Positions 1 through 64,000 of a stretch of DNA of 64,000 bases are shown here, piece after piece. Both the position numbers and the translations under genes were made by a program. Origin of the DNA: a virus; the IMG/VR virus record IMGVR_UViG_3300007735_000798, positions 40,737 to 104,736 of that record. One strand, 5' to 3'. How positions within the stretch are numbered: the first letter of the stretch is position 1; each line of letters begins with the position of its first letter. The notes beneath the pieces are model-generated. The model was not told the origin of the DNA and did not search any database. It worked only from the letters and a program-made list of their open reading frames with translations.

Positions 1-1380
1 ATAATTATAATTACTATTATAATTATCAATATCAAAACTAATATAAGGTATTGTATTCCAATTAAAATTTATATAATTAATATCGCTATTTCCAGTAAAA
101 TATATAGTAGAACTTTCAGTTACGAATATTAATCCACTACCAGTTTGTTGAAATTCATACCAAAAACCCGTTAATAATCCACTTTTTGCGCCAGTAATAT
201 CTCTTGATTTATATATAAAAATGTCTTCATTAAAATTATCTATATATCCAGTAGCAAAAACAGTTGTATTCGGACGCGCTGGCGATAAACCACTACCCCC
301 ATGAATTGGAATATTATAATAATAATTAACATTTCCAGTTGGATATTGTAATTGTTTTTCAGTAGAAATAAATCCAGTAGATAAATTATTTCCATAATAA
401 TCTGTAAATAAACTAACTGAAAAACCAGAAGATATTCCTGTAATATAATCATCTCCATGAATAAAACCAGAAATTACTCCATAACTTAAACCAGTACTTA
501 AAAATCCAGTATAATATAAATCACCAGTATGCCCAAGATGATTTACTAATGAAATAAATACATCTTGATTTTCAGGAGATTTTGTTTGTAAATTATAATT
601 ATAGTTATAATTATAGGTAATATCATCTACAATTCCTGTAAAAATTGTAACGAAATCTAAATAATAAAATGGTAATTTTTCGACGGGAATATTAAAATCA
701 TAAGAAATATTTCCAAAATTTGTATTAAACAAAAAATAACCATCTATAAAATTTAATTGAAAAACTCCTGTACTAAAAATATTTGGATCTTGATTTAAAA
801 CATAATCTAAAATTAATTTTCCAGATTGTGCCCCAGAAATAAAATCATTATATGTATTATTTAATCTATAATAATCATTATTAACAAAAGATTGTCCAGA
901 AAAAAATTGAAAAGACGAATTATTATTAAATGATATATTTTTAATATATCCAGTAATTTGTTCACCAATTAAATTTTTAAAAGGAAATTCTATAGAATAA
1001 TTTGGGCCAATATTTCCATATATATAAGAATTTAAATTTGTGGAACAATTTTCGGAAGATGCATAAAAATATTTATAATAATTATTATTTTTAGGAGAAG
1101 AAAGACAAACTATATTATTATTTATAAAATAATTTAAATCACCACTATTTATATTGCCAGATATATTTATATTTTCAGATGGATTATAAGACCATACATG
1201 TCTATTATTTATATCATAAATTTTGCCTGTTTTAAAAGTAAATAAATTTAAATTACCATTATCCCCAGAAAAACCAAAAGATGAAATACCACTTGTATTA
1301 TCAATATTTATATTTATTAAATATGATAATATATTTTGTGAAGCGATACTTCGATATTTAGTTCCAGAAACAATATTCAT
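1..1380 (-). CDS. Tail/baseplate-associated structural protein, partial (runs off window start)
   Basis: ATG at 1380 (MNIVSGTKYRS...), 3 nt after the upstream stop. The frame is open at both ends where I checked it. Absent from the ORF track, presumably because it has no stop in the window. SG/TG-rich like neighbouring tail genes. Confidence 0.6.
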   Translation of the reverse strand, partial: MNIVSGTKYRSIASQNILSYLININIDNTSGISSFGFSGDNGNLNLFTFKTGKIYDINNRHVWSYNPSENINISGNINSGDLNYFINNNIVCLSSPKNNNYYKYFYASSENCSTNLNSYIYGNIGPNYSIEFPFKNLIGEQITGYIKNISFNNNSSFQFFSGQSFVNNDYYRLNNTYNDFISGAQSGKLILDYVLNQDPNIFSTGVFQLNFIDGYFLFNTNFGNISYDFNIPVEKLPFYYLDFVTIFTGIVDDITYNYNYNYNLQTKSPENQDVFISLVNHLGHTGDLYYTGFLSTGLSYGVISGFIHGDDYITGISSGFSVSLFTDYYGNNLSTGFISTEKQLQYPTGNVNYYYNIPIHGGSGLSPARPNTTVFATGYIDNFNEDIFIYKSRDITGAKSGLLTGFWYEFQQTGSGLIFVTESSTIYFTGNSDINYINFNWNTIPYISFDIDNYNSNYNY

Positions 1381-1383
1381 AGT

Positions 1384-4020
1384 TTATAACGCATTTAATG
1401 AAGCACGATTAACTCTTGATTCAATCATTCTTAAAATATTATCTGACTCTGTTGGCTGTGGAAGTGGCGGCCTTGAAGAAAAAACTACTTTTGTTTCAAA
1501 CCCCTGATCTGAATAAGTAATATCTAATGAACTTAACCCCTCGGAAACAGATAAATTTAAATTATCTGCTGGATTTCCCGCAAAAGTATATTCTATTTTT
1601 TTTGTTGGTTCTTTATTAACAATAGATTTTGCTAATTGTAATGGAACCTCTCTTGGCCTTGACCAAAAATCATCGGTTTCTGTAACATTATCATCAAATA
1701 TATTTACAGTCGCTACGTTTTTATAATCCTTTAAAAATTTTTCATCGTCTAAATTATAATATATTTTTTGATTATAATCTATCGGAGGTATAAATGTAAT
1801 TTGGCGACGAGTAGTTGTAAAAGTTCGTATAGAACCAAAAGAAGGTGCACATAAAGTTACTGGTGGTTTTCCAAAAAAATTCATTTTTATAGCTTTAGAT
1901 AAAGTACTATTTAAGCCAGTTCTATCATCTGCGCTTGAACTTTGAAGTGGTTCATTTTCACCAAGTTCTCTATAAGCAGCTGATGTTGCTTTTTTTCGAG
2001 CCTCATCCTCAAAATTTAAACATTTACCTTTATCTATTTGATCATCTAATAAATTACATTTTGGAAAACCATTTCCACCACCACCTTCAGCATCAGACCA
2101 TTTTTTTTCTAAAGGATTTAGGCTCGTAGTTATTGTCCAATCAAAAGATTTATATTTCTTCCTAATATAACTATACTTAGGAACTATAAATATCTGTGTT
2201 CCTGTTTTTATATTAGGAAACATTTGATTTAAGTTATTTTCTGCAATGTCAAGTTTTCTTACTACAATATTATCTAATATTTCAGCTTTATCATCTTCAT
2301 TTAAACCTATTAAGCCAAGAACTTGATTTGGATCATGGCTAAAATTTCCACCACGTTCGTACCATTTTTTACCTTTGAATTCGCTACTTGGAGTTTCTAT
2401 TCTTGTTGCTTCTGGGCTAGCGCTAGTACTTACTGTCATAAAAAATTTCGGAGTACAGATATATGATGTAAAAGGTTGAGTACCTTGATAATAATAATAT
2501 TTTCCATACAAATTTAAAATTTTTTGTTCAAGATCAAACCATGTTTTAGCCAAACCCTCAATTTCTACTCCAACCCAAAACCAAAATGCTTCTCCTGCAA
2601 ATTTTTTTGGTTCACCAGCGTTATTTTTACCTACAAATTCTATTTCTAATTCTTTAATACGCTGTAATTCTGCATTATCTACTAAAAGATCATATATGTT
2701 ATTTATTTCTTCTTGTTTTAAACGATATAAATAATTTTCTCCACGTTCAGATAGAGCGGCCCCATAACTTAATTCTGGTTGTGGAGATCTTAATGTTACC
2801 CCCACATTTTTAAATACTTTATAACCAACTTTTTCCTTTAAAGATTCATTTCCCAATACTTCCCATATTAAATTATATAAATATATTTCTCTTATTTCTG
2901 GACTAAAATATCCTAAAAACGCAGCACTTAAAAACTGATGTTCTTCTCTCCCGCCCCAAAGAGCAAGTTCTGCTGCTAAAGGATCATCAAAACCTTCTTG
3001 AACTTCTACAACCTCACCATTAGTGTTTTCATATAAAGAAACATTTTTATATTCATTTATTTTATCTAAAGTTCCATCGTTTCTTAAAAAACGACTAATA
3101 GGGACCGCATGCATAAAATCATACGCAGATTCTTCAAACTCTCCAGTTTGTGTTCCCATAGGTTCTTTTGGTTTTTTTGTATAAGCCATTGCATAATTTA
3201 TAAAAGTATTATCTAAAGAGCTACTTGCTGTTTTTGCAATCAATCTTGTACTTGTAATATCTGGTAATTGAAGTTTAATCCCCTCATTTAATACATAAGT
3301 CTTAATTTTATTATTTGTAAAGTCCCAATAAAATCCAATACCACAGGCTTCAGCCCAAGATTTTAAAACAGTTCTTAAAGACCCTTCTGTATTTTTCTTT
3401 AATTCTGGTGGGGCTGTAAAATCAACACCCTCTACAATATTATAGTTTTTTAGTATATTTTTTAAATTTTCTAATGTATAGTATGTTTCTGGAATATCGC
3501 ATTCTGTTTTTGGAAAAGATTCTTTTCCAAGATAAATAATATTATTTTTTACACCGTAGGCTTCATAAACTTTTTTTTGGACTTCTTGATTTTTTAATTT
3601 TACTAAAGTAAATGTTCCTATTTTTCGTGAATAAATAGGAACTACATCTTCGTTGTCAAACTCGACAATTTTTTTTCTTAAAACTAAATTTCCATCAATT
3701 CCAAATTTACCACGCTCCCATTTTTTAACATAATATCTATCTAAAATAACACTATGGTCTTTAATTTGTACTTCTAATATTTTATCTTGAAGAGTTTCTT
3801 TAATATCATAAGACCATATTATACCATTGAATGTAAAAGAACCAAAAGAAATTTTTATAGGTTCATTTAATATCGGTAATGGATTATAATCACCATCTTT
3901 ACTAATAATATTTAAGGTTAGAACGGATGGCTCCTCAGAATAACCAATTTCTAAATTTAATCCATAAATTACCCCGCCAAAATTTGGGCCTTCTATTATT
4001 GGTACTTTTGAAATTTCCAT
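1384..4020 (-). CDS. Tail tip/baseplate hub-like protein
   Basis: 878 aa; downstream of TMP in the tail operon; assigned by position. Confidence 0.45.
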   Translation of the reverse strand: MEISKVPIIEGPNFGGVIYGLNLEIGYSEEPSVLTLNIISKDGDYNPLPILNEPIKISFGSFTFNGIIWSYDIKETLQDKILEVQIKDHSVILDRYYVKKWERGKFGIDGNLVLRKKIVEFDNEDVVPIYSRKIGTFTLVKLKNQEVQKKVYEAYGVKNNIIYLGKESFPKTECDIPETYYTLENLKNILKNYNIVEGVDFTAPPELKKNTEGSLRTVLKSWAEACGIGFYWDFTNNKIKTYVLNEGIKLQLPDITSTRLIAKTASSSLDNTFINYAMAYTKKPKEPMGTQTGEFEESAYDFMHAVPISRFLRNDGTLDKINEYKNVSLYENTNGEVVEVQEGFDDPLAAELALWGGREEHQFLSAAFLGYFSPEIREIYLYNLIWEVLGNESLKEKVGYKVFKNVGVTLRSPQPELSYGAALSERGENYLYRLKQEEINNIYDLLVDNAELQRIKELEIEFVGKNNAGEPKKFAGEAFWFWVGVEIEGLAKTWFDLEQKILNLYGKYYYYQGTQPFTSYICTPKFFMTVSTSASPEATRIETPSSEFKGKKWYERGGNFSHDPNQVLGLIGLNEDDKAEILDNIVVRKLDIAENNLNQMFPNIKTGTQIFIVPKYSYIRKKYKSFDWTITTSLNPLEKKWSDAEGGGGNGFPKCNLLDDQIDKGKCLNFEDEARKKATSAAYRELGENEPLQSSSADDRTGLNSTLSKAIKMNFFGKPPVTLCAPSFGSIRTFTTTRRQITFIPPIDYNQKIYYNLDDEKFLKDYKNVATVNIFDDNVTETDDFWSRPREVPLQLAKSIVNKEPTKKIEYTFAGNPADNLNLSVSEGLSSLDITYSDQGFETKVVFSSRPPLPQPTESDNILRMIESRVNRASLNAL

Positions 4021-4059
4021 AACCTTTTACCTTTTATATTATATCCTTTACTGTATAAT

Positions 4060-5964
4060 TTACACAAAAAAATCTTCAGTATTATTATAAATTATATAAT
4101 TATTTTTATTTTCATAAAAATCTCCAGAAAATAAATCAAAGTTACTATTTTCTACATAATTATTATTTAATTTTTGTTTAATGCCATTCAAATAAACCTG
4201 TGAAGAAGTTTTATTTAAATTTTTTGTTTGTATTTTTAATGTTGATTCATTTCCCGTAATATTGTTTAAAGTTGGAATTGATTTAATATATACATAATTA
4301 TTTCCAGAAGGTATATTTAAATTAAAAGTATTATTTCCAGTATAAGTTATTCCAGATATTAATTTTTGCCCATTAACAAATACAAATTTATTATTAAAAT
4401 TTTTTCCAGCCAATTGCATTCCAGAATGAATTCCAGTAATAGATAAAAATTCAAAATCACCAGTAAATCCATCATAAAAAAGATCATCATTTCCATTTAT
4501 AAGATTATTAACGTAAATTTCATTGCCAGTAATAAAATAGTCATTATTAGTTCTAATAAAAGTATCATAACCAATTGTTTCTAAATAATATCCAGAATCT
4601 ATAATAAGTTGACCATTACAAAATACTAATGTTCCAGAAGTTAAATTATTTTCAGTGGTAAAATTATTTTTAATAAAATTAAAATTTAAATTTTTATTAT
4701 AATTTAAATTTTTATCCTGATAAGATTCATAATATACTTCAACAATATCATTCTGTTTATTTATTTCTGATAATAAAGAAATTTCGGAAAAAGATAATGA
4801 TTCTAAATAATCTGTATCTTTAAAAAAGATACTCGCGCCAGTTTCTAAAAAAACTCCAGTACAAATTTCTCCAGTAATATAAACTTGTTTTGATCCAGTA
4901 ATTTGACCAGTTAAAGGTATTTGGTTATAACCAGTAAAAGAAATTATTCCAGTTTGTGGAAAATTATATGAATAATTTATTGTAATTAATCCAGATAATG
5001 GTGTTTGACCATAAATTGCAGATGTGATATTACAGTTATTACTATAATATCCTAATAAAATATTATTATACCCAGTAACGCCACTATATGAATAGCCAGT
5101 TACACCAGTTATATATCCAGTAATTCCAGTAATATTTAAATTAGAACTGTTTGTTAAAAATCCTGTTATTCCACTTGTTGAAAATCCAGATTCTATAAAA
5201 TAACCAGTAGTATAACATGTATTTTGTATATATCCAAGTTTACCACTATAAATATGTAATATACCGCTTACAATATATTGATTATAAAAAAATGGAATAT
5301 TTTTAAATATAAAAAATTTATCTACATATCCACTAAAATTAGAACTATTATTAGCCCAATTTATATTTGGATATATCCCACCAAGAAATAATTGGTCAGA
5401 TTGTTTAAATACATTATTTTTTATATAAAATGTTTCTGTTTCAAATGATAATGTATTATTATTTAAATTACCCATCGTTAATACATTATTATTGCGATTT
5501 ATTATTATTAAATTTTTATTCGCTAAAATATTTGAAGCAGTAAAACTAAATACTCCTTCTACATTATTCCAATATTTAAAATATAATTTATTAGCATTAT
5601 TAACTCCAAGACAAAACCCAGAATATGTAGAAAAAGAATTTCCAGTAGCGGAAGAAAGTAAAATTTCATCTCCAGTTCTTAATTTTTCATAAGAAAGTAA
5701 TATCGTATCATTATCAAAAGTATAAGGAGCATTTAATTTCATTATTGTTGAACCATTAAAATATCCAGTTCCACTATATTGAAAAAATGTACCAGTAGAT
5801 CCAGTATTTAAAATACCAGAAAATGAATTTATAGCCCAATTATCTGGAGGTACAGTCTGATTATTAATTAGTGATTTATTATAAAAACTAAAAGCAGCTG
5901 TAGCACTAGAAATTGGAACCCCAATCTGGTCTAAAAAATACGGCATTCCAGTAAAAAATATCAT
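4060..5964 (-). CDS. Tail structural protein (LamG/ConA-like N-terminal region, TG/SG-rich)
   Basis: 634 aa; LFLGG...FSGYVD LamG-like motif; repeated (F/Y)xNGQ motifs; tail operon. Confidence 0.5.
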   Translation of the reverse strand: MIFFTGMPYFLDQIGVPISSATAAFSFYNKSLINNQTVPPDNWAINSFSGILNTGSTGTFFQYSGTGYFNGSTIMKLNAPYTFDNDTILLSYEKLRTGDEILLSSATGNSFSTYSGFCLGVNNANKLYFKYWNNVEGVFSFTASNILANKNLIIINRNNNVLTMGNLNNNTLSFETETFYIKNNVFKQSDQLFLGGIYPNINWANNSSNFSGYVDKFFIFKNIPFFYNQYIVSGILHIYSGKLGYIQNTCYTTGYFIESGFSTSGITGFLTNSSNLNITGITGYITGVTGYSYSGVTGYNNILLGYYSNNCNITSAIYGQTPLSGLITINYSYNFPQTGIISFTGYNQIPLTGQITGSKQVYITGEICTGVFLETGASIFFKDTDYLESLSFSEISLLSEINKQNDIVEVYYESYQDKNLNYNKNLNFNFIKNNFTTENNLTSGTLVFCNGQLIIDSGYYLETIGYDTFIRTNNDYFITGNEIYVNNLINGNDDLFYDGFTGDFEFLSITGIHSGMQLAGKNFNNKFVFVNGQKLISGITYTGNNTFNLNIPSGNNYVYIKSIPTLNNITGNESTLKIQTKNLNKTSSQVYLNGIKQKLNNNYVENSNFDLFSGDFYENKNNYIIYNNTEDFFV

Positions 5965-7574
5965 ATTAAAATATCTCCTTGATAACTATAATTTTCTGTT
6001 ATTTCATATATTTTTGAGAAAGCATCTTTTTTAATAGTTCTTTTTTCTAACAAGTAATTTTTATTTAATATATTATATACAGTTTTAATTCTTTGTAATT
6101 CTGAATTAACTTCGCTAATTGCGTAATCAATATTTTTATCTGGTTTCGCAACAGCAGATATATTTAACTCTAGTTGCGCGAGATTTGCACAATTTATATC
6201 TTGAATATTATGCTCTCTTTTTTGGGTAATAGATGATTTTGGTACATAAATAGATATTGATGGATTATATTTTAAACTAGACTTCATTGTAATTACATTA
6301 TCTGAAAAAGGTTTTCTTTTATCAGACCAAGAAGCTGTATATTTAATTTCGGCACCATATTCATTAAAAGTAATTGATTCCGTCAGTGGCTGTGAATAAA
6401 GACTACGACCAGTAATTTCTTTTTTATATTCAGTATTAGCCAAATTAAAAGCATTAAAATTACCACTATAATAATCTTTTACTAATCCCCATCTCGTATT
6501 AACGTCTCCATATTTTCCAAAAATTGTGGCATCTAATTTTACAGTAGTAATATTTTTTATAGGATCGGTAGTTAAATCAACATTATAATTATTTGTAATA
6601 TTAGATAATAAGTCGCTATTATAAGTTAAATTAAAATTTAATTTTTGATTATTGAATTCTTCTTGTACTGATTGGGTAATAGGATTTGAATTTAATGTTG
6701 TACCAAACGTTTTTAATGAAGCCTCGTTTGCTATATTATAAAAATTATAGTCAAAAAATCCTGATCTTAAATTATTAGAAGTTGTCCCAGTCACAATATT
6801 ATTACTTAAAGACCCATCAATTTTAACAGTAATAAGCCCATCTTCAATTCCAGAAGAAATATCTAAATTATAATCAAGAACTGCATTCGCAGGTGACTCC
6901 AAAAAATTTGATTTAACATAAGACCCCTCCCAAGAATATGTACCATCAAATCTGTTTACTGTTTCCTTAATTGATTGTAATAAAAAATTAGAACCATTAC
7001 CCGTTTGAGCAAATATTGGCGTAATTTTATTATAATTTCCAGTTCTAGTTTTTACCCAATTTTTAGCACTTTCAATTGCATTTAAATTTCCAGTTTTTAA
7101 TCCTTTTGCGGATATACTATGTGTTAAATTAACAATAAACCCATTCTCTTCTGAAAAATCAATATTCTCTTCTGGGTCCGTTACTCCATAATATTCGGTA
7201 AAAAGACCACTTTCATATATTTCAAAATCAATTGTAAAAGGTAAGATTCCATAAAATAATCCTTCATCCGTTTTAATTGAATCAATAATCACGTTATTGC
7301 CAGAAAATAAATTTTCAGAATTTTCATTAATAACTAAAGTACCATAATTATTACTTAATCTATTAACAAGTAAATTCAAACCACTATTTAATTCATAAAA
7401 AGACAATTGTCCTAAATTTTTTCCAGTAATTTGACCATTTAAAGTCATTTTAGTGACTTGATTCCATTTAGTATTAAAATTAATAAAATCTTGATTTATA
7501 GAAATAAAAGGGGTCGGTGATATACCATCAAATAAATCAGTATCATTATATAATATTTTGATATTATTATTCAT
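5961..7574 (-). CDS. Tail structural protein
   Basis: 537 aa; overlaps both neighbours; repeat style (INKFDG/VNRFDG) shared with 7574..9544. Confidence 0.5.
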   Translation of the reverse strand: MNNNIKILYNDTDLFDGISPTPFISINQDFINFNTKWNQVTKMTLNGQITGKNLGQLSFYELNSGLNLLVNRLSNNYGTLVINENSENLFSGNNVIIDSIKTDEGLFYGILPFTIDFEIYESGLFTEYYGVTDPEENIDFSEENGFIVNLTHSISAKGLKTGNLNAIESAKNWVKTRTGNYNKITPIFAQTGNGSNFLLQSIKETVNRFDGTYSWEGSYVKSNFLESPANAVLDYNLDISSGIEDGLITVKIDGSLSNNIVTGTTSNNLRSGFFDYNFYNIANEASLKTFGTTLNSNPITQSVQEEFNNQKLNFNLTYNSDLLSNITNNYNVDLTTDPIKNITTVKLDATIFGKYGDVNTRWGLVKDYYSGNFNAFNLANTEYKKEITGRSLYSQPLTESITFNEYGAEIKYTASWSDKRKPFSDNVITMKSSLKYNPSISIYVPKSSITQKREHNIQDINCANLAQLELNISAVAKPDKNIDYAISEVNSELQRIKTVYNILNKNYLLEKRTIKKDAFSKIYEITENYSYQGDILI

Positions 7575-9544
7575 TATGAATATTTATAAACCTCCTCATA
7601 ACCTATTATTTGCTCAATTTCATCAGAAGTAAAATTACAAGATTCTAAATATTTACCAGAATTTCCACCAAAATAATAATTTCTTAGTTGTGTTTTTAAA
7701 GTATCAAAATATAATAAACCATTAAAAATTCCCGTTTGACTTGTTAATCCGATATCTGCTTTACCTTCTATGGTAAAAGTACCCTGTTGTTTCAAATCTC
7801 TATTATGCACTAATTCATATTTATTATTTGGAATTATATATTTTTTAAAATAAGGTGTTAATTGCGTACCAGAACTTCCATCATCAGAATAAGTAATATC
7901 TAATTTTTTGATATCTCCTAAATCTGTTCTAATAGTTGGATCATCAGTATAAGTATAATTATAAGTAATTTTCCCATCAAATGGCGTTCTTGTTATTTGC
8001 TTATCAATTAAATTTATACCACTAGAAGCTTTTTCCAAAGCCTGTCCAGACCAAAAAGATTTTAATCTTGACTCTATTCCTGTTTTTACTACTGCCCAGC
8101 CAGTTTCTGCACTTAAATATTTTGCAGAATTAATAATAGAATTTTTTTCTCCAACACCAATTATTGAACCTTGTTCATTAACACTCCATATGAATTGCTC
8201 ATTACGATTTAATGTAGAAGTATAATCAAAAATATAATTTTTAGAAAACTTTTTATCATTATTAAATGACACATCATATTCAATATTTCCATCAAATTTA
8301 TTTATACGAACTGTTTTTTCAGCCAAAACAGTATTTAAAGCATCAATTATATTAAATTTATTTTTATAGGCTTGGAAAAAATTATTACAACGTAAATAGG
8401 CCCCAGTAATTTCTTTATTTAAACCAATTACGGCATTTTCATATAAACTTGGAATATTATTTTCAGCTTTAATTGAACAATTTTCACCTACATTAGCTAT
8501 ACCATTATTATCTAATGAAATATTTAAATTTCTATTTATAGAATAAGGTTCTAAATTATTGTTAGTAGAATAAGAAAAAGTTTTAGTAAATCCACATTTT
8601 CCGTTAATAATATCATAAGATTCATTTCTTAATACTTTATAAGTTCCTTCTTGTCTAGTCGAATAATTGTATTCTGATAAATTTATTGGAATAGACTTAT
8701 TTAATAATTCTACGGCTAAACTTTGAGCCAATGTTATTACATTAATATCTTTATTATCAGCATTATATTCAATATCTATAGAATGTGTTCCACCTAATAT
8801 TTTTGTATTATTATCAAAATCAAAAGTAAAATTTTCACTAAAACTTTTTATAAGATCAAATCTTTTATTTGATAAATTTAAAATATAATCATTATCAATA
8901 GCTAAAGTTGTATTACCCGCAAAACCTAAAAATCCAAGAAAAGTTATTCCAGTTGGTGGGGTCATTTCACTACTAGACCTTTGAAATCTTGGCGTATTAG
9001 AGGATCCAACCCCTGTAACAGGCGATATTCTCCATTGCGTACTAGACGCATTCCACAAAGCATATATATTTGTAGTATCATAATAAATTGGTCTAGAATT
9101 CAAAATTTGATTTGTTTTATAAAATTTATATCCCGAAAGATTTGGAGATGCACCAGAGGTATTACTAACTATATAATTTGAAGAAATGAATTCTTTTGAT
9201 ACTAAACTTTGTAAATTTGCTGTTGTATAAATTTCAATATCTGCATTATATTTTGTAGAACGTACCCAATTCCCTTCGTCAAAAGATAATGATGTAATTT
9301 TTCCGATACCAAAGTTTTGACCTTTTATTATTATATTATAAAAATTTTGGGCAATATTTTTAATTCTATTTACATCTGTAAAAATATCTTTAACTCCGAC
9401 CGTGTTAGTTAAATCTAAAACATAACCACGAATAGAAAGTGTTTTTGTCGTTGAGTATTGAAATGATTTTTCACCCAAAAAATTATTTTGGTGGTTATAT
9501 CCAAGCACCTCAATGTTATCTAAAATTAATGTTTCAAAAGACAT
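7574..9544 (-). CDS. Distal tail-type protein
   Basis: 656 aa, immediately after TMP. Confidence 0.5.
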   Translation of the reverse strand: MSFETLILDNIEVLGYNHQNNFLGEKSFQYSTTKTLSIRGYVLDLTNTVGVKDIFTDVNRIKNIAQNFYNIIIKGQNFGIGKITSLSFDEGNWVRSTKYNADIEIYTTANLQSLVSKEFISSNYIVSNTSGASPNLSGYKFYKTNQILNSRPIYYDTTNIYALWNASSTQWRISPVTGVGSSNTPRFQRSSSEMTPPTGITFLGFLGFAGNTTLAIDNDYILNLSNKRFDLIKSFSENFTFDFDNNTKILGGTHSIDIEYNADNKDINVITLAQSLAVELLNKSIPINLSEYNYSTRQEGTYKVLRNESYDIINGKCGFTKTFSYSTNNNLEPYSINRNLNISLDNNGIANVGENCSIKAENNIPSLYENAVIGLNKEITGAYLRCNNFFQAYKNKFNIIDALNTVLAEKTVRINKFDGNIEYDVSFNNDKKFSKNYIFDYTSTLNRNEQFIWSVNEQGSIIGVGEKNSIINSAKYLSAETGWAVVKTGIESRLKSFWSGQALEKASSGINLIDKQITRTPFDGKITYNYTYTDDPTIRTDLGDIKKLDITYSDDGSSGTQLTPYFKKYIIPNNKYELVHNRDLKQQGTFTIEGKADIGLTSQTGIFNGLLYFDTLKTQLRNYYFGGNSGKYLESCNFTSDEIEQIIGYEEVYKYS

Positions 9545-9550
9545 ATCTTA

Positions 9551-12500
9551 TTACGGTTTCGAAGGCGGAACTTTTATTCCCATTGCACTTTGTATTTCTC
9601 TAGTAATTCTTGGAATTTGTTTTTGAATTTCAGCCGCGACAGCTGAAGCTACATCTCCACCACTTTCGGCATTTACGACAAGATTAATTGGAGCATTTGT
9701 TGTATTTGCTATTGATGGTGAATTTATACCTTGATTATTTTGCATATTAGAAGCGTCTGTAGTATTTTGTAAACTAGATAAGGAAGTATTAAGATTTTGA
9801 ATTGCGCTTAGTAATGAAGTCAATGCGCTTGTATTTGTATCTAAACTTGATTCTATTTGCGTAAAAGACTGTTCTGAGACAGCAAAATTCGGAATATAAC
9901 CACGACTCATTAATCCCGCAGATTTTTGTCCTATCATTGAGTCATTCAATGCTTTATCTAATCCGCCATGATCAGCTATTGCAGATGCAAATGTAGGTTG
10001 ACTACTATTTCTAATATGTGGAAAAGGTTTAGTGCCATAAATAGCTTTATTACCACTAAGGCGTTCTTCAAGATCCATTACTGAATTTTTGTATGCAAAA
10101 TTTGGAATAAAGCCACCAGCCAAATTATCAGGTGTGGTCCCAGGTGGTAGTTTACCACTTTTTAAAAGTTTCTCTTTTAATTTTAGAGTTTGTGCTTCTG
10201 CAAATACAGTTCCATTCGTTGAAGATATGAGATCTGGTATCATAGCACCAGTAGTTAGTAGATCTTTTCCAGCCCCAATACCTAGACTAGTAATCGCCCC
10301 ATAAACAGCCGCTAATGGATTTTTTCCGATAGCTAGACCACTAGCGGCCCCACCAACAGCAGTTGAGAATATTTTTTCGAGTTGATCAATATAGGGGTTT
10401 TCCGATTTTTTTCCACCATGAAATAAATTATCTAATGCATATTGAGTACTAGCTTCCGCACCAATACCAATGGCTCCAGATTTAAATATATTTTTAGCGC
10501 TATTCGCTACCGAAGCAAGTTTTGTTGTACTATTAACTTGGAATCTATTCCAAATATCTTCAAAAAATGGAATAAGGCTATCGAGAGTATCTTCTAATCC
10601 AATAGTTCTACCAAATTTCGCATTTTTATTTTCTTCTGCGAAATTTGGAATAAAGCCTTTTGCCATACCTATGGCTTTTTGCATATTTCTTGTCAATACG
10701 GCTGTTTGACCACTTCCCCCAAAATTATCAACAAGTTTTTCTCCACTATTAATAAAAGCAGGAGATCCATTTAAATTTGGAATAAATTGTGGTCGATCTC
10801 CAGGTTTTGCCCCTCCAACTCCACGACCGATATCTCGAGATTCTTTATTGTATCCAGGTAAAAATCCTTTTGCATTTGATGTCGACTCTACAGATTTATA
10901 TTTTGCTATTGGTATATAAGGAGTTGGATTTCCAGGCTCCCCTGTTCGTTCTAAAATTTGTTTTAATATATTGTTTGTAATATTAATTGCTTGTACCGTA
11001 GGATCGCTTGAAAGTATTATATCATCTTTATAACTTGTCAGCATCTTTTCTAATGCTTGTTTTTCTTTGGTGTCGCTTGTAGTTTTTATTTTATCACGAA
11101 TTTCTTGTAACAGACTTTCATTTGTTACACCAAGCGCTTGCGCTACTTGGATTTTTGCAATGAGTTCTTCTCCACCCAGCGCTTGTGTTTGTTTTAATGC
11201 GGTTAGAAGCTCTGTTTTAAATTGATCAGGTAAATTTTGATTGCCTTGAACCTGTTTTGTCAATAATTGTATTTTATTAGTAAGATTTTGAGATAAACCA
11301 GCTACAATTTCTTTATAAATTTGACTGTTGGCATCTGGTGTATATCCAGTAAGTTCTTGTAAAGATTGAACATATTGTAAAGCATTACGTCCATATTTTG
11401 GTAATAATTCTTTTCTAGCTCTTTCTGCTTCTGATCCTTGATATCTATATTCACCAAATTGATTAGTTCTAAATACCCCTTTAGTATTTAATGCAGCAAC
11501 TGTATTAGCTGACTTCGCAACTTTATCAAAAGCACTTTCTCCATATTTGGGTGGATTTATAAATTCTTCAATGCCACCGCCAAAATTTTGAGCTTGTTTA
11601 ATTGCATCCACAAGTCTTTTTTGAGTAGTTTCTTGTGCAAGTTTAACTTGTTTTTCTTGTAGCAATTTGGCGGCTTCTTCCGCTTTATCATTTCCCTTAG
11701 ATGTTATACCAATTAGCTCACTTAATTTGTCTTCAAGTGGTTTTCCAAAAAAACCAAGATTATTCAATAATGGAGTAAATATTTCCGATAAATATTCAGG
11801 CTGTAAATTTTTCTTATCTATAATTTCAGAGTTGATTTTTTCTATAAATGCGTCTATAACTGGAGATTTACCATTTTCTGAAATGTTAAGTCTAGTTCTT
11901 AAGTTTTTATCACTGTCTAATTGTTCTTTTGTCGGTAGGACAGCATCATTTATGGCTGTCGCCATCTCAACCATTATATCATCAACTGATTGTTCAAAAT
12001 CAATATTTAATTTTGCAAACTCAGATTTTAGTTCAAAATCTTTTGTCATGCGAGATTCCTGCCCAGTAAGTTGTGATATAAGTTGTGCTGGATTTGTAAA
12101 TTGTTCAGTGTACGAAAATTCTCGAGCAAAACTTCTCTTTTTTTGTTCTATAACTATTGATTTTTTTGCCAAATCAATATTTTTTTGCAATGATTTAATC
12201 ATTGCTTCATTAGCTTTAGCAGCACTTAATTGTGCATTCTCTGTATCTCTTAAGGCTTGTGCATATTGATTAGAAGATGTTACATTTTGTCTAGTAGCAT
12301 AATTAGCATCACTAGCAGCCCTCTGAAGAACTATGAGTGTATCGAGATAATCCTGATTAGTTCGTTTTGCAGCATTTATGGTACTTTCTATAAATTCCGC
12401 GCTTCCTACTACACCTCCCAATGAGTCTTCTAATATTGTTTGTAAATCTTTAACTTTTTCTTCTAATGGGCGGGCATCTTTTTTATATTCTCCAGTGTCA

Positions 12501-15500
12501 GGATTTACGCCAGTTAATAACCCTAATTTTTTACCCGTTTCTTCGTCTAATTTTTTTAAAATAGGCAATGCCTCTTCTCCCTTTTTACCCTGTAAAGCCA
12601 TTCCAATGAATGTATCTCCAAGAAGTTTTATATTTTTTTCAACATCAGCGGTATCTGTTCCCCTAAATAAATAGTTATCTCGTCTACTAGCTAATTCACT
12701 AACCTTCTCGACATTAGCTCTATTTTCCTCTGCGCGTTGTTTTTCTCCTCTTATTTTTGCCATTTCTGCTTGTTGCGCAGTTTTTCCTTGTTTGCTTACA
12801 ATTCTTGCCTGATCTTCTGGTGAAAAATCTGCAAGAGCAGCGGCATATTCATCTTGGGCCTGTTTTACTTTTTGTGGATTTGGAACGGCTTCACTTAAAG
12901 CATTTTTTAAATTTTCGCTAGCAGTTGTTAATCTAGCTGAAGCATCATTAAATTTTGTTAATTCTTGACTAGCTTTTTCATGTGCGGCAATCGCTTCTGG
13001 TAATGTATTATTAAGCTCACTAAAATAATCATTCGCAGCCATAACTCCTCCAGCTATAAGCCCAATCGCGCCACCCGCAGCAGCCCCATAAGGACCAAAA
13101 GCCAGTCCTAATTGAGCACCAGTAGCTCCTAAACTTAGTGCTTGTCCCGCACCAGTAACAGCTGCCGCCGTTGCTCGTCCTTGCGGACTTGTCTGTGAAA
13201 TAGTATTTTTAATAGTGGCCGCAAGAATTGGAGCACCAATTGCTATTGCACTTCCATATGCATCCGCAGCAGCACCAAATTTTTTTACACCTTTGGCTGA
13301 ATCACCCAATGCTTGAAGATTTTGTCTATATTGATTTGTTGTTCCACTTAATACATAACTAAGTCCAACTAATTGAATACTTAACGCACCAAGTGCTGAA
13401 CTAGTACTTGTAGGCTCTTCTGCATAATTTGGTACAAAACCGCGAGAATACATTCCAATACCTTTTCGCTCGCGCCCAATAGCATCTTTTAATCCATTTG
13501 GTTCATCGCGTGTATTTGTCACAGCAATTGGGTTTCCATTTTTATCAAAATGTGCACGAATTTGAGAAACTGGAACGCCACGATTAGTAGAAGCAAAATT
13601 TGGAATAAAACCTTTCGCCATTCCTCTACTTAAAAATGCTGGAATATCTTTTTCAAAAATTCTACCAGGACCATTAGCTTGTTTAATTGGCCAAACAATT
13701 TGATCTTTACTTAAAGGTAGTCCATAAACAGAGGCACCACCAGTCTCCATATCTGGAAGTAGTTCTGAACTTTTTAGTTTATCCCTATTATATCTTACTA
13801 ACCAAGAACTTTGTTTTCTAGCTGAAGCCCAATTTTTTGCACGACCAATATTTTGTTTATAAGCTTGCCTATCGCTCATTTTTTCCCCTGGTCGGGAAAG
13901 AGCATCCCACATGTAAGTTCCAGAGCCACCAAAATATTCCATAGCAGATTGGTCAGAAGATCTATTTCGGAAGGCCCATCCTTTACCGAATTTAGATAAC
14001 ATCATTTTTAATTCTTTGTCATCTACGGCTCTTACGAGTGGTGCTGCAAAATTTGGAATAAAACCGCGCGCATAAATTGGAAAATCTTCTTCTCTTTTTA
14101 GTTGGCCTTTATTTTCTACATATTTTCTAACCATTTGACTATCAAAAGCGATACCCTTGCCACCATGAGTTCTAGATAATCTAAATAAAACTCTTTGAAT
14201 ATCAAATTCTTTTCCTGGAAATTTTTTTAATAATAATTGGTAGACTTTATCATCTACAATTCTTTTTTTAGGGAAGGTAATTTGTCCATAAGCTCCTTTA
14301 TAACCTTCTTGTTCTTCATCTGGAGAGGCAAATGCTTGGGCAACTTTTTTATTTTTAGAAGTGCTCATCATTCGCCAATTAACATCAGTCTCAAAATCTT
14401 GAGAAACTTGATCAAAAATAGCATCTTTAATCCCAGTAGGTTCAAAATCATCACCAGGAGTACCTAACATAGTAAAATCTTTATGTCTATAATCGTCTTT
14501 TCTACCAGCTCTTAGATTAAAAATACTTTGTTTATTTAATTTTTTAAAATCTTTTCCAGGAACTGAAACGCCACGATATAATTTTTCTGTTTGTTCTGAT
14601 CTGCCTAATTTTTTAATTATAGATAAATATTCTCTTAAAATTTGAGCATCAATTGCTTGGGATTTAAAATTAGGATTAGTATTAATATCTTTACGTCTTA
14701 GTGCTAAATCTTTACCAGTAGCTCTTGGTAAATCTTTAAAGTCAATACCACCCAAAAATTTTGGTGATGCAAAATTTGGAATAAAACCAAAAGCAGCTCC
14801 AGGCCTACGAAGAAACTCCATTTCTTTCATTTTTGTGGCTTGAGATTTAAAACCCATTTTTAACGCACGTTCTCCACGAGAACTTCTAGCAAATTGAGTA
14901 ACTTGATCAAAATCGTTTTTTGTCAAACCATTTTCTTCAAATTGTTTTTGAACATATTTCCAATCTCCGATTTTTAATGCATCGACATTAAAAGATCTCC
15001 CAAGCCAACCTTCACCCAACGCTCTAGATAAAGCTTCAATTTTAGCACGACCCTTTAGTGGGAATCCAGGTTGTTTTAGAAAAGCGTCTAAACCAGAAGT
15101 ATTAACGCCCAATTTTGTTGCGGCTTTTATATAAGCATTATTCGATAAACCACTACCCTCCGATAACTTAGTAGATATATTAGGATTAGTTATTCTACTA
15201 TTTATAATTTCTATTAATTTTGAATTTGCAAAATTTGGAACAAAACCAGCAGCCATACCTTTTGATCTACTAATTCTTGCCATTTCTTCTTTAATTGCTT
15301 TTTCTAGTTGTGGTCCTCTTCTTAGATTTTGTCCTTGAAGATTTTTTAAAGCTTCTGTTCTTAATGCTTGTGATTGCTTATAACCAGCACCACTTTTTAC
15401 TTGCTTTACTTCTCCAACTTTAGCTTCTTGTAGTAACTTGCTCATTACATCATTAACTAATTCTGGAGAATATTTAGCATCATACATTCCAGGAGCACCA

Positions 15501-18445
15501 TGAAATAGATTTCTTAGTTTAGGGGTTATTCTATTTTGACGAAAATCAATTCCTGCATTTTGAGAAGTTTTTTGTAAATTTTGTTGAAGTAAAGTAAGTA
15601 AACCACCTTCAAAAGCAACGCCAACAGCCCCTTTTGCCGCACCAAAATTTGGAAGGTCTTGTGCTGATTTTAAGAAATTACCCCCGCCAATTGCTTGACC
15701 AAATTGATTTGCCTCACGAACTAATAGGTCACCTAAATTTTTATCTAAATCTGGAAGTTCGCCCTTAAGAACTTGCTTATTAATTCCAGCTACGGGAATT
15801 AAACCTTTATATTGTTGTCCTAAATAACTTGCTGTTGCTGGGGTCATCGAATATCCTTCAGAAACCCCTGGATGAATTAGAGAAACAACTTTGCCTTTTA
15901 ATGCTGGAGAAGTTGTTGTATCTCCAAGATCAATCAAATTTTTTCCTTGCGCAAAATTTGGAATAAAACCAGAAGCACGATTTTTAAATTTTGATGCAAT
16001 TATATTTGCAGCAGAAGCTCGCACTTTAGGATCGTTAAAATTTTTACCTTTTCCAGCAACATTTCCAAAAAGAGTTTTTCTATCAATATTTCTAACAGAA
16101 TCAATTAGAATGTTTGATAAAAATAAAGAATCTCCTTTTTCGAGACCAGAATTTTTAAAAACTGAAGAATTAGCAACGCTAGGATTTTTCTTTAAAATTG
16201 CCCCAACACCAGCACGTAAATTTACTATTTTATCACGATTACCATCTCCTGGAACTAAAATTGATCCACCACTTCCAGGTGGAATTACTTGATTTCCAAG
16301 AATTTGTGACCCCGAAAGTCTTAATATTTTAGATATATAACTAGCTTTATTACCTTCAGATTCGCTTAATTTTGCATCTCCATATAATGTTCTTCTATTA
16401 ATACCAAGAAGATTTTTAACTTCTGGATTTACTCTTGCGCTAGATAATACGTTTGGTGCAAAATCTATAATATCAGAATCTTCTAAATAAGCTTTTTTAA
16501 GACCTAATGATAAAGCAATAGCATTGTCAAAAACTTTACCAGCAGCAAAACTTTTTTGATATTGAGATATATTTTTTTCATTTGCAAAATTTGGAATATA
16601 TCCTTTCGCCGCCATTTGTACACCATTTCCATACATTGGAATAACCATTGAATCACCATTACTACCAACTCCAGGATATTCAATTTCTTGGTTATTCATT
16701 ACAAATTTTTTACCACCGATTGTACCTTGCGACATGTGTGGCCGAACAGAAGGAGTTGCACCTAAAGCAATTGCCTGTGCTTTTTCAATTTGCTTATCCG
16801 AAGCAAAATTTGGAATATAACCAGCGGCTTTACCAGTTTTTTTCGTTGGCGCTATTGGTACTCCGCCAGTAACACGAACTCCAGCACCATAAAACGCTTT
16901 AGAAATTTGCGCTGCCACCGCAGCTTGTTTTTGTAATTCAACAGTTTGTTTTTGTAAATTTGCTAACAAACTATTAGCGGCAGCATTCAAACCCTGCTCA
17001 CCTTTTAAAGCAAGTTCAAGAAGCTGTGGATTTTTAGATAAAATTTGATTGATACTTTGTTGTAAACTTTGTTGTTGTACTGCGGCCTGATTTAAACCAA
17101 GAAGTTGTTGGACACTTCCAGTTGCAAATTTCCCTAAATCACGAAAAAGTTTAAGTAATACTCCCCCAATAATTGCTAAACCAGGACCCGCAATAAATTG
17201 AGCCAAACCATCTATAATACCTTTACCAAGTGCAGATCCAACTCCAGTTCCTTCAGATTCGTTTACCCCACCCAATATTTTATTAGCTCCACCGACAACA
17301 CGTTCGAATGCTGGACCGAGTAAACGGTTTCCAGCCGTTGCCGCTAATTGTGTGGCATTTTGTTTTAATGTATTAATTTGTGCGGCATAAGTTTTATTTA
17401 GCGCGTCATTTCTTTTAACGGCTTCGTCTGTAGAACTAGCTGCAACATTTAAAGCGCTATTATAAATAGAATATTCTTTACCTAAATCAGCAAGAGCGGC
17501 TTTTAAAATGTTAATTTGAAAAACACCACCAACCTGTTCGGCTACATAAGCTTGTTGTTGCGCTCCAAGAGTATCATAAACCTTACCTAAATCTTGCAAT
17601 AATTGAATTGTAGATTTTAATTGTCCAGAACTATCAGTAGTACTTATTCCTAAACTTCCTAAAAGATCTTGAACCTTACCACGTTCTAAACGTGTAAAAA
17701 TTGTTTTAAATGAGTTACCAATTACAGCGCCACCGCGTGCAGTAGTTTGCTGTGCTGATGTGACAATAGCAATAAGTTCATTAAGTGAAACCCCAGATTG
17801 TGCAGCACTACTACCAACACGACTAATAGCTTCTGCAAGATCCGCCGAACTAACTGCGAAAGCAGCATCAACATTAGCAAATTTATTTACAACTTCACTA
17901 GCGGTTACAGCTTGACTCGCAAAAGAATTGACTGCGGCAGTAAGGGCTTCAACACTTTTTGCCGCATCAAGACCACTTAAACGTGAAAGAATAAGAGCTT
18001 CATTAGTACGTTTTAATGTTTCTGCGACACCCAAACCTTGACGAGAAAATTCTGTAGCTGCTTTGGCTACTTCTTGAAACCCCTGTCCAGTATTTTTAGC
18101 AATATTAAACAATTCACCACCAAATTTTTGTAATTGTGAGGCTGAAACATTTAATATAACATTAATATCTTGTAAAGATTTTTGTACTTCAATAGTAGAT
18201 GAAACTAATGCGCTGAAAGCTTTTTCTAAACCATATATAATTCCAGCACTTGCTCCGAATGCGATAACACGGGCATTAGATGCATCTAATGATTTTGTAA
18301 ATTCATTAACTTGCCCAGTAATACGCCCCAAAGGCTGATCGCCTTTAGTTTTTAAGTTAATAGAATAAACTTTATTGACAGTTCTTTGAATATCTCTGTC
18401 TAATTGCCTAGTATTTCCACCAATATCTAATGTAATAGCAGCCAT
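9551..18445 (-). CDS. Tape measure protein with repeat-delimited internal cargo domains
   Basis: 2964 aa; TP901-type TMP core at the N-terminus (EFSRQG, LAEAISRVG, GAVIGNSFKTIFTRL); follows tail tube and two chaperones; 11 GFIPNFA-type repeats. Confidence 0.9.
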   Translation of the reverse strand: MAAITLDIGGNTRQLDRDIQRTVNKVYSINLKTKGDQPLGRITGQVNEFTKSLDASNARVIAFGASAGIIYGLEKAFSALVSSTIEVQKSLQDINVILNVSASQLQKFGGELFNIAKNTGQGFQEVAKAATEFSRQGLGVAETLKRTNEALILSRLSGLDAAKSVEALTAAVNSFASQAVTASEVVNKFANVDAAFAVSSADLAEAISRVGSSAAQSGVSLNELIAIVTSAQQTTARGGAVIGNSFKTIFTRLERGKVQDLLGSLGISTTDSSGQLKSTIQLLQDLGKVYDTLGAQQQAYVAEQVGGVFQINILKAALADLGKEYSIYNSALNVAASSTDEAVKRNDALNKTYAAQINTLKQNATQLAATAGNRLLGPAFERVVGGANKILGGVNESEGTGVGSALGKGIIDGLAQFIAGPGLAIIGGVLLKLFRDLGKFATGSVQQLLGLNQAAVQQQSLQQSINQILSKNPQLLELALKGEQGLNAAANSLLANLQKQTVELQKQAAVAAQISKAFYGAGVRVTGGVPIAPTKKTGKAAGYIPNFASDKQIEKAQAIALGATPSVRPHMSQGTIGGKKFVMNNQEIEYPGVGSNGDSMVIPMYGNGVQMAAKGYIPNFANEKNISQYQKSFAAGKVFDNAIALSLGLKKAYLEDSDIIDFAPNVLSSARVNPEVKNLLGINRRTLYGDAKLSESEGNKASYISKILRLSGSQILGNQVIPPGSGGSILVPGDGNRDKIVNLRAGVGAILKKNPSVANSSVFKNSGLEKGDSLFLSNILIDSVRNIDRKTLFGNVAGKGKNFNDPKVRASAANIIASKFKNRASGFIPNFAQGKNLIDLGDTTTSPALKGKVVSLIHPGVSEGYSMTPATASYLGQQYKGLIPVAGINKQVLKGELPDLDKNLGDLLVREANQFGQAIGGGNFLKSAQDLPNFGAAKGAVGVAFEGGLLTLLQQNLQKTSQNAGIDFRQNRITPKLRNLFHGAPGMYDAKYSPELVNDVMSKLLQEAKVGEVKQVKSGAGYKQSQALRTEALKNLQGQNLRRGPQLEKAIKEEMARISRSKGMAAGFVPNFANSKLIEIINSRITNPNISTKLSEGSGLSNNAYIKAATKLGVNTSGLDAFLKQPGFPLKGRAKIEALSRALGEGWLGRSFNVDALKIGDWKYVQKQFEENGLTKNDFDQVTQFARSSRGERALKMGFKSQATKMKEMEFLRRPGAAFGFIPNFASPKFLGGIDFKDLPRATGKDLALRRKDINTNPNFKSQAIDAQILREYLSIIKKLGRSEQTEKLYRGVSVPGKDFKKLNKQSIFNLRAGRKDDYRHKDFTMLGTPGDDFEPTGIKDAIFDQVSQDFETDVNWRMMSTSKNKKVAQAFASPDEEQEGYKGAYGQITFPKKRIVDDKVYQLLLKKFPGKEFDIQRVLFRLSRTHGGKGIAFDSQMVRKYVENKGQLKREEDFPIYARGFIPNFAAPLVRAVDDKELKMMLSKFGKGWAFRNRSSDQSAMEYFGGSGTYMWDALSRPGEKMSDRQAYKQNIGRAKNWASARKQSSWLVRYNRDKLKSSELLPDMETGGASVYGLPLSKDQIVWPIKQANGPGRIFEKDIPAFLSRGMAKGFIPNFASTNRGVPVSQIRAHFDKNGNPIAVTNTRDEPNGLKDAIGRERKGIGMYSRGFVPNYAEEPTSTSSALGALSIQLVGLSYVLSGTTNQYRQNLQALGDSAKGVKKFGAAADAYGSAIAIGAPILAATIKNTISQTSPQGRATAAAVTGAGQALSLGATGAQLGLAFGPYGAAAGGAIGLIAGGVMAANDYFSELNNTLPEAIAAHEKASQELTKFNDASARLTTASENLKNALSEAVPNPQKVKQAQDEYAAALADFSPEDQARIVSKQGKTAQQAEMAKIRGEKQRAEENRANVEKVSELASRRDNYLFRGTDTADVEKNIKLLGDTFIGMALQGKKGEEALPILKKLDEETGKKLGLLTGVNPDTGEYKKDARPLEEKVKDLQTILEDSLGGVVGSAEFIESTINAAKRTNQDYLDTLIVLQRAASDANYATRQNVTSSNQYAQALRDTENAQLSAAKANEAMIKSLQKNIDLAKKSIVIEQKKRSFAREFSYTEQFTNPAQLISQLTGQESRMTKDFELKSEFAKLNIDFEQSVDDIMVEMATAINDAVLPTKEQLDSDKNLRTRLNISENGKSPVIDAFIEKINSEIIDKKNLQPEYLSEIFTPLLNNLGFFGKPLEDKLSELIGITSKGNDKAEEAAKLLQEKQVKLAQETTQKRLVDAIKQAQNFGGGIEEFINPPKYGESAFDKVAKSANTVAALNTKGVFRTNQFGEYRYQGSEAERARKELLPKYGRNALQYVQSLQELTGYTPDANSQIYKEIVAGLSQNLTNKIQLLTKQVQGNQNLPDQFKTELLTALKQTQALGGEELIAKIQVAQALGVTNESLLQEIRDKIKTTSDTKEKQALEKMLTSYKDDIILSSDPTVQAINITNNILKQILERTGEPGNPTPYIPIAKYKSVESTSNAKGFLPGYNKESRDIGRGVGGAKPGDRPQFIPNLNGSPAFINSGEKLVDNFGGSGQTAVLTRNMQKAIGMAKGFIPNFAEENKNAKFGRTIGLEDTLDSLIPFFEDIWNRFQVNSTTKLASVANSAKNIFKSGAIGIGAEASTQYALDNLFHGGKKSENPYIDQLEKIFSTAVGGAASGLAIGKNPLAAVYGAITSLGIGAGKDLLTTGAMIPDLISSTNGTVFAEAQTLKLKEKLLKSGKLPPGTTPDNLAGGFIPNFAYKNSVMDLEERLSGNKAIYGTKPFPHIRNSSQPTFASAIADHGGLDKALNDSMIGQKSAGLMSRGYIPNFAVSEQSFTQIESSLDTNTSALTSLLSAIQNLNTSLSSLQNTTDASNMQNNQGINSPSIANTTNAPINLVVNAESGGDVASAVAAEIQKQIPRITREIQSAMGIKVPPSKP

Positions 18446-18483
18446 TGTGTATCCTTAATCCTTTGTATAATTAATTACACATT

Positions 18484-19503
18484 TTAATTATTTTCGCGCG
18501 CTTTAAAATAATCAGATTTTTCAAGTGTTCCACCCTGTTCTGCGGCTAATTCTAATAAACTTTTACCCTTTAATTTTTCTATTTTTACACCTAATTGATT
18601 TAAATCTTCTTTTGTAGCCCCCACAAAACTATGAACAGAATTATCTCCATTTCCAGATTTTCTATTTTTAGATTTTATACCAGGTATATTTGATTGATTA
18701 TCAACCCATTGAACAAATTTATCTGGATCATTTACTATTTCATCTAAAATTGGTTTACCATTTTCTGCATGATTTTTTATTATATTTCTATACATTTTAC
18801 CATACAAAATAAGATCAATTTGATATTTTGTACAATTAACCGTTGATTTTCCCCAAAAACTGTAAGCATCTTCGCTTAAATATACAAGATTTTGAAAGAA
18901 ACCACTTGCAGCAATTCTTTTAATATTATCAGTATTAAATATATTTGAATATGTTTCAAAAGCATTTTTAATTTTATCTAGATCCTCTTCTTTTAAATCA
19001 TAATATTCTTCCCTATTATTGAATAGTTTTTCTGAAAATTCTATATTTTTATAACTAAAAAAAAATAATAAATCTTCCGTTAATTTACTATTTGCGTAAT
19101 CTTCCAAAGTATAACCAACAATTTCTCTACGTTCTTTTGTATAAGTAATTAAAATAGCTTGATTTTGTTTTATTTGTTTATCAATTTGCTCTTTCTGGGA
19201 TGATAAAAATAATTTATCTCTAGTTTTATATAAATTTTGTATAGTTTTTTTTAAAAGAGAAATTGTAGATTCTTTTTCTGATGCCCACCAGCCACCTTTA
19301 ATAGCAATCTCTATTTTTTCTTTTTCTGATTGGAGGCCCTTTTTTTGTCCATCACTAATAAAAATATCATAATTAGTATATACTGAAAAATGTTCAGCGA
19401 TACTTGGATGTTTAAAATAAATATATGATTTATTTATTTTTTCTTCAGAAAAGCCTCTGCATATTTGGCTGTAAATTCTACCATATTCTGCATTTTTATC
19501 CAC
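18484..19503 (-). CDS. Putative tail assembly chaperone 2
   Basis: 339 aa; GTG start; directly before TMP. Confidence 0.5.
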   Translation of the reverse strand: MDKNAEYGRIYSQICRGFSEEKINKSYIYFKHPSIAEHFSVYTNYDIFISDGQKKGLQSEKEKIEIAIKGGWWASEKESTISLLKKTIQNLYKTRDKLFLSSQKEQIDKQIKQNQAILITYTKERREIVGYTLEDYANSKLTEDLLFFFSYKNIEFSEKLFNNREEYYDLKEEDLDKIKNAFETYSNIFNTDNIKRIAASGFFQNLVYLSEDAYSFWGKSTVNCTKYQIDLILYGKMYRNIIKNHAENGKPILDEIVNDPDKFVQWVDNQSNIPGIKSKNRKSGNGDNSVHSFVGATKEDLNQLGVKIEKLKGKSLLELAAEQGGTLEKSDYFKARENN

Positions 19504-19504
19504 A

Positions 19505-20305
19505 TTAACTTGGTTTTATTTCTTCTACGAGAACACTATTTTCTTTAACATTTTCTTCAATTTTATTTTCGATGGGATTTTCTTCAATATTGCTTACAGT
19601 ATTCTCTTTCAAGAAGTTTTTATCAAAAGCTGCAAAATCTTCATTTGTATCTACACGACCTAGAAACCAAAGCGTGACTAAATAAGTTATTCTACGAATA
19701 ACACCTAATAAAAATTCATACTTATTTTCTTCTTCTTCTTCAAAACTATCATATTGCAAAAGTTTTTCTTCAAATGTATCACCTTTAAAAATAGATTTAT
19801 AATTATCTCCATCTTTTTCGTATGAAAGATTCATGACCCACCAAAGAATTGCACGATTACGAGCTTTTGCTTCCGCAGTATTTTCAAAAATACTTATTTG
19901 AGAAGCTTCAAAATTTTGAATAGCTTTACGAATATCATCAAGATTATTAATTAATTCATCAGAACGAATTTTTTCTGCATCCGTCCTTTCAGACTCTCCT
20001 TTGATTAGAATTGATTGTAATTCAAAAGAAAGATCACGAAATTTTAAAAGAAGATTTCCATATTCTTCGCGTTCTTGATCACTAATACTACCGCCCCCAT
20101 TGGAAAGAATAGTACCCCAAGCAGCTTTTGGTAACACCCCTGCCTTTGCAAAACGCGATGTTTCGGTGGCATAAAAAAGTTCTCCATCTTCACGTAAACG
20201 ACGATTTGGTTTGAGTAACCCAAATTTTTTAACGATAGTTTCTTGACTACCATCTTCTTTTTTTACAACATTGTTTGCCTCAAATTCGTATAGCCATTTA
20301 TTCAT
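19505..20305 (-). CDS. Putative tail assembly chaperone 1
   Basis: 266 aa, helical and acidic; between tail tube and TMP. Confidence 0.5.
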   Translation of the reverse strand: MNKWLYEFEANNVVKKEDGSQETIVKKFGLLKPNRRLREDGELFYATETSRFAKAGVLPKAAWGTILSNGGGSISDQEREEYGNLLLKFRDLSFELQSILIKGESERTDAEKIRSDELINNLDDIRKAIQNFEASQISIFENTAEAKARNRAILWWVMNLSYEKDGDNYKSIFKGDTFEEKLLQYDSFEEEEENKYEFLLGVIRRITYLVTLWFLGRVDTNEDFAAFDKNFLKENTVSNIEENPIENKIEENVKENSVLVEEIKPS

Positions 20306-20314
20306 ATATTTATA

Positions 20315-20539
20315 TTATTTTCCTTTTAAAGTAAAATCAAAATTATTTAATTGTTCTTCTATATTTCTATGACAATTATTACCATGATCAAGAACACGTT
20401 TTCTTAATCGCTGAAATTCTTCTTCATTAATTTTATTATCACTTTTTAAATCTTCTATACAATATAAAAAACTTAAATATAACTTTTTAATTTCTTTATA
20501 AATAAGACTTTTAACAAAATTATCAATATTGATATCCAT
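20315..20539 (-). CDS. Hypothetical protein
   Basis: 74 aa; GTGTAA motif upstream. Confidence 0.55.
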   Translation of the reverse strand: MDINIDNFVKSLIYKEIKKLYLSFLYCIEDLKSDNKINEEEFQRLRKRVLDHGNNCHRNIEEQLNNFDFTLKGK

Positions 20540-20586
20540 ATATAGAACCTTGAGTAACCTTTTACCTAATAAGGTTTACACCAAAT

Positions 20587-20616
20587 AAAAAAAATGGGCA
20601 CCAAAAGGTGCCCATT
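20587..20616 (-). terminator. Intrinsic terminator after tail tube gene
   Basis: AATGGGCACC-4 nt-GGTGCCCATT hairpin followed by a T tract on the minus strand. Confidence 0.8.
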
Positions 20617-20634
20617 AATTTTAATATAATTATA

Positions 20635-21771
20635 TTATACTCCTTGCGGTGTTGGAGGAGGATTATAACTGCCAGATAAAAAGATACCTCTATCTGTTTG
20701 TTGAGCACTACCAACCTGTACTTCAAATGTCGCACTCATTGTAGCCCCATCACCGATAGCAGAACTAAAGTTTTGGCTTGTTAATTTAGCGCCTCTAAAT
20801 TCATATGTAAGGGCATTGGCTCCAGTTCCGCCACAAGCAGGTTTTTTCATTGTAATTACGAAATTATTTAAATTTGTATCACAAAGTAATGACGATAGAT
20901 CTCCAGTGCCGTTTGATAAGTCGCCAACTTGAGCATTCATAGTTAATGTAGCTGTAAGTGGGAAATCAATTTCACGAGAGAATGCGTAGCGACTACCTAA
21001 TTTTTGAAGTGGTGTACGCCCAATATCAACTGCTAATGAAAAGTCTTGAACTTTTAAATCAACAGGGTCAAAACCTAATAAACCAGTTGGTGTAAACGTA
21101 ATATCACCAGGAAGCAATGCATTTGGAATTGAAGATCCAGTCATGGAAGTAGCTGCTGGAAGTTTAAATTTAACTCCTGTTAATAGTTGACCATCAGCGG
21201 CATTAACACCTGGAGCAACTGCCCCACTCCCACCTGGACTTGCGGCATTAAGATCTCCATAAATACGAACATTCAATCCTTCAATTTCAACGTCAGCACT
21301 TGGAATATCACCAACAGCAGCATTAACTGTATATGAAGTTAAGAAGCCATTTCCAATACCAATTACGCCAGTTCTTGCGCTAGTATAGCCAGCAGCATCA
21401 TTACCTTCGTCAGCAATCATTAAATAATAATTTTTTTGATCAGTTGCTCTTGTCAAAAGTCCAGAAATAATAGAAGCATTACCAGCCGAACCAGTCGTCG
21501 CACTAGTTAAACCCAAAAGTCTTTCATTAAGACCGTCAGTCAAATAGTATGAAAAACTTGCTGTTACAGTTGGAGCTTCTACCTCTAAACGATCAATAGC
21601 GGCTAAATTTCCAAATTGATTGACATCTTGGAAAGTGCGTGTAAAATCTTCATCGAAACTTTGAACACGACCTAATTGTTGAACGGCTCCAAGACCAGTT
21701 TGTTGTCCAGTTGGAGAGACTTGACTCGCATAAAGAGCCAATACATTGTAAATTGTTCTATTTCTTGCCAT
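20635..21771 (-). CDS. Major tail tube protein
   Basis: 378 aa, G/T/S/A-rich; position after tail terminator; own terminator. Confidence 0.7.
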   Translation of the reverse strand: MARNRTIYNVLALYASQVSPTGQQTGLGAVQQLGRVQSFDEDFTRTFQDVNQFGNLAAIDRLEVEAPTVTASFSYYLTDGLNERLLGLTSATTGSAGNASIISGLLTRATDQKNYYLMIADEGNDAAGYTSARTGVIGIGNGFLTSYTVNAAVGDIPSADVEIEGLNVRIYGDLNAASPGGSGAVAPGVNAADGQLLTGVKFKLPAATSMTGSSIPNALLPGDITFTPTGLLGFDPVDLKVQDFSLAVDIGRTPLQKLGSRYAFSREIDFPLTATLTMNAQVGDLSNGTGDLSSLLCDTNLNNFVITMKKPACGGTGANALTYEFRGAKLTSQNFSSAIGDGATMSATFEVQVGSAQQTDRGIFLSGSYNPPPTPQGV

Positions 21772-21814
21772 AATTATAATTACATCTTATTTTTTTGTTA
21801 GACACTCGATATTT

Positions 21815-22675
21815 TTAATATACTCTTGGTTGTCTAATACTTTTTAGTTCAAAATCTGCTATTGCAGCTATTGTTTTTTTATTTATATATAAATTTTCTG
21901 ATTCGTCAAATTTTGTAATATCAACTTTATGAATATAAACTAATTGATTTTGATTTTGCATTTTACACATATTTATATAATTATAATTATTTCCATCTTT
22001 AAAATCTCCAAAATAGTTAAAAGGTAAATCTTCTGGATTAAATACAGGAAATACTTTTCTGGCAGAATCAGCAAGAATTGATGTTAAACTATCTAAAGAA
22101 AAACTATCTTTTGCTAAAATTATACATCTTATCCAATAATTTGATTCATCTAATCCGCCAAAAGCAAAAGGTTCATTTTCATTTGTTTTTAATTTTATGA
22201 ATACGCATGGATATGGTAATTCTAAATAACCAAGAGCGCCAGTAACTCTTGATGTTTGCGGAGTTAATGAATAAGATTTTTCAAACATCAAACGGTCTTC
22301 ACGTTCATCTGTATAATATAAATTAAATTCTTTAAAACTATATTGCGTAGTAAAATTTTGATTTGTTGGAATTTGATTTCCAGAAAAAATAATTCTTCCA
22401 TGATTATAATCAATCGCTAATCCATTCTGACCACGAGAAATAAACTGCGAACCAGAAACTATTCCACTTGGGATATAAGCATTTGGAATACTAGAATCAT
22501 AAATCCATTGTTTAAATGGAGATCCATAAACAGATGATGTCAATTGAAAATTAGGATCTTCTGTTTCATATAGTTTGCCACTATAAGTAATAAAAGCCTC
22601 TCCACGACTTAAAATTTCATGATCTAACCACAAATAAAAACTTGATGTAAGATTATTAATATAAGAAGCTTTCAT
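21815..22675 (-). CDS. Tail terminator/completion protein
   Basis: 286 aa; YPCVFI motif; directly before tail tube. Confidence 0.5.
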   Translation of the reverse strand: MKASYINNLTSSFYLWLDHEILSRGEAFITYSGKLYETEDPNFQLTSSVYGSPFKQWIYDSSIPNAYIPSGIVSGSQFISRGQNGLAIDYNHGRIIFSGNQIPTNQNFTTQYSFKEFNLYYTDEREDRLMFEKSYSLTPQTSRVTGALGYLELPYPCVFIKLKTNENEPFAFGGLDESNYWIRCIILAKDSFSLDSLTSILADSARKVFPVFNPEDLPFNYFGDFKDGNNYNYINMCKMQNQNQLVYIHKVDITKFDESENLYINKKTIAAIADFELKSIRQPRVY

Positions 22676-23253
22676 TTAATTTTTCCTCCTAATTTTTTTA
22701 TGAAATTATTATATAATGGAGTAAAATATGATATTCTAGTAAATACTTTTCCACGAAAATTTTTTCTTGACTGAATTGCTTTTCCAGAACGCGAATTTTC
22801 AAATTTACCATATAGATAAGCACCTAATCCAGATATTGATTTTTCTACTCCCCATAGCCAACTTCTATTTTCCCATGGCATTTTACTTGCATTACCGAAA
22901 TCTTCTTTTGAAGGAACATAAATATTTACTACAAAATTATTTTTATTAAATAATATTTTTTTATTAATCTTTATATTATTCAATAATGACAATATTGGAG
23001 CAATTGGGTTCGAACTATTAGAAAAACCAATGAATGAAAATAAATTTCCATAACCACCTAAAGTTCCAGATAAATTACTAGCATTTTCTCCACCCTCAAT
23101 TTCTTGAGTAACAGGATGTTCTTTAAATTTTGTAATTAGAATATTTTTTTCAGCTTCTACCGAAGCATTGGCAATTTGTAAAACTTTTTTTTGAACATTT
23201 GAATTTTCAAAAATTATTTTTTTTAAAGCTTGTTTATCTATTTTTCCAGCCAT
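22672..23253 (-). CDS. Neck/tail completion protein
   Basis: 193 aa, basic; neck-cluster position. Confidence 0.45.
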   Translation of the reverse strand: MAGKIDKQALKKIIFENSNVQKKVLQIANASVEAEKNILITKFKEHPVTQEIEGGENASNLSGTLGGYGNLFSFIGFSNSSNPIAPILSLLNNIKINKKILFNKNNFVVNIYVPSKEDFGNASKMPWENRSWLWGVEKSISGLGAYLYGKFENSRSGKAIQSRKNFRGKVFTRISYFTPLYNNFIKKLGGKIK

Positions 23254-23254
23254 A

Positions 23255-23686
23255 TTAATTACTTTCTTCTAGGTAGATAGTATAAAAGTTAGGATCAAAA
23301 AGCCCATGTGGTTCACTTGTTCCAAAAAATTGAACGTTACGACCATCAATTTCTACACTTTTCCAGTCATCAAACCAACCAATATCTTCTTTTTTAATTT
23401 TTAATCTTACAATGTTACCATGAACTTCTTCTTTAATATCTTTTTGACCTTTCAAATCGGATGGATCTAACCATTTAATTCTTGCGTCTATAACTCCACT
23501 AACTGGGGTATATTGTACTTCAATACCTTCTTGAGCATCTGTATATATGAAATTATAATTTAAATTTGTAGAAATTATTGTACGTTTAGGTGTTTTATAA
23601 ACTATAATTTTTCTAGAAAATGTATCATGAATATCATTAAATACATTATCATATAATAATTGATCAGCATCAGGAATAAGATTCAT
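23255..23686 (-). CDS. Head closure/stopper protein
   Basis: 143 aa, beta-rich (SVEIDGRNV); position. Confidence 0.45.
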   Translation of the reverse strand: MNLIPDADQLLYDNVFNDIHDTFSRKIIVYKTPKRTIISTNLNYNFIYTDAQEGIEVQYTPVSGVIDARIKWLDPSDLKGQKDIKEEVHGNIVRLKIKKEDIGWFDDWKSVEIDGRNVQFFGTSEPHGLFDPNFYTIYLEESN

Positions 23687-23687
23687 A

Positions 23688-24224
23688 TTAGTAAGTTACC
23701 CTATTATATTCTTGTATAATATAAAATGATTGACCAATTGTATCATCGCCAACGACTTGATCGGGAATTGCCCCATATTTAAGATACATTTTAACAGAAT
23801 CTTGTAATGATTTATAAGCATCATTATAAAATGCACGAAAAGTTTTTGCAATCTCGTGTGGATTTACTCTTGTAATTGAGCTATCAGCTTCTCTTAAATT
23901 TATCCAATCTGAACCTTTTGTGGCAGCACTTCTTGCGAAATTTTCAGCTAAAGATGCATAATATTCAACTTCAAATAATTGTTTATAAATAGCCATTTGA
24001 TCATTACGCATACTTGGCTCTACGCCATAGCCCGTAATATTTCCACAATCATTAGTATAGGCAATACTAGAAAAATTTGTACCAATTAAATTATTTAATT
24101 TACCTACATTTGCATTATCTAGAAACCAAGAAGCAACCCTATCTTGAGAATAATCCGAAGGGCTTCCTAAACCTTCATAAACCCCATTTATAAAATTAGA
24201 AAATGTATAATTTTGTGTACTCAC
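23688..24224 (-). CDS. Head-tail adaptor protein
   Basis: 178 aa; position after the capsid genes. Confidence 0.45.
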   Translation of the reverse strand: MSTQNYTFSNFINGVYEGLGSPSDYSQDRVASWFLDNANVGKLNNLIGTNFSSIAYTNDCGNITGYGVEPSMRNDQMAIYKQLFEVEYYASLAENFARSAATKGSDWINLREADSSITRVNPHEIAKTFRAFYNDAYKSLQDSVKMYLKYGAIPDQVVGDDTIGQSFYIIQEYNRVTY

Positions 24225-24244
24225 ATAATATTTTACACAAAAAA

Positions 24245-24622
24245 TTATGCACCCTCTCTTAATATCTTTTGAGCCTGTGAATCTAAATCTAAAACAGATT
24301 TAACACCACCTTCAACGATATTACTACCATATCTTGAATTCCATTTAATAAATTCTTGAACTAAACGATCTGTTAAAACTTTACGATCTGGTGTTGGTAC
24401 AAGACCAATTTTATAAGCATGAGTTTGTAAATCAGTCATATTCATTTCCGCCAATTGTCCACGATATTCATCAGAACTATTAGCTGTATAAATAGATAAA
24501 GTTTCTCCTAAAATTTCATCTAAAGAAGATGGTTTTTTTTGTACAGTTTCTTCTTTTCCGTGAATTTGTAGCATTTCTTTTTTACTCGGCCTACCTCTTT
24601 TTCTTTTAGTTTTAGTGTTCAT
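24245..24622 (-). CDS. Hypothetical protein with basic AT-hook-like N-terminus (KRKRGRPSK)
   Basis: 125 aa, after the capsid terminator. Confidence 0.55.
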   Translation of the reverse strand: MNTKTKRKRGRPSKKEMLQIHGKEETVQKKPSSLDEILGETLSIYTANSSDEYRGQLAEMNMTDLQTHAYKIGLVPTPDRKVLTDRLVQEFIKWNSRYGSNIVEGGVKSVLDLDSQAQKILREGA

Positions 24623-24668
24623 CTTAAATATTATTACATTTAATGTAAAAATAATCTAATTTTTTTAT

Positions 24669-24697
24669 AAAAAAAGGGCCACCCTTTCGGATGGCCC
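24669..24697 (-). terminator. Intrinsic terminator after major capsid gene
   Basis: GGGCCATCC-GAAA-GGGTGGCCC followed by a T tract on the minus strand. Confidence 0.85.
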
Positions 24698-24732
24698 AAT
24701 TTTAATTATTTGCTATTATTTAATTATAATAA

Positions 24733-25845
24733 TTAGGCATTATTGATAATTAAACCTACAGCAGCACGAGCGTCAACAGCTACACGTCCTTCTTCTAAGA
24801 AACTATAGAAACCAACTTTTTGGCTACGAGCCAAGAATTGATCATCAGGAAGTGTTTGTACTTGACCACGACTTTCGCTTTGGGTTGCGACTGGGCGCAA
24901 GAAAGCATTACGTGAAGCATCGATACCGATAACTAAATCATCAGCAGCAACATCATATGTAATACCGTCATAAGTAACACCACTACCGAATGTATTGAAC
25001 AATTGTGTATATTTTCTATTTACACCAAGTTCTAACATTTCGTTGATTGTTACGCCGAAGATTTCTTGAGTGCCAGCGGCACGATAGATTTCTTCACGAA
25101 CACTATCAGGAAGAGCAACGTTACCAGCACTTGTTGAACCACCACTTCTGGTATTCATTGGCTGATAAGCGAAACTACGAATTTGTGCTTTGACTTCTGG
25201 ACTTACAAATAAGTCTGTTAAGCCACGGCTTTGTAAAGCTTGTGGAGTGCCACCAGTATAAGCAGCATTTAATCTACGAACAAGTGTCCATAATCTATTT
25301 ACATCATCAAGTTGGAATACATTTCCAGTTGATGTTGATTTAAGAATATGTTTTGTTCCACCTGTTGAAGCGTCAGCTAAAAGCTTAAGAATAACAGCCC
25401 ATGCATTACGTTCTTGTTTTACAAGAAGTTCATTGGCCATACGTTCTAAACCAGCAGCAACAACGTCTAAACGTGCTCTACGAACATAACGTTTGTCCAT
25501 AGAAATAGCTGTGTCAAGACGATAGGTATTAACCTTCATTTCTTGCATGCCTTGAACAAAGTTTGTTGGAAGACCGCCACCGACTGTTTGTGACCAAACA
25601 CTAATGTGTCCTTCATTAAGACCATAGTATAAGTCAAGAGGAATCGAAGGAGAGTCATCTTGATCAAATTCTACGTCACGATAAATCATACTGGCAGTAC
25701 CAGCTTGTAAGAGAACTTGCTGAACAACACTACTGATGAATGCTGCAAAAGCTTCTTGAGCTTCCATAGCTACAGTTTTATTGTCCGAAGCAAGAGCCTT
25801 GATAAGCTCTACTTGCTCAGGGTTTTTGTCGAATTGAATTTTCAT
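24733..25845 (-). CDS. Major capsid protein
   Basis: 370 aa; after protease/scaffold and decoration genes; followed by a strong terminator. Confidence 0.75.
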   Translation of the reverse strand: MKIQFDKNPEQVELIKALASDNKTVAMEAQEAFAAFISSVVQQVLLQAGTASMIYRDVEFDQDDSPSIPLDLYYGLNEGHISVWSQTVGGGLPTNFVQGMQEMKVNTYRLDTAISMDKRYVRRARLDVVAAGLERMANELLVKQERNAWAVILKLLADASTGGTKHILKSTSTGNVFQLDDVNRLWTLVRRLNAAYTGGTPQALQSRGLTDLFVSPEVKAQIRSFAYQPMNTRSGGSTSAGNVALPDSVREEIYRAAGTQEIFGVTINEMLELGVNRKYTQLFNTFGSGVTYDGITYDVAADDLVIGIDASRNAFLRPVATQSESRGQVQTLPDDQFLARSQKVGFYSFLEEGRVAVDARAAVGLIINNA

Positions 25846-25871
25846 ATTTTTAATTTTTTCTTTCTAATTGA

Positions 25872-26411
25872 TTAGAGTTCTACCTTGAGTAAGGCATATC
25901 CCTCATCATTTTTAGGTCCAAGGAATTTACCAACAGTTGCGTTAGCATAAGCTATTACTTTGAGTGAACCATCACCAGCGTCAGCAACAGCTGCGCCGCT
26001 ACCGTAGTTTGGTGATCCGTTAATACCACTCACAAGAACCAAACCTTTTGTAAGAATCGGAGCGGCTTGACCGCTGATAATTACATCCATTTCGGCTGCT
26101 TTGCGAGGGTTGAAAATTAATCTTTCTCCATTTTCGTCAAACGTACGAACATCTTTAAGCAATAATCCAACGATTTGACCTTTAGTTGCACCGCTAGCAG
26201 CAGGAGCAACAGTCCAAGGAACATTGAATTGTGCAGAAAGAGTGTTCGCAGCAAACGAAAGGTTGTCTAAAGATGTTTGATCTTTGAGGTTAATACCATT
26301 TGACTGGGCAGTAACAACAGTGCCTTTATCGGCCGTTGCTCCACTTACTGCAAAAAGGTTAATAACATCATGTTCATCATAATCTCTGAATGGTTTTAAA
26401 TTTGATGGCAT
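25872..26411 (-). CDS. Capsid decoration/cement protein
   Basis: 179 aa, G/A/V-rich; between scaffold and capsid genes. Confidence 0.55.
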   Translation of the reverse strand: MPSNLKPFRDYDEHDVINLFAVSGATADKGTVVTAQSNGINLKDQTSLDNLSFAANTLSAQFNVPWTVAPAASGATKGQIVGLLLKDVRTFDENGERLIFNPRKAAEMDVIISGQAAPILTKGLVLVSGINGSPNYGSGAAVADAGDGSLKVIAYANATVGKFLGPKNDEGYALLKVEL

Positions 26412-26434
26412 ATATTTTTATTTCTTTCTATTTT

Positions 26435-28249
26435 TTATTTGATTTTTACGCTGTTTTTATTGAAAGCAGCATTGATTTTATCAACCAATGTTACTTCTTG
26501 AGGAGAGGAAGCGTTCGGAAGGACTTCTTCCTTTGCCTCTACACTCGAAATTACTTCTTCTACAGTCTTCTCTTCGCTAGCGACGATTTCAGCAGCTTTT
26601 TCTTCTTTCATTTCTTTTTTAGCTGGTTCGCCTTCTTTCATAGCTTCTTGTTTTACAACTTTAGCTGATTTCTTTTTAGCTGCGGCAAATGTAGAAAACT
26701 TTTTATACCATTTCTCAAATTGTTCATCATTTTCAATGGCGTTTAAATCTTCAGCGATGATACTACGATCTTCATCGGTAAGATCAAATTCTTCATCAAG
26801 TAAACTCATTCTACGTTGGAAATTGGCTTCAATTTCTTTTGCTTTAAGATCTTCTTGAATTTTTGTGAACTCTTCTTTTACTTTTTCGCTATCGGCCTTG
26901 ATTGCTTCGAGATCTGTTTTCAATGTTGAGATTTGATCTTCTGCTGCTTTAAGAGCGGTTTCTTTTTCTTCAACTTTTGATTTCCATTCTTGAGCGAGTT
27001 CTGCGATGCGGTTTGAAATAAATTCACGAACGGCACTAGCAGCAACTTCCTTGATGGAATCATCCGTAATATCATCAATATTTTTTAGTTGCATATTAAT
27101 TTTTACATTATTATTTTCTTGTTGGACACTTTTTTTATTCATTTTAATTTCAGAAGATTCAATATTATTATTTTCGTCTTCCATTTCATTATAATCTTCG
27201 CATCCACATTCTGGACATGTTTCGGCTTTAATTCCTTTATATCCACATTTGGCGCAAGCATATTTTGCGTCTTTCATTTCTTCTGCTTTAATATTTTCTT
27301 GTGGTTTATCATAAGAAATAACAACTCCACTAACTTCTGCGGCTGGAGTATTTGTAAATCCGATTCCTAATGGGAGAACACTACCTTGTAAATTTAAAAG
27401 AACAATTTCGCCATCTTCTGTAACTCCATTACCACCAAATACTTTAAGACGATCTTTTAATTCTACAATTTTATCTTCATCTTCAATAATAGTGGCTTCT
27501 GCTAAATTTTTACTACCTTTAGCAACATTAAATTCATTAAAGCCAAGTTCCCAACTTGCACTAACTGAAAGATATTGATCAGATGAAGGATCACTACTAC
27601 TAACGAGTTCAGCAGCAAATTCTGGATTGACAATTTTCCACACATATCCAGAAAGAACAACATTAAATGGATCTTTCATTGCCTTAACTTCTTCAAGAGT
27701 TAAAGGTTTACTACTACCAAATTCACTAAATCCATAACCAGTACAAACGCCCACAACAACTTTACGATTATGTTCAATATTAAATGGTTTATTAATAAAA
27801 TTTTCAACCATTGCAAGTGCAACGTCAGTACTAATTATATGACCATTTTTATTTCCACGATTAACAACGAAAGCATCAAATGCAACGCCCATTAAATCAC
27901 GATTAACATCAAGGTCTACATTTTTTGGAAGATATTGTTTTAATTGATCGATTGAGGCCACGGCCAAATATTTATCTTCATCAAAAGGAACCATTGCTTG
28001 AACAATAATCCCGTCAAATTTAATTGAATATTTAAAATCTTTCATTGTATCCATTTGTAAATTTACACTTTGTTCTTCTAATAGGGCAACATTTTTGAGT
28101 TTATTACCAATGATAATTTTATTATTTTCACATTTATTAATTTGCATAGCACATAAAGAAATTGGGCGAGTAAATGAAACTAATAAGTCCGACAAATCAA
28201 ATTCTGATTGCGTATCAATATTTTCTGGAAGATCTTCGTATGTAGGCAT
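26435..28249 (-). CDS. Prohead protease-scaffold fusion
   Basis: NKNG...FINKPFNIEH...SASWE protease-like motifs, a CxxC..CxxC knuckle, and a long acidic coiled-coil C-terminus. Confidence 0.7.
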   Translation of the reverse strand: MPTYEDLPENIDTQSEFDLSDLLVSFTRPISLCAMQINKCENNKIIIGNKLKNVALLEEQSVNLQMDTMKDFKYSIKFDGIIVQAMVPFDEDKYLAVASIDQLKQYLPKNVDLDVNRDLMGVAFDAFVVNRGNKNGHIISTDVALAMVENFINKPFNIEHNRKVVVGVCTGYGFSEFGSSKPLTLEEVKAMKDPFNVVLSGYVWKIVNPEFAAELVSSSDPSSDQYLSVSASWELGFNEFNVAKGSKNLAEATIIEDEDKIVELKDRLKVFGGNGVTEDGEIVLLNLQGSVLPLGIGFTNTPAAEVSGVVISYDKPQENIKAEEMKDAKYACAKCGYKGIKAETCPECGCEDYNEMEDENNNIESSEIKMNKKSVQQENNNVKINMQLKNIDDITDDSIKEVAASAVREFISNRIAELAQEWKSKVEEKETALKAAEDQISTLKTDLEAIKADSEKVKEEFTKIQEDLKAKEIEANFQRRMSLLDEEFDLTDEDRSIIAEDLNAIENDEQFEKWYKKFSTFAAAKKKSAKVVKQEAMKEGEPAKKEMKEEKAAEIVASEEKTVEEVISSVEAKEEVLPNASSPQEVTLVDKINAAFNKNSVKIK

Positions 28250-28331
28250 TTTTATTATTATAAATAATTACACACAATTTATATAATTTATTAATATTGA
28301 TTTTTTTAAAAAAATATATTATCATTTTACT

Positions 28332-29486
28332 ATGAAAGTGCTTGCATTAATTCCAGATTTTTTAGAAAAACCATCTGGCGGTCTTGGCGAGCAAATGCAA
28401 AATATTATTCGTGAACTAGAAAATAAAGTTGAATATTATATTTGTGGATATCCAGAAAAAAATAATTATAAAAATTATAAATCAGTTATAGCGCCAATGA
28501 ATACTTTTAATCATGCGGCATTAACAACAATCTATGGCCAATCAATTTATTTTTTAGAAGCATTAGAATTTAAACAAGATTTTGATATTATTCATGCATG
28601 TGATTGGTCAACATTTTATGCTGGAATTTTATGCTCTTGGCATTTTAAAAAACCTTTAGTGTGTACAGTTAATTTATCTCTACAACAATTAAATAAAAGT
28701 AACATATTTTACTGTCATGATGCAAATTCAGTTGATGGCATGTATATTAATCAATTACAAATATTTTTTGAACAAATGGGGTTATTTTATGCAAATAAAG
28801 TAATTCATGTTTCTGAATATTATGCAAATTTATATAAAGAGCATTTAAATAAATCAATAATTATCCATAATGGATTAAATTTAGATAACTGGAAAAAACA
28901 AAATAATAGTAATTATTTAAAAGGAAAAAATAAAACTAAATTTTGTTATATTGGAAGAGCATCCGCAATGAAGGGATTAGAAACAATATTAAATTCTAGT
29001 ATTCCAGATGATGTAGATTTTTATTTTGTAGTTTCTGAGAAAAATGCCGAAGAACCTATATTTTCAAATATCAAAAATAAATGCAACGATAAAAATATTT
29101 TTCATATCGAAGGATTATATGAACAAGATAAAATAGATTTTTTAAATGAAATGGATGCAATAGTAATGCCAAGTATCCATGAACCTTTTGGTATTGTAGC
29201 TTTAGAAGCATTAGCTTCTGAATCTATATTAATAACAACTGCATCTGGTGGTATCAAAGAAATTGTTCAAGATATAGATTATGTTCATATTAATAATTCG
29301 AATGATTTAGAAAAAGCTTTTGATTATGTTAAAAATCTATCGAACGAAGAAAAAGAAAAAATAATTAAAAAAGGTAAAAATCGTGCAAATAATTTTGATT
29401 GGAAAATTCAATCAAATAAGTTATATGAAGTTTATAAAGAAGTTATGACGATGAATTATAATTCAAATGTTGTAAAGTTTGAATAA
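28332..29486 (+). CDS. Glycosyltransferase family 4 (GT-B)
   Basis: GGLG N-terminal motif, DIIHACDW, IGR...KG, PSIHEPFGIVALEA (EX7E). Confidence 0.9.
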   Translation: MKVLALIPDFLEKPSGGLGEQMQNIIRELENKVEYYICGYPEKNNYKNYKSVIAPMNTFNHAALTTIYGQSIYFLEALEFKQDFDIIHACDWSTFYAGILCSWHFKKPLVCTVNLSLQQLNKSNIFYCHDANSVDGMYINQLQIFFEQMGLFYANKVIHVSEYYANLYKEHLNKSIIIHNGLNLDNWKKQNNSNYLKGKNKTKFCYIGRASAMKGLETILNSSIPDDVDFYFVVSEKNAEEPIFSNIKNKCNDKNIFHIEGLYEQDKIDFLNEMDAIVMPSIHEPFGIVALEALASESILITTASGGIKEIVQDIDYVHINNSNDLEKAFDYVKNLSNEEKEKIIKKGKNRANNFDWKIQSNKLYEVYKEVMTMNYNSNVVKFE

Positions 29487-29507
29487 TTTATATAGTTTCT
29501 ATTATTT

Positions 29508-30101
29508 CTAAAATTTAGAACCTTTAGATAAATTTTCTTTCGCTGTCAATGGTTGCAAATTAGAATAATGAAAACATATTTTTTGATCTTCATATTTTTG
29601 CAAATTAAAACTCGCACATGGGCGAATATGATCTATATGCCAATAACTTCCATAATTATCCCATGACATGTCGGCGTAGAATTTGGATTCGAGATGCTGT
29701 TTCAATTCTTCTATAGAGCAACCTAATAAATTTAAAGTATTTGTAGATTTTACTTTTCCATTTAAAACATTTCTAATTCTATGACGAATACGTTCGGAAA
29801 TAACCCAATTTATATTAAATTTTCCTTTTTTATGATACCATTTTTGTCTTGATCTTTTACAATAACCAGACTTCTTTCTTTGTTTATAAACTTTACCCCA
29901 ATTGTCTTTTCTCCATTTTGAGTTTTTATTTAAAACCTCTTGTTTATTTTCTAAATAATTTTTTTTGGCCCATTCGTTTGTTTTTTTATATCGGCATTTT
30001 TTACAAGACGTGGTGTATCCATCTTTAGTATATTTATCTTTTGGAAACTCTGAATAAGATTTTTGATTTTTACATTTACTGCAAGTTTTAAATATTACCA
30101 T
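29508..30101 (-). CDS. HNH (homing) endonuclease
   Basis: N-terminal CSKC...CKKC; C-terminal WHIDHIRP...CFHYSNLQPL...NLSK. Confidence 0.85.
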   Translation of the reverse strand: MVIFKTCSKCKNQKSYSEFPKDKYTKDGYTTSCKKCRYKKTNEWAKKNYLENKQEVLNKNSKWRKDNWGKVYKQRKKSGYCKRSRQKWYHKKGKFNINWVISERIRHRIRNVLNGKVKSTNTLNLLGCSIEELKQHLESKFYADMSWDNYGSYWHIDHIRPCASFNLQKYEDQKICFHYSNLQPLTAKENLSKGSKF

Positions 30102-30109
30102 GCATATTA

Positions 30110-30583
30110 TTACACACTAGTTGCTGAAAAGTGCATCCAGTCATAATTTTTGGTACGACCCAAGCTTGTCCAGCCCTCGCCCTCCACTATTTTCCAAAAA
30201 GCATCATATTCTTTTTTTGCAAAAGCAGCACGATCTCTACCCCATTTTAATAAATTTCTATCGGGATCTAAATCCACAGCAGCGCCCCAAGAATGAATTG
30301 ACCACGCACTTCCACCACGCATTTTACGAACATTGACACAACCACCAAAACTATTTAGTTTAAGTTTTTGCACATCTTTCAATCCATATGTTTTTAAAGT
30401 TTGTTCAAGAATTGTATGTAGAGAGTCTGCACATTTTTTATTGCAAGAAATTTTTTTGACTTTTACACCTTCATCCCAAGCTAAATACATTTCGTAAGGA
30501 AGCTGTATTTGAGTCATATTTTCTCCTACAGGGCCGTAAAAAGCCGTCATTGAAGTAAAGTCTTGTTTAGGCCATTTATTCAT
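30110..30583 (-). CDS. Endolysin, M15 family peptidase
   Basis: R...SIHSWGAAVD (SxHxxGxAxD) and DWMHF. Confidence 0.85.
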   Translation of the reverse strand: MNKWPKQDFTSMTAFYGPVGENMTQIQLPYEMYLAWDEGVKVKKISCNKKCADSLHTILEQTLKTYGLKDVQKLKLNSFGGCVNVRKMRGGSAWSIHSWGAAVDLDPDRNLLKWGRDRAAFAKKEYDAFWKIVEGEGWTSLGRTKNYDWMHFSATSV

Positions 30584-31046
30584 GTGGTTGGGCCTCCACC
30601 CAAATTAAAGGAGCATATGATTTATCATTTTTAAATTTTTCAGAATATATTTCTATTATTGTTTGTTGGACTTCCTCTTTTGCATATTGTATTTCACTTT
30701 TAGAAATAACACTTGTCTCACTATTATATTTAAAATCAATAGCAGCTTGTAATCCTAAATAAGCAGAAATAATAATTGCAAATATTTTAATTGTTTCTAC
30801 AAATATTGTAACAAAAGAACCAGTAATAGATGGAATTGGCGCGGTTAAAAATAAAATAAAAACACTCACTCCATAAAAAGCTATTAACATTATAATAGAA
30901 CTAAATACTACAAAAAACTTTTTACTTCTCAAAAAATTAATAGACTTCATTTCGTCTATATATTCTGGAGGAGTATTTGGTGGAGCTTTATCATGGCTCA
31001 ACATAGAAGCCAATGACTGTCCAATAAGTGCTAGTCTATTCCACAT
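30576..31046 (-). CDS. Putative holin
   Basis: Two hydrophobic helices after SKKFF; overlaps the endolysin start. Confidence 0.55.
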   Translation of the reverse strand: MWNRLALIGQSLASMLSHDKAPPNTPPEYIDEMKSINFLRSKKFFVVFSSIIMLIAFYGVSVFILFLTAPIPSITGSFVTIFVETIKIFAIIISAYLGLQAAIDFKYNSETSVISKSEIQYAKEEVQQTIIEIYSEKFKNDKSYAPLIWVEAQPHE

Positions 31047-31047
31047 A

Positions 31048-31563
31048 TTATAAAAATATCCAAACTAATGTTGCAAATAACCCCGCACCACCAAAAGGAA
31101 CTAATAAATTATATGGAGGTGGGGCAAAATTCATAAATTGTAATCCAACTAATACTCCAGCCGCGCCAGCAAGAATTGCCGCAATTAATTTTAAATTATG
31201 ATAACGTTTAATTGCTTTAACACATTTGTCTAACCATTTTTGAGCTTCGGCTTGTTGAACAGTTCCCCATTGTTTTAAAGTTTCAATTTGTTTATTTAGA
31301 ATATCAATTTCTTTAAAACTTTGATCTAAATCCAAACGTGCTTGTGTTAAACTTTTTTCTAGTTTAACATTCTCACTTTTTGTTTCTTCCAGTTCTTTTT
31401 TTAATTGTACGACAATATCTTTTGCATCACGAATTGGATTAGTAGATTTTTGTACAGCAACTAGCGTTGGAGATGGCGTTGGTTTTGGCTTTGGTTTCCA
31501 AAATTGTCCGAAACTTGTTCCAGTTAAAATTAATAATATAATTAATGATAATAATTTTTTCAT
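31048..31563 (-). CDS. Membrane coiled-coil protein (spanin-like)
   Basis: N-terminal hydrophobic signal, PKPKPTP linker, coiled coil, two C-terminal TM segments. Confidence 0.5.
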   Translation of the reverse strand: MKKLLSLIILLILTGTSFGQFWKPKPKPTPSPTLVAVQKSTNPIRDAKDIVVQLKKELEETKSENVKLEKSLTQARLDLDQSFKEIDILNKQIETLKQWGTVQQAEAQKWLDKCVKAIKRYHNLKLIAAILAGAAGVLVGLQFMNFAPPPYNLLVPFGGAGLFATLVWIFL

Positions 31564-31829
31564 TTAATTGGTTCCTTTATAATTTTATCAGAACTTTCGA
31601 TTTGTTCTAATAATTGATTTAAACGTTCTGTTAGGGTTAAAGCTTTATCTACTTTTTCTCCAATAATCGTATTTGAGTCTCCAGCATTTGCAAGAGCAGT
31701 TTTTGTTTTTTCTAATGACGCAATAATTTGTTCAGTTTTTGCCGTAGGTGGTGCTAAATTTTTATGTTTTGAATTTAAACAAACGCAACCTGTTAAAACT
31801 GGAATAACAAGAAACAATAAATATTTCAT
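31560..31829 (-). CDS. Lipoprotein (o-spanin-like)
   Basis: Lipobox VLTGC; overlaps the adjacent membrane gene. Confidence 0.5.
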   Translation of the reverse strand: MKYLLFLVIPVLTGCVCLNSKHKNLAPPTAKTEQIIASLEKTKTALANAGDSNTIIGEKVDKALTLTERLNQLLEQIESSDKIIKEPIK

Positions 31830-31864
31830 ATACTATATGTACACACGAAATAAATTATAGAAAT

Positions 31865-32242
31865 TTATTTAATCCAACTGGCGGCAAAGATTTTATCTGA
31901 AGAACCTCTGGCTGTATGGGCGTATTGGGCGATAGCTTGTACATTGTTTGTATAAGCATAAGTTCTCCAAGAACCCATTTTATCGTATGTAAAAAGTTGG
32001 TTTTTTCCTGGAGGGTAAAGATAGGCAACCATCGCATGACCGCGTATTTTTCCAGTTTGCGAGTCTTTCCATGAATAACGGAAAACTTCAGACCAAACAC
32101 CATATTTTCTTAAAGATTGTTTAAATATAATTGCTGTAGGCAAGCAAGCATTAACCTCTTGCTCCATCCAAAATTCTGGATTAGTTGGAGTTGTTTCGCA
32201 ACCAGTTAAAATTAATAAGAAAATTAATAATAAATATTTCAT
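31865..32242 (-). CDS. Lipoprotein with possible Cys-His-Asp triad
   Basis: Lipobox ILTGC; NACLP...GHAMVAY...YD. Confidence 0.55.
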   Translation of the reverse strand: MKYLLLIFLLILTGCETTPTNPEFWMEQEVNACLPTAIIFKQSLRKYGVWSEVFRYSWKDSQTGKIRGHAMVAYLYPPGKNQLFTYDKMGSWRTYAYTNNVQAIAQYAHTARGSSDKIFAASWIK

Positions 32243-32595
32243 TAAGAAGTAACTTCTGTAACAGTTCCGTCTGAATTAAAATTAAATTCTGGCAATGAAG
32301 CCAAACGAGCATTTATATCCGCAACAAGATCGTCACGTTTTCCAGTCAATTGACCGATCATAAATTGTGTTAGTGCGCTATTTAATTGAAATAATTCAAC
32401 AGCATTTGAGCCTAAAATTTGTAATTTTTGTGGTCGTAAAGATGGATCTCTATGCAAAGTGTCAAAACTTTGAGTCCACATCGTATATAAAAAGTCAAGT
32501 ATTCGACTAGGAGATTCTAATACTTGTTTCATTTCTTCAACCAATTTTAATTGATTAAATTCGGGAGATTGAATATTACCATTTAATAAGCTCAT
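32242..32595 (-). CDS. Hypothetical late protein
   Basis: 117 aa; GTGTAATA motif upstream. Confidence 0.6.
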   Translation of the reverse strand: MSLLNGNIQSPEFNQLKLVEEMKQVLESPSRILDFLYTMWTQSFDTLHRDPSLRPQKLQILGSNAVELFQLNSALTQFMIGQLTGKRDDLVADINARLASLPEFNFNSDGTVTEVTS

Positions 32596-32616
32596 AAGTT
32601 TATATTACACGTATTA

Positions 32617-35600
32617 TTACCAAGTTGTTAATGCTGAACGTTTCCATGAGTTTCCACTAACACAAACGTAGATAAAATCATTATCCCAAGAAATTTGTCC
32701 ACGAGTTCCAGCTGATCCAGTACTTGTTGGCACTGTTGGATTTGGAATTATAATTCCAGAAGATGCTATATTAACATTTGCACCAGTTAATGTAAGATCA
32801 CGTAAAGTTCCATTTTGAGTTCTTTGGGTGCCTACAATAAAATTATTATTTTGCCAACCAACAAGTCCAAACTCACCAGTATTAGTACCAGTTAAATTAT
32901 ATACTCTAAATTGTTGGGCATTTGTTCCATTTACTTGAGACAAAATATTTGCTGCGTCACGAGTAATGAATAAATCACAACCTTGATCTAAACTTCTACC
33001 ATGCCCCTGAGTTTGTCCAAAAGCCAAATGACCACCTCCTATAACATATAAATTTTGAGTTAATAAACCATATCCAGCACCAGCACCACCACGAAAAGTT
33101 ATTGCATTATTATTTTGATAAGATGCTAAGCTCATCATATATCCATTATCCCCACGATTTAGTGCGAATTCGGAAATTCCATTGGTTAAACTTGTTGTAG
33201 AAAAAGTTCCATTTTTATTAAAAATAAAATTATTATCGTAAAAATATACAAGGCCACTCGGCTTCATTAAGATATTATTGCCAGTTAAAATTAAATCTCT
33301 TAATGTTCCACTTGTTCCGATTCTTGTCCCAATAATTCCAGTAGTACCAGTCCATCCAAGTGTTAAAAATTCACGGGTGGCAAAATTATTTGTTGTTCCA
33401 GAATATATTTTATAAATATTAAAACCTTGATTGTTTGTGCCTATAGTGTCATTGGCACCATAGGAATCTCTAAGTCCAATATATCTATTTGTACCTTCTC
33501 CAAATAAATATCCAGCACTATTAAGAGTTAAATTATTATTTAAAGAAACAAAATTAGCATCAATTGTTATAGCTGTTCCAGCTGAATAACCAATGGTCAT
33601 ATTATTTGTATTTGGCGTAATTTGATAATAATTTGCGCTACTAGGATTCGATAAATAAATACGACTCGTTCCAGCCCCAGTTGTGCCAATATATAAATCT
33701 CCAGTTGGAATTCTAATATTTCGACCGCTTAAAGCAACATCTCTGAGAATTCCACTTTGTGTGGCTTGTGTGCCAATTACAAGTATATTTTGGCCAATTC
33801 CAGTTCCTGTGGCTTGCCATCCAAAAATTCCAAATTCGCCACTATTTGTTCCAGTACTATTAAAAACTCTTAATCTTTGCGGGTTTGTTCCATTAACAAT
33901 ATCTATACCCGTTGCAAATGTTTTTATACCACTTATTGTTTGATTGCCAGTTAAAGCCACTGCTCCGATAAGATGTGGATCAATTGGATCAGTACCATCC
34001 GTATAATGAGAAATATTATGAGAATAAATTGGCTGGATTCTCATAAATCCACCAGACCAATTATTTAACGGTAAATTTGCAGATAAACTATTGGGTGTTA
34101 CTTGTGGAGAAGCATCTTGCAAAATATTATTATATGTATACCACCAACGAGAGGTACCAGTATTAAAATAAATTTCTACCCCAGTGAGTCCAATTCCACT
34201 ATAATAATAACTAGGATTTGGAAAAACTATAGTTCTATATTCTGGACGTTGAATGAAATTATAAATACCTGGACCAGAAAAACCCCCTTTGATTAATGAG
34301 ACTGGAAAATTTGATGTAATATCATTTTCTACAAATCTTTTTTGCCCACTAATATTTTGATTTCCAAAAACTAATATAGAGTTGCCACTTAAATTATTTA
34401 TCTTCGTGTCAAGTGTTGAACCTGTCGAAGCGAGGCTCGTAATCGTAGCAAATCCAGTATAATTTTCAATATCTTTTATTACCGCAATTGTTTGTGTGGT
34501 CCCAGTTGGATATTTAGTAAAATCATAATATAATGTTCTATTTACGCTATTAATATATAGTTGAGCGTCTTCCAAATAAAATGTACTATATTCACTATTT
34601 GGCGCATCAAATGTTTGTATAGTTGGAGTAGAGGTTTGACCATATTCTCCAATACGAATTCCAGATCTAAATGTTTTTAGCCCTGTAATACTTTGATCGT
34701 TAGTTGTGTAAACAATGGTTTCTGGTAGTTGAGCGGCCTCTCCACTTAAAAGTACGCCAGTTCCATTAACAACAGGGCGATTAGTAAATGTAGCTACACC
34801 ATTTAATATTGAAAGTGATGTATTACCAGGAGCCCCCCCGCCATATTGAAAACTTCCATCGGACATTTTGACTGCTATTACTTCATCACTAGTTGTTATT
34901 AAACCTACTTCATTACTATGAGCGCCATCAGTTATTCTTACTTGTCCTATATTATTATTGCCAAAAAATGTTTGATAAGAAGTAAAAGTTTTAATCCCAT
35001 CAATAGTTTGATCACCAGTTGTAAATACAATATTACTATCACTTGAATTGATGTACCCACTAAGATTATTTATCTTTGTGTCAAGTGTCGAGCCAGTTGA
35101 TGCAAGATTCGTAATAGTAGCGTAATTAGATAAATCAACACCTGTTATAAAACCGCTAGGATTATTTTTTGTATAAAAAGTATTATCAACAAATCCGCTA
35201 TAATTAGTAATATCTGTTGTAGAGGCAATTTTTGCAAGCGTACTTAAATCACTATTTCGAGTGGTGGTTCCAAAGACCCATTGATTAGCAGGAACATCAT
35301 AACCAATAATTGCACCAATACTATTTATTCCAGTCATTCCAGACCCTGTGACTATAAAGATACCAGCATCGCGTGCGCCACCAGTAGCATTTAATAAAAG
35401 ATAATTATTAGCCACATTTGTACTGGTTGTATTGACAATTGTTTGTGTCCCAGTTACATAAAGATCTCTAATATAAACTTCATTATTAAAACGTTTAATA
35501 CCACTAACTGTTTGATTTCCACTCGTAAATAAAACATTATTACTATTCAACAAATCAATAGCTGAAGTTCTAAAAACTTGAGATGTTCTAAGATTAAGTG

Positions 35601-36792
35601 GTGAACTTGTAAATCCTAATAAGTCGTTAATAGAACTAGCATTTGCACCCATTTCGACAAAGGGAGCTCGAAGAACAGAGGCTCCCATCCAAGCACCCTC
35701 AAGTGGAGAATACCCACCAACCTGTAAAACTGAACTACCGCCACCACTTATTAATTTATATCCGCCAATAGTTTGATGACCAGTAGTAAAAACAATATTA
35801 CTACTAGGAGAATTAATGTACCCACTAAGATTTGTAATTCTAGTATTAAGCGTCGAACCTGTTGAAGCAAGATTTATCGCAAGCGTCGAACCAGTTGACG
35901 CAAGGTTCGTGATAGTCGCATAATTTCCCGTTAAATTTCCACTTAAAGAATTAATTTTTGTATTAAGAGTTGAACCAGTTGACTCAAGATTTATAATTGT
36001 TGCGCCCTCTCCACTTAAAAGAACCTTAACATTATTTACAGTTGGAGTTTGATCAAAATTTGTATTACCAAAAATTTCTATTCCATTATTATCAATATTT
36101 AAATACTTTGAAGAATATCCAATTCCAGCATTTATTTGATCAATATATACCCAACCATGAGCACTATCTAAATTTTCACTATCAATCCAAAAATATCCTC
36201 CAGTTTGAATTAAAAAAGTTTTATTCCCACTTATTGATTGCTCACCACTTGTATAAACTATAGTATCTGGTAACTGTGCCGCCTCCCCACTTAATAAAAC
36301 TCCAGTTCCATTAATAAATGGTCTAGAAATAAATGTTTTAACACCTGTAATGGTTTGATCTCCTAATTTTAAAACAGAGATATCGTTCAAATTATTAATA
36401 AATGTTAATAAATTCGATCCAGTTAACTCAAGACCTGTAATTGTGGCATAAGTATTTCCAAGATTATTAATTTGAGATTGTAATATAGAACCAGTTGACT
36501 GTAAATTTATGATTGTAGAAAAAGTATTATTTACGTATCCACTATAATTTAATAAATCTCCAGAAGTTACTAATCCACCAGTAATACCAAGACTTTCTTT
36601 TGTGATTACAACAAACCCAATTTGTCCATTAACGCTTTGAACTGGAGCATAGTTTTCCGATAAACTAATAATAATCGGCTGCTCTGTAATATGGGCCGTT
36701 ACATTATCAATTTGAGAAAAAGAAGTCGCGCCAGAAACATTAACAAATGGATCTGTTTCTATTACTAAATTAATCTCTTCATCGAACCACAT
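32617..36792 (-). CDS. Tail fibre protein
   Basis: 1391 aa; repeats TG(D/N)QTIxGxKTF and YATITNLASTGSTL; C-terminal GTRGQISWDNDFIYVCV...WKR module. Confidence 0.8.
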   Translation of the reverse strand: MWFDEEINLVIETDPFVNVSGATSFSQIDNVTAHITEQPIIISLSENYAPVQSVNGQIGFVVITKESLGITGGLVTSGDLLNYSGYVNNTFSTIINLQSTGSILQSQINNLGNTYATITGLELTGSNLLTFINNLNDISVLKLGDQTITGVKTFISRPFINGTGVLLSGEAAQLPDTIVYTSGEQSISGNKTFLIQTGGYFWIDSENLDSAHGWVYIDQINAGIGYSSKYLNIDNNGIEIFGNTNFDQTPTVNNVKVLLSGEGATIINLESTGSTLNTKINSLSGNLTGNYATITNLASTGSTLAINLASTGSTLNTRITNLSGYINSPSSNIVFTTGHQTIGGYKLISGGGSSVLQVGGYSPLEGAWMGASVLRAPFVEMGANASSINDLLGFTSSPLNLRTSQVFRTSAIDLLNSNNVLFTSGNQTVSGIKRFNNEVYIRDLYVTGTQTIVNTTSTNVANNYLLLNATGGARDAGIFIVTGSGMTGINSIGAIIGYDVPANQWVFGTTTRNSDLSTLAKIASTTDITNYSGFVDNTFYTKNNPSGFITGVDLSNYATITNLASTGSTLDTKINNLSGYINSSDSNIVFTTGDQTIDGIKTFTSYQTFFGNNNIGQVRITDGAHSNEVGLITTSDEVIAVKMSDGSFQYGGGAPGNTSLSILNGVATFTNRPVVNGTGVLLSGEAAQLPETIVYTTNDQSITGLKTFRSGIRIGEYGQTSTPTIQTFDAPNSEYSTFYLEDAQLYINSVNRTLYYDFTKYPTGTTQTIAVIKDIENYTGFATITSLASTGSTLDTKINNLSGNSILVFGNQNISGQKRFVENDITSNFPVSLIKGGFSGPGIYNFIQRPEYRTIVFPNPSYYYSGIGLTGVEIYFNTGTSRWWYTYNNILQDASPQVTPNSLSANLPLNNWSGGFMRIQPIYSHNISHYTDGTDPIDPHLIGAVALTGNQTISGIKTFATGIDIVNGTNPQRLRVFNSTGTNSGEFGIFGWQATGTGIGQNILVIGTQATQSGILRDVALSGRNIRIPTGDLYIGTTGAGTSRIYLSNPSSANYYQITPNTNNMTIGYSAGTAITIDANFVSLNNNLTLNSAGYLFGEGTNRYIGLRDSYGANDTIGTNNQGFNIYKIYSGTTNNFATREFLTLGWTGTTGIIGTRIGTSGTLRDLILTGNNILMKPSGLVYFYDNNFIFNKNGTFSTTSLTNGISEFALNRGDNGYMMSLASYQNNNAITFRGGAGAGYGLLTQNLYVIGGGHLAFGQTQGHGRSLDQGCDLFITRDAANILSQVNGTNAQQFRVYNLTGTNTGEFGLVGWQNNNFIVGTQRTQNGTLRDLTLTGANVNIASSGIIIPNPTVPTSTGSAGTRGQISWDNDFIYVCVSGNSWKRSALTTW

Positions 36793-36798
36793 TTTAAA

Positions 36799-37140
36799 TT
36801 ATGTTATGTCTCCAATTATTGGAAAGGTTCCTTTTAAATAAGTTCTTGTCATTTCGCCAGAAGCCAATTGAAAATCATAAGAATATGTTTTTGGTTGCAT
36901 TAGCATGCAGGAACCAACTTTTGCATTTAAGCGTACTTCGTTACCCGTAATAACCATTGATGAATCTACGGTTGACCAAGAAAGTACGGAAGAAGAGTTC
37001 ATACTTTCTTTTACTTGGAGATATCCACTAACACCTTCCAAAGAAATTCCACTACCAGAAGAATTATAAAATTTAAATACAATTGGACCATAACTATCGC
37101 CACGATATCCAGTCGGTAAATTATAAAATGCAGGAACCAT
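36799..37140 (-). CDS. BppU-like baseplate/fibre-attachment protein
   Basis: RGD near the N-terminus and YSYDFQL...TYLKG, typical of BppU_N-like proteins. Confidence 0.5.
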   Translation of the reverse strand: MVPAFYNLPTGYRGDSYGPIVFKFYNSSGSGISLEGVSGYLQVKESMNSSSVLSWSTVDSSMVITGNEVRLNAKVGSCMLMQPKTYSYDFQLASGEMTRTYLKGTFPIIGDIT

Positions 37141-37189
37141 ATTTAATTAATTACACTTTATATTTATTTTAATTCATCATTAATTATGA

Positions 37190-38218
37190 TTATGTAGCTA
37201 TATCACCATACATAATATATTTATTATCGCCAGTATGTAAAATACTTGCTTGTGCAAACTGTCCAGAAGTTCTAAATCTACTATTTAAACTATTTATTAT
37301 AACATTTGAACCACTACCAGTAATTCTAACGTTTCCAACACCTATTTGAATAATTGATGCATTAAATCCAACTGGATTTCCGCTTATTATAGTTCCAGTT
37401 ATTTGATTTGCTGAATTTATAAGAATAACATCTGAATTATAATTTTCAGAAATTAAAAAATTATTAGTAATAAAAGTCAATTCTGGTACATAGTTTATTA
37501 ATTTAGAATTTTGTAAATTAATACCCGATTGAAAAATTCCAGTATTAATAAAAGTTTTTGTACCACTAATTGTTTGAACTCCTGTAGTAAATACTATATT
37601 ACTATTTGAAGAATTTATGTAACCGCTTAATGAATTAATACTAGAATTTAACGTTGAACCTGTCGAGCCTAGGTTCGTAATAGTCGCATAATTGCCCGTC
37701 AAGTTTCCGCTTAACGAATTTATCTTCGCGTCAAGAGTCGAACCAGTTGACGCAAGGTTCGTGATAGTGGCATAATTGCCCGTTAATGTTCCACTTAAGG
37801 AGTTAATTTTACTATCAAGAGTGGAGCCAGTAGAAAAAAGGTTTGAAAAGGAGACAGCTTCTCCACTTAAAAGAATTCCAGTGGTACCAACCATAGGTCT
37901 TAATGTAAAAGTTTTTATTCCACTAATTGTTTGATCACCACTATTATAAACTAAACGATTTGAATAAATATTATCGGTAAAAGTAACTTCTCCAGAAAAT
38001 TTTACAATTGTATTACTATCAAAATTAACATTAACTCCAGAATATAAAATAGAATTTGATATAAATGTTTTTGTTCCACTTATTGTTTGCGCCCCACTAG
38101 TAAATACTACATTTGGAAATCCACTCACAATTGGAAAAAAATAACCACTTCCATATTCGCCTACAAGGTCTGAAACATTTGTAGATAATTGTGTTTTACT
38201 AATTAAACTTTTAGCCAT
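37190..38218 (-). CDS. Short tail fibre-like protein
   Basis: Same QTISGxKTF and YATITNLxSTGSTL repeats as the long fibre; C-terminal MYGD. Confidence 0.7.
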   Translation of the reverse strand: MAKSLISKTQLSTNVSDLVGEYGSGYFFPIVSGFPNVVFTSGAQTISGTKTFISNSILYSGVNVNFDSNTIVKFSGEVTFTDNIYSNRLVYNSGDQTISGIKTFTLRPMVGTTGILLSGEAVSFSNLFSTGSTLDSKINSLSGTLTGNYATITNLASTGSTLDAKINSLSGNLTGNYATITNLGSTGSTLNSSINSLSGYINSSNSNIVFTTGVQTISGTKTFINTGIFQSGINLQNSKLINYVPELTFITNNFLISENYNSDVILINSANQITGTIISGNPVGFNASIIQIGVGNVRITGSGSNVIINSLNSRFRTSGQFAQASILHTGDNKYIMYGDIAT

Positions 38219-38219
38219 A

Positions 38220-40142
38220 TTATTTTATTTTACTATGATATAAAAGAATTGCCGTTTTGTAATCAACACCATACTCTTCCGCAATAGTATTTATTTCATT
38301 CATGTTTACAGTTAAAACAACTGGTTTGTTAATATAATCTTCAATTTTATTTGTCCAATTTTTAGGATTTTCATTTGTAGCAATTGTTTCGGCAATAGTG
38401 TTAATAATATCTTTTTGTTCTTTAGTTAATCTTTTACGATCATATTTTTCTTTTAATGCGATTTCTACCGCACTAACTAAATTATCAAATTTAACCAAGT
38501 TTTTAGCTACAAGGTCTGCATTAATTTTTGATTTTTCTTCAGAAGCTTTTACACCAATTTTTCCAGGAGTTTTTGTTGTTTGAGGAGTTCCAGTTCCAGC
38601 AGGACGACCAATTTGACTTGGAGAAGGAGCGCCGATTCCTTGTGGTTTATTTAAAAGTGGACGATATAAACCTTCCTCGTCTTGAAGTTTTATAAATTCT
38701 TTTTGAGATTTTATACTTTCTTCTGGGAGTGGTAAGCGACCAGTATCAATTGCTGTAATCCCTTCCTCTGGAGTTAAAACCCCAAGTTCAATCATTCTTG
38801 AATAAATACGTGTTAAATTTGCATCATTTTTAAAATCAGCGTCTTTAAATCTAGGAACTGGTAAATTTTTAAATCCTAAATTTTTTGCAATAAGTTTCAT
38901 CTCTGGAATAAGAAAATCATTCATAAAAGTTTCACGAGCATGTTTTAAACGTGAAAGAAATACTTCTATTTTTGTACTTGTATTTGCATATTTTTCTTCA
39001 CCAAAAAGTACATTATTAAGACCATAACGAATATCACGATCCACAACTTCATATTTTCTAGGATCAAGAATTTGCCCAATTTCTGGAATAATAAATTTTA
39101 TATTGGTTGTATAATCACTAACAAGAATACGGCCAACACTTTCATTTTCAAATATTTTTCTTAATGTACTAATTTGTTCTTTGGTGGGCATACCAACTTC
39201 ATCATTTCCCATTGTAACTAATAAAACTGCTTGTTGTATGGTACGACTAATTGCCATATCCATATTTTTAAGTTCTTGTTTCCAATTAATATCTTCAAGA
39301 ACAGGAAAACCCATTGGAACACTAAATGGCTCATAATCTTGTTTTTTATAAAAAATAGGTATAAATTTTTCAGGTTGTAATTCAAAAACCATATATTGGT
39401 TTGTCATACTAAGATTTGCTTTATCCTGTAAATCTTTAATATTTTTAACTCTTGTGGATAATTCTTTATCCTGTTCTGTTTGTGGGTTCGTTAAAACCTG
39501 CATTTCAAAATCATTTAATATTTTAATATAACGTGGGGTAATAAATGATGCAGACCCTATCGCTTGAATATCAGAAGGATTTAAAAGAATATATCGAATT
39601 GGAATTTCTCCAGCACGAGCTTCTGTCGTAATTAAATCTGAAATAACACGCATATCTTGTTTAGTAAATGCGGCGTGTAATTTATATAAAAATACGTTCC
39701 CACTTCTATAAAATTCACGGAAAAACATATCTTGTAAACGCCAAAGATTAATTCTATCTCCCCATGCTTGAAAAAATTTTCTAGACTGTTCATTTCCACC
39801 AGTAAAATAAATAGGTGAACAACTAAATTCAGTCATTAAATCAATAGTATTTCTAAAAATAGAAAAATTATAATAAGCTTTTTGGCATAAAATTATAGTA
39901 TCACGAATACTAATATTTGAACTATATTTACCAGCGCCACCACCATAAATAAAAGGAATAACCCCACCTTCAATATTTTTATATTTATCAGTCCTAGAAA
40001 TACTAGATGCGCGGTTTCTTCTTACAGAAGTATTTACTTCTCCACGGCTTGCTTTTAACTCTATTGTATCTTTAGATTTAATAGACCCTTCAATTACCTG
40101 CGGCTCTGGAAATTTAATATTTTTATTATTATTACGTGCCAT
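38220..40142 (-). CDS. Portal protein
   Basis: 640 aa directly after terminase; REFYRSGNVF and LNP motifs. Confidence 0.75.
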   Translation of the reverse strand: MARNNNKNIKFPEPQVIEGSIKSKDTIELKASRGEVNTSVRRNRASSISRTDKYKNIEGGVIPFIYGGGAGKYSSNISIRDTIILCQKAYYNFSIFRNTIDLMTEFSCSPIYFTGGNEQSRKFFQAWGDRINLWRLQDMFFREFYRSGNVFLYKLHAAFTKQDMRVISDLITTEARAGEIPIRYILLNPSDIQAIGSASFITPRYIKILNDFEMQVLTNPQTEQDKELSTRVKNIKDLQDKANLSMTNQYMVFELQPEKFIPIFYKKQDYEPFSVPMGFPVLEDINWKQELKNMDMAISRTIQQAVLLVTMGNDEVGMPTKEQISTLRKIFENESVGRILVSDYTTNIKFIIPEIGQILDPRKYEVVDRDIRYGLNNVLFGEEKYANTSTKIEVFLSRLKHARETFMNDFLIPEMKLIAKNLGFKNLPVPRFKDADFKNDANLTRIYSRMIELGVLTPEEGITAIDTGRLPLPEESIKSQKEFIKLQDEEGLYRPLLNKPQGIGAPSPSQIGRPAGTGTPQTTKTPGKIGVKASEEKSKINADLVAKNLVKFDNLVSAVEIALKEKYDRKRLTKEQKDIINTIAETIATNENPKNWTNKIEDYINKPVVLTVNMNEINTIAEEYGVDYKTAILLYHSKIK

Positions 40143-40184
40143 AATTTATTATAACAGTTTATTACACTAAAATCTGATATTTTA

Positions 40185-42086
40185 TTAGATTAATTCTGCA
40201 ACAAATGTAGTATTCTTTTTTACAATATTTTCTGGCGCAATTATATCAAAATAAGCTTTTACACCCCAATTTCCTAGCATAAGTGTTGTATAGTTATCTT
40301 TTCTAGCCCTATTTACACTGGTAGATTTTCTTAAATGTGATGGTAAGTCAAAACTTTGAGTACCTCTAGAAGTAGTGCTAACCTCTACATTTGCACATTG
40401 ATCTTTGGTGTCTTGAACTATAAAATCTTGTTGTTCAATAAATTCTCTTACAGTTAATTTTTTAGTTTCATATTCATTATCAGCTTTATCGCCAATTCCT
40501 CTAGGATAAATATATTCCATAGGTAAATTCATAGTAAAAATATTTTCTAAAATATCAGGATGGTTACTAGCTCTAGAGGCAAACCATATTTTTTTATGGT
40601 CTATACAAGTTTGTAAATATGAATTTGCGCGCCCTAAGAAAAAACTTGTAAAATATTGTTTAATACAAATTGTTCCAAAATCTTTATTATATTGTCGAGC
40701 GCAATCTTTTAACATTTTATTATAATCTTCATTTTCTTTATCTGAATCGAAATCTACAAAACCAATTTTGCGATTCATATCTTTAAAAAATTGAGAATTA
40801 TTAACCGCATCAATAAAAGTATCGGCTCCCGCATGGTCAATAATAATTAGTGCAATATTAAAGTTTTTATATAAATAATAAAAATATTTTATATGATCTT
40901 GCAATGAAGATCCAGCAGCCTGGTAACCATGAACTAAAACACCTTGTTTCTTTTCTTCATCTAGTTCAATAACACTCATCGCAAAATAGTCAGCAACCTT
41001 TGAAGAAGAAAAGTTGGGGTCAATAGATAAAATATATTTTTTATCACTATCTCCAATTACTTTTGTTGTAGGATATTCTCCATCTGGAATTGTACACATA
41101 TGCATCTTTTTAGGGGAAAAATAACTATCTCCACCATCAATAAAACGAGCACAATATTCTCTTAAAAACGAATGATGCGAACTTCCACCACTTTTAGCCA
41201 CTTGAATTGCGGCTTGATCTACCATATGGCTAGGTAAAGCTTCATAGCCTAATTGTGAAACAAAATAAGTACCAGGAAGTTCTCCTTCTTTAGTCTCTTG
41301 TTCTTCTGGGTGTTCTATCAAATGTGACCATTGTTGATAAACACGAAATAAATGTTCAAATGTATAACTTGCAGAACTAAGAGCTAACATCTGAGAAGTA
41401 TTTTCAAAGATTTGTTTATTATCAGGATGTAGTAACCCCTTTTTAATTAATTCATCTTCTAATTTTCTAATACGAATTCTTTCGCCTACGTCACGAGGAG
41501 AACTTAAAAATGGAATTAATACATTATCAATAATATCTGGAGGTAAAAGTAAAAACTCATCAAGAATAAGGACGTTCGCTCGAATACCACGAATTTTTTC
41601 ACCAGTTAATGGGATAGCCGTAATACTGCCACCATTTACTTCCCATTCGTATTGGTCATTTCGTTTACTTTTTAAACCAAAACATTGACGAGCCAAAGCG
41701 GCTTGTGGAGAACTCAAAAATTTTTCAATTTCATTAAATACACGACGACTTGTACGAAAGTTAATTGATGCAATAAGAATTTTAGTTCCTGGCTCAAAAA
41801 TACATTTTAAAATACAATAAATAGCCGCACAAAAACTTTTTGCACAACCACGACCCCATACAAGCATGCAATAATTTCTATTAAAAAAGGAATTAATTGT
41901 TAGTTCTTGATACGATTCTAGATTTAAACCCAAAGCTAAATCAGTTGTAAAACCAAGATTATAACGTAAAAATTTTGCAAGAGATACTCTTGCTTCTTGA
42001 TCTGTTAAATCTCCTTTTAATTCTAAAAGATTGTCATTAACAGAAACAAGTTCTTTTTTATTTTGAGATCCTACGATAAGAGCCAT
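40185..42086 (-). CDS. terL: Terminase large subunit
   Basis: Walker A-like GRGCAKS, IRGIRA-ILDE Walker B, LSSA motif III, RNase H-like SIDP...D and C-terminal KD. Confidence 0.9.
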   Translation of the reverse strand: MALIVGSQNKKELVSVNDNLLELKGDLTDQEARVSLAKFLRYNLGFTTDLALGLNLESYQELTINSFFNRNYCMLVWGRGCAKSFCAAIYCILKCIFEPGTKILIASINFRTSRRVFNEIEKFLSSPQAALARQCFGLKSKRNDQYEWEVNGGSITAIPLTGEKIRGIRANVLILDEFLLLPPDIIDNVLIPFLSSPRDVGERIRIRKLEDELIKKGLLHPDNKQIFENTSQMLALSSASYTFEHLFRVYQQWSHLIEHPEEQETKEGELPGTYFVSQLGYEALPSHMVDQAAIQVAKSGGSSHHSFLREYCARFIDGGDSYFSPKKMHMCTIPDGEYPTTKVIGDSDKKYILSIDPNFSSSKVADYFAMSVIELDEEKKQGVLVHGYQAAGSSLQDHIKYFYYLYKNFNIALIIIDHAGADTFIDAVNNSQFFKDMNRKIGFVDFDSDKENEDYNKMLKDCARQYNKDFGTICIKQYFTSFFLGRANSYLQTCIDHKKIWFASRASNHPDILENIFTMNLPMEYIYPRGIGDKADNEYETKKLTVREFIEQQDFIVQDTKDQCANVEVSTTSRGTQSFDLPSHLRKSTSVNRARKDNYTTLMLGNWGVKAYFDIIAPENIVKKNTTFVAELI

Positions 42087-43006
42087 TTTGTATCGAAATA
42101 ATATTGTAAATCAATTTTACAAGCTTCTTCATTCATTGCTAATATATGTAATGTTTTATTTTTAGCATCTTCACGATTATCACAAAAAACAAATTGTAAA
42201 TTATCATATGATCTTAATAATTTACGCATATTATGTGCAATAAATTCCCCAGACGCTTTTCCAAACTTTTGTTTTTGATACATCATATTATTAAGTGTAG
42301 ATTCTACTACTACAACAATATAACCTTCAAGTTTTTTAGCTTTTTCAATTTCGCGTTCAAATCTTTCACGACCACCACTTAAAGTTCCATAAAGATCACT
42401 TAAACTTTTACGCTCAATAGCTAATTTATTATTAGGGTGTAAAGAATAATCTCCATATTCTAACTTAGATTCTATTAATGTATATTTTTCAAACTTAAAT
42501 GGTTTTTGTTCTCTGGAATCTACAATAATTTGTGGTATTGCTGTATATGGAATCTCTACTGGAATTTTATAATTAAATCTAGAATGTAATTCAATTTTCT
42601 GACATAAGTCGTTATAAGATATTCCAGAAAATGCCTCCATTGCGCTTACTGGCAATAAACAATTAATACTTTGACATTCCACCTGAGATGGTGCAATAGT
42701 TAGATTTTTTAAATTACAATATTGTATTAATTTACTTTTAAAATAGTCTATACACTCTTCTTTGGATAGGGTTTTTAACCAATTTTTATAATTTTTTTTA
42801 TCAATAAAATCGCATGTTATATATTGATCAAAAGATTTATATTCTATTTTTTTACCATTAAAACGATCAATTCGTTTGATCCATGTTTCAAAATAAGTTT
42901 TAGCTGATAATTTATGATAATATCTTAAATGTTTTTGAAGTTCGGCAAAATAATTAAATTCTTCGCCACAAACTTTACATTTTAAATATATTTTATTCTT
43001 ATCCAT
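42071..43006 (-). CDS. ERCC4/XPF-family nuclease with N-terminal C2H2 zinc finger
   Basis: CKVC...H...H; IIVDSREQ, GDY, IERKSLSDL. Confidence 0.85.
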   Translation of the reverse strand: MDKNKIYLKCKVCGEEFNYFAELQKHLRYYHKLSAKTYFETWIKRIDRFNGKKIEYKSFDQYITCDFIDKKNYKNWLKTLSKEECIDYFKSKLIQYCNLKNLTIAPSQVECQSINCLLPVSAMEAFSGISYNDLCQKIELHSRFNYKIPVEIPYTAIPQIIVDSREQKPFKFEKYTLIESKLEYGDYSLHPNNKLAIERKSLSDLYGTLSGGRERFEREIEKAKKLEGYIVVVVESTLNNMMYQKQKFGKASGEFIAHNMRKLLRSYDNLQFVFCDNREDAKNKTLHILAMNEEACKIDLQYYFDTKWLLS

Positions 43007-43017
43007 AATATATTATA

Positions 43018-44121
43018 TTATCCATGAACCATTTCATCAATATCAATTCCACGAATGACAGCTTTTAGTTCATCCATGGAAGAGAGTCGTTTCGCCTCTT
43101 CTTCAAGATTTTGTTTTTGTGCTTCCGCCAAATTGATAATACTTTTTCTACGCTCTTCGTCTTTCCATGCTTGAACAAGATTAAGAATACTAGCATTTTC
43201 CTGTTTACGTTCTTGAAGCTTTTTAGAGCGATCATCTACAAGTGATTTATATAATTTATTTTGTCTTGTTCGACATTGATTATATTCAGTTTGTAAACTA
43301 CTAATAGCCTCATTAAGGCTCATTTTGATATTACGCCCTTCATCTTCTTCAGAAGCTTGCCGTAATAATTGTCTTAAATCTTCAACTTGTTGTAAAATTG
43401 TAGAAGCCGTAACCACTTCAGTACAAAGAGTAATAAATTGATCTAGTTCTTCTTGAGTAAGATCATCTTTATCATATGTATAACGAATAAATGCATCTTC
43501 AAACAATTTACGGTCATCATCACGACGATATGTATTAATTTGATAGCAAAAACTAAAAGTATTCAAATATCTTTGTAGCATTTCAACTTGTTTAATTTGA
43601 ACAGCTTTTAATTTTTTATCTTCCCAACCCAAATTAAGATATTTATTTATTCGGAATAAAGTTTGATCCATTCTTCTTGGCGGAAAGTATTCTCCAATAG
43701 GATTATGTTCGGCTTCTTTGGGAACATATGTTGTTGTATCTAAATAAGTTGGATCTTTTTTTTGTAATTGCTCTACAAATTTATTTACCTCTCGCGCTTC
43801 AAGACTTAAATGAGTTAAATTATTATTTTTAAATAATATTTTTGCCATATCAAGATAATGTTGATTCTTATAATTATTTTTTATAAATTCTTCATGCTCA
43901 GAAGTTAATTTAATACGATCTCTTTGAAATACGGAACGATTTTTATATTCTATATTATTATCTAATAAAAATTGTTTTAAAATACGACCCTCTTTACTTC
44001 TACTATCAATATTTTCATTATTATAAGTATAAGCAGTAATTTCCGTTAGCGTAGCTTCAGGATTCTTTTGTAAAAACTCTTTTAATCTTTCTTGCTGTCC
44101 TAGTGTAAGAGTTTCTTCCAT
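43018..44121 (-). CDS. Hypothetical coiled-coil protein (possible terminase small subunit)
   Basis: 367 aa, helical; upstream of nuclease and terL. Confidence 0.4.
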   Translation of the reverse strand: MEETLTLGQQERLKEFLQKNPEATLTEITAYTYNNENIDSRSKEGRILKQFLLDNNIEYKNRSVFQRDRIKLTSEHEEFIKNNYKNQHYLDMAKILFKNNNLTHLSLEAREVNKFVEQLQKKDPTYLDTTTYVPKEAEHNPIGEYFPPRRMDQTLFRINKYLNLGWEDKKLKAVQIKQVEMLQRYLNTFSFCYQINTYRRDDDRKLFEDAFIRYTYDKDDLTQEELDQFITLCTEVVTASTILQQVEDLRQLLRQASEEDEGRNIKMSLNEAISSLQTEYNQCRTRQNKLYKSLVDDRSKKLQERKQENASILNLVQAWKDEERRKSIINLAEAQKQNLEEEAKRLSSMDELKAVIRGIDIDEMVHG

Positions 44122-44825
44122 TATAATACCTCCTTTACAACCTCTCTTGCTTTTTGTAAAATTTTAGATTTAATTTTACTAATTTGTCTATAAGCTGGAC
44201 GACCTTCTTTTAAACTTAATTTATAGCCCATTTTTTTTGCAACATCTGACTCATCTAAATGCTGTAAAAACATATAATCATAAACTTTCCATTCTATATG
44301 AGATAAATTTTTTTTCATCATTTCATGAAATAATGGTATTAATTCTTCTATATTAGATATATGTTCAGTATCATGTAAAATACTTTCTAAAGTTGTTTCG
44401 GGATTATCATAATTTGGGCTATGAATACTTAAAGGAAATTTTACATCATATGCAGATTTTTTACTTTTTTCCCATTTTTTATAATCTTTACAACTATTAT
44501 TTTGGGTACCATATATTGAACATCCATATTCTCCAGTATTAAACGGACATTTTAGACATGGTCTAGAAAAATTAGAATAATGATTTCTTAACATATTCGT
44601 CATTTGGTGGTTTATAACTTGATTTAGCCAGGGCCTTAGTGGTCTTTTTGCATCCCATTTAATCCATTTTTTATGAATATGAATTCGCAATCTTTGCGCG
44701 ACATCTTCAAAATCCATCCATGCTATAGCAGTTAAATGCCAACGATGTTTACGTTTTTGAATTTCAGAATTGATAATTTCAATCGATTCTTCAAAAGTTG
44801 GTCTTTCAACTTTTTTTCTTGACAT
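44121..44825 (-). CDS. Phage RNA polymerase sigma-like factor
   Basis: Region 2-like (DFEDVAQ...WDAKRPLRPWLNQVI), Cys-rich insert, region 4 HTH (LSHIEWKV...ESDVAKKMG). Confidence 0.75.
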   Translation of the reverse strand: MSRKKVERPTFEESIEIINSEIQKRKHRWHLTAIAWMDFEDVAQRLRIHIHKKWIKWDAKRPLRPWLNQVINHQMTNMLRNHYSNFSRPCLKCPFNTGEYGCSIYGTQNNSCKDYKKWEKSKKSAYDVKFPLSIHSPNYDNPETTLESILHDTEHISNIEELIPLFHEMMKKNLSHIEWKVYDYMFLQHLDESDVAKKMGYKLSLKEGRPAYRQISKIKSKILQKAREVVKEVL

Positions 44826-44826
44826 A

Positions 44827-45267
44827 TTATTCTTTTGGTCTAAATAGACCAGCTTCTTTTTGAAATTCTTCTAAAATTTGTTCTCTTGATTTAAATTCTG
44901 ATTGCGTATTATTTTCCAAATTTATAGGTTTAGATGGATTTTCAATTAAAGATGCAAAAGACTCTCCTTTATTTTGATAAATATCTAATTTAAATGAGGG
45001 TTTAATATTTTTAAGATTACTAATTTTAAATTCGTTAATGGTATCTTCCTCTGGGCTATATTCAGAATTATATAAAATATCATCTTCAATATTTATTGGG
45101 TTTATATTTTTCTTTAATTTTAATTCATTTAAAAATTTATTTCTTTTATCTTCTATATTACTTGATGTTAATTTATTAGCAAAAGATTGACCGCAAAAAG
45201 CACAAAATTTTGGTAATTCAATACCATATTGTGTTGTCTTACCACATTTGGAGCAAAAATATTTCAT
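44827..45267 (-). CDS. Zinc-ribbon protein
   Basis: CSKCG...FCAFCG. Confidence 0.7.
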   Translation of the reverse strand: MKYFCSKCGKTTQYGIELPKFCAFCGQSFANKLTSSNIEDKRNKFLNELKLKKNINPINIEDDILYNSEYSPEEDTINEFKISNLKNIKPSFKLDIYQNKGESFASLIENPSKPINLENNTQSEFKSREQILEEFQKEAGLFRPKE

Positions 45268-45353
45268 ACACTAGTATTTTATAGGTTTACACAAAAAAAT
45301 TCCAAAATCTCTTATATTAACTATTTATAAAATAACAGTGTAAATAACTATTG

Positions 45354-45941
45354 ATGTCGTCTTTAATCAATTCACAAGTGTTCGATATCATCAAAGAAGA
45401 TATTGAATCTCTTGATGGTCGTATTATATTATTAAAAGGAAATTATTGTGGTGGTAAAAGTAAATGTTCTGGTCTTTTTTATATGGACGCAGAAGATAAT
45501 CCTGTAATTAAAGTAGCAAAAGGATCTTTAAAAGAAGAAGAATGGTTTGGCGTTTTAATTCATGAATATTGCCATTTTTTACAGTGGAGAGATAATTCGT
45601 TGCTATGGGATAATTTTTGTGATCATGATATTACTTATTCACAAATTTTATTAAAACCACAAAAATACAAAAAAGAATTAGTTGCACTTTTTGAATTAGA
45701 AATCAATTGTGAAAAATTAGCAGTAAAAATTATAAAAAATAATAATTTATTTGATCATAAATATTATGCTCGAACAGCTAATAGCATATTATATAAATAT
45801 GCAATGTTATATAAATACGATAAGTGGCCAGAAGATAACAGGAAATATAAAAAAGTAGAAGAATTTTGCCCTAATAAAATTTTAAAGTCTTACAAAGAAT
45901 ATTTAAATATTCCAGAAAAAATTTATAATTATTATAAATAA
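45354..45941 (+). CDS. Putative zinc metallopeptidase
   Basis: LIHEYCH (HExxH) plus downstream E; GTGTAA upstream on the plus strand. Confidence 0.6.
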   Translation: MSSLINSQVFDIIKEDIESLDGRIILLKGNYCGGKSKCSGLFYMDAEDNPVIKVAKGSLKEEEWFGVLIHEYCHFLQWRDNSLLWDNFCDHDITYSQILLKPQKYKKELVALFELEINCEKLAVKIIKNNNLFDHKYYARTANSILYKYAMLYKYDKWPEDNRKYKKVEEFCPNKILKSYKEYLNIPEKIYNYYK

Positions 45942-46670
45942 TTATTTTTTAATATTTTCAAATTGGTCAATTATATAAGAAAGAATTTCAGAACGTACAA
46001 TATCTTCTTTACCGAATTCAAATGTATAAATTCCATGTTGTTTCGCTTCTTCATTATCAAACATATTAAATACTTTATTAAATCCACTTTGTTTAATATC
46101 TGACTGTTGCGCATCACCGCATATAAATAATGTAGAGAATTTAGCCATACGAGTCATTACAAGAAGAAAATCTTCTATACGACAATTTTGGGCCTCATCT
46201 AAAATAAAACTTGCGTTAGAAATATTAAGTCCACGTAGAAATCCCAATGGGATGCCTACAATTCTTTCATCGGCCATTAATGCTTTAACATGTGGTTCTA
46301 TTAATAATTCGTTTAATTTATCAACCATTGGATGTGTATAAGGCGACATCTTTTCTTCAGAAGTCCCTTTAATATAACCTATTCCATGAATAGAAGCCTC
46401 TACTGGCACGCGGCTATAATATATTTCACTTATTTTTTTATCTTTAATTTTTTGAAGTGAACAATATACGGCAAGTAAAGTTTTACTTGTACCAGCGACT
46501 CCTTTAGTAATAATTACTTTTGTATTTTTGTCACTAGCAAGTTTAATAAACTCTTTTTGTTTATCTGTCCATGGAAGTTCTCTAATATTGAGATCAATAT
46601 TAATTAATTTTGTTTTTTTCTTCTCCGTATATGGAGAAACGTCACGAGGTTTTTCTTTTTTAGACTTCAT
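45942..46670 (-). CDS. phoH: PhoH-like ATPase
   Basis: GVAGTSKT, GYIKG, FLRG, ILDEAQN, GDAQQSD, DIVRS. Confidence 0.9.
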   Translation of the reverse strand: MKSKKEKPRDVSPYTEKKKTKLINIDLNIRELPWTDKQKEFIKLASDKNTKVIITKGVAGTSKTLLAVYCSLQKIKDKKISEIYYSRVPVEASIHGIGYIKGTSEEKMSPYTHPMVDKLNELLIEPHVKALMADERIVGIPLGFLRGLNISNASFILDEAQNCRIEDFLLVMTRMAKFSTLFICGDAQQSDIKQSGFNKVFNMFDNEEAKQHGIYTFEFGKEDIVRSEILSYIIDQFENIKK

Positions 46671-46776
46671 GAAAGAACACTTATATTTACACTATATTCA
46701 TAATAGACACTTTTTATTTCATTTTTTAAAAAAAATTTTTGAACATATTTTAATATATTGAGTCTAATATCGCACT

Positions 46777-47184
46777 ATGAATATTAATACAACTTTAATT
46801 CCAAAATTAACTGGAAACAATACATGGTCATTTATTGATACTATAGATAGTATGTTACCACCATCTTTTTCTAATGTATTTGATATTGTTACAAGTCCAT
46901 CATATAGTTTTTCCAATACGATTGGATTTAAAGAATCGCAAAAAGATTCTTTTAACTTAGAAATTGAACTACCGCGTTTTCGTAAAGAAAATATTAAACT
47001 TTCTACTGAAAATAATGTTTTACATATTAGTGCTGAACAAGATAATCTTAAATTTTATCATTCAGTCAGTATTCCTTCAACTTTAGATACAAATACAATT
47101 AATGCCAAATTAGACCATGGAGTTCTTTTAATATCAGCTAACAAATCCGAACAAGCAAAATCAAAACAAATTATGATTGATTAA
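46777..47184 (+). CDS. Small heat shock protein (Hsp20)
   Basis: ELPRFRKENI...INAKLDHGVLLI alpha-crystallin motifs. Confidence 0.85.
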   Translation: MNINTTLIPKLTGNNTWSFIDTIDSMLPPSFSNVFDIVTSPSYSFSNTIGFKESQKDSFNLEIELPRFRKENIKLSTENNVLHISAEQDNLKFYHSVSIPSTLDTNTINAKLDHGVLLISANKSEQAKSKQIMID

Positions 47185-47446
47185 TTATTTCAGAATATTC
47201 AGATTCATTAATTTCTATTAATTGCTCTATATAATTTTGAATAAGCTCATCATTATAAATAAAATCTATTAATACAAAATAAGCATAATTATTATTAATA
47301 ATTTGTGGGATTGGATCAATAATGTATTGCGCTTTATTATTGCTAATATATTTATTATATAAAGTATCATTTATACCCGCTTGTAAACCATCATAAGATT
47401 GTAAATTTATTTTATAAAATTTATGCATTAGTTGCTCACCCCCCAT
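47171..47446 (-). CDS. Hypothetical protein
   Basis: ~85-91 aa, overlapping the upstream gene. Confidence 0.45.
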   Translation of the reverse strand: MGGEQLMHKFYKINLQSYDGLQAGINDTLYNKYISNNKAQYIIDPIPQIINNNYAYFVLIDFIYNDELIQNYIEQLIEINESEYSEIINQS

Positions 47447-48225
47447 TTATTTGATAAATATTTGATAATTTTATTTCTTTCTGTTTCTGCATGTACAGAA
47501 CCAGTATAAATTAATATTTCATAAATTGAGCCATATAAAGGAGAAGTTGCCGCTGCAAGGTTATGTGATCCAATTATCATATTAGTTAGACTACTTGTGT
47601 TCATTGTAGCACTTAAAGATTGAAAATTATTTCCTCTTCCCAAGATTTGAGAAGTTGAACCAGAAAATATTGCATAAATAATATTTTTTCCACCTGACAT
47701 GGTTATATTTGAAATAGTAGATGTGGTGGCATTTTTTACACCAAGTTTTGAACCAGTATTTACTGTAAAAGTATATCGAGTTTGAGTAGAAATATCCGAA
47801 GGCCCTTGTTTAATAATTGCGGCTGGATTTATTGAGTTATTTCCAGATAAAATTGTTTGCGTGGCTACATAATAATTTAATGGACTGTTTAAAATATTAA
47901 TATTTCCAGTTAAAATATTTATACCAGAAAATTTTACAGCATTATTTATATATCTTGGCTGAAAAGATGGATTTCCATGGCTTAAGTTTGTTCCATTATT
48001 AATTTTATTTTCCCATAATGCTATTAAATCATTTTCTTGAGAGGGGATTCCCGTGTAAGTTTGATATACTCCATAATCACTACTATACCATGAGAAAAGA
48101 TATGGTAAATCAGTTGGAATAAAATCCCGCTGAAAAATAATTGAATTAGTATATATTCCAGTAGCAGAACCAGATCCAAAAATTAAATTTCCAAAATCGG
48201 TATTATTAATTCCTATAAAATTCAT
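47428..48225 (-). CDS. Virion-associated LamG-like protein
   Basis: GSIYEILIY...YLSNKWG C-terminus typical of phage LamG-like domains. Confidence 0.55.
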   Translation of the reverse strand: MNFIGINNTDFGNLIFGSGSATGIYTNSIIFQRDFIPTDLPYLFSWYSSDYGVYQTYTGIPSQENDLIALWENKINNGTNLSHGNPSFQPRYINNAVKFSGINILTGNINILNSPLNYYVATQTILSGNNSINPAAIIKQGPSDISTQTRYTFTVNTGSKLGVKNATTSTISNITMSGGKNIIYAIFSGSTSQILGRGNNFQSLSATMNTSSLTNMIIGSHNLAAATSPLYGSIYEILIYTGSVHAETERNKIIKYLSNKWGVSN

Positions 48226-48269
48226 TAGTATATAATATTACACAAATAAAAAATAATATAAATAAAAAT

Positions 48270-48300
48270 AAAACCCCCTCTATTGCTAGAAGGGGTTTTT
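48270..48300 (-). terminator. Intrinsic terminator
   Basis: AAAACCCCCTCTA...TAGAAGGGGTTTT hairpin flanked by A/T tracts. Confidence 0.7.
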
Positions 48301-48303
48301 AAT

Positions 48304-48540
48304 TTAAAACAGGCTTGTAAAGGCCATAGGGTTTTTTGCGATTGCTTCCAAATAAACTCTATAAGATTTCTTATAAGATCTAAATAATCGTTTAAAATAA
48401 TATCTGGCCAAACGAAATAATCCGAAATAAGTGTCAACGACTTCTTTCAAATCTTCCCGCTTTATCGTGCCGACATAACCGACATAACCATAAGGACCAT
48501 ACACAATTCCCTGTTGGGATGTATGATAACTTTCTTTCAT
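48304..48540 (-). CDS. Small Tyr-rich hypothetical protein
   Basis: 78 aa; strong SD AAAGGAGGT; own promoter and terminator. Confidence 0.7.
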   Translation of the reverse strand: MKESYHTSQQGIVYGPYGYVGYVGTIKREDLKEVVDTYFGLFRLARYYFKRLFRSYKKSYRVYLEAIAKNPMAFTSLF

Positions 48541-48568
48541 TATACCTCCTTTCCATACTATATATTAC

Positions 48569-48585
48569 AGCAAAAAAGGTGCCAA
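48569..48585 (-). promoter_or_regulatory. Sigma54-type promoter consensus
   Basis: TTGGCACCTTTTTTGCT (GG-N10-GC), ~30 nt upstream of ATG 48540; overlaps a TGTAATA late-type motif. Confidence 0.55.
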
Positions 48586-48607
48586 GATTGTTACAATATT
48601 GTCAAAT

Positions 48608-49933
48608 TTATCTAGTTTCGCGCCACTGCATTCCAGCAAGAACGTCTGTGGTATTTCCAGGCCCAGAAGCAAAATTTTTAAATACTATTGCAAATATATT
48701 ACTGTCAGTACTATCAATATTTTGACTTATATAACCACGTTTGGCAGCAGATGCATCTGCAATACTTGCAGTCCCAGCAGTTGTATTTCCAACCCCAATG
48801 CCGCCAGCTGTTAAAAATCCAACATCAAACATTAACCCCCCAGATGTACTATAACCAGTAGCATTGATATTATATTCAATAACACTTGCATCATCAGCAC
48901 TTACCCAAGATCCACCAATTAATGAAGCGCCACTAGGTAAACGCCAAAATTCATAACTACATAATTGATCTTTACTATATAATTCTGTGCTACCAAGTCT
49001 TACAATACTACGATTTGGTTCGCCTTGGTATCCAGTTTTTAGTCTTATTGCCATAACTGGCATTGTATTACCAGCTGTTATATTTCTATAACCAGTACTT
49101 CTGATTGAGAAATCAACACCCGCTTCTTTATATCCACCTTCACTAATTACAGTGGCACAAATTTGATCCATCTGTCCACTACCAGTTGGAGCGCCATAAT
49201 TTCTAAGTTCACACCGTATTGGTAAATTAGGATTACTCCAGTATACATTATCTTTTATATTACTATTATAAAATTGATGAGCAACAATAAGCTGCCCTTC
49301 GTGGACAAATCCAGCGCGAACAGTTCCTACTCCAAGCCACTCATAATCTGCATAAAATAATTGCGTTTTAGTTGTATCTAAATTAAAATATGAAGGGGCC
49401 GCGCCATTACATTTATCATTATTCCATTGTGATTGTGGAATAATATCATCATAAGTATATCCAGAAACACTACTTCTAAGAATCATTGATAGAGTACCAT
49501 CGCCACTTTGTTGAAAAAATATTCCATTTTTGTCATCAAATAGTCCAACACTTTTATTTGTTCCAGAACGCGGCGCGCGAAAATTAAAACTTTGAAAACT
49601 TAATTGACTTTTTCCAGGCATGTAGTGGTGATACATACGACTTTGATGTATGACAAAATCATTACTTCCACTACCTATATTTAAAACTGCTTTAGCTTTT
49701 TTAATATCAAAAGATATTGAAGAAATATTACCACTAGTTTTAGTTAATAATTCTGTTTCTTCTCCATAAACATGGCTATAATCGGCAAGAGTGAACGGGT
49801 CACTCGTTCTCATGCGACCAAATGCATCAATTAAAACTGGTTGTAGTGTTGCAGATAAACTGGGATTTACAATATTAACATTTACTGGAGTATTTCCACC
49901 TTCTTGTTCTATCTGTGTGATATTTGTTATCAT
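48608..49933 (-). CDS. Virion structural protein (DAFGR-motif type)
   Basis: ~441 aa; DAFGRMRTS, YMPGKSQ, DYEWLGVG motifs; exact start uncertain. Confidence 0.6.
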   Translation of the reverse strand: MITNITQIEQEGGNTPVNVNIVNPSLSATLQPVLIDAFGRMRTSDPFTLADYSHVYGEETELLTKTSGNISSISFDIKKAKAVLNIGSGSNDFVIHQSRMYHHYMPGKSQLSFQSFNFRAPRSGTNKSVGLFDDKNGIFFQQSGDGTLSMILRSSVSGYTYDDIIPQSQWNNDKCNGAAPSYFNLDTTKTQLFYADYEWLGVGTVRAGFVHEGQLIVAHQFYNSNIKDNVYWSNPNLPIRCELRNYGAPTGSGQMDQICATVISEGGYKEAGVDFSIRSTGYRNITAGNTMPVMAIRLKTGYQGEPNRSIVRLGSTELYSKDQLCSYEFWRLPSGASLIGGSWVSADDASVIEYNINATGYSTSGGLMFDVGFLTAGGIGVGNTTAGTASIADASAAKRGYISQNIDSTDSNIFAIVFKNFASGPGNTTDVLAGMQWRETR

Positions 49934-49959
49934 GCGTATCAATTATCATATTACACGCG

Positions 49960-50345
49960 AATTATCTAGTTAGGATTAAATTAAAATTATAGGAAAAATA
50001 CCCTCCACCGATTTTTTTATTTTGATTCTTTTATTATTTATTCATTTACTCTTAAAGTTTTAGAAATGGGTAGGGGGGTATACATATACAAATACAGAGA
50101 AATCTATACATTATTACTAGAATATATATAGAAAGAATATATGAATAAGAGCGATTAAATTTAAATTAATTAATATAAATTATTCTCTTTCTATAATATA
50201 TAGAATAGAATATATTATAATAGAATGGGTTAAAATAAAGATATTAAAATAAATATTCAGGAGATTGAAAATGGACCCCTCCCCCACCCTAAAATTAAAA
50301 CACTCGTTCGTTTTTTTCAAAAAGTGGGGGGGGACTAGGCTTTTT
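49960..50345. other. Non-coding junction between divergent late and early regions
   Basis: No ORF; very AT-rich with G/C homopolymer runs; coding strand and GC content switch here. Confidence 0.6.
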
Positions 50346-50415
50346 AAACAAAAAAAAGTTCAAAAATCTTAAAAAAATCCCTTGCTTTTTGGCGCATCTG
50401 TGGTATCTTGTATAC

Positions 50416-50706
50416 ATGAAAGATAAACAAAACCAATTCACCAAAGGAAGCGTGTATCGCTTCGATTACCTGTCTCGCATGGGACGCTTCCACTACCAGA
50501 ACGTGCGATTCGCTCGCTACGTTGGCCCCTTCAAGTTTGAAGGCAAATACACTTGGAGCGACGACTCCATCCCTGCTGGGAACTACTCGTTCGTCAACGA
50601 GAACAACGAACCTGTCCAGATCGTTGACTGGATGGTTAACGAAAAGACCGCACAGGTCGAAACCTTCGGCAAAAACGAAAGGAACTTCCTGCGTCAAGAC
50701 TGGTAA
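50416..50706 (+). CDS. Early hypothetical protein
   Basis: ATG 6 nt after -10 box (MKDKQNQF...). Confidence 0.75.
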   Translation: MKDKQNQFTKGSVYRFDYLSRMGRFHYQNVRFARYVGPFKFEGKYTWSDDSIPAGNYSFVNENNEPVQIVDWMVNEKTAQVETFGKNERNFLRQDW

Positions 50707-50749
50707 AAAAATCCCTTGACTTTCTCCACATCTCTGATATCCTACTAAC

Positions 50750-50980
50750 ATGAACACATACGAAAAACACATCACTCACAACGGAAGCGAATACTATCTC
50801 TGCACAGAGTATGCGTTCGATCACACCGACACTCTGCAAGTCTCTGACTTTACGCTGACCGATGAGGACGGCGAAGAAATCACGCAAGAGGCTTTCGAGG
50901 CTGACAAGGCTCTCTATGAGCGTGTCTGCGAAATCCTCGCAAACGAGGACGCTGTCTGCTATGGCGGCGCGCCTTGCTAA
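50750..50980 (+). CDS. Early acidic hypothetical protein
   Basis: Leaderless start; D/E-rich. Confidence 0.75.
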   Translation: MNTYEKHITHNGSEYYLCTEYAFDHTDTLQVSDFTLTDEDGEEITQEAFEADKALYERVCEILANEDAVCYGGAPC

Positions 50981-51012
50981 TTCAAACACTCGTTTCAAAT
51001 ACTCGTTTCAAT

Positions 51013-51087
51013 ATGCTAACACACGCTGCCGAAATCCTAACAGCCATTCTCATATTCGTCCTAGGCTTTGCCTTGCTCTGTATATAA
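51013..51087 (+). CDS. 24-aa single-TM peptide
   Basis: MLTHAAEILTAILIFVLGFALLCI; stop lies inside repeat R1. Confidence 0.45.
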   Translation: MLTHAAEILTAILIFVLGFALLCI

Positions 51088-51160
51088 GCCGTTGATAATC
51101 AACAGGTTACGACGGGGCGCCCCGCCGCGCGACGCAAGTCCTTGGTAATCAGCGACTTAC
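51084..51160 (+). repeat. 77-bp double-palindrome element R1
   Basis: ATAAGCCGTTGATAATCAACAGGTTAC + GC core + GCAAGTCCTTGGTAATCAGCGACTTAC. Confidence 0.9.
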
Positions 51161-51279
51161 ACAAACACACATTCAGAAAGCGTGCCAACTCACAAAACTT
51201 TTTTCTATCAACAAAAAAAACTTTCAACAACCGCAAAAAAATCTCTTGCTTTTTCCGTGCGCTGTGCTATTCTATATCC

Positions 51280-51498
51280 ATGTTCAAGATCAGATACCAA
51301 CTCATCCACAATCGTGGCTGCGAAACAGTCACCATCCAAAACCGCTCGGTCAAGCGCGCCATGCGTATGGCACGCACCCAAGCGTGGGATCAATACGCGC
51401 AATCGGGCGCGACTAACTGGGCCGATGTGTGGCTCACCATCACCAACCCCTACGGCAAGGTCGTCTATGCGGACTTTGCTCCGTCATCAGCGATCTGA
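51280..51498 (+). CDS. Early hypothetical protein
   Basis: Leaderless start MFKIRYQL. Confidence 0.7.
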   Translation: MFKIRYQLIHNRGCETVTIQNRSVKRAMRMARTQAWDQYAQSGATNWADVWLTITNPYGKVVYADFAPSSAI

Positions 51499-51540
51499 AA
51501 AATCGCTTGACTTTTCTCTTTCTTCTGCTATCCTTTAATC

Positions 51541-51915
51541 ATGAACAACGAAAACACCACATTCAACTTCAACGGAACCATCTGCAAGCTCGTCATCTCG
51601 GAGGACTTCGATGGTGACTGCACGAAACTTTGGCACGAACTCGTCAGCGTCGAGACTGGTAAGACCATCGCCACCCTCGACTGGTCGCCTTACTCTGTGC
51701 CCTCTGATGCGGAGGTCGAGCAACTTATCAGCCTTGGGGAAGTGATCCTCGGAGAATTCCACTTGCCCTGTGGTTTGCGTTTTGCTAACTCTCACCCGCT
51801 CTCACGCTTCAACTTCGACAGCAAGATGCTCGCCGCTTTTTTTGCTGGTGTTTACGGGGAAACTGTTGGCAAACTTGAACTTGTGTTCAGTGTGCGCCCT
51901 ACCTTGGCCGCATAA
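51541..51915 (+). CDS. Early hypothetical protein
   Basis: 124 aa; leaderless promoter. Confidence 0.75.
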   Translation: MNNENTTFNFNGTICKLVISEDFDGDCTKLWHELVSVETGKTIATLDWSPYSVPSDAEVEQLISLGEVILGEFHLPCGLRFANSHPLSRFNFDSKMLAAFFAGVYGETVGKLELVFSVRPTLAA

Positions 51916-51979
51916 AAAAACTTTCACAATCGCAAAAAAAATCCTTGCGTTTTCTCTCAACCTGTTCTATTCTTTAACC

Positions 51980-52198
51980 ATGAAAGACATCGACACCTAC
52001 ATCACCAACGCCCACTCCGACGATTTCGCCACGGAGGCGGAGGAGCGCGCCACCCTCAACACGTTCGCGGCAGAGCCTGCCGTCGAGCAGGAACCCGAAC
52101 CGCAACCCTACGATGGGTACGAGGGCCATTGGGCGGGGGATGGGTCGGGCATGGACGACCTCGCGGACTGGGGCGAGCAGGAGGGCTGGGACAACTAG
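51980..52198 (+). CDS. Early highly acidic protein
   Basis: MKDIDTY...SDDFATE...; leaderless promoter. Confidence 0.7.
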   Translation: MKDIDTYITNAHSDDFATEAEERATLNTFAAEPAVEQEPEPQPYDGYEGHWAGDGSGMDDLADWGEQEGWDN

Positions 52199-52260
52199 CC
52201 CAAACAATTCAAACGCCTGTTTCAAACGGGCGTTTGTTTTTTGCCCAAATTCCAAGTTGC

Positions 52261-52337
52261 GTAAGTCCTTGATATTCAACCACTTGCATTGGCGCGCGGG
52301 GCGTGCGCGCGTAAGTCCTTGATAATGAACGACTTAC
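52261..52337 (-). repeat. 77-bp element R2 (inverted core)
   Basis: Arms GTAAGTCCTTGA...; core GCGCGCGGGGCGTGCG is the reverse complement of the usual core. Confidence 0.85.
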
Positions 52338-52461
52338 GTGATGGCTTGCGAACCCGCATAAATACTGGCTTCGCGGGTGTCAAGCTTTTTTTGCAAAAAA
52401 AATTTTGCGTAATCGCAAAAAAATCCCTTGCTTTTTTGCAGTCCCGTGCTATTCTTTAAGC

Positions 52462-52647
52462 ATGAAAAAGAAATACTACACCAAAGCGGAAATCGTGGAA
52501 TTCGCCACGAAAAACAAAGCCACTTGCACGCACGCATCGTTGGCTTTCAGTTCGTTCATCTTCACCAACCGCGTTGGTCGCACTTGCAAGGTTGCGTTTG
52601 ATCGCGTGGATCATGGCGTTTGGCAGAAAAAAATCTTGAAAAAATAA
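52462..52647 (+). CDS. Early protein, paralog of 54605..54787
   Basis: MKKKYYT...NKA.CT...V.F.RVD..VW.KKI. Confidence 0.75.
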   Translation: MKKKYYTKAEIVEFATKNKATCTHASLAFSSFIFTNRVGRTCKVAFDRVDHGVWQKKILKK

Positions 52648-52682
52648 CTTGACTTTTCCCGCATCTCTGGTAGATTGTAAGT

Positions 52683-52856
52683 ATGAAAAACGGATACACT
52701 AAAAGCTGGCGCGCTAAAGAGCGCGTCGAAACTCTCGACCTTCCTCTCGCGGAGGACAACGATCACCCTGTTTGGGTGAAGCGTCCTAAAGACGCTTTCG
52801 AGCGTGAACTGGAGCGGTTGAACCGCGAAGAAAAGCGTAACCGCTGGTCACGCTAA
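52683..52856 (+). CDS. Early protein, paralog of 55754..55957
   Basis: 57 aa, MKNGYTKSWR...TLDLPL (below the ORF-track length cutoff). Confidence 0.7.
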   Translation: MKNGYTKSWRAKERVETLDLPLAEDNDHPVWVKRPKDAFERELERLNREEKRNRWSR

Positions 52857-52883
52857 AGCTTGTCAAGCAAAAAAGTGTTCAGC

Positions 52884-52960
52884 GTAAACCACTGAACATC
52901 AAGCGCTTACGACGGCGCGCCCCGCCGCGCGGCGTAACCCGTTGAAAATCAAGCACTTAT
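52884..52960 (+). repeat. 77-bp element R3
   Basis: Same arms and CGCGCCCCGCCGCGC core. Confidence 0.9.
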
Positions 52961-53078
52961 GCAAAGCGCCGTTCAGAAAGCGTGCCAACTTCAGAAATTT
53001 TTTTTCTTCAACAAAAAAACTTTAGAAAATCGAAAAGATTTTCATTGCTTTTTGCGCGTTCTGTGATATGCTGTATGT

Positions 53079-53351
53079 ATGAAAAAAGAAATCACCACAA
53101 TCGAACAAGCAAAGAAACTCTCCGTCTTGGAGTTCATGGATTTGTCCACTCTGGAACGCAAACTTCTGGATGAACTGAAGCGCGTTGAATCGCAGGTTGA
53201 ACTGCTCCAGACTTGGCTGGACAACGCTAACCAGTCGTGCGAAACCTTGCGCAAAGCACGCGACAACTATCGCAGACAGCTTGGCATCTCGTCCGATTGG
53301 GACACGATGGAATCTGTCCGCGACAAATACGATGCCAGACATGGCGGATAA
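53079..53351 (+). CDS. Early coiled-coil protein
   Basis: 90 aa; leaderless promoter. Confidence 0.75.
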   Translation: MKKEITTIEQAKKLSVLEFMDLSTLERKLLDELKRVESQVELLQTWLDNANQSCETLRKARDNYRRQLGISSDWDTMESVRDKYDARHGG

Positions 53352-53391
53352 AATCGCTTGACTCTCACCATCTTTCTGCTATTCTAAAGAC

Positions 53392-53640
53392 ATGAAAAAC
53401 ACCATCACCAAACACGAACTTAACGATCACCTTTGCCACGCTCGCGTTGCTCTGGTTCTTCAGAGCCGCGAACTCTACAAACGCCGCAATGGGTTTTGCG
53501 GAAAATCCTTCCGCCAAACTCTGCGCGACAACATCCGCGCCTTGCGCGTGTTGAGCAATCTCAACACCATCGAAGCGACTCTCTACTCGTCGTTCGCATC
53601 GCCCAAAGTAGGCAAAGCCGAAAAAATTCTCGGCTTGTAA
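53392..53640 (+). CDS. Early protein, paralog of 58400..58639
   Basis: TK.E.N..L..AR.AL...RNGF...R.LS...TI.A.LYS. Confidence 0.75.
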   Translation: MKNTITKHELNDHLCHARVALVLQSRELYKRRNGFCGKSFRQTLRDNIRALRVLSNLNTIEATLYSSFASPKVGKAEKILGL

Positions 53641-53681
53641 AATCGCTTGACTCTCACCATCTTTCTGCTATCATCACTTTT

Positions 53682-53852
53682 ATGAAAAAAGAAAAACTGA
53701 ACCAACACCTCGTCGAAATCTTCCGCGCGATTGATCGGCTCAATCACGCAATCGGCAACGGGAAGATGCCGAAACTCGACAAGGGACAAAAAATCGTCCT
53801 GCGTTCGGCACTCATCACGCTCGACAACATCGCACTAGAGGGACTGCAATAA
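53682..53852 (+). CDS. Early hypothetical protein
   Basis: Promoter duplicated from the one at ~53350 (AATCGCTTGACTCTCACCATCTTTCTGCTA). Confidence 0.65.
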   Translation: MKKEKLNQHLVEIFRAIDRLNHAIGNGKMPKLDKGQKIVLRSALITLDNIALEGLQ

Positions 53853-54082
53853 TGTCACAAAACGAAAACATCATGAAGTCGCTTCACGCTCTCGCAAAGC
53901 ATGAGGTTGCCATGCAAGCGCAGGAGGCGGAAATCGTCGAACTGAAAAATCTTTTGTCTCGCGCCTTGCACACCATCACCATGCACGAGCACAAACTCAA
54001 TCTTTTGTGTGGCGTTTCTACCACGCTTGCGGTAGAGTTGCACAAAGTTAAAAATAACCAAATCACATTCGGAGTAAACTAA
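53852..54082 (+). CDS. Early coiled-coil protein
   Basis: Translationally coupled (TAATG). Confidence 0.65.
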   Translation: MSQNENIMKSLHALAKHEVAMQAQEAEIVELKNLLSRALHTITMHEHKLNLLCGVSTTLAVELHKVKNNQITFGVN

Positions 54083-54083
54083 C

Positions 54084-54248
54084 ATGAAAACACAATTGTT
54101 CTCACCCTTGATGCTGGAAAGCGCGGAAGAAAATCTGCGCAAAGAATACGAAAAAAAACTTGGTCGCTTGCCCCTGTGGTGGTATCCTTGCGCTTTCATT
54201 GCTTTTGCAATCCCAATCGTCACTCTAACTCTAATCATATTCACATGA
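54084..54248 (+). CDS. Small C-terminal TM protein
   Basis: 54 aa, MKTQLFSP...; ATGA overlap with the next gene. Confidence 0.55.
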   Translation: MKTQLFSPLMLESAEENLRKEYEKKLGRLPLWWYPCAFIAFAIPIVTLTLIIFT

Positions 54249-54400
54249 GCAAAATCATCATGACCATCGACACGCGACCGCTCGCGCGCGCGATTGAGCG
54301 CAGTGTTCGCAAGACCACTTGCCGTCCTTCATTCGCCATGCGTGTCAAGAAAAAATTCACGCGCAAGGCAAAGTTTTTTCGCGGTTGGTCTGACGAGTAA
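54245..54400 (+). CDS. Small basic protein
   Basis: MSKIIMTID...KKKFTRKAKF; stop inside R4. Confidence 0.6.
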   Translation: MSKIIMTIDTRPLARAIERSVRKTTCRPSFAMRVKKKFTRKAKFFRGWSDE

Positions 54401-54473
54401 AGCGTTGAATATCAACGACTTACGGCGGCGCGCCCCGCCGCGCGACCTAAGTGCTTGAAAATCAACGACTTAC
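54397..54473 (+). repeat. 77-bp element R4
   Basis: GTAAAGCGTTGAATATCAACGACTTAC-GGCGGCGCGCCCCGCCGCGCGAC-CTAAGTGCTTGAAAATCAACGACTTAC. Confidence 0.92.
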
Positions 54474-54604
54474 GCAAAGCGCCGTTCAAGAAGTGTGCCA
54501 AGTTGCGGAACAAAACGCTCGTTTGAAAAATCATCAACAGAAAAAAGTTACGGAACCGCAAAAAAATCCCTTGCTTTTTCGCAGTCTTGTGGTAGAGTGT
54601 ATAC

Positions 54605-54787
54605 ATGAAAAAGAAATACTACACCACGACAGACATCAATGCCTACGCTCTCCGCAACAAAGCGGTTTGCACATTCGGAGGTTTGAACCTTCGCGTGTTC
54701 AAGGGTTGGACTGCGAAAGGTTCTTACGAGGTGAAATTCCACCGCGTTGACGCTCTCGTGTGGGAGAAAAAAATCGTAAGAAAATAG
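54605..54787 (+). CDS. Early protein, paralog of 52462..52647
   Basis: Shared N- and C-terminal motifs. Confidence 0.75.
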   Translation: MKKKYYTTTDINAYALRNKAVCTFGGLNLRVFKGWTAKGSYEVKFHRVDALVWEKKIVRK

Positions 54788-54822
54788 CTTGACTTTTCCC
54801 GCATCTCTGATATCTTAAAAGC

Positions 54823-55038
54823 ATGAAAAATAAAAACACCACTCCTCAACCGAAAGTCGGACAACTCTGGAGAGTCGCCACTGGCGAACGCAAAGGCGGT
54901 TACACTCTCGTCCGCGTCACCGAAATCATCGGCACTCTGGCTTGTGTTCGCACTCACGAAAACAAACGCGGCCACATCCTGCTGGACTACCTACATCCCG
55001 CCTCGAAAGAGGACATTCAAAACTATCTGAAAAAATAG
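54823..55038 (+). CDS. Early SH3/KOW-like small protein
   Basis: PKVGQLW...VRVTEI pattern; leaderless promoter. Confidence 0.65.
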   Translation: MKNKNTTPQPKVGQLWRVATGERKGGYTLVRVTEIIGTLACVRTHENKRGHILLDYLHPASKEDIQNYLKK

Positions 55039-55073
55039 TTTGACTCTCTCCACATCTCTGATACTCTAAAAGC

Positions 55074-55328
55074 ATGACAACCTACAACGAACAAAAGTGC
55101 TACACGGCAAAGGTGAAAAACCATCTCACGAACAAAACGAAATTTTTCGATGTGTTCGCGCCGTCGATCAGCAAGGCAATCCTGCTCGCTGAAGAACTCG
55201 GCTCCTTGTTCTTCTGCACGGCAAGCGTCGAGTGCATCGCCTGTGGCCTCAATCGCTTGGGCAAAGCTCCTGCCGTCATCACGGACGACATTCCTCCCGC
55301 GCCCACGGAGATGAGTCCAATCATCTAA
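55074..55328 (+). CDS. Early hypothetical protein
   Basis: Leaderless promoter. Confidence 0.7.
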   Translation: MTTYNEQKCYTAKVKNHLTNKTKFFDVFAPSISKAILLAEELGSLFFCTASVECIACGLNRLGKAPAVITDDIPPAPTEMSPII

Positions 55329-55370
55329 AAAATCTCTTGACAAATTCAAATTTTCTGATAGATTAAAAGC

Positions 55371-55541
55371 ATGAAAAATAAAAACACCACATATGGTTCG
55401 CGTGAACACACACGCGAGGAGCAGTGCAACTATCGGCTCGTTCAAGACCCGAACGCTCCGAACTACGATCCCAACTGGGAGGATCCAGACCTTCGTCGGT
55501 TAGCTCGCCGTGAGGCTCGCAACTACGGAGGCGACTGGTAA
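55371..55541 (+). CDS. Early hypothetical protein
   Basis: 56 aa, MKNKNTTYG...; shares its 5' end with 54823. Confidence 0.65.
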   Translation: MKNKNTTYGSREHTREEQCNYRLVQDPNAPNYDPNWEDPDLRRLARREARNYGGDW

Positions 55542-55589
55542 AACAGTCGTTTGAAACACGCGTTTTGTCTTGTCAAAATTACATTCTTT

Positions 55590-55666
55590 GTAAAGTGTTG
55601 AACATCAAGTACTTGCACGGGCGCGCCCCGCCGCGCGACCTAAGTGCTTGAAAATGAACGACTTAT
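55590..55666 (+). repeat. 77-bp element R5
   Basis: Same arms and core. Confidence 0.9.
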
Positions 55667-55753
55667 AAATGTCAAGCAAAAAAATAATAAAAAAAATTGC
55701 ACAATCGCAAAAAAAATTCTTGCTTTTTACGCGTTCTGTGCTATCTTGTATAC

Positions 55754-55957
55754 ATGAACAGAAACGGATACACCAGAAGCTGGCGCGAAGAAGAGCGTCT
55801 GCAAACCCTCGACCTCCCACTCGGCATTGATCCTTGGGATCCTGCCTACCAACGCAACCCAGAGGCTTACGAGCGCGACATCGAACGGATGAACCGCGCC
55901 GAAGGGCGTTACAACCGCTACGGACTCTGCTATCGGGAGCCTAAAAAAAGCTCTTGA
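55754..55957 (+). CDS. Early protein, paralog of 52683..52856
   Basis: NGYTRSWR...TLDLPL...ER..ER.NR.E.R. Confidence 0.75.
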   Translation: MNRNGYTRSWREEERLQTLDLPLGIDPWDPAYQRNPEAYERDIERMNRAEGRYNRYGLCYREPKKSS

Positions 55958-55988
55958 CCCTAACCACAAAACAAACCACAATAACACC

Positions 55989-56204
55989 ATGACGAAAAAA
56001 CAATTCGACGCCATCGCAAAAATCTTGGGCAAGCGTCTCGCTGAAAAAGTAGAAGCTCCCATCGGAGAGTATGAAGTTGTCGAAGTCCTCGCGTTGGACT
56101 TTGCGAAATACTTTGCCGAACAGAATCCGCGTTTCGATGAGGATCGCTTTCTGGAAGCGGTTTACGTTTCAACCCCCAACATTCCTGTTGGATCATATAA
56201 ATAA
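55989..56204 (+). CDS. Early hypothetical protein
   Basis: MTKKQFDAIA...NPRFDEDRFLEA. Confidence 0.75.
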   Translation: MTKKQFDAIAKILGKRLAEKVEAPIGEYEVVEVLALDFAKYFAEQNPRFDEDRFLEAVYVSTPNIPVGSYK

Positions 56205-56298
56205 ATTATGTCAATCTGGGAACCACTCTTTTACCTGTGCATCTTTCCTGCCGCTTGCGGTTTCTTAATCCTCTGGGCAGACTCTAAAAAATAATCTC

Positions 56299-56541
56299 AT
56301 GAAAAAATACATATACACCATCGTGGTTGCTCTGATGAGTAGCCTTCTCACCCTCGTCCTCACTGGCATCGCTGTTTGCGTGTTCATCATCGCGCCGTTC
56401 AACAAAGCGGCTGTTGATCGTGGCTTTGCAAGCTGGGTCGTGACCAACACGGCAACTGGCGCGACCAAATTCGCTTGGAACGAACCCGCGTCAGTCGGTG
56501 AAGATTTCTTCGCGCAAATCGAAAAGCCTCTCGACAAATGA
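56299..56541 (+). CDS. Small membrane protein
   Basis: Long N-terminal TM segment. Confidence 0.65.
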   Translation: MKKYIYTIVVALMSSLLTLVLTGIAVCVFIIAPFNKAAVDRGFASWVVTNTATGATKFAWNEPASVGEDFFAQIEKPLDK

Positions 56542-56735
56542 TCACGCCCAACATCCAAAAAGCACTTGAGTCAAACGGAGTGCGGTTCTTTGCAAAAGAC
56601 TTTCTCATGGAAGGTATGCGGAAAGACTGCGTTGACGCTGTGCATGACGCGCATCTTGTCTATACGCTACTGAAAGAGCGCATGGAAAAAATGCTTGGCA
56701 CGGAAAGCAAAAACGAATACGCTGGAGAAGTATGA
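56538..56735 (+). CDS. Early hypothetical protein
   Basis: ATGA-coupled to the previous gene. Confidence 0.65.
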   Translation: MITPNIQKALESNGVRFFAKDFLMEGMRKDCVDAVHDAHLVYTLLKERMEKMLGTESKNEYAGEV

Positions 56736-56866
56736 TAAAAATAATCAAACGCCTGTTCGGAATAAATCAAACGCCTGTTTCACTGCTCGCCTTGAGCCTG
56801 TGGCACTACAACACTTCCACATGGCTAGAGCGCGCCATCTGCAACGGCACGATTGACGACTACATC

Positions 56867-56943
56867 GTAAAGCGTTAAGAATCAACGACTTACGGCGGCG
56901 CGCCCCCGCGCGCATCGTAACTCCTTGAAAATGAACGACTTAT
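56867..56943 (+). repeat. 77-bp element R6
   Basis: Same arms and core. Confidence 0.9.
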
Positions 56944-57062
56944 GAATAGGTGCAAATACTATCATACTAAGGAAAGAATGTCAAGCAAAAAAGCATAAAA
57001 AAATTTTCAAAAAAAATAAAAAAATCCCTTGCATTTTTTCAGATGTGTGGTAGTATGTATAC

Positions 57063-57256
57063 ATGAGATAAAGATAAGGACATAAACCAACCCACAGAGA
57101 GCCTCGTGCCTGCAAGTTGGTTGTCCCACATCGGCACAATTTTTGATTAAGAAAAGACATGAAAGTGTCGGGGTTCATTCTCAAGAAGGGTTGATCGCCA
57201 GAAAAGAGAGAGTGACGAAAGCGTTGGATCGTAATGACTAGGCCTCCTTAATCAAA
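57063..57256 (+). ncRNA. Candidate structured small RNA
   Basis: Full early promoter but the ORF is only ATG AGA TAA; stems GGACA..AACCAAC/GTTGGTTGTCC and TTGATTAAG/CTTAATCAA. Confidence 0.5.
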
Positions 57257-57298
57257 CTTTTTTATTGACTTTTTTCTGCGTTCGTATAAACTTTAACC

Positions 57299-57529
57299 AT
57301 GCTAAGTAAAACACCACAAGTGGGAGACAAGATCATGTATCGGTTCTCCCAAGGCAGAACCAAACACCCTGCAACCATCATCGCCATCGAGGGCGAACAC
57401 TGCATCTTCACGCTCGATGGGGACTGCGACGAGATAAGCGGCGTCCGTGGCACGAAGTGGCCCATGTGGCACGGACTGCTCTACGACTACGACGAGACGC
57501 TTGTCAAGAAAAAAAGAAGGTGGCGATAA
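57299..57529 (+). CDS. Early SH3/Tudor-like small protein
   Basis: PQVGDKIMY...PATIIAI; stop inside R7. Confidence 0.7.
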   Translation: MLSKTPQVGDKIMYRFSQGRTKHPATIIAIEGEHCIFTLDGDCDEISGVRGTKWPMWHGLLYDYDETLVKKKRRWR

Positions 57530-57602
57530 GCCACTGAACATCAACGACTTACGGGGCTGCGCCCCGCCGTCCGTCGTAAGTGCTTGATACTCAACGGTTT
57601 AT
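57526..57602 (+). repeat. 77-bp element R7
   Basis: Same arms; slightly diverged core. Confidence 0.88.
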
Positions 57603-57805
57603 GCATTTATGAAAAAATACAAAATCGTCATAGTAAATGAATAAATAATTACCAATTACTGATTACCATATCTTAATTCTAACTATTTGACCAAAAGCTA
57701 TTTCACAATTTTACCGTGAACTTGTCAAGAATAAAAATGCAAAAATAAAAAATAATTTTTAGAAAAATCTCTTGCGTTTTTGTATGTCTGTGCTATTCTG
57801 TATGC

Positions 57806-58003
57806 ATGACAGAAAAAGAAACCACCAAGTGCCCCAAGTGCGGGGGGAAAGCCACGCAAACCTACGAGCCACCCTATCAGGAATACGCTGGAGCCAGCGT
57901 TCAGGGCGGCTACTACTACGTTGAGTGCCCGTGCGGTCACGAGGGCACTCAGGAGGCCAGCCTCGACGACTACAACTGGCAAGAGAATACGAGGGGCTGG
58001 TAA
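57806..58003 (+). CDS. Early zinc-ribbon protein
   Basis: CPKCGG...CPCG; stop inside R8. Confidence 0.75.
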   Translation: MTEKETTKCPKCGGKATQTYEPPYQEYAGASVQGGYYYVECPCGHEGTQEASLDDYNWQENTRGW

Positions 58004-58076
58004 GCCCCTCATTCTCAACAACTTACGGCGGCACGCCCCGCCGCGCGACCTAAGTGCTTGAAAATGAACGACTTAC
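58000..58076 (+). repeat. 77-bp element R8
   Basis: Same arms and core. Confidence 0.9.
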
Positions 58077-58208
58077 ATAAAACCACTTTCAGAAAGTGTG
58101 CCAACCTTGGGGCCTGGTCGCACTTTTGCGTAAAGTAGCACTTTACGAAATAGTGACGAGCCGAAAAAAATCCGTTGCATTTTCGCGCCGCTGTGGTAGA
58201 GTGTATGC

Positions 58209-58361
58209 ATGACAGAGAAAGAAAAACAAATCCAAGACATCACCGCAAAAATCGAACAAGTCGCAGAGGATTTGATCGACCCTATGCTGGACGATCAAAC
58301 GACTGTTTTGCTCAACCACTTGAGCAAGCTCCGCAAAAAACTTGCGGCACTGCAAAAATAA
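58209..58361 (+). CDS. Early small helical protein
   Basis: 50 aa, MTEKEKQIQ...; leaderless promoter. Confidence 0.6.
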   Translation: MTEKEKQIQDITAKIEQVAEDLIDPMLDDQTTVLLNHLSKLRKKLAALQK

Positions 58362-58399
58362 TCCTTGCAACCAAACGCAAAATCAGAGAAAATAAAATC

Positions 58400-58639
58400 A
58401 TGAAAGTCACCAAAATTGAAATGAATGAAGCCCTCATCCAAGCTCGCATTGCCTTGTCGAAAGACATCCGCGATTTCTTGAAATATCGCAATGGGTTTCT
58501 GGCTGAAACTTACCGCAGGAACATCCGCGAAAAAATCGCGGCCTATCGTCTCCTCTCCAGCATCGACACAATCGACGCTCAACTCTACTCGTTCGACGCT
58601 CGCACTCGCGCAAGGGTGAAAAAAGCCCTTGCCAAGTAA
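58400..58639 (+). CDS. Early protein, paralog of 53392..53640
   Basis: Shared motifs. Confidence 0.7.
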   Translation: MKVTKIEMNEALIQARIALSKDIRDFLKYRNGFLAETYRRNIREKIAAYRLLSSIDTIDAQLYSFDARTRARVKKALAK

Positions 58640-58664
58640 GTCAAATTCTGCGAAAATCACCACC

Positions 58665-59339
58665 ATGAAATTACTCGCCACCAACACCAAACTCGAAAAG
58701 GGCGCATCCTTTGGATGGCGCACACTCGGACTCTCACTCTCTCCCGCTGGAAAATCTGGCAAGCAATTCTGTCCGCATCGCTCGGCAGGTTGTGAAGCCG
58801 CTTGCCTTGACACTTCGGGCATGGGAATTTTTTCTAATGTTCAAGATGCGCGCCTTGCCAAGTCGCGTTTCTTCATCGACAAGCGCAACGATTTTCTCGC
58901 GCAGTTGAACCGCGAAATGCACAACGCGGAAAAAATGTCCGTGCGCACAAGCGTGCCCGTTGCCGTGCGTCTCAATGTCTTGTCTGACCTTCCGTGGCAC
59001 AAGCTGATCGACATGGCGCGCTTTCCATCAATCCAGTTTTACGACTACACGCCGAACATGGAACGCATGATGCAATTCCTTCGCGGTGAACTTCCGAAAA
59101 ATTATCACCTGACATTCTCGCGCAAGGAGGACAATCAGCATCGCGTTCACGCTGTCATCGCCGCTGGCGGTAATGTTGCGGTTGCGTTCAACAAACTTCC
59201 CGACACCTATCTCGGCAAGCCTGTGATCGACGGAGACAAAAGCGATCTGCGCTTTCTCGACGCGCAGGGCGTGATCGTCGGACTCAAAGCAAAAGGCAAG
59301 GGGAAGAAAGATACCTCTGGCTTCGTGGTGCAAATCTGA
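58665..59339 (+). CDS. Gp88-like phage protein (Cys-cluster enzyme)
   Basis: LSLSPA...CP..S.GC.AACL, RLNVLSD, FYDYT, NYHLTFS, DGD.SDLRFLD. Confidence 0.75.
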   Translation: MKLLATNTKLEKGASFGWRTLGLSLSPAGKSGKQFCPHRSAGCEAACLDTSGMGIFSNVQDARLAKSRFFIDKRNDFLAQLNREMHNAEKMSVRTSVPVAVRLNVLSDLPWHKLIDMARFPSIQFYDYTPNMERMMQFLRGELPKNYHLTFSRKEDNQHRVHAVIAAGGNVAVAFNKLPDTYLGKPVIDGDKSDLRFLDAQGVIVGLKAKGKGKKDTSGFVVQI

Positions 59340-59428
59340 ATATAATGGGCACTTATGGAAATAATTTCTTTGCTCGTTGTCATTCTCTGCGCTTTTGCAA
59401 TCAATCATAACTCAAAAAAATAAAAACT

Positions 59429-59587
59429 ATGACATCTAATCTAATCGCACGAAAAAACTTGTTCAGCTTGTCGCAAAAATTTTTCAGCTTGGCCCTATGG
59501 TCGGAGCGCGCAGGCATCACGCCTCTGCAAAAACTTTCTTTCGCCATCTGGAAAAAATTGCTTGACACACGCGACAAACTGCGGTGA
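59429..59587 (+). CDS. Small basic protein
   Basis: 52 aa; ends 1 nt before R9. Confidence 0.5.
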   Translation: MTSNLIARKNLFSLSQKFFSLALWSERAGITPLQKLSFAIWKKLLDTRDKLR

Positions 59588-59588
59588 C

Positions 59589-59665
59589 GTAAAGCGTTGA
59601 TAATCAACGACTTACGGGCGCGCGCCCCGCCGCGCGGCGTAAGTGCCTGGAAATCAACGACTTAT
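59589..59665 (+). repeat. 77-bp element R9
   Basis: Same arms and core. Confidence 0.9.
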
Positions 59666-59783
59666 GCAGAACCACATTCAAGAACCATGCCAACTTGTCA
59701 AACTTTTTTTCGTCAACAAAAATACTTTCTAAAAATGCAAAAAAATCCGTTGCATTCTCGCGCGGCTGTGGTATAGTTACATC

Positions 59784-59918
59784 ATGCAAGCAAGCTCCAT
59801 CATCAACGACGACTTCACCGCAACCATCCAGAGCGACGAGTTCGCAACGGAATTCGAGGCATGGCTCGACGAGCAGGAAAAAAATTATTGGCGCGAAATT
59901 GAAGCGGAGGGAAATTAA
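59784..59918 (+). CDS. Early acidic protein related to 51980..52198
   Basis: 44 aa; IQSDEFATE vs AHSDDFATE; leaderless promoter. Confidence 0.6.
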   Translation: MQASSIINDDFTATIQSDEFATEFEAWLDEQEKNYWREIEAEGN

Positions 59919-59960
59919 CCGCTTGACACTCGCGCACGAATCACCGATACTTTAGACCTT

Positions 59961-60245
59961 ATGCAAACACCACAAAACCCATTGGAGGGATATGTCTCCA
60001 TCTGCTGCGGAGTGCAGCACGACATCAACGCAGAATACACCATCGACAACGAGGATGTCGTCGGCGGTTGCTGCTCCTGCAAACGCTACGCGGAATTCGT
60101 TCCTGCGGAGGACTTCGTTCGCCGCAAGCGCGGCGTGATCAATCGCCTTGCGTTTTCGGGAGTTAATCAATCCCAAGCCTCTGCGCTCGCTTCGCTCAAC
60201 TCGTTCGTGCCAGACGACACGGACTACCACATGGACTTGTGGTAA
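59961..60245 (+). CDS. Early Cys-rich protein
   Basis: SICCG...GCCSCK; leaderless promoter. Confidence 0.7.
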   Translation: MQTPQNPLEGYVSICCGVQHDINAEYTIDNEDVVGGCCSCKRYAEFVPAEDFVRRKRGVINRLAFSGVNQSQASALASLNSFVPDDTDYHMDLW

Positions 60246-60288
60246 ACCGCTTGACACTCACACGCTCACTCTCTAAACTCTCAACTCT

Positions 60289-60783
60289 ATGGAACAAGCT
60301 AAAATCATAATCAGCACATACGGCAACGGCATCGCTGTCGGCCTCAACGGAACACGCGAACAGATCACGCGCACATTCAACCGATTCTTTAATTGGGGTG
60401 CTGCTGGTGCTGGCGCAAACTTCATGCGCTCAAATCAAGACTGCGAGATGCAGCATGGCGAATTGGGTGACTCCTACTTGCACGAAATCGGGGAAAACTT
60501 TTCCTACTTCCTCTCGACTGACGAGAACATGGTTCGTGCTCTGACTGCCGAGACGATTACAAAGTGGCAGGACTCTCCGATCAGCGAGCAATATAAGTCT
60601 CGCCCTCGTCACCATAAGAAACCAAACGGCACAAAGTTCGTGCGTGATGCGGTTGCCGCTGCGACTGCGGAATATAATTCTTTCGCACGCGAAAACTTCA
60701 TGCTGTTCGGCAAAACTCCCACACACATCTACCAGCAACTCGATGGCGGCGCGCCGTCTTGGATCAGCGAAACGGAGGACTAA
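60289..60783 (+). CDS. Early hypothetical protein
   Basis: 164 aa; promoter upstream. Confidence 0.75.
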   Translation: MEQAKIIISTYGNGIAVGLNGTREQITRTFNRFFNWGAAGAGANFMRSNQDCEMQHGELGDSYLHEIGENFSYFLSTDENMVRALTAETITKWQDSPISEQYKSRPRHHKKPNGTKFVRDAVAAATAEYNSFARENFMLFGKTPTHIYQQLDGGAPSWISETED

Positions 60784-60786
60784 TCT

Positions 60787-61041
60787 ATGTCACACATAGT
60801 TATAGAAATCAAAGGCGAGCTTTGGAGTTTCATTTGTGCAAATCCTAATCTGGGCAGCTATGACATACTCGCCAAGTATAGCAATAAAGGAAAAACAATC
60901 GTGAATAAAAACTTCGGAGAAAAAAATTCTATTGAACTTATAGGAGTCACTCACCTAGAAGTTGCTGCAATTAAGTTTGCGGAAAGCATATACTATGACA
61001 CACATCCGCGCCCAAACCTTGTCAATATAAAAAAATACTAA
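60787..61041 (+). CDS. Hypothetical protein (AT-richer than neighbours)
   Basis: SD GGAGG; ends 1 nt before R10. Confidence 0.6.
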   Translation: MSHIVIEIKGELWSFICANPNLGSYDILAKYSNKGKTIVNKNFGEKNSIELIGVTHLEVAAIKFAESIYYDTHPRPNLVNIKKY

Positions 61042-61042
61042 T

Positions 61043-61119
61043 GTAAAACGCTAATAATCAACGACTTACAGCGGCGCGCCCAGCCGCTCGGCGTAATTCC
61101 TTGAATATCAGCATTTTAC
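61043..61119 (+). repeat. 77-bp element R10
   Basis: Same arms and core, somewhat diverged. Confidence 0.85.
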
Positions 61120-61277
61120 AAAAAATCAACTCCTACTCTAGAATCTGATAAATAATTCTGATAATCTATAATATATTCCCCTATTTAACTATTTAGCCTT
61201 TCGCTATTTCACTATTATACAAAAATATTTTTACTATTTAGCTTGATTTTTTTGAAATTTGTTGTAGATTTATAGAT

Positions 61278-61350
61278 GCGGGGCAATGTTCCAAGGCTGG
61301 CGAGAAGGTCTCCAAAACCATCTGGCAGAGTTCGATTCTCTGGCCTCGTG
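61278..61350 (+). tRNA. tRNA-Trp(CCA)
   Basis: Acceptor GCGGGGC/GCCTCGT, anticodon loop CTCCAAA, T arm CAGAG-TTCGATT-CTCTG; weak D arm; no encoded CCA. Confidence 0.75.
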
Positions 61351-61353
61351 CGC

Positions 61354-61425
61354 GGGATGGTAGCTCAAAGGTAGAGCAGCGCCCTTTTAAGGCGTTGGTT
61401 GTGAGTTCGATCCTCACCCATCCCA
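61354..61425 (+). tRNA. tRNA-Lys(TTT)
   Basis: GGGATGG/CCATCCC acceptor, GCTC/GAGC D arm, GCGCC-CTTTTAA-GGCGT, GTGAG-TTCGATC-CTCAC. Confidence 0.92.
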
Positions 61426-61470
61426 TAAAAAATCCATTGACAAATCAATTTTTTCTGATATATTAGGTGT

Positions 61471-61599
61471 ATGAAAAAGAAAACCACCGCTGAAAAAACT
61501 CTCACCGAGATTGCCAAGATCGCCCTGTTTGAGGCTAACGCCAAAACTGGCCTAAAAAAAATCCAAAAAATCTTGGAAAATTTTCAAAAAACCCATTGA
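61471..61599 (+). CDS. Small Lys-rich protein
   Basis: 42 aa after a TTGACA-N16-TATATT promoter. Confidence 0.55.
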   Translation: MKKKTTAEKTLTEIAKIALFEANAKTGLKKIQKILENFQKTH

Positions 61600-61630
61600 C
61601 ATTTCAATCAAATCCTTGTATTCTATAAAA

Positions 61631-61894
61631 ATGAAAGCACTACTAAAGAAAATCAAACTGGCAATCGCAGACTCCAAGTTCGGACAACTCTCCAATCCTG
61701 TGTATAGGTTGAAGTATCGTCCTTACACGGATCACGGAAACAAGGAGGTCTATGACTACCTCGTTTCGCGGCCCTTCGATGGGTTCGTGAATGGCTTCAC
61801 CGCCTACTGCTTCGGCAAGGGCGTTCGTAGGTTCCGCTTTGACGAGATCGTTGATCGTGAAGTGGTTCACATCTTTGGAAAGTCAGTTGCATAA
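61631..61894 (+). CDS. Stand-alone WYL-like domain protein
   Basis: YRLKY...VSRP...FTAYCFGKGVRRFRFDEI resembles the WYL C-terminal motif (AxC..R..R.FR.DRI). Confidence 0.55.
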   Translation: MKALLKKIKLAIADSKFGQLSNPVYRLKYRPYTDHGNKEVYDYLVSRPFDGFVNGFTAYCFGKGVRRFRFDEIVDREVVHIFGKSVA

Positions 61895-61909
61895 CTTTTG
61901 CTCAATTAA

Positions 61910-62623
61910 ATATCTGCGAGTTCATAGCCAGAGGGAACTGGTGTCCACGCGCAGAGAATAAACTCCCACAATTTTTAGTTCTTTTACAATTTGCAAAACA
62001 AGCCCGAATAAAGTATCGGAATAAAAGATGGACAGAAACAAGGGTCTGTCGTCATACATAAAACCCTCCGAGGCTGAAATCATTTTTTCCGAAAGGAAGA
62101 GAATATCCAATGCTTCTATAGAACCGATGTGCGCTCGGATGCTGCTTGGAGAATAAGGCGCACAAAAAATTTTACCAACCCATTCCGAAAACCCCAATGA
62201 TTGTTGGGGAACCATGCTACGGCATAGGGGTGGGTGGTAAAAAACTCTCCCAAGCTCTGGCGGACATTTCTCCGTTCAACTTGTGAGCTAGTCGCCGCAA
62301 GGCGATTCGATGTCGGTGCTGCCAGAAGGCACGGAGTCAACGGCAGGGAGTTCTGGCCTCCCTGTCACACTTTCTTTGAAAAAAATTTGATGGTCTACTA
62401 ACCATAGTCTAGAAAGAGAGGTTAGTAGCGTAAGCCGACGCCGTTATAGTTTAGGGCCATCTACACATCCGATTGGGAGTAATGAACCAATAGTCAGAAC
62501 CCACTGATGAAGAGAAGCAGATCATGCCTGTGATAAGGGGGATGGTCACCGTGACCCGCGTTCGGCACGCGTTAGCTGTATCGGCCCGATTCCGCAAGGA
62601 AAAAGACGGCAAGAGAAAGCAGC
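61910..62623 (+). ncRNA. Large structured non-coding RNA (GOLLD/ROOL-class size, family unassigned)
   Basis: ~710 nt with no credible ORF; many hairpins with GNRA/UNCG loops and a long-range stem. Confidence 0.7.
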
Positions 62624-62700
62624 CGAACTTCTTAATTATCAAGCACTTACAACGGCGCGCCCCGCCGCGCCACTTAAGTCGTTCATTATCAACACTTTAC
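62624..62700 (+). repeat. 77-bp element R11
   Basis: Arms ...TATCAAGCACTTAC and TTAAGTCGTTCATTATCAACACTTTAC around the GC core. Confidence 0.85.
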
Positions 62701-62875
62701 ATTTTCAACATGGAAAATCTTGACAGGCGCATAGAAAACGTGTAATAGTTCAAGCCAAATTTGGACAACAGCCCACAGAAGGTGTATTTGTAACAAAAAT
62801 CATCAGCGGCTATCAACAAAAATATTTTCTACAAAACCAGTTGACAATAAAATCAAATAGGGCTATCTTTAGAGC

Positions 62876-63601
62876 ATGATCACCACACAACTGCCTCTCC
62901 CTATGCGTTGCTCGTCTGACGCTTTGGTGCAACCCGAATTGGAATTGAAGCCTACGCGCAATCCGCAATTCATGCGCGTCGAAAAATTCTTTGACTCGCT
63001 CGACCGCTCGCGTGTTAGCGAGTATGTTGACTACTGGACTTCTATCGCGCCCAAGGGAACGCAAGACTCAATGTTGCGTTGGCTGTTCGCGTTCATGTCT
63101 GTGCATACAAGCTGGAAGTCTAATGTCAACGGCTACAATGCAATCAAGACTCTCGACTGGTGGCACGATCAGCAAGTTCTTCTCAACAAGCTCAAGCATA
63201 GTGGCGTTGGCTTGCACAACAACCGCACAAAGTTTGTGTGGGAGTTCCAGCAAAAGTTCTGGAAAGACATTCCGAAATACTCGCATGAACCCGCGCATTG
63301 GCGCAACCATCGTGATCAACTCGTCAAGGATGTTCTTGGTCTTGGCAAGGCCAAAGTCTCGTTCTCCTTGGAGATGATGCATCCCGACAAGTGCGAGGTT
63401 GTCTGCATGGATACTCATATGTTCCAAGCCTACGGACTCGACCAAACCAAAGACGAAAAACATTACGATAACATTGAGGCTCATTGGATCACCATGTGCC
63501 GCGCATACGATGTTCCTTGCTACATCGCTCGCTGTTTGTATTGGGATGCGATCCAAGACAAGCAGGACTCGCGCTACTGGTCGTATGTTTTTGAAGAATA
63601 A
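62876..63601 (+). CDS. HhH-GPD superfamily DNA glycosylase/AP lyase
   Basis: GVGLHNNR, HhH LGLGKAK, MDTH catalytic Asp; no Fe-S Cys cluster. Confidence 0.75.
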   Translation: MITTQLPLPMRCSSDALVQPELELKPTRNPQFMRVEKFFDSLDRSRVSEYVDYWTSIAPKGTQDSMLRWLFAFMSVHTSWKSNVNGYNAIKTLDWWHDQQVLLNKLKHSGVGLHNNRTKFVWEFQQKFWKDIPKYSHEPAHWRNHRDQLVKDVLGLGKAKVSFSLEMMHPDKCEVVCMDTHMFQAYGLDQTKDEKHYDNIEAHWITMCRAYDVPCYIARCLYWDAIQDKQDSRYWSYVFEE

Positions 63602-63639
63602 TCCTTGCAATCCATCTCAAAAAACCATACATTAACAAT

Positions 63640-63858
63640 ATGAACAAAACCATCATCACTCGTCGCTCACCATTCACTGGTAAAGTCCATCAGATGGAGA
63701 TTCCTCTTTCTCCAATGGAGTTTGCTAAACGCGAAATCCTCTGGCAAACAGGGGAACTCATCCAAAACGCTTTCCCCATGCTCGACGCTGGTCAGCGCGA
63801 GTTCATCAAGACGGGCATCACGCCCGACGAGTGGGACAATATGTTCGGAGAAGACTAA
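63640..63858 (+). CDS. Phage hypothetical protein
   Basis: SPFTG...LIQNAFP.L...REFIKTGITP.EW. Confidence 0.75.
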   Translation: MNKTIITRRSPFTGKVHQMEIPLSPMEFAKREILWQTGELIQNAFPMLDAGQREFIKTGITPDEWDNMFGED

Positions 63859-63879
63859 TATAGAAAGGAGGGGAATATA

Positions 63880-64000
63880 ATGAAACTAATCGCAGGTGCT
63901 ATCTATAACTACAAGGGAGAAGCCGTTCGTTTCCGCAAGGAAGTGGGAGCCGTGTCTGTCTTGTCGCGCCGTAAGAAAGCTGGTTTCTTGGGTCGCACTG
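63880..64000 (+). CDS. Hypothetical protein, partial
   Basis: SD AAGGAGG, ATG at 63880, runs off the window. Confidence 0.55.
   Translation, partial: MKLIAGAIYNYKGEAVRFRKEVGAVSVLSRRKKAGFLGRT

Follow-up and report, generated by a model that had tools for sequence, protein, structure and literature searches.

A tape measure protein family with exchangeable modules bordered by a conserved heptapeptide

A tape measure gene with a recurring heptapeptide

Why should the tape measure protein (TMP) of a phage carry one short peptide many times over, and what are the segments that lie between the copies? The question is raised by the longest open reading frame in a 64,000-nucleotide stretch (hereafter the window) of the IMG/VR virus record IMGVR_UViG_3300007735_000798, which occupies positions 9551..18445 of the minus strand and encodes a single chain of 2964 aa (P0001). 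The identity of the gene, which had been proposed from the letters of the DNA alone, was borne out by profile searches: PF10145 (PhageMin_Tail) matches aa 116-307 with E 1.9e-27 and a score of 96.9 bits (cut-off 33.2), and 13 PHROG TMP families match the protein, all of them inside aa ~10-530 and with no families other than TMP ones when the whole protein was searched against PHROGs. On these matches, the product is a TP901-1-type TMP. The gene for the large terminase (40185-42086) and that for a BppL_N baseplate protein lie on the same strand, and no family could be assigned to the reading frames that neighbor the TMP gene. The reading frames at 18484-19503, 19505-20305 and 20635-21771 are candidates for tail chaperones and the tube.

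The source is an uncultured, AT-rich large phage; the whole record comprises 104,736 bp, is 69% complete and encodes mostly proteins without a family, and no cultured relative of the TMP family was found. Alternative genetic codes, considered for the region of 50-64 kb that is poor in reading frames, were unsupported. Host assignment was dropped, since the matches in genome contigs came from mixed MAG bins only (Proteobacteria, Marinimicrobia, Halobacteriovorax and Thermodesulfobacteriota), which are probably binned phage contigs.

A regular-expression search of the translation recovered 11 exact copies of G[FY][IV]PN[FY]A and two degenerate ones, at the very sites listed in the sequence-only reading. 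The chain can be followed from its N-terminus, with all coordinates on the minus strand. A core conserved in the family (aa 1-541; 16823..18445), which is 84-88% identical to its nearest relatives and 40-50% identical to distant ones, leads to copy 1 (GYIPNFA, aa 542-548; 16802..16822), and nearly all relatives have a motif at about this place (aa 540). Module s1 (66 aa; 16604..16801) is a universal mini-domain of slot 1 with invariant E, A, G, N, E and P in an alignment of 36 relatives. Between copy 2 (GYIPNFA, aa 615-621; 16583..16603) and copy 3 (GFIPNFA, aa 826-832; 15950..15970) lies module s2 (204 aa, family F11; 15971..16582; pI 10.0), and module s3 (234 aa, family F0; 15248..15949), a nearly universal enzyme-like domain, extends from there to copy 4 (GFVPNFA, aa 1067-1073; 15227..15247). 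Module s4 (146 aa; 14789..15226) belongs to family F6, the 15 members of which occupy slots 2-8 of other TMPs, and is followed by copy 5 (GFIPNFA, aa 1220-1226; 14768..14788), module s5 (234 aa, family F21; 14066..14767) and copy 6 (GFIPNFA, aa 1461-1467; 14045..14065). Module s6 (144 aa; 13613..14044) has relatives in slots 1-6 that are 77-92% identical (family F8, 13 members). The array ends, between copy 7 (GFIPNFA, aa 1612-1618; 13592..13612) and copy 8 (GFVPNYA, aa 1669-1675; 13421..13441), with module s7 (50 aa; 13442..13591), a conserved mini-domain of a family with 93 members (F1) that is usually the last before the ruler part. An excisionase-like helix-turn-helix reading of the slot-1 and closing mini-domains, made by eye, was dropped, as PF12728 gave no match.

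The segment beyond copy 8 is of another kind. It is 851 aa long (s8; 10868..13420) and consists of a Gly/Ala-rich hydrophobic stretch (aa 1676-1830; G+A 0.35, GRAVY +0.22) and a long acidic part (aa 1831-2526; pI 5.6), which is read by its composition as the ruler; s8 aligns with the matching part of relatives at 30-40% identity. All of the modules on its N-terminal side, by contrast, have pI values of 9.7-10.4. The two degenerate motifs follow (GFLPGYN, aa 2527-2533, 10847..10867; QFIPNLN, aa 2554-2560, 10766..10786), and then copy 9 (GFIPNFA, aa 2597-2603; 10637..10657) and module s10 (174 aa; 10115..10636), which has Gly/Ala-rich stretches, looks membrane-active on inspection by eye, and forms the singleton family F49, as none of the 120 listed TMPs has a counterpart of it. 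Copy 10 (GFIPNFA, aa 2778-2784; 10094..10114) and copy 11 (GYIPNFA, aa 2849-2855; 9881..9901) enclose module s11 (64 aa; 9902..10093), the family of which (F4) is found, at 61-69% identity, among the N-proximal modules of other TMPs. The terminal segment s12 (109 aa; 9554..9880) is a conserved TMP C-terminus, 40-47% identical to those of 30 relatives.

The sequence-only reading had described the segments as ~45-235 aa long, globular in look and largely unrelated to each other. The interval that separates copy 8 from copy 9 is, however, the hydrophobic and ruler part and no small module; globularity gained support for the third module, which was modeled with confidence as described below; and s2 and s3 depart from the picture of unrelated segments in that a conserved core is common to both (HMM E 7e-17 and 1.6e-30; hhalign 94%).

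The peptide is confined to TMPs wherever it was sought. A six-frame scan of the window found none outside the TMP reading frame, a pattern search found none outside the TMP gene in the whole record, and none occurs outside TMP genes in six frames of 1.17 Mb of flanking DNA from 79 related loci. Searches of the literature with the motif strings returned nothing.

Exchange of modules at the motif

P0001 has 197 relatives at the protein level and 364 related loci in IMG/VR, the latter found with an alignment as query, as a single-protein query gave no match; the motif defines a large uncultured environmental family of TMPs. In 189 non-redundant members, the peptide occurs in 768 strict copies and 208 copies with one mismatch, as compared with a single copy in shuffled sequences. 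The alignment of related TMPs that the sequence-only reading had proposed as a check gave the outcome it foresaw: the N-terminal core is fixed, the modules vary both in number (0-11 motifs) and in identity, and blocks of similarity tend to end at the motif (44% of block ends lie within 5 aa of one, as compared with 4% for random positions). The inter-motif modules of these proteins, 41 to about 400 aa long, fall into about 75 families, 37 of which are singletons. Turnover is fast, such that an identical architecture is retained by 31% of the TMP pairs with a core identity of at least 95% and by only 3% of those at 80-90%.

Individual modules illustrate the same behavior. Module s5 is 99% identical to aa 892-1125 of the relative P0004, whereas the cores of the two proteins are only 86% identical; in P0002 these two neighbors have changed places, an s4-like copy (92% identical) following the s5 module instead of preceding it. 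Judged from these protein comparisons, related phages swap modules at the motif peptide, and the phage tail thus probably carries an exchangeable kit of proteins into the host. The motif is absent from the F8-F1 junction of one locus (L001), in which both modules are kept as a fusion, and from the F0-F6 junction of P0010, in which both modules are likewise kept. Separation of neighboring modules is therefore not obligatory.

Candidate activities of the modules

One candidate for an enzyme is the nearly universal domain represented by s3. Its core was detected by HMM in 176 of the 189 TMPs, and the same HMM matches aa 625-709 within s2 (E 7e-17), where it marks a second E..D..(D/E)xK core (hhalign of F0 with F11, 94-95%). 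G942, F945, E946, D967, F981, K991 and K1003 are invariant in family F0; E946, D967 and the D989-x-K991 pair show little or no variation in 28 sequences, with spacings of 21 and 22 residues, which corresponds to the residue order and typical spacing of the PD-(D/E)xK type (E...D...(D/E)xK). An AlphaFold2 model of s3 is of high confidence (mean pLDDT 90.3), is of the alpha/beta class, and places the first strand only 5 residues past the motif. The model had no Foldseek match in PDB or BFVD at E<=0.001, and in two VIA-align runs matches to the C-terminal helical hairpin (181-233) crowded out the core, which was barely sampled. Twenty-eight members of the family had no match in Pfam, a profile search of PDB gave unrelated proteins at best (E 0.13), the best Atlas score was 0.77, and no free-standing homologue of 109-506 aa was found. 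The domain is a putative enzyme by its residue pattern, and its model matched no known fold in the searches that were run. Being nearly universal as well as confidently modeled, it offers a concrete target for biochemistry.

Module s5 can be read as ADP-ribosyltransferase-like (of the R-S-E type), as an unproven lead from its residue pattern. A YRG motif, an S-x-S motif (STS in P0001) and one late Glu (E238 of the alignment) are invariant in the five members of its family; the late motif reads EED here as against EKE in P0019 and P0044, with a mere 10 or so residues between it and the next separator. Atlas features gave weak leads toward ADPrib_exo_Tox and Mod_ADP_RT (0.89-0.91). Pfam returned no family for s5 at E<=10, PF03496 was not matched anywhere in the record at that threshold, a tblastn search against phages gave nothing, and no homologues of near length were found. 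A phmmer search of 1.84 billion representatives found only the TMP P0004 and P0122, and the latter, a repeat protein without the motifs, was taken as spurious. The AlphaFold2 model, based on the five-sequence alignment, was unusable (mean pLDDT 36.1).

The modules of P0001 gave no matches in these databases: s1-s7 and s9-s11 had no match in Pfam or among PDB sequences, with only chance-level rows for ten single modules in Pfam at E<=10, and s4 and s6, together with families F10, F17 and F25, had none among PDB sequences. The relatives are more informative. A GNAT module in P0073 scores 21.8 bits, above the Pfam cut-off of 20.7, and GNAT was matched in 5 of the 37 members scanned; family F16 contains a Walker-A sequence (GPSGSGKTT) and has weak P-loop matches in PDB; several families show nuclease-like residue patterns of the E..D..ExK type; and an HExxH pattern occurs in some relatives, confined to the latter half of family F17. 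No peptidoglycan-hydrolase family was matched in any scanned member. The proposal made from the DNA alone, that the segments are effector cargo, is therefore upheld in part, by a GNAT match above threshold in relatives, while the nuclease-, kinase- and ADP-ribosyltransferase-like readings are conserved residue patterns. In P0001 itself, the modules are candidate enzymes on the grounds of residue pattern and of one confidently predicted fold.

Proposed processing and delivery, and alternative roles of the motif

The reading that best accommodates these observations, and that in our judgment has about an even chance of being correct, is that P0001 is a TMP-based polyvalent effector carrier, in which basic, swappable modules are fenced by a likely processing site and are delivered ahead of the DNA. 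The conserved N-terminal core would be followed by a chain of strongly basic, exchangeable modules and then by the hydrophobic and ruler parts. Within the array, the fixed components would be the universal mini-domain, the nearly universal E..D..(D/E)xK domain (in two copies here) and the closing mini-domain, and around them would be set variable cassettes, which in relatives appear to include a GNAT acetyltransferase, a Walker-A NTPase and nuclease-like families. The array would reside in the tail lumen and leave it late during ejection of the TMP but before the DNA. Its modules may then target nucleic acids, whether of the host or incoming, as well as proteins, before any phage gene is expressed. 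Cleavage at the motif, most likely between the aromatic and the small residue (GFIPNF followed by A or S), would release the modules from the membrane-bound ruler.

The form of the motif is consistent with such a cut. A logo of 797 copies shows seven near-invariant positions, after the last of which conservation drops abruptly, and K, R, G, S and A are frequent in the 15 residues that precede the motif. An extended peptide, [K/P]-G-x-[A/S]-x-G-[F/Y]-[I/V]-P-N-[F/Y]-[A/S], is present at every module boundary. Among the 208 one-mismatch variants, 126 alter the last position only, mostly to V, N, T or G, and this tolerant position resembles a P1′ site. A short conserved site at domain borders, in which the P side is conserved and the P1′ residue is small and tolerant of change, is the signature looked for in a polyprotein processed by a protease, and it was found here. 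The record, at its 69% completeness, contains no match to Peptidase_S78, CLP_protease (ClpP) or Trypsin_2, and no protease family is among the best 25 of its 58 Pfam families; P0001 has no peptidase family at E<=0.1 and its modules none at E<=10, and the universal modules contain no invariant Ser, Cys or His of the protease type. The cognate protease may be encoded by the host.

Parts of this arrangement have precedents. Polyvalent proteins are giant polypeptides that combine many unrelated, fast-shuffling domains of biological conflict (ADP-ribosyltransferases, GNAT, nucleases and kinases), and they are believed to be delivered to the host along with the DNA and to be partly processed into units (Iyer, Burroughs, Anand, de Souza and Aravind 2017, PMC5512222). 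The P0001 family shares with them the single giant chain of shuffling, unrelated domains. By contrast, the phage examples of that study are packaged in the head (in MuF and Dar contexts) and TMPs are not mentioned in it; processing there is ascribed to an embedded zincin-like MPTase, whereas P0001 has no peptidase family; and the invariant inter-domain heptapeptide of P0001 is absent from the description (PMC5512222). In the Thermus phage P23-45, the TMP gp96 contains a virion RNA polymerase that was shown experimentally to work in the host directly after ejection (PMC10770324). This enzyme, like the modules of P0001, is located in the N-terminal part of the TMP, but it is a single enzyme, with no array, no separator motif and no reported exchange of cassettes. 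In phage T5, assembly of the tail involves a cut in the TMP, pb2, after R1127, which separates its enzymatic domain; the two products are retained in the tail as trimers (PMC10038345). Maturation cleavage of pb2, and of lambda gpH, thus provides a precedent for processing of a TMP at a domain boundary, but the pb2 site is single and different, lies next to a muralytic C-terminal domain, and is accompanied neither by a repeated heptapeptide nor by swappable cassettes. The Sle1 effectors of actinobacterial contractile injection systems likewise combine a TMP-like scaffold in a tail-like tube with an exchangeable functional domain; they carry one C-terminal domain per protein, belong to a cellular injection system rather than a phage, and are described in the abstract without a separator motif (PMC13277306).

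A similar logic is known from bacterial secretion. Short peptides border the variable toxin domains of polymorphic toxins, such as VENN in CdiA and DPxGL in Rhs proteins, and coincide with the borders of recombination; in Rhs and MARTX proteins, the domain borders coincide with the cleavages that release the domains, and at MARTX sites P1 is hydrophobic and P1′ small, a preference like that proposed here. The analogy is one of logic only, as those systems have a known processing domain and bear no sequence relation to the present motif.

Virion-delivered proteins govern the first seconds of an infection, during which they serve anti-restriction, host shut-off and protection of the DNA. Those known are packaged in the head (T4 Alt, P1 Dar and the N4 RNA polymerase) or are single TMP fusions (P23-45). 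A widespread environmental lineage of phages appears instead to keep a rapidly exchanging set of proteins in its tail ruler, fenced by one peptide, which would be a new route of pre-expression host takeover, and the roughly 75 mostly unannotated module families would form a catalogue of candidate anti-defense domains. If the motif is a signal for processing or loading, proteins of choice could be directed into phage tails with its help. It is tempting to go further and to speculate, with rather more doubt than belief, that the motif is a portable cut signal read by the universal parts of the TMP (the N-terminal core, the slot-1 mini-domain or F0) or by a host protease, that the TMP is a plug-and-play delivery platform, and that F0, common to the whole lineage, has a new fold and serves as a nuclease or in the handling of DNA ends. 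Any cassette placed between two motifs would then be loaded in the tail lumen, ejected before the DNA and released in the host.

Because no protease was found, a role in which the motif is never cut stays a serious rival, albeit one that we regard as less likely than processing. The peptide would in that case be a docking site or hinge, bound by the tube lumen, by the tail assembly chaperone or by the other two TMP chains, which would keep the basic modules in register and competent for assembly in the tube, and the modules would act while tethered at the entry pore. The exclusive occurrence of the motif in TMPs is what would be expected of a tail-specific interaction rather than of a general virion protease site, and junctions without the motif are tolerated. 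Tail tubes generally have an electronegative lumen, and an acidic lumen would suit both the strongly basic modules and the K/R/G-rich linkers that precede the motifs. A tethered mode of action has also been proposed for the TMP-fused RNA polymerase of P23-45, which its authors suggest works while attached to the TMP pore (PMC10770324). Against docking, the broad range of module lengths means that the motifs cannot fit a periodic tube lattice. Furthermore, the abrupt C-terminal end of conservation, together with the F0 strand that begins so soon after it, leaves little space for a binding pocket there, and the tolerant last position is of the P1′ type.

It is improbable, in comparison with the effector carrier, that the modules are structural filler or parts for penetration of the envelope (a channel, or work on the cell wall or membrane) and that the motif is a structural repeat. 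Such a role would agree with the restriction of Pfam and PHROG support in P0001 to the N-terminal core, with the confinement of F0 to TMPs, with the membrane-active look of s10 and with the mostly muralytic nature of the domains known to be embedded in TMPs (T5 pb2, PMC10038345). By contrast, the GNAT, Walker-A and E..D..ExK-type modules suggest chemistry of a cytoplasmic type, no muralytic family was matched as noted above, and the very fast turnover of cassettes is typical of conflict-related parts.

The weakest alternative, which is already disfavored and which we consider very improbable, is that the motif is mainly a DNA recombination joint of 20-21 nt that enables cassette swaps, its peptide being incidental: the similarity blocks that stop at the motif and the occurrence of modules in varying orders and slots would fit it, as would the close match among the motif copies of P0001 (4 of the 11 are identical over 20 nt and 3 more differ by one base), but the last is mostly due to AT-rich codon bias, and the comparison across TMPs, set out below, is against it. 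In 73 TMPs, 255 copies of the motif are encoded by 168 DNA versions, the usage of synonymous codons is roughly that of the rest of the gene, and copies from one gene differ at nearly as many of the 21 nt as copies from different genes do (2.62 and 2.84 differences, respectively; the observed value was reached by 16 of 300 permutations). The amino acids are invariant although the cores diverge to about 40% identity. Because of the many DNA versions, the ordinary codons and the small excess of similarity within genes, the peptide is the conserved level, and selection on the motif is judged from these sequences to act on the peptide and not on the DNA. The claim in the sequence-only reading that the motif is a homology joint conserved in its nucleotides is accordingly not supported as stated. 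The 21-nt coding repeats may nevertheless supply in-frame microhomology that eases the exchange of cassettes, as a side effect rather than a selected feature. In the present gene, a 20-nt string of motif DNA has 11 matches at up to three mismatches, 4 of them exact, all of which fall at motif sites, as compared with 0.03 expected from shuffled sequences.

The repeated motif and the exchange of modules

The longest ORF of the window (9551-18445, minus strand; 2964 aa) encodes the tape measure protein (TMP), an identity that is borne out by a match to PF10145 (PhageMin_Tail) at aa 116-307 (E 1.9e-27) and by matches to 13 PHROG tape-measure families, all confined to aa ~10-530. Cultured phages (SPbeta-like and others) match the N-terminal core only, at ~26% identity. 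The core (aa 1-541) is followed by modules s1-s7 (aa 549-1668; 50-234 aa each, with the motif on both sides), by an 851-aa segment, the first 155 aa of which are Gly/Ala-rich and hydrophobic and the remainder acidic (pI 5.6), and by a small C-terminal array, s9-s12, which forms the last part of the protein. By computed composition, s2-s7 are strongly basic (pI 9.7-10.4, net charge +4 to +13). Written as families of inter-motif segments, the order is core-F2-F11-F0-F6-F21-F8-F1-[ruler]-F49-F4-F12, where the long acidic part is the presumed ruler.

The 11 exact copies of G[FY][IV]PN[FY]A listed in the sequence-only reading, at about 16803, 16584, 15951, 15228, 14769, 14046, 13593, 13422, 10638, 10095 and 9882, were all recovered, together with two degenerate copies (GFLPGYN and QFIPNLN), and the protein is among the most motif-rich members of its family. 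The 20-nt string quoted for the motif in that reading has 11 matches at ≤3 mismatches (0.03 expected after shuffling); the repetition is real and far beyond chance. Six-frame translation of the window contains no motif peptide outside the TMP, and the degenerate DNA pattern of the motif has no match outside the TMP gene in the 104,736-bp IMG/VR record (G000; CheckV completeness 69%). In 189 non-redundant TMPs, 768 strict and 208 one-mismatch copies were counted, compared with 1 in shuffled sequences; almost all relatives carry the motif, usually near aa ~540 and ~620 and again further on, and it never occurs outside TMP genes in the six frames of 1.17 Mb of DNA flanking 79 loci. A logo of 797 copies reads [K/P]-G-[K/A/F]-[A/S]-x-G-[F/Y]-[I/V]-P-N-[F/Y]-[A/S], is preceded by 15 residues rich in K, R, G, S and A, and loses conservation abruptly beyond its final position. 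That position is itself the tolerant one: it is altered in 126 of the 208 variants with a single mismatch, and V, N, T and G are the usual replacements. The motif strings have no match in the literature that was searched. The motif is a TMP-specific boundary element conserved at the peptide level.

The sequence-only reading had also regarded the motif as a possible DNA homology joint, a role that can be no more than secondary. Among the 73 TMP genes whose DNA was available, 255 motif copies are encoded by 168 nucleotide versions, the choice of synonymous codons is close to that elsewhere in these genes, and the mean difference between copies is 2.62 nt within a gene vs 2.84 nt between genes, with the observed value reached in 16 of 300 label permutations; selection therefore acts on the motif peptide. 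That the copies are nearly identical in the window gene is largely the product of the AT-rich codon bias of the genome, although they still form 17-21-nt in-frame direct repeats.

A protein search with aa 530-1700 of the window TMP retrieved 197 giant TMPs, and an alignment-based DNA scan of IMG/VR retrieved 364 relatives on contigs of up to 178 kb. Their common plan comprises the core, a slot-1 mini-domain, a variable module of ~200 aa, the F0 module (~234 aa), more variable modules, and a closing mini-domain (F1 or F4) before the ruler; the array has a fixed set of universal modules. Clustering of the inter-motif segments gave 75 families, of which 37 have a single member. Segment s5 is 99% identical to aa 892-1125 of the relative TMP P0004, whereas the cores of the two proteins are 86% identical; s4 and s5 stand in reversed order in another relative (P0002), and other TMPs carry the family of s11 in their N-proximal array. 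The same architecture is shared by 31% of TMP pairs with cores ≥95% identical and by 3% of pairs at 80-90% core identity. Ends of BLAST similarity blocks fall ≤5 aa from a motif in 44% of cases vs 4% for random positions, at a median distance of 8 aa vs 45 aa. Together, these data agree with the check proposed in the sequence-only reading, which called for fixed flanks and modules that differ in number and identity, and cassettes are exchanged rapidly at the motif. At one junction, F8 and a closing F1-like mini-domain form a single 200-aa segment with no motif between them in a related locus (L001:13349-13948), as also in P0003, P0005, P0008 and P0009, whereas the same junction in the window TMP (window 13442-14044) has a motif copy, so that a fixed junction can gain or lose its motif.

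Candidate activities of the modules

The F0 core HMM is present in 176 of the 189 TMPs, and several of the 13 without a match end at contig ends and are truncated. It matches the window TMP twice, in s2 (E 7e-17) and s3 (E 1.6e-30), and hhalign gives 94% between F0 and F11, the family of s2. Its invariant residues are G942, F945, E946, D967, F981, K991 and K1003, and the order and spacing of E..D..(D/E)xK are those of restriction-endonuclease-like nucleases. The AlphaFold2 model of F0 from s3 is a confident alpha/beta structure (mean pLDDT 90.3), which shows at least one predicted folded, enzyme-like domain in the array. Foldseek found no match to this model in the PDB or BFVD, and the VIA-align lists were filled by matches to its C-terminal helical hairpin, so that they cover effectively this part alone. 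Pfam, PDB-sequence and Atlas searches gave no relatives of F0, nor was a free-standing homologue found. F0 is therefore filed as putatively nuclease-like by its active-site pattern, with the fold unassigned. Similar patterns occur in the variable slot, namely GxxGE..DF..ExK in F10 and D..EVK in F5 and F18.

In relatives, a GNAT acetyltransferase module (F15/F17) exceeds the Pfam threshold, in partial support of the cargo effectors proposed in the sequence-only reading. Relatives also contain the Walker A sequence GPSGSGKTT, which has weak P-loop matches (F16), and, by eye only, a staphylococcal nuclease (SNase)-like DGDS...RL..VDAIE (F14) and a HAD phosphatase-like DWDGT (F25); HExxH was seen by eye in the second half of F17, after the variant motif GFVPNFL. 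Signature-bearing cassettes absent from the window TMP lie at L023:13001-13510 and L042:14618-16150 and in P0039, P0073, P0076, P0078 and P0080. An array that combined a kinase with a phosphatase would be reminiscent of the polynucleotide kinase-phosphatases of DNA or RNA repair. In s5, YRG, S-x-S and a late Glu are invariant across its five members, and the Atlas gave weak leads to ADP-ribosyltransferase (ART) families; because all HMM and sequence searches were negative and structure prediction failed (pLDDT 36), ART is only a lead. The only non-TMP match in the s5 phmmer search, P0122, was rejected as a relative: this 3857-aa repeat protein lacks the motif, and its match, which is broken into 11 short stretches, is apparently an artefact of composition or repeats. 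Searches gave no assignment for s4, s6 and s10.

Polymorphic-toxin demarcation motifs and MARTX effector arrays have only their logic in common with the motif-fenced TMP. Conceptually nearest are the polyvalent proteins described by Iyer et al. (2017), although tape measure proteins are absent from that paper, the proteins have an embedded MPTase, and a separator peptide is undescribed. In P23-45 gp96 one enzyme is fused to the TMP, T5 pb2 undergoes one maturation cut only, and Sle1-type CIS effectors are reported to have one exchangeable domain on a TMP-like scaffold.

Possible fates of the motif

A preprint on the 80alpha neck reportedly has the TMP as a neighbour of both the tail completion protein and the DNA. 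The T5 TMP is a trimer in the tube lumen that is expelled on infection, with its C-terminus at the tip (PMC10038345). Since TMPs are stored in this way, the N-proximal array would leave last, probably just ahead of the DNA. Such cargo can function, as the N-terminal virion RNA polymerase of the P23-45 TMP is active in the cell (PMC10770324).

The motif may be a processing site, cut between the aromatic and the small residue, a tentative reading that falls a little short of an even chance. It is favoured because six invariant residues precede a tolerant small one, the upstream linker is flexible, the first strand of the F0 model begins 5 residues past the motif, and a domain border is also where T5 and lambda cut their TMPs (PMC10038345). 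Under the bacterial N-end rule, the Ala or Ser exposed by such a cut would be a stabilising N-terminus, unlike the Phe that a cut one residue upstream would expose. Several observations count against cleavage: none of the protease families sought was found in the record, the universal modules have no Ser, Cys or His catalytic signature, and in some relatives a junction has lost its motif yet kept both modules. The main alternative, that the motif stays uncut as a docking or hinge peptide and the modules act tethered, as proposed for P23-45, seems somewhat unlikely. Other roles of the motif seem slightly less likely still.

Other genes of the window and record

None of the large ORFs flanking the TMP gene, whether downstream at window 1384-9544 (878, 634, 537 and 656 aa) or upstream at window 18484-28249 (339, 266, 378 and 286 aa, and others), could be placed in a PHROG or Pfam family, and annotation is essentially lacking for the tail of this lineage. 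A 1391-aa ORF (window 32617-36792) has faint PHROG matches only, to baseplate or unknown families, and a protein with a BppL_N lower-baseplate domain (window 37190-38218) lies between it and the genes that directly follow the terminase. Within this structural block, otherwise without families, are placed a glycosyltransferase-like gene on the opposite strand (window 28332-29486; phrog_2170) and an endonuclease VII/HNH-like gene (window 29508-30101). The first 40 kb of the record encode a GDP-mannose dehydratase, epimerases, an aminotransferase and several glycosyltransferases, and these genes suggest a sugar-modification pathway.

Window 50000-64000 differs in its GC content (45-50% vs ~30% elsewhere) and contains no ORF of >240 aa; alternative genetic codes did not lengthen its frames. 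About 15-20 promoter-like units are dispersed through it, each with an A-run, TTGC/TTGAC, ~9 nt, TGTGGTATnnT and an ATG a few bases downstream, along with ~11 copies of a GC-rich hairpin. In layout the region resembles a long series of short early genes that have a promoter and a terminator apiece, and it includes tRNA-Trp and tRNA-Lys (window 61278-61425).

Follow-up and report, generated by a model that had tools for sequence, protein, structure and literature searches.

An optional, horizontally exchanged module of a phage tape measure protein with candidate ModA/ModB-like motifs

The tape measure protein (TMP) encoded in the window (the whole stretch of viral DNA that was analysed, 64,000 nucleotides) is a chassis in which one module has been gained, lost and moved in natural populations by recombination at a conserved 21-nt/7-residue repeat. 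This module, which lies between repeats 5 and 6, is a discrete, in-frame, horizontally exchanged and swappable accessory module of the TMP, and we are highly confident that it is an optional cassette. The explanation that probably fits the whole of the evidence best is that of an optional, exchanged TMP module that is a putative effector and more likely not a canonical working ADP-ribosyltransferase (ART). The positions of the TMP, its repeats and the candidate motifs of the module are listed in Table 1.

Table 1. Coordinates of the tape measure protein, its repeats and the features of the module (nucleotide positions in the window)
Feature	Position	Strand	Basis or remark
Tape measure protein (TMP) ORF	9551..18445	minus	2,964 aa; from ORF list and translation
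GFIPNFA-type repeat starts	aa 542, 615, 826, 1067, 1220, 1461, 1612, 1669, 2527 (degenerate), 2597, 2778, 2849		
Repeat 5, GFIPNFA, aa 1220-1226	14768..14788	minus	upstream boundary of module; 21 nt identical to repeat 6
Module under study, aa 1227-1460 (234 aa), between repeats 5 and 6	14066..14767	minus	repeat positions
Y1290-R1291-G1292 in LYRGVS, candidate strand-1 Arg motif	14570..14578	minus	invariant in all 3 sequences
S1361-T-S1363 then KNKKVAQAFA, candidate strand-2 S-x-S and helix	14327..14365	minus	aligned to Mod family block
DDKVYQLLLKKFPGKEFDI, probably helical block	14198..14254	minus	aligned to Mod family NYQEdmlkiLlaaPd.EF block
E1452-E1453-D1454 in KREEDFPIYARG, best but non-canonical E-x-E candidate	14084..14092	minus	opposite ModB E171-Q-E173 in profile alignment
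Repeat 6, GFIPNFA, aa 1461-1467	14045..14065	minus	downstream boundary of module; 21 nt identical to repeat 5

The TMP belongs to an uncultured aquatic phage. A Pfam search matched it to PF10145 (PhageMin_Tail; aa 116-307, E = 1.9e-27), and more than one PHROG tape measure family was matched, including phrog_4211 (5.5e-54). Twelve copies of the repeat G[FY][ILV]PN[FY]A separate the protein into modules that are mutually unrelated, with no paralogy detected among them. None of the inter-repeat modules matched a Pfam family, and Pfam found no peptidase family, zincin-like metallopeptidases included, in the TMP or its modules. The plus-strand frame at 14066-14768 is full of stops, and the module is encoded on the minus strand.

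Only two relatives of the module were found, with identities of 99% (P0002) and 81% (P0003), both inside TMPs. The neighbours of the module differ in all three TMPs, and it is the sole inter-repeat cassette common to all of them. Comparison with P0002 revealed that the module is 99% identical while the TMP core is only 86% identical; such identity across otherwise diverged TMPs reflects recent exchange and is uninformative on which residues matter. A phmmer search of 1.84 billion representatives found just P0002, which is nearly identical, and P0004, a 3,857-aa repeat protein whose 42-residue match lacks the STS and was rejected as spurious. No stand-alone or shorter relatives were found by a search for shorter homologues, by tblastn on 50,697 phage records, or in scans of viral, genome and metagenome contigs.

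Analysis of metagenome contigs (no habitat label being used for runs that contained less than 0.2 of the words) showed the cassette behaviour. Contigs from freshwater (X3) and groundwater (X4) join position 14044 to 14768, an exact deletion of the module. This natural deletion of 723 nt (241 codons) is in frame and removes the module plus one repeat, with a junction inside the 21-nt repeat, so that the 21 letters fit either side. In a contig from X4 the module is relocated, after module 6. A further contig (X8) keeps the module, with 11 differences in 1,208 nt counted together with module 4, and has other modules replaced or dropped.

The first-pass annotation had drawn on two segments of the module, and translation of the minus strand confirmed both of them: EKLYRGVS begins at aa 1287 and MMSTSKNKKVAQAFA at aa 1359, with its STS at 14357-14365. 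At the level of sequence, L-Y1290-R1291-G1292-V-S agrees with the hydrophobic/aromatic-R-[GS] pattern of a strand-1 Arg, and M-M-S1361-T-S1363 with the following KNKKVAQAFA (in P0003, TSTSKDKRVARSFG) agrees with an S-T-S/S-x-S pattern followed by an A..F helix. The same annotation could not place the catalytic Glu with confidence, and rightly so, since the module has no E-x-E; where the [QE]-x-E pattern would put the catalytic Glu there is at best an Asp. The E1452-E1453-D1454 position reads E-Q-D in P0003. The registration of this acidic motif is unstable, with a single-sequence query shifting the placement to Y-V-E1443, which is Asp in P0003. The module ends at the GFIPNFA repeat, six residues past the E-x-D, and it does not contain the strands that, after the catalytic strand, complete the beta-sandwich. 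The sequence downstream of its closing repeat differs among the three TMPs.

The best co-linear resemblance found was to ModA and ModB of T4, small phage R-S-ExE mono-ADP-ribosyltransferases (phrog_832). In the hhalign profile alignment, the R, S-x-S and A..FA of the module and of ModA/ModB line up, and E-E-D falls at the E-x-E that is present in all collected Mod homologues. LYRGVS was aligned to LYRGIS of ModB (R73-G74), in which R73 is catalytically required (PMC10468400). The S1361-T-S1363 region falls opposite the Mod-family block S-F-[ST]...tA..FA and resembles VVSASYDKNIALHFAS of ModA. LYRG[VI]S, [MT]STS with A..F[AG], and R-E-x-D-F-P-I-Y are co-linear with the three ModA/ModB active-site blocks. 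The likeness extends to an IIKK helix leading into LYRG[IV]S, S-x-[ST] with tA..FA[SG], an LLxxxPxxEF block and R-E-x-[ED]-aromatic-x-I near the end, and the putative core of the module, of ~195 aa, is of similar size; the alignment of DDKVYQLLLKKFPGKEFDI is not significant by itself. However, ModA/ModB and the module give no significant profile match, ModB has E173 where the module has Asp, and the spacing from R to STS is 70 aa in the module, with ~45 extra residues, compared with 24-28 in Mod and Alt. About 25-30 C-terminal residues of ModA/ModB are missing from the module, and ModA/ModB do not belong to the virion but are synthesised as free early proteins once the cell is infected.

The hhalign score of the module was 27.6, compared with 13.5 +/- 2.4 in column shuffles, and none of 300 shuffles reached 26.9, the score of the first run. 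T4 Alt, a genuine ART, scored 20.7-22.6 against the ModA/ModB profile, below the module. The module fits seven of eight key Mod columns, a control set of 120 windows from other parts of the phage's proteins giving five at most, and hmmsearch with the Mod HMM returned the module at E = 0.2, among only 248 ORFs. An unrelated 656-aa neighbouring protein of the same phage scored 26.4 on the ModA/ModB profile, equalling the module, and the hhalign signal was lost once 11 residues of the two motifs were masked. Judged from these alignments, the similarity of the module to the ModA/ModB profile rests on the two motifs it was selected for. Chance occurrence was estimated in shuffled versions of the window's minus-strand proteins (n = 500). 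The pattern [YFW]RG, 20-100 residues and ST[ST] occurred at least once in 23% of the shuffled proteomes, a fraction that fell to 8% on adding a hydrophobic residue two positions before the STS and to 0 of 500 on adding A..F 3-10 residues after it. A single window would thus seldom contain this motif set by chance, but it is the same feature by which the finding was picked, among many windows scanned.

Searches of curated families at E <= 10 returned no match to the module in Pfam, PHROGs or NCBIfam. This includes phrog_832, which detects T4 ModA/ModB at 1e-33 to 1e-41; the Pfam and NCBIfam negatives carry little weight because both also miss ModA/ModB. PF03496, which T4 Alt matches at 5.8e-36, had no match across the whole record, BLASTP detected no similarity between the module and Alt, and the hhalign probability for the module and a thin Alt profile was 0.4%. 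A search for shorter homologues of the Alt domain returned mostly fragments. Neither the module nor the TMP alignment had a meaningful match among PDB sequences, and no PDB relatives of ModA/ModB were found to lend a structure. Two AlphaFold2 runs of the module with different boundaries, on an alignment of only three sequences, gave mean pLDDT values of 39.4 and 37.2; Mod homologues were left out of this alignment because their inclusion would impose the fold being tested. In both of these poor models, DDKVYQLLLKKFPGKEFDI forms a helix and is the sole stretch with pLDDT of ~60-76. The named language-model neighbours were mostly ART families (PF03496, Mod_ADP_RT, DRAT and ART). The language-model tool, Atlas, grades these scores as weak: the recognition score of 2073 is below its 2300 mark, the number of shared features (130) is low, and only 4 of the 10 top hits share a family or clan, a proportion that its calibration reads as 'probably wrong'. 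Of the ART-like cargo domain that had been proposed for this part of the TMP, the cargo aspect is borne out by the exact deletion, the relocation and the differing neighbours, while the ART identity gained no curated-profile or PDB match. The case for an ART is weaker than that for typical profile-supported ART domains, and the module is not to be counted as an ART short of a structure or an assay.

The sole specific chemistry for which the module is a candidate is that of a very divergent ModA/ModB-like R-S-E ART, with Asp (E-x-D) replacing the catalytic Glu. As a working, injected enzyme of the Alt/ModA/ModB lineage, it would bind NAD+ through R1291 and S1361-T-S1363, catalyse through E1452/D1454 as an R-S-D variant, and ADP-ribosylate host proteins after expulsion of the TMP. 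The motif order and local context shared with ModA/ModB are consistent with such an enzyme, as are the hhalign score above all column shuffles and above the true-positive control Alt, the strict motif pattern found in none of the shuffled proteomes, the ART families among the language-model neighbours and the little weight of the Pfam and NCBIfam negatives. As precedents, the ARTs of the H-Y-D clade found in phage polyvalent proteins have an Asp in strand 5 (PMC5512222), and T4 Alt (PMC10468400) and the MuF-VIP2 fusions (PMC7302621) are virion-delivered ARTs. However, phrog_832 finds ModA/ModB and not the module, the signal vanishes on masking, and the unrelated neighbour scores as high. Every collected Mod homologue has the E-x-E that the module lacks, the acidic motif shifts in registration, ModA/ModB run ~30 residues beyond the point equivalent to the module's end, the R-to-STS spacing is far wider than in Mod/Alt, and the Atlas calibration points against the family. 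On present evidence, the module is more likely not a canonical working ART, and we consider a working NAD-dependent ART of this lineage unlikely. We are equally doubtful of the fuller scenario, in which a ModA/ModB-lineage R-S-D ART would be an optional TMP cassette, swapped at the repeats, entering the cell ahead of the DNA, and carried, lacked or repositioned by variants in one habitat.

An ART-derived fold of the module is easier to accept than a working enzyme, and we hold it to be possible, though less likely than not. The module may be a relic or a repurposed version of an ART, now acting as a binding domain after loss of the catalytic Glu and the C-terminal strands. The retained R and STS blocks, the Asp at the Glu position and a C-terminus shorter than in ModA/ModB would fit such a non-catalytic domain, but it shares with the working enzyme the same want of independent fold support, and the 99% identity to P0002, reflecting recent exchange, is silent on the importance of residues; we regard it as improbable, more so than the working enzyme. 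The module could also be structural filler, adding only mass or length to the TMP, for example by filling a tail-tip cavity or tuning tail length, with coincidental ART-like motifs and no effector role. The loose motif pair is indeed common by chance in the shuffled proteomes, and the inter-repeat modules as a group match nothing in Pfam. Yet natural variants without the module, or with it elsewhere, coexist, which makes a fixed structural role hard to reconcile, and no other inter-repeat cassette is shared by all three relatives, so that filler appears very unlikely.

In the preferred reading, that of an optional exchanged module with a putative effector role, the identical 21-nt DNA copies of the GFIPNFA repeat act as recombination points. 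Since the module is read in frame with the rest of the TMP, its expected place is the tail, which it would leave together with the TMP when infection begins and before the DNA does. Its role may then be that of an accessory effector on the host envelope or cytoplasm and not that of a part of the length ruler.

Enzymatic domains occur inside other TMPs, such as the peptidoglycan hydrolase motifs of mycobacteriophage TM4 and the peptidase of T5 Pb2, and the known TMP-embedded enzymes target the cell wall and work outside the cytoplasm. The module would share with these an extra functional domain within the TMP that is used at infection, whereas an ART that depends on NAD would have to be delivered to the cytoplasm, and the present TMP differs in having many cassettes that are optional and swappable. 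T4 Alt provides the model of a host-modifying ART that the virion brings along ready-made (PMC10468400; PMC5512222). Alt, which has a clear PF03496 domain, is packaged in the head as a protein of its own and is injected with the DNA, whereas the module is part of the tail TMP. The MuF-VIP2 ART fusions of actinobacteriophages are also virion-delivered (PMC7302621), and in the polyvalent proteins that phages and conjugative elements encode, the most frequent enzymatic domain is the ART (PMC5512222; PMC7302621). The term 'tape measure' is absent from PMC5512222 (Iyer et al. 2017). As with the module, whose effector role is putative, effector domains in these systems share one reading frame with a virion protein or a transfer protein, and polyvalent proteins, like the TMP, combine many mutually unrelated domains or modules per polypeptide, those of the TMP lacking an assigned function. 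In contrast to the module, the ARTs of the MuF-VIP2 and polyvalent proteins are profile-recognisable and are carried by MuF or by a large internal protein, and only the TMP modules are split by a strictly conserved 7-residue repeat. A processing metallopeptidase is usual in polyvalent proteins, whereas none is detectable in the TMP. If the module were a working ART, the tail TMP would join the T4 Alt head and the MuF fusions as known carriers of pre-made phage effectors, and an unusual E-x-D active site would be added. Apart from the enzyme question, comparing natural variants that carry the module with those that lack it offers a simple test of the role of the insert.

Many stops close the plus-strand frame of positions 14066-14768, and the feature is encoded on the opposite (minus) strand, within the ORF 9551-18445. 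The 2,964-aa product of this ORF is identified by its profile matches as a tape measure protein (TMP), with PhageMin_Tail (Pfam) at residues 116-307 (E 1.9e-27) and several PHROG tape measure families matching its first ~500 residues. The TMP contains 12 in-frame copies of G[FY][ILV]PN[FY]A (window 9872-16831), hereafter the GFIPNFA repeat, whose codons vary synonymously (GGT/GGA/GGC, GCA/GCT/GCG, CCA/CCG, and TTT/TTC) while the peptide is kept, indicating selection on the peptide and not on the DNA alone. Semi-conservation extends to the two preceding residues ([AS]-x) and to a Lys located two to three residues past the repeat. The GFIPNFA peptide may serve as a cleavage site or as a docking strand, or may only provide a scaffold for recombination. 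The modules between the repeats are mutually non-paralogous. The first-pass annotation had placed EKLYRGVS and a second motif between repeats 5 and 6, and translation located both in the 234-residue module 5. In the tail/structural region, 15 large ORFs (1384-28249, plus 32617-36792; 10 compared with PHROGs, including 32617-36792, 7 with Pfam, and 2 with both) gave no Pfam or PHROG match except for the 1,391-aa protein at 32617-36792, which had weak PHROG matches only. Structural neighbours of this kind point to a very divergent phage lineage, and the virion module of the phage is, as judged by these searches, very remote from described phages.

Positions of the module, its motifs, and the related features, with the blocks aligned to ModA/ModB (window coordinates unless given as residues)
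Feature	Position	Strand	Basis or detail
Module between repeat copies 5 and 6	aa 1227-1460; 14066-14767	minus	repeat positions
EKLYRGVS in module	Y1290-R1291-G1292	minus	translation
MMSTSKNKKVAQAFA in module	S1361-T-S1363	minus	translation
656-aa protein	7574-9544	minus	N-terminal 250 residues are a same-size false positive, without catalytic residues
Environmental contig joint	15249 to 15952		843 other letters between
Environmental contig joint	15976 to 16629		skipped
Environmental contig joint	13615 to 14757		1,270 other letters between
Aligned block, module KLYRGVS			ModA/ModB QLYRGIS
Aligned block, module RMMSTSKNKKVAQAFAS			ModA/ModB rV.SFSsd..tA..FA
Aligned block, module DDKVYQLLLKKFPGKEF			ModA/ModB NYQEdmlkiLlaaPd.EF
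Aligned block, module REEDFPIYARG			ModA/ModB REQEWMIPIGK

Contigs of four independent metagenomes (Logan assemblies) were mapped onto window 13400-16900, which covers TMP modules 1-7. Modules in these contigs are deleted, replaced, and reordered exactly at the GFIPNFA repeats, and the whole TMP insert region acts as a cassette array. A freshwater contig (run X3) joins 14044 directly to 14768 with zero mismatches on either side, and a groundwater contig (run X4) carries the same joint with 19 differing letters on the longer side. This joint is an in-frame loss of 723 nt (241 codons), exactly the module plus one repeat, with 21 letters common to both sides; repeats 5 and 6, which flank the module, are identical across 21 nt. 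Repeat-mediated chimeric joins are possible in Logan assemblies, yet the exact 14044-14768 joint occurs in two studies. In a further X4 contig, the module immediately follows module 6. A wastewater contig (run X8) retains both the module and module 4, with 11 differences over 1,208 nt; it carries 843 other letters in place of module 3 and lacks module 2. Module 5 is shown to be an in-frame, repeat-bounded, and optional module of the TMP, and very probably it serves as an optional cassette.

Searches for relatives indicated that the module is nearly an orphan. With phmmer against 1.84 billion cluster representatives, the sole true match was P0002, a TMP of 2,518 aa; a second match, to a repeat protein, was judged spurious. 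The word-indexed search returned two TMPs, P0002 and P0003 (2,942 aa, module 81% identical), with no shorter or stand-alone forms in that protein database, and scans of phage records and of viral, genome, and metagenome contigs gave no relatives. The module is flanked by modules 4 and 6 in the present TMP, by the module 3 and module 4 homologues in P0003, and by two unrelated segments in P0002. Identity to P0002 is 99% across the module versus only 86% in the TMP N-terminal core, which argues for recent exchange. P0003 shows 91% identity in module 4 and just 58% in module 3, and the mosaic identity across the two proteins suggests that individual cassettes were recently exchanged laterally.

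The module had initially been read as an injected ADP-ribosyltransferase (ART) fused into the TMP; the discrete in-frame module was retained, whereas curated profiles and the PDB gave no ART match. No match at E <= 10 was obtained for the module in Pfam, PHROGs, or NCBIfam, PF03496 matched nowhere in the whole record, and PDB sequence searches returned nothing for the module. As positive controls, PF03496 detected T4 Alt, and phrog_832 detected T4 ModA and ModB (1e-33 to 1e-41). ModA and ModB, whose ART identity is established by experiment, are missed by NCBIfam and by the Pfam copy used, a library without PF26816 (Mod_ADP_RT), so that ART negatives from these two sources are weak and should be read with care, unlike the phrog_832 negative. 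AlphaFold2 runs on aa 1220-1467 and aa 1262-1482, with a three-row alignment each, gave mean pLDDT values of 39 and 37, and the sole moderately confident stretch in both was a predicted helix around DDKVYQLLLKKFPGKEFDIQRVLFRL. In the language-model Atlas, PF03496 occurs in 17 of the 30 named clusters near the module, and other neighbours are Mod_ADP_RT, DRAT, and ART (scores 0.85-0.91). However, the calibration of the tool grades this signal as weak: the recognition value of 2073 lies below the tool's mark of 2300, the 130 shared features are a low number, and a family or clan is common to only 4 of the 10 best matches, with a tool reading of "probably wrong". These neighbours are a lead that may itself be driven by the two motifs of the module.

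Comparison with a ModA/ModB profile (T4, nine IMG/VR T4-like genomes, and four phage records, leaving out two truncated sequences) yielded one co-linear hhalign alignment (score 27.6, P 0.002, probability 14%), in which E1452 pairs with ModB E171 and D1454 with ModB E173. Column shuffles scored 13.5 +/- 2.4, with none of 300 attaining the first-run 26.9, and the genuine ART T4 Alt scored lower against this profile (20.7-22.6). Upon masking LYRGVS and MMSTS (11 residues), however, the module score fell to 15.5 (z 1.0); T4 Alt, masked likewise, behaved alike (z 1.2). Among 121 windows of the phage's own proteins, the two windows of the module ranked at the top (27.2 and 26.8), but the N-terminal part of the 656-aa protein encoded next to the TMP on its downstream side, a protein with no Pfam or PHROG match, reached 26.4 without the Arg or the acidic motif. 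The module matches seven of eight key Mod columns, six of which are selected motifs, and the best of the 120 other windows matches five. Against the ModA/ModB reading, hmmsearch with the Mod HMM gave the TMP an E of only 0.2 among 248 ORFs, and the acidic-motif registration shifted in the single-sequence run. On these scores, the similarity is real at the motif level and no weaker than that between two true ARTs, and it is not significant against the real-protein background when selection is considered. An ART-derived fold is a possible but somewhat doubtful reading of the module.

Motif patterns were also counted in shuffles of the window's minus-strand proteins (17.7k residues). The pattern [YFW]RG, 20-100 residues, ST[ST] had at least one match in 23% of the shuffled proteomes; when a hydrophobic residue was also required at the second position ahead of STS, the figure was 8%, and when the first pattern was instead combined with A..F 3-10 residues after STS, it was 0 of 500. 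For a single window, the full signature is rare; this signature is also exactly what singled out the finding in a many-window scan and is therefore unusable as its own confirmation.

The catalytic Glu had not been placed confidently in the first-pass annotation, and indeed E-x-E is absent from the module. The best candidate, E-[EQ]-D, lies only six residues before the module end, whereas ModA/ModB run ~30 residues past E-x-E, which we read as the strands that close the fold; downstream of the repeat, each of the three TMPs has a different sequence. The spacing from R to STS is 70 residues in the module versus 24-28 in ModA/ModB and Alt. YRG, STS, E1452, and D1454 are invariant across all three module sequences, which says little because these are 81-99% identical. 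An Asp in strand 5 does have a precedent, as ARTs of this type occur in the H-Y-D clade of phage polyvalent proteins (PMC5512222). A catalytically active ART appears unlikely.

From the general behaviour of TMPs, the module would reside in the lumen of the tail and leave it before the DNA when infection begins. It would be an accessory element and not belong to the ruler itself, because variants without it coexist. By analogy with T4 Alt, the candidate chemistry would be NAD-dependent ADP-ribosylation of host proteins. T4 Alt is a virion-borne ART that ADP-ribosylates host proteins (PMC10468400), MuF-VIP2 fusions are likewise virion-borne ARTs (PMC7302621), and multi-effector polyvalent proteins are already known (PMC5512222); no ART domain in a TMP was found described in the literature searched. 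The main interest, moderate overall, lies in the cassette polymorphism, with the unproven enzyme secondary.

The source record (104.7 kb, IMG/VR) has an estimated completeness of 69%, and the GC content near the TMP is ~30%. At window 50000-64000 it climbs from ~30% to 46-49%; long ORFs are nearly absent from this stretch and are not restored by reading TGA, TAG, or TAA as sense. The stretch could be a foreign region, a non-coding region, or an assembly join. Rfam matches there are tRNA only, with tRNA-Trp and tRNA-Lys at 61278-61425.

Follow-up and report, generated by a model that had tools for sequence, protein, structure and literature searches.

Fixed-length 77-bp double palindromes between early gene groups of an uncultured freshwater-type phage

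Eleven double palindromes of 77 bp separate groups of small early genes in an uncultured freshwater-type phage, of which a stretch of 64,000 nt (the window) was analysed. These elements conserve sequence rather than structure and are tentatively explained as DNA-level protein-binding linkers between early transcription units, the modules being reshuffled by homologous recombination. Under this explanation, the elements would be the conserved hearts of intergenic linker modules, which are the best-conserved repeated DNA of the early-gene island where they lie, and would act as double-stranded DNA. A GC-rich spacer would hold two inverted half-sites a fixed number of bp apart, each backed by a weaker outer mirror copy, and the half-sites would jointly bind a sequence-specific DNA-bending protein, with host IHF as the best candidate. 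The folded protein-DNA complex may then mark, as a transcriptional or topological boundary, the border between successive early transcription units, as it would sit just past the last stop codon of a gene group, upstream of the next leaderless sigma70 promoter and, in most copies of the window's clade, 11-12 bp from a backward sigma54-type (or sigma70-type) box. Ordinary homologous recombination in and around the modules would delete, insert or swap whole gene groups, in a manner similar to that of the promoter-early stem-loops (PeSLs) of T4-type phages.

Copies, geometry and conservation of the element

A previous reading of the sequence alone had listed eleven copies of 27+23+27 bp, and all of them are recovered with this build and these starts. 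They lie on the + strand at 51084-51160 (R1, with a C-rich core on the sense strand), 52261-52337 (R2), 52884-52960 (R3), 54397-54473 (R4, nearest to the family consensus), 55590-55666 (R5), 56867-56943 (R6), 57526-57602 (R7), 58000-58076 (R8), 59589-59665 (R9), 61043-61119 (R10), and 62624-62700 (R11, whose left arm is the most divergent). About one element per window is expected by chance. Indeed, the skeleton of the inner repeats (TCAA-N4-TTAC-N23-GTAA-N4-TTGA, 16 bases, up to three mismatches allowed) finds 11 matches in the 64 kb, every one on the + strand, whereas shuffled sequence yields 0.95 on average and never more than 3. A single-arm pattern recovers 21 of the 22 arms in the window, and its five matches outside the island are compatible with chance (shuffles: mean 2.4, maximum 7).

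Related IMG/VR phage contigs carry at least 100 distinct copies. The 70 distinct copies aligned from the window and its relatives fill 77 columns with zero gaps, in agreement with the earlier statement that length is invariant while sequence drifts. In three relatives rated 100% complete by CheckV, the elements occur only inside one island of about 17 kb at 45-50% GC, within genomes of about 30% GC, the remaining ~150 kb being devoid of them. No genuine copy was found by scanning 185,579 species genomes, the sole matches being contigs of 1-2 kb that resemble mis-binned phage fragments, and an Rfam search of the element gave no match.

The half-sites read TCAA-SS-ACTTAC and its mirror (S being C or G). 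The arms are palindromic as described before, but imperfectly so: the inner halves (positions 16-27 and 50-62) are, with positions 33-43 of the core, the best-conserved parts, whereas the outer halves are degenerate. The core 15-mer CGCGCCCCGCCGCGC is exact in only five of the eleven window copies; the others, read by eye, hold near-matches, and the core of R2 is inverted, as in 7/70 copies of the family. The spacer between the inner half-sites measures 23 bp in 84/84 matches of the window's close clade and 21 bp in 21/26 matches of a distant clade, and these two lengths also dominate a separate IMG/VR scan (46 and 22 matches, respectively). In the distant clade, the core sequence differs and none of the 34 island ORFs of the window has a tblastn match in the stretches compared, yet the arm sequence is still conserved. 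The constraint on length proposed from the window is thus real and looks geometric.

Promoters, stop codons and terminators of the early-gene island

The island spans 50000-64000 (+ strand) at 44-50% GC, versus about 23-38% in the rest of the window, and continues past the contig end. Relatives show the same GC step; in the complete ones, 17-34 kb separate the island from the contig ends, which may not be the physical genome ends. About 30 sigma70-type promoters are predicted in it, each with an ATG at the predicted +1, and every gene, or group of genes, is served by a promoter of its own; one element is present per 2-4 genes. R1 is followed by a class A leaderless promoter at 51246-51282 (+ strand), with a TTGCTT -35, a TGn-extended -10 and the ATG at +1. 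Equivalent + strand promoters, one per element from R2 to R11, start at 52428, 53045, 54571, 55720, 57029, 57772, 58175, 59750, 61243, and 62841. A leaderless sigma70 promoter is located within 300 bp downstream of 56 of 66 family copies, and in the distant clade it can be as near as 5-15 bp after the element.

Upstream ORFs had been described as stopping inside the left arm or 1 nt before it. This is borne out for R4 (a TAA), R7 and R8 (all at positions 2-4), for R6 (positions 10-12), and for R9 and R10 (ORF end 1 nt before), while the stop assigned to R1 depends on a doubtful overlapping ORF. After R10, a promoter starts tRNA-Trp and tRNA-Lys. Across the family, when the longest open frame nearby is considered, its stop begins 3 nt before the element (10 copies), at position 2 (8) or at position 10 (3) in 21/70 copies. 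Despite the many promoters, only one good canonical + strand terminator is present in the 14 kb. A canonical terminator, with hairpin and T-run, precedes R2 (52210-52246), and R2 is therefore expected to be little transcribed in the sense direction. With R2 included, 20/70 copies have a T-run at most 45 nt upstream; a U-tract after the element was sought on both strands and not found.

On the minus strand, TGGCAC-N5-(T/C)TG(C/A) stands at a fixed offset of 11-12 bp from the element in 43/70 well-conserved copies (about 60%). In the window, such sigma54-type boxes follow R1 (51172-51188, TGGCAC-N5-CTGA, 11 nt from the element end and aimed into it), R3 (52972-52988), R4 (54485-54501, TGGCAC-N5-TTGA), R8 (58088-58104) and R9 (59677-59693, TGGCAT-N5-TTGA), the coordinates after R4 and R8 being derived from the flank with the same 11-nt offset. 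In three further copies of the family, this position is taken by a sigma70-type promoter of identical direction. The one aimed into R6 (56956-56984, minus strand) reads TTGACA-17-TAGTAT with a TG, an arrangement that recurs in relatives.

Exchange of gene groups and competing explanations

It had been suggested that gene groups might change at the elements, and this is what relatives display: groups are present, absent or swapped between them, and homology often stops at or in an element. For instance, gene groups come in the order 7, 8 in the window versus 8, 7 in the relatives L010 and L018. When pairs share only the upstream group, identity exceeds background over the left arm and the core, and has dropped to it by positions 51-62; these two parts accompany the upstream gene group. 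Among 45 such pairs, homology is lost at core positions 40-50 in 13, before the element in 9 and after it in 12, while in the reverse comparison the breakpoint falls after the element in 39/55. Breakpoints therefore do not gather at one position but are scattered from the flank through the element into the downstream promoter region, which is what homologous exchange between repeated modules would be expected to produce.

The inverted arms, the asymmetric spacer of fixed length and the nearly uniform orientation do resemble a recombination site. Together with the homology lost in the core, the left arm and core carried along by the upstream group and the swapped groups, they would suit dedicated cassette-shuffling sites (integron- or lox-like), in which an unrecognised recombinase would occupy the arms, crossover would take place in the asymmetric core and groups would move as circles. 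We regard such sites as improbable. The breakpoints before and after the element do not fit them, the genes own their promoters, and the invariant core is merely the longest shared identity. To our knowledge, the crossover regions of lox, FRT, dif and res sites are all far shorter than the central region of 21-23 bp. No recombinase had been seen in the window; likewise, Phage_integrase and Resolvase (tyrosine recombinases and resolvases/invertases) have no match in its contig or in the three complete relatives, nor has Y1_Tnp in these relatives, whereas control genomes match. With no recombinase found, gene groups that have promoters of their own, scattered breakpoints and sequence conserved instead of structure, the elements do not support the integron-like site-specific system put forward in the sequence-only reading. 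A role as enhancer or control site appears about as improbable: the backward sigma54-type box would be served by an activator bound at the arms, alone or together with IHF, and RNA starting at the right edge of the element would run antisense into the preceding early genes as a timed shut-off. The fixed offset of the box, the full TGGCAC-N5-TTGC found in several relatives and the sigma70-type promoters in the equivalent place favour it. Enhancer-binding proteins typically use paired dyad sites, and FlrC and FleQ are reported to act from enhancers that lie downstream of the transcription start. However, about 40% of the close-clade copies and the inspected distant-clade copies keep the arms without the box, the window boxes have TTGA or CTGA instead of TTGC at -12, and the element, at +1 to +77, is very close for looping. 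A search of the phage for sigma54 or an enhancer-binding ATPase found neither, the sole AAA+ match being RuvB-like.

An RNA-level role is unlikely, but less so than the two preceding ones. Once transcribed, the 77 nt would form an imperfect hairpin which, as a whole or through its GC-rich apex, would end, attenuate or stabilise early mRNAs as a U-tract-less terminator, a REP-like block to 3'-exonucleases or an RNase III site as in the early regions of T7 and SP82. Predicted folds are very stable (-20 to -33 kcal/mol; z from -1.0 to -4.7, and below -3 in five of seven folded strands) and, with the C-rich core kept in orientation relative to transcription in 60/70 copies, would also suit this role. 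The elements lie where gene groups end (3'), with stop codons inside or beside the left arm, and this location points the same way, as does the single canonical terminator; in PeSLs, the GC-rich stem-loops do act as terminators (PMC2839356). The pairing tests argue otherwise. In the long-hairpin and three-hairpin models, pairing and covariation are no greater than in shuffles (the observed pairing is reached by 175/500 and 339/500 of them, respectively), no compensatory base change was found in either, and departures from the consensus disrupt pairs as often as shuffles predict. Moreover, positions 20/58 and 21/57, central in the inner repeat, are systematically non-complementary in 31/40 sequence clusters, a level reached in 0/5000 shuffles, which is evidence against selection for a hairpin. 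Neither a base-exact length nor arms outlasting the core are expected of a hairpin, and the lack of a U-tract, the placement of R2 after a canonical terminator, the T-runs upstream of 19 other copies and the empty Rfam search also count against an RNA-level role. The least probable explanation is a functionless selfish or neutral repeat, MITE- or REP-like, duplicated within the island and homogenised by gene conversion. The copies are star-like around the consensus with little orthology signal, a weak result since the underlying table has several misaligned columns, and one relative contains gene-free clusters of elements at 170-bp spacing as well as solitary arms. Such a repeat is hardly compatible with arms that persist in a clade with another core and no detected island genes of the window, with the exact spacer and the specific non-complementarity that are maintained, or with the restriction to the island and the lack of genuine copies in species genomes; no transposase was found either.

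Candidate binding protein and comparison with known systems

The match of the arms to WATCAANNNNTTR, the IHF consensus (PMC9452768), reported before is real and concentrated in the elements, which contain 15 of the 16 full matches in the island. Nine of the eleven window elements have at least one (R5 and R8 have none), as do 63/70 copies of the family, and the half-site H2 matches in 53/70. Host IHF is the best candidate binder because the best-conserved half-site fully matches the consensus. The phage encodes no HU/IHF-family gene, for which a search had been advised, so any IHF would come from the host; the nearest cultured phages share only 23-41% identity, in two proteins. In effect, the match amounts to one inherited motif set against one of many known consensus sequences, and at A22, C23 and C27 conservation goes further than that consensus. 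A fixed, clade-specific spacer (21 versus 23 bp) would be easier to reconcile with a single dedicated bridging protein than with two independent IHF dimers. By plain reasoning, the elements are unlikely to serve as decoys, because a genome with 11-13 sites would scarcely deplete a host protein that is abundant.

Several known systems share features with the linkers. Integron attC sites conserve structure, not sequence, and vary in length from 57 to 141 bp. Like them, the elements form imperfect palindromes on the 3' side of gene groups, most copies sharing one orientation, with variable cassette content between relatives and conserved unpaired positions in the would-be stem. However, they conserve sequence and length, and there is no integrase, attI or Pc here, each group having its own promoter and breakpoints not falling at a single position. 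In E. coli, BIME-1 or RIB-RIP elements are REP pairs around an IHF site (PMC3333891, PMC2817692). Both systems consist of composite extragenic palindromes at the 3' ends of transcription units, combining GC-rich palindromes with IHF-consensus DNA, with an architectural or unknown function. The layout is reversed here, as two IHF-like palindromes surround one GC-rich core, and the copies are phage-borne, restricted to a 17-kb island, length-exact and without a REP-associated Y1 transposase. The first-step-transfer DNA of phage T5 carries repeat regions at the injection stop signal region (Davison, bioRxiv 10.1101/866236). As here, conserved repeats or palindromes with boxes for host factors (DnaA, possibly IHF and FIS) occupy the pre-early/early region of a large phage and are better conserved than the adjoining genes. 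T5 repeats are heterogeneous and clustered in a few untranslated regions, whereas a single element type runs throughout the gene array here, and no relationship of this phage to T5 was found.

PeSLs, known from the T4-type phages RB49, phi1, PST and nt-1 (Arbiol et al. 2010, PMC2839356; Comeau et al. 2014, PMC4122927), are likewise conserved intergenic modules among small early genes of unknown function. In both systems, a GC-rich palindrome is joined to a strong sigma70 promoter with an A/T-rich upstream tract, whatever is inserted, deleted or replaced between relatives is delimited by the modules, and no dedicated recombinase is known or required. A PeSL is a short G(n)-loop-C(n) hairpin present once per gene, whereas the element described here is a 77-bp double-arm structure of exact length with sequence-conserved arms, found once per 2-4 genes, with no evidence of selection for pairing. 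It also differs by its IHF-consensus half-sites, by the frequent backward sigma54-type box and by the leaderless genes that follow. A tape-measure (minor tail) domain is present in a 2964-aa protein of the phage, which is therefore probably long-tailed and not a T4-type myovirus.

The element family and its GC-rich island

Eleven copies of a 77-bp double palindrome (R1 to R11, 27 + 23 + 27 bp each) lie on the + strand between window positions 51084 and 62700, each exactly where an earlier, sequence-only reading had placed it. The skeleton of their inner repeats, with at most three mismatches, is matched 11 times in the window, against a mean of 0.95 and a maximum of 3 in shuffled sequence. That reading had proposed scanning relatives with an HMM, and a model built from the eleven copies was used to search IMG/VR. 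The family was thereby found in dozens of related contigs, adjoining a homologue of the same 444-aa virion protein gene in the same relative orientation. Of 107 distinct copies obtained, none of the 66 with the highest scores departs from 77 bp in length, and 70 align over 77 columns without a gap, 13 of these columns being invariant. Conservation is highest in the inner half-site H2 (positions 16-27, TCAA-SS-ACTTAC), in its mirror H3 (50-62) and at core positions 33-43 (CGCGCCCCGCC); each outer half-site is a mirror copy in degenerate form. In 60 of the 70 aligned copies, the core has its C-rich strand on the sense side, and in 7, including R2, it is inverted.

A scan of 185,579 species genomes returned only five contigs with the element, 1-2 kb long and located in metagenome-assembled genomes of unrelated phyla. 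These island fragments (L110-L114), from bins labelled Alphaproteobacteria, Verrucomicrobia and Thiobacillus, are probably phage DNA mis-binned by its GC content and hence provide no host evidence. The element is not a host repeat, since its matches in species genomes look like such fragments. The elements are real and old within the phage group.

The window constitutes the last 64 kb of a 104.7-kb virus contig with a completeness rating of 69%. GC content is 24-33% in the first 40 kb of the contig and 23-38% over window positions 1-50,000, which carry structural genes on the minus strand. These encode the large terminase, the 444-aa virion protein and a 2964-aa protein (9551-18445) with a tape-measure domain (PhageMin_Tail; minor tail) matched at the N-terminus only, at residues 116-307. 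From about position 50,000 to the contig end, GC climbs to 44-50%. Three relatives rated 100% complete (166-178 kb) include 11-13 elements each, all inside one stretch of about 15 kb that sits in an island of about 17 kb with 45-50% GC and DNA of about 30% GC on both sides; the window stops within its own island. The step between island (44-50%) and genome (about 30%) is seen again in all relatives examined. Chimeric assembly was considered as its source and excluded because the island has flanks of about 30% GC on both sides in the complete relatives; moreover, the same step next to the same 444-aa gene recurs in many contigs. One idea is that the high GC reflects escape from silencing of AT-rich foreign DNA, or a match to host codon usage.

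In the island, small ORFs are arrayed on the + strand, and 20 of them gave no Pfam match above threshold. A 236-aa ORF (58629-59339) strongly matches GP88, a family of unknown function, and a 241-aa ORF (62876-63601) has a weak, sub-threshold match to Ogg-HhH in the Pfam scan. The array also contains genes for tRNA-Trp (61278-61351) and tRNA-Lys (61354-61425), the only hits of an Rfam search of the island. A stretch at 61906-62578, without convincing ORF or Rfam match, is the best-conserved island DNA among relatives (78-93% identity). Megablast of the island against cultured phages gave no match, and protein searches reached distant relatives only, namely a cyanophage virion protein (35-41% identity) and terminases of Bacillus and Clostridium phages (23-25%).

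Conserved sequence and spacing of the elements

Single-strand folding of the elements gives long, imperfect hairpins with energies of -20 to -33 kcal/mol. Two pairing models, one long hairpin and three local hairpins, were tried on the 70-sequence alignment. With either model, the proportion of paired cells and all covariation measures equal the shuffle means, the observed pairing being reached by 175 and 339 of 500 shuffles, respectively. Stem positions that vary, for example 9/69 and 11/67, do so independently of each other. Indeed, the strongest coupling in the element opposes pairing: at positions 20/58, 55 of 69 copies have C/C or G/G and just 2-5 have complementary bases, depending on whether wobble pairs are included, and positions 21/57 are likewise non-complementary. 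When the copies are collapsed into 40 clusters by sequence, both position pairs are non-complementary in 31, a number reached by none of 5000 shuffles. In every element, one inner half-site is thus of the CG type and the other of the GC type, with both orders occurring. The elements look palindromic because a conserved motif is used in both orientations, and pairing at the centre of the inner repeats appears to be avoided. The GC-rich apex of the predicted hairpins may still have a role at the RNA level.

The sequence-only reading had deduced a geometric constraint from the invariant length, and the family comparison supports it. In the clade of the window, the spacer between H2 and H3 measures 23 bp in 84 of 84 matches, whereas in a distant clade, with a 444-aa protein about 60-75% identical, 21 of 26 matches have a 21-bp spacer and 4 have one of 24 bp. 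Both strands were scanned for these counts and duplicates were removed incompletely, so that some elements were perhaps counted twice, which leaves the length distribution unaffected. In a wider IMG/VR scan, GC-rich cores again fell into two main classes, with 46 matches at 23 bp and 22 at 21 bp. The cores of the two clades share little more than a high GC content and a stretch of C or G, whereas the arms of the distant clade are nearly identical in sequence to those of the window. A tblastn search with 34 island ORFs of the window gave no match in the distant-clade loci, which cover up to 10 kb of their arrays. The combination of a spacer constant in length but free in sequence with arms retained even where no gene of the window can be detected is characteristic of a protein site on double-stranded DNA. 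Most economically, the elements would therefore be protein-binding linkers.

Host IHF would be the best candidate among named binders, on the strength of one consensus match. The IHF matches announced for the arms are borne out, as H2 fully matches the consensus WATCAANNNNTTR in 53 of 70 copies, at least one match occurs in 63 of 70, and 15 of the 16 matches in the window island fall within the 847 bp covered by elements. Positions A22, C23 and C27 are conserved over and above the IHF consensus. The search for a phage gene of the HU/IHF family, suggested along with the IHF reading, found none. The difference of two bases between the clades is somewhat easier to reconcile with a single bridging protein than with two IHF dimers acting independently. 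By eye, the arms showed no convincing fit to the consensus sequences of DnaA, FNR, CRP, Fis, dif or the integron core site.

Promoters and gene boundaries around the elements

About 30 ORFs in the 14 kb of the island each possess a predicted sigma70-type promoter of their own with an ATG (50382-63642). The design includes an A-tract, a -35 box TTGCTT or TTGACT and an extended -10 box TGnTAnnnT. The ATG lies about 7 nt past the -10 box and coincides with the predicted +1, so that the early mRNAs of the island would be leaderless. Two classes are distinguished: class A (-35 TTGCTT or TTGCAT, with GTATACATG further on) follows every window element, whereas class B (TTGACT, with AAAAGCATG further on) heads genes deeper within a group. 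A leaderless sigma70 promoter stands within 300 bp downstream in 56 of 66 copies, mostly at 66-107 bp; in the distant clade, the -35 box may begin just 5-15 bp past the element. Distances bunch at 67, 77, 84, 97 and 107 bp and are uninformative on helical phasing because the clusters probably reflect common descent of the intergenic regions. The tRNA pair has a promoter of the same design (61243-61425 together with the two genes), from which the RNA is predicted to begin no more than about 2 nt from the 5' end of tRNA-Trp.

On the upstream side, the stop codon of the longest nearby open frame begins 3 nt before the element, or at its position 2 or 10, in 21 of 70 copies. The sequence-only reading had described ORF stops in or just before the left arm, and this stands for R4 and R6-R10, R1 not being among them. 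The elements could form a hairpin, but the T-run expected of rho-independent terminators does not follow on either strand, and the terminator scan lists none of them on the + strand. A canonical terminator with hairpin and T-run is located just upstream of R2, and a T-run occurs within 45 nt upstream in 20 of 70 copies. Palindromes of the type AAACG...CGTTT recur at 50979-51008, 52206-52246 and 55536-55565, and the one at 52210-52236, with its T-run, is the sole strong canonical + strand terminator of the island. Another palindrome, CTTGTCAAG, followed by an A-run, lies beside elements on either side (52855-52875, 56973-56993, 57496-57516, 61014-61034 and others) and reads as a TTGACA -35 box on the minus strand.

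The elements may also be control sites for promoters that run backward. In 43 of 70 copies, a conserved box begins 11 nt beyond the right edge and reads TGGCAC-N5-(T/C)TG(C/A) on the minus strand, the layout of a sigma54-type -24/-12 sequence pointing into the element, so that its RNA would start at the element edge. Several relatives display the complete sigma54 consensus TGGCAC-N5-TTGC, in which GG and GC are ten bases apart; the five boxes of the window (after R1, R3, R4, R8 and R9) have TTGA or CTGA at -12. Three more copies, including R6, carry a minus-strand TTGACA-17-TAGTAT promoter at the box position instead. No gene for sigma54 or for an enhancer-binding ATPase activator is encoded by the phage. 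The sole Sigma54_activat match in relatives, of the AAA+ type, was rejected as a RuvB-like protein.

Many late genes on the minus strand lack a Shine-Dalgarno sequence and have TGTAAT...TATAAT about 5-8 nt upstream of the start codon, as at 28249, 40142, 43006, 48225 and 49942 before structural genes. This suggests a late promoter motif and late mRNAs that are leaderless too.

Exchange of gene groups and comparison with known systems

The early regions of large phages show the fastest turnover of host-takeover and anti-defence genes. The arrays of the relatives are broadly collinear, yet whole gene groups come and go: groups 6 and 7 of the window are absent from two related loci (L019 and L023), and the order 7, 8 is reversed to 8, 7 in two others (L010 and L018). 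Homology between relatives often extends up to an element. Matching of single elements between genomes for chimeric arms was too weak at this divergence, and only statistics pooled over all copy pairs taken from different loci were used. When only the upstream group is common, the left arms are 0.89-0.95 and the left cores 0.91 identical, compared with a background of 0.65-0.78, and identity drops to this background by positions 51-62. Pairs with only the downstream gene in common show an excess that starts near position 40 and lies mostly past the element. Change-points for 45 upstream-shared pairs fall 13 times at core positions 40-50, 9 times before the element and 12 times after it, and 39 of 55 fall after it in the reverse comparison. 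Core positions 40-50 hold only a local excess, at a resolution limited there by invariant columns. The sequence-only reading had asked whether gene order or content changes exactly at the elements; content does change at the linker modules, but the change-points are spread and not confined to one position. The element core is one hot spot rather than a single crossover position, and its invariance merely makes it the longest run of shared identity.

The sequence-only reading had also offered the elements as recombination sites of an integron-like shuffling system, which the comparison does not support. Integron attC sites are conserved in folded structure and variable in length, whereas the elements are gapless at 77 bp and show no covariation above shuffles; integron cassettes are promoterless under a common promoter, whereas about 30 promoter-plus-ATG units occur here in 14 kb; and integron boundaries fall at a fixed position of the site, whereas the change-points here are scattered over flank, element and downstream module. 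PF00589, the family of IntI-type tyrosine recombinases, has no match in the contig or in the three complete relatives, while 14 of 14 control genomes match. Resolvases, also matched in the control genomes, are found neither in the contig nor in the complete relatives, and no Y1 transposase was found in the complete relatives, again with matches in the controls. A dedicated recombinase acting on the elements is therefore unlikely. Its fullest version, in which a lytic-type phage would use an unrecognised recombinase on the arms, with crossover in the asymmetric GC core, to exchange self-expressed early-gene groups (host-takeover or anti-defence) as circles, an integron analogue without integrase of a known family, is given very little credence here. 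BIME-1 (RIB/RIP) elements have the opposite layout, two inverted REP palindromes around a central IHF site, and are bacterial, spreading in the chromosome with a Y1 (RAYT) transposase, whereas no Y1_Tnp is found in the complete relatives here and no genuine copies were found in bacterial genomes, only apparently mis-binned phage contigs of 1-2 kb.

The breakpoint pattern is instead that of the PeSLs, the promoter-early stem-loop cassettes of T4-type phages, in which crossovers occur at various points within the repeated module (PMC2839356). The likeness extends to a repeated intergenic GC-rich palindrome with a strong sigma70 early promoter, an A/T-rich upstream tract and arrays of small ORFans, and to insertions, deletions and replacements bounded by modules among relatives. 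The PeSL stem-loop also terminates transcription, and mini-circles are formed there; for the elements, covariation gives no support for a stem. As protein-binding linkers, the elements would delimit early transcription units and double as recombination joints.

To our knowledge, the organisation and reshuffling of an early region are known in detail solely for the PeSLs. This phage clade represents a second, more elaborate solution, with a linker of base-exact geometry that persists in compared stretches where no island gene of the window is detectable and that carries matches to the consensus of bacterial host factors, IHF and, frequently, a sigma54-type box. Should IHF or some other protein bind it, the element would be a compact, naturally occurring boundary part suited to very strong promoters, and a marker by which the early-gene islands of uncultured phages could be found; should it be the target of a dedicated enzyme, it would belong to a new gene-cassette system.

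Diverged paralogues exist among the small early genes, as 52583-52856 resembles 54723-54839 and 55762-55912 at 74-81% DNA identity, and the array therefore also grows by duplication. A gene-free cluster was observed at the island start of one relative (L035:12190-12660, sense strand of the array). It holds three elements spaced by 170 bp, of which the middle one has its core inverted, together with two arms that stand alone and tandem repeats of about 32 bp, of two kinds.

Follow-up and report, generated by a model that had tools for sequence, protein, structure and literature searches.

Sigma-54-type boxes point leftward into double-palindrome elements at the cassette heads of a freshwater phage early-gene array

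Results

The cassette array and its phage

The stretch of DNA that we analysed, hereafter the window, is 64,000 nt long and forms the end of a 104.7-kb phage record. It carries an array of early-gene cassettes with palindromic spacers, found in a family of large phages from fresh water. The array is a GC island (44-49%) within a genome of about 31% GC, and since the same internal island occurs in two complete relatives with terminal repeats, an assembly chimera at the GC jump was rejected. The phage encodes two sigma-70-family proteins and a tape measure ORF of 2964 aa, and its TerL is only about 23-25% identical to those of large Bacillus and Clostridium phages. An integron attC array was also considered and rejected, because there is no integrase, the adjoining 444-aa ORF is a virion structural protein (phrog_1645) and the record is that of a phage. 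Cultured phages gave no DNA match, and the 370-aa ORF taken for the capsid protein has no cultured relative. When genome contigs were scanned for the host, just five were returned; they measure 1.2-1.9 kb, come from MAGs of four taxa that are not related to one another and are probably mis-binned. The Atlas search for the host returned viral clusters only.

Double-palindrome elements

Eleven elements of about 78 nt lie in the window, each made of two 25-27-bp palindromes that flank an asymmetric GC core (Table 1). Each has four putative IHF sites, TCAA-N4-TTA, which also conform to the consensus WATCAA-N4-TTR. Among the first 73 distinct elements of the family, A20 and T26-T27 of these IHF-like sites are invariant, C19 and A21 differ in 5-6 copies, and the four bases inside the site are variable. 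The elements thus conserve what an IHF site requires, and the earlier note names IHF as the usual cofactor of sigma-54, but the sites lie downstream of the putative promoter and not upstream as in the classical arrangement.

On each of the two strands the element can form one long hairpin with interruptions, without a U-run. Its reading as a structured RNA was unsupported, compensatory changes being nearly absent and G-U pairs showing no bias between strands; RNAalifold returned nothing on the element, and the Rfam search found tRNAs only. We also rejected the element as a general terminator site for leftward RNA: a leftward terminator beyond it was found in only 2 of the first 73 elements, those at 52884 (R3, which bears a box) and 57526 (R7, which does not). 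At R3, a minus-strand hairpin with a T-run overlaps the left edge of the element (52898 to 52866).

Table 1. Positions of elements, boxes and promoters in the window.
Feature	Coordinates	Strand	Basis	Remark
Element R1	51084..51161	.	repeat family + alignment	
Element R3	52884..52961	.	repeat family + alignment	
Element R4	54397..54474	.	repeat family + alignment	
Element R8	58000..58077	.	repeat family + alignment	
Element R9	59589..59666	.	repeat family + alignment	
Element R6	56867-56944			beside leftward sigma-70 promoter, no sigma-54-type box
Sigma-54-type box 1 (G-G, 10 nt, G-A)	51172..51188	-		predicted start 51161
Sigma-54-type box 2	52972..52988	-		predicted start 52961
Sigma-54-type box 3	54485..54501	-		predicted start 54474
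Sigma-54-type box 4	58088..58104	-		predicted start 58077
Sigma-54-type box 5 (TGGCAT variant)	59677..59693	-		predicted start 59666
Rightward leaderless sigma-70 promoter, box 1 head	51246..51282	+	repeat family D9 + promoter scan	
Equivalent rightward sigma-70 promoters, other box heads	starts 53045, 54571, 58175, 59750	+		
Leftward sigma-70 promoter, extended -10, in the box's place beside R6	56956..56984	-		TTGACA, 17 nt, TAGTAT, TG before
Perfect TGGCAC-N5-TTGC match, outside the array	48570..48584	-	sequence scan	

Sigma-54-type boxes in the window

The -24/-12 consensus of sigma-54 (RpoN) promoters is YTGGCACG-N4-TTGCW. Five 17-mers of this type occur in the window, all on the minus strand, against a chance expectation of 0.33 per window (none of 100 shuffles gave five), and they are exactly those that the earlier note had quoted beside R1, R3, R4, R8 and R9. 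All of them face backwards, that is leftward into the adjoining palindromic spacer, all have A instead of C at -12 (G-A), and the gap from the right end of the element (repeat family D3) to the box is exactly 10 nt at each of the five. When the start is placed 19 bp from the motif centre (a rule taken from PMC4591121), the predicted starts fall exactly on the last bases of the five elements; the earlier note had suggested that transcription would begin at about the repeat edge. The 12 nt said to separate the G-A of the box from the GTAAGT arm were recovered as to length; they are not fully variable, a T-rich semi-conserved stretch adjoining the arm. Downstream of the boxes, the minus strand carries no gene. 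The boxes were rejected as sigma-70 or ECF promoters, inspection of the copies finding no -10 at a distance of 16-18 nt.

One further match, a perfect one, lies outside the array, where it precedes a Shine-Dalgarno site and an ATG at 48540, and is kept in the relative G002; it can also be read as a sigma-70 promoter (TTGGCA, 17 nt, TATAGT).

Conservation of the box in related phages

Across about 20 related phage contigs we collected 132 distinct double-palindrome elements, of which 59 have the box at the identical offset (39 of 73 in the first scan; the pattern of the second scan, to 132 elements, included the box itself, so that the larger count carries an ascertainment effect). The 12-bp spacing is therefore kept in relatives. 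The 59 copies comprise 40 different 17-mers, in which TTGGCA and the T-G of the -12 element are invariant, making eight positions in total, while the spacer bases vary freely and those of the linker vary as well; TTGGCA is followed by C or T and then mostly by G, and the distance from the G-G to the G of the -12 doublet is the same in 59 of 59. The -12 base is C in 24 copies and A in 35, and some of the former are perfect TGGCAC-N5-TTGC sites in the same place beside the element. C at -12 is among the best-conserved sigma-54 positions, yet most box copies have A. The base that follows G-A is A in 34 copies and G in one, whereas G-C is followed by G, T or C, which indicates that the copies represent a few haplotypes and not 59 independent samples. 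Seventy elements are without any box; together with the constant offset, this argues that the box is a separable, selected module. Each genome has 4-5 boxes, every one at a block boundary.

A position matrix of the 59 copies recovers the extended -24 consensus (Y-TGGCAC-G), the T-T/C-T before the -12 G and a low-information spacer. Except at the -12 base, the box profile matches the information profile of sigma-54 sites: its variability fits the positions of the E. coli motif classed as important (3, 4, 14, 15) and unimportant (8-10, 12) by sigma-54 ChIP-seq (PMC4591121). In that E. coli data set just 4 of 135 bound sites have A at -12, and OA04, IS41, IS44 and IA27 are such sites occupied by holoenzyme in vivo (PMC4591121).

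Architecture of the cassette heads

From left to right, a head consists of the minus-strand box, then phased A-tracts over 38-79 bp, and finally a leaderless plus-strand sigma-70 promoter of the TTGC type with an extended -10. The box is part of the downstream cassette head, back to back with the A-tracts and the predicted sigma-70 promoter; the presence of the box and the downstream head type are in perfect linkage. In the head of box 1, a -35 TTGCTT is followed by 16 nt that include TG, the -10, 6 nt and the ATG at 51280; about 25 promoter-like sites of the array were counted, most of them with an ATG 6 nt later. The spacing between the box and the rightward -35 falls into clusters of 38-39, 48-49, 67-70 and 78-79 nt, in steps of about one helical turn, and one third of the values, at 55-57 nt, are out of phase; these classes correspond to a small number of inherited head types. 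Just upstream of the box, a leftward hairpin with a T-run is present in some heads. No conserved enhancer was found upstream of the box across head types, the only common neighbour being the element, which lies downstream (+1 to +78).

Beside R6, the place of the box is taken by the minus-strand sigma-70 promoter that the earlier note had described (TTGACA-N17-TAGTAT), which is indeed present from 56984 to 56956 and is strong by its sequence, with a consensus extended -10. This module is kept in three phages (also L010 and L020), in the same place and direction as the box. From phage to phage, one and the same upstream gene can be followed by different downstream heads, as expected of exchange points, and joints and loose ends within the population, seen in DNA runs, fall at elements or cassette boundaries.

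Searches for partner proteins and transcripts

Domain searches found neither Sigma54_DBD nor Sigma54_CBD in the phage's own record, nor Sigma54_DBD in five relatives, three of them complete. The phage records hold no activator ATPase gene, the PF00158 matches being RuvB-like AAA+ proteins, and no IHF/HU gene. An activator supplied by the host may take part, or the element may itself serve as an enhancer from its downstream position. No RNA run was listed as containing the array region; two runs marked 'RNA?', in contig form, include little of it and are probably DNA.

Discussion

The earlier reading of the boxes as sigma-54 motifs is strengthened by the canonical G-C copies in relatives, the sigma-54-like profile, the predicted start on the element edge and the sigma-70 promoter that substitutes for the box. 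It is tempting to propose that the boxes are real sites of the host sigma-54 holoenzyme that act as leftward promoters, a proposal that we advance tentatively and to which we would give slightly less than an even chance. Each box would then be the leftward half of a bidirectional cassette head. Once fired by a host activator ATPase, it would yield a transcript beginning on the last base of the double-palindrome element, copying the element and then, in most copies, entering the preceding cassette from its 3' end in antisense orientation. Such transcription would probably serve to insulate or silence the upstream block, or else to couple the box, through supercoiling, with the sigma-70 promoter that diverges from it. 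That RpoN binds the boxes, that they fire, which activator is involved and what purpose they have are all points that we infer from the sequence. That leftward transcription would be the selected activity is suggested by the replacement of the box, in one head type, by a productive sigma-70 promoter.

A less probable alternative, which we consider unlikely, is that the box is the site of another protein (for example an early regulator of the phage, a transcription factor of the host or a phage sigma-70/ECF-like sigma) that controls the adjacent rightward TTGC-type promoter from an upstream site in helical phase with it. The perfect linkage to the downstream head type, the helical steps of the box to -35 distances, the two sigma-70-family proteins of the phage and a -12 base that departs from the sigma-54 rule in most copies would all suit such a protein. 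The linkage is, however, expected anyway, since recombination takes place within the element, and the phasing is blurred by the third of distances that are out of phase and by the origin of the classes in a few inherited head types. Moreover, the box has no dyad symmetry, no -35/-10 geometry of 16-18 nt fits it, and its two invariant blocks, separated by one turn of the helix (G-G, 10 nt, G), together with the extended YTGGCAC-G match make up the specific sigma-54 signature.

It is also conceivable, and in our view improbable, that sigma-54 holoenzyme binds the boxes without firing, so that they would serve as poised barriers between cassettes or, close to a proposal of the earlier note, as decoys that titrate host RpoN during phage replication. 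Sigma-54 holoenzyme waits at promoters as a closed complex that is inactive, and in E. coli it occupies most of its sites in this state (PMC4591121); the lack of any activator gene or upstream enhancer among those searched for, the 4-5 boxes per genome at block boundaries and the predominance of the non-consensus -12 base point in the same direction. Against barriers, bound holoenzyme was no roadblock on overlapping E. coli genes (PMC4591121), and the productive sigma-70 promoter that one head type has instead of the box fits poorly with a silent site. Because the stability of closed complexes depends in part on the -12 element (PMC5095919), A at -12 should weaken rather than improve a decoy.

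The earlier note had allowed for a passively co-duplicated flank, which conservation across genomes excludes, and a functionless box carried along by a recombination-spread repeat seems very improbable to us: the few haplotypes shuffled between phages and the population joints at cassette boundaries in DNA runs would agree with it, but not the eight invariant positions in 40 different 17-mers whose bases between and beside vary, nor the constant offset with 70 box-less elements.

Returning to the boxes as sigma-54 promoters, one may speculate that the phage lineage ties host sigma-54 and its stress- or nutrient-sensing activator ATPases to every major block of the early array. The sensed state would be converted into leftward transcripts from an IHF-type double palindrome, which would either shut off or shield the cassette before them or stimulate the divergent early promoter by supercoiling, with the frequent A at -12 loosening activator dependence; taken as a whole, this scenario has a low probability. 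To our knowledge, sigma-54 promoters are almost unknown in phages. If the promoter reading is true, a repeated and conserved sigma-54 promoter in a shuffling cassette would be a new phage route for coupling early-gene control to host signalling, and the box would be a sequence marker that the host has RpoN. The natural series of G-C and G-A boxes could readily serve to test how the -12 base affects activator dependence.

Like sigma-54 promoters, the boxes have exactly 10 nt from G-G to G, a full extended -24 match, a variable spacer and an invariant -12 T-G; they differ in the A at -12 in 35 of 59 copies, in that neither an upstream enhancer nor an activator was found, in IHF-like sites downstream of the predicted start and in a target that is a non-coding or antisense region of a phage. 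E. coli RIP/BIME elements consist of REP palindromes with an IHF site, located extragenically at the 3' ends of transcription units. The array elements share this location and the combination of IHF consensus with GC-rich palindromic sequence, but their order is reversed, the IHF-like dyads flanking the GC core, and they are found in a phage and coupled to promoters. Lambda OOP RNA and the antisense RNAs of prophage type I toxin-antitoxin systems overlap the 3' ends of their targets and have sigma-70 promoters and defined terminators. The transcript predicted here would similarly be short, convergent and placed over the 3' end of the neighbouring gene, whereas a terminator follows just 2 of the first 73 elements.

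For Pseudomonas phage YuA a sigma-54-like promoter is described (cited in PMC10914365) that, as predicted for the array boxes, is a phage promoter read by host sigma-54; it stands singly before genes, whereas the boxes recur through a cassette array as modules that point antisense. The dmp sigma-54 Po and sigma-70 Pr promoters (PMC5175336) are, like the two halves of the head, divergent, non-overlapping and a few tens of bp apart, with a weaker sigma-70 promoter; such back-to-back promoters are coupled through supercoiling (PMC5175336), a link that is possible in the array too. In dmp, an operon is transcribed from the sigma-54 promoter, which is equipped with enhancer sites for DmpR, whereas the transcript from the box would be non-coding and each phage genome contains the arrangement 4-5 times.

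The PeSLs (promoter-early stem-loops) of T4-type phages (PMC2839356, PMC4122927) are likewise short regulatory repeats of composite structure that separate the small early genes in a hyperplastic region, giving each gene its own sigma-70 promoter and serving as sites of modular exchange between related phages; the array shares with them a composite stem-loop and early sigma-70 promoter repeated between the small ORFs of a variable region. It differs in its palindrome, a double IHF-like dyad of 78 nt that encloses a GC core and lacks a U-run, in a bidirectional head whose leftward promoter is of sigma-54 type or sigma-70, and in its phage, which is not T4-like as judged from the tape measure protein and the distant TerL. 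If the promoter reading is true, a grammar of bidirectional heads and IHF-like tails would thus be added to the PeSL type of modular exchange.

Results

The five minus-strand motifs of sigma-54 type (-24/-12) that the earlier note had described beside the repeats, here called boxes, were recovered as the same 17-mers at the same sites, and the pattern is real and far above chance expectation, since 0.33 boxes are expected from shuffles and none of the shuffles held five. Every box starts 10 nt rightward of a copy of the ~78-nt repeat (the element), of which the window contains eleven, and the claimed gap of 12 nt from the box's G-A to the GTAAGT arm of the element was measured again. In the window outside the array there is no good sigma-54-type match except at 48570-48584 (-), a perfect TGGCAC-N5-TTGC in the AT-rich part, ahead of a strong Shine-Dalgarno site and an ATG at 48540; it is kept in the related phage record G002 (at 14502) despite a different downstream gene, and can be read equally well as a putative sigma-70 promoter.

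Sigma-54-type boxes located in the window
Feature	Coordinates	Strand	Source
Box 1 (beside R1)	51172-51188	minus	motif scan of window
Box 2 (beside R3)	52972-52988	minus	motif scan of window
Box 3 (beside R4)	54485-54501	minus	motif scan of window
Box 4 (beside R8)	58088-58104	minus	motif scan of window
Box 5 (beside R9)	59677-59693	minus	motif scan of window

The window forms the final 64 kb of a 104.7-kb IMG/VR virus record, and its GC content is ~30% up to about 50.3 kb and ~47% from there to the contig end. In the ~30% part lie genes for phage structure and packaging, among them TerL, a tape measure ORF of 2964 aa and, adjoining the array, a virion protein. This junction is real, because two complete relatives (166.5 and 178.5 kb, with direct terminal repeats and 11-12 elements each) have the same internal island of 44-49% GC in a ~31% GC genome. 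The high-GC array spans 50300-64000 in the window, about 15-35 kb in G002 and about 17-33 kb in G004, another related record, and differs by 15 points from the rest of the phage genome. It is made of small plus-strand genes, nearly each with its own promoter, laid out as -35, 16 nt including TG, -10, 6 nt and ATG; as the ATG sits 6 nt past the -10, the mRNAs would be leaderless. Between 50416 and 61599 these promoters are extremely uniform (-35 TTGCNT or TTGACT), the TTGC type coming first after an element and the TTGACT type within a block. An integron was ruled out, no integrase being present. Genes for tRNA-Trp and tRNA-Lys lie within the array (61278-61425), and relatives have an element immediately next to, or overlapping, the 3' end of a tRNA.

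The element consists of two palindromes of 25-27 bp, 50 bp apart, flanking a conserved yet asymmetric GC core. Among the first 73 distinct copies, TCAA-N4-TTA occurs four times per element, A20 and T26-T27 are invariant, C19 and A21 differ in 5-6 copies and the four bases between vary, which is the pattern of a putative IHF site (consensus WATCAA-N4-TTR); no IHF/HU genes were found on the phage records searched. The copies show hardly any compensatory change and no strand bias of G-U pairs, both strands fold equally well and an Rfam search gave no match, which together suggest that the element is a DNA site bound by protein and not a structured RNA. Some elements (R2 at 52261-52338, and those at 309 and 862 of related contigs L001 and L010) carry the core in the opposite orientation to the others; these come after a terminator made of a plus-strand hairpin and T-run, and they have no box. 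A RuvB-like AAA+ protein whose C-terminal domain is the RuvB winged helix is encoded in some relatives (L044:1225-2163, L042:799-1767) and might play a part in branch migration where the palindromic elements lie.

Relatives keep the spacing of box and element. When viral contigs were scanned for the GC core and then searched with an nhmmer profile of the element, about 13 related contigs yielded 73 distinct elements whose flanks were complete, and 39 of them carry the box at exactly the identical offset. A second scan, whose new hits are biased because its pattern included the box, brought the totals to 132 distinct elements and 59 boxes at that offset (40 different 17-mers). Read on the minus strand, all 59 boxes have TTGGCA; the next position is C in 46 and T in 13, the one after it G in 52 and A in 7, and then come four variable bases, a -15 base that is mostly C or T, an invariant T-G and a -12 base that is C in 24 and A in 35. 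The perfect TGGCAC-N5-TTGC is present in several relatives. G-A is followed by A in 34 copies and by G in one, G-C by G, T or C, and linkers co-vary, so that the copies cannot count as 59 independent samples and represent perhaps 8-10 haplotypes. The box is a selected, separable module common to a family of uncultured large phages.

When elements are clustered by upstream gene the classes are mixed, whereas clustering by downstream flank yields pure classes, which argues that exchange takes place inside the element and that the box moves with the start (head) of the cassette that follows. At the cassette boundaries, DNA runs from freshwater, river and soil show joints and loose ends: a loose end at 52959 runs on into a different head, again starting with a box, and over 50300-60200 two runs (X2 and X3) contain numerous joints at population level, in the form of skips of 274 to 7805 nt and a single back-jump, in line with cassettes still being shuffled in natural populations. 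A head comprises the leftward box, 38-79 bp of A-tracts and a rightward promoter with a TTGC-type -35, the box-to-promoter distances clustering at 38-39, 48-49, 55-57, 67-70 and 78-79 nt. In one head type (R6, also contigs L010 and L020) a near-consensus leftward sigma-70 promoter replaces the box and would start a few bases ahead of the same element arm; the copy reported earlier at R6 is indeed present (TTGACA, 17 nt, TAGTAT, with TG ahead of the -10). Heads are thus often bidirectional. The box is missing from elements that come after tRNAs or terminators, and from those with a rightward promoter immediately behind them.

Discussion

The reading of the box with the best support is that of a promoter of sigma-54 type, or failing that of a site to which the holoenzyme binds, and the box would form the leftward arm of a bidirectional head. 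Its invariant positions are those found important (3, 4, 14 and 15) in the 17-nt E. coli motif of Bonocora et al. and its variable positions the unimportant ones, position 16 being the sole mismatch (PMC4591121). In the tables of that paper 4 of 135 bound E. coli sites have A at position 16 (OA04, IS41, IS44, IA27), which indicates that the holoenzyme is able to bind such sites, rare as they are. If the start lies 19 bp from the motif centre, following the rule of the same authors (PMC4591121), the predicted starts are 51161, 52961, 54474, 58077 and 59666, where the elements end to the base. Only 2 of the first 73 elements have a leftward terminator immediately beyond them (minus-strand hairpin and T-run at the left edge of R3, 52866-52898, and R7, 57510-57534), and of these only R3 has a box, so the transcript from box 2 would end after about 95 nt and most others would run antisense into the preceding gene. 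Directly opposite box 1, a strongly hydrophobic ORF of 24 aa (51013-51087, +) ends on the invariant TAA of R1. The arrangement is reminiscent of a small membrane peptide opposed by a convergent antisense promoter, though the ORF showed neither a promoter nor a ribosome-binding site of its own.

That the box is a promoter which fires we would put tentatively, at a little under an even chance. Several findings count against a working promoter. The IHF-like sites lie downstream of the predicted start, unlike the classical sigma-54 geometry, no conserved enhancer was found upstream of the box, the array apart there is a single good match, and leftward terminators are rare. The phage records searched yielded neither RpoN domains nor a true enhancer-binding ATPase, the PF00158 matches being RuvB-like. 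The phage has two divergent sigma-70/ECF-like sigma factor genes, at 44121-44825 (-) in the window and at 30275-30481 (-) of its own record (G000:C1). We consider it unlikely that the box is the site of a different DNA-binding protein, the bidirectional heads being the best internal argument for a promoter rather than another site. A box bound by the sigma-54 holoenzyme and silent seems less likely still.

A host among the Firmicutes or Proteobacteria would fit the phage's Shine-Dalgarno sites, which are strong, its -10 boxes extended by TG and its upstream regions with A-tracts. RpoN is common in both.

We found no description, in the literature searched, of a phage sigma-54-like promoter combined with a back-to-back sigma-70 promoter and shuffling cassettes; precedents are a sigma-54-like promoter in phage YuA (PMC10914365), back-to-back sigma-54/sigma-70 coupling (PMC5175336) and, for cassettes that shuffle promoters and stem-loops, the PeSLs (PMC2839356, PMC4122927).
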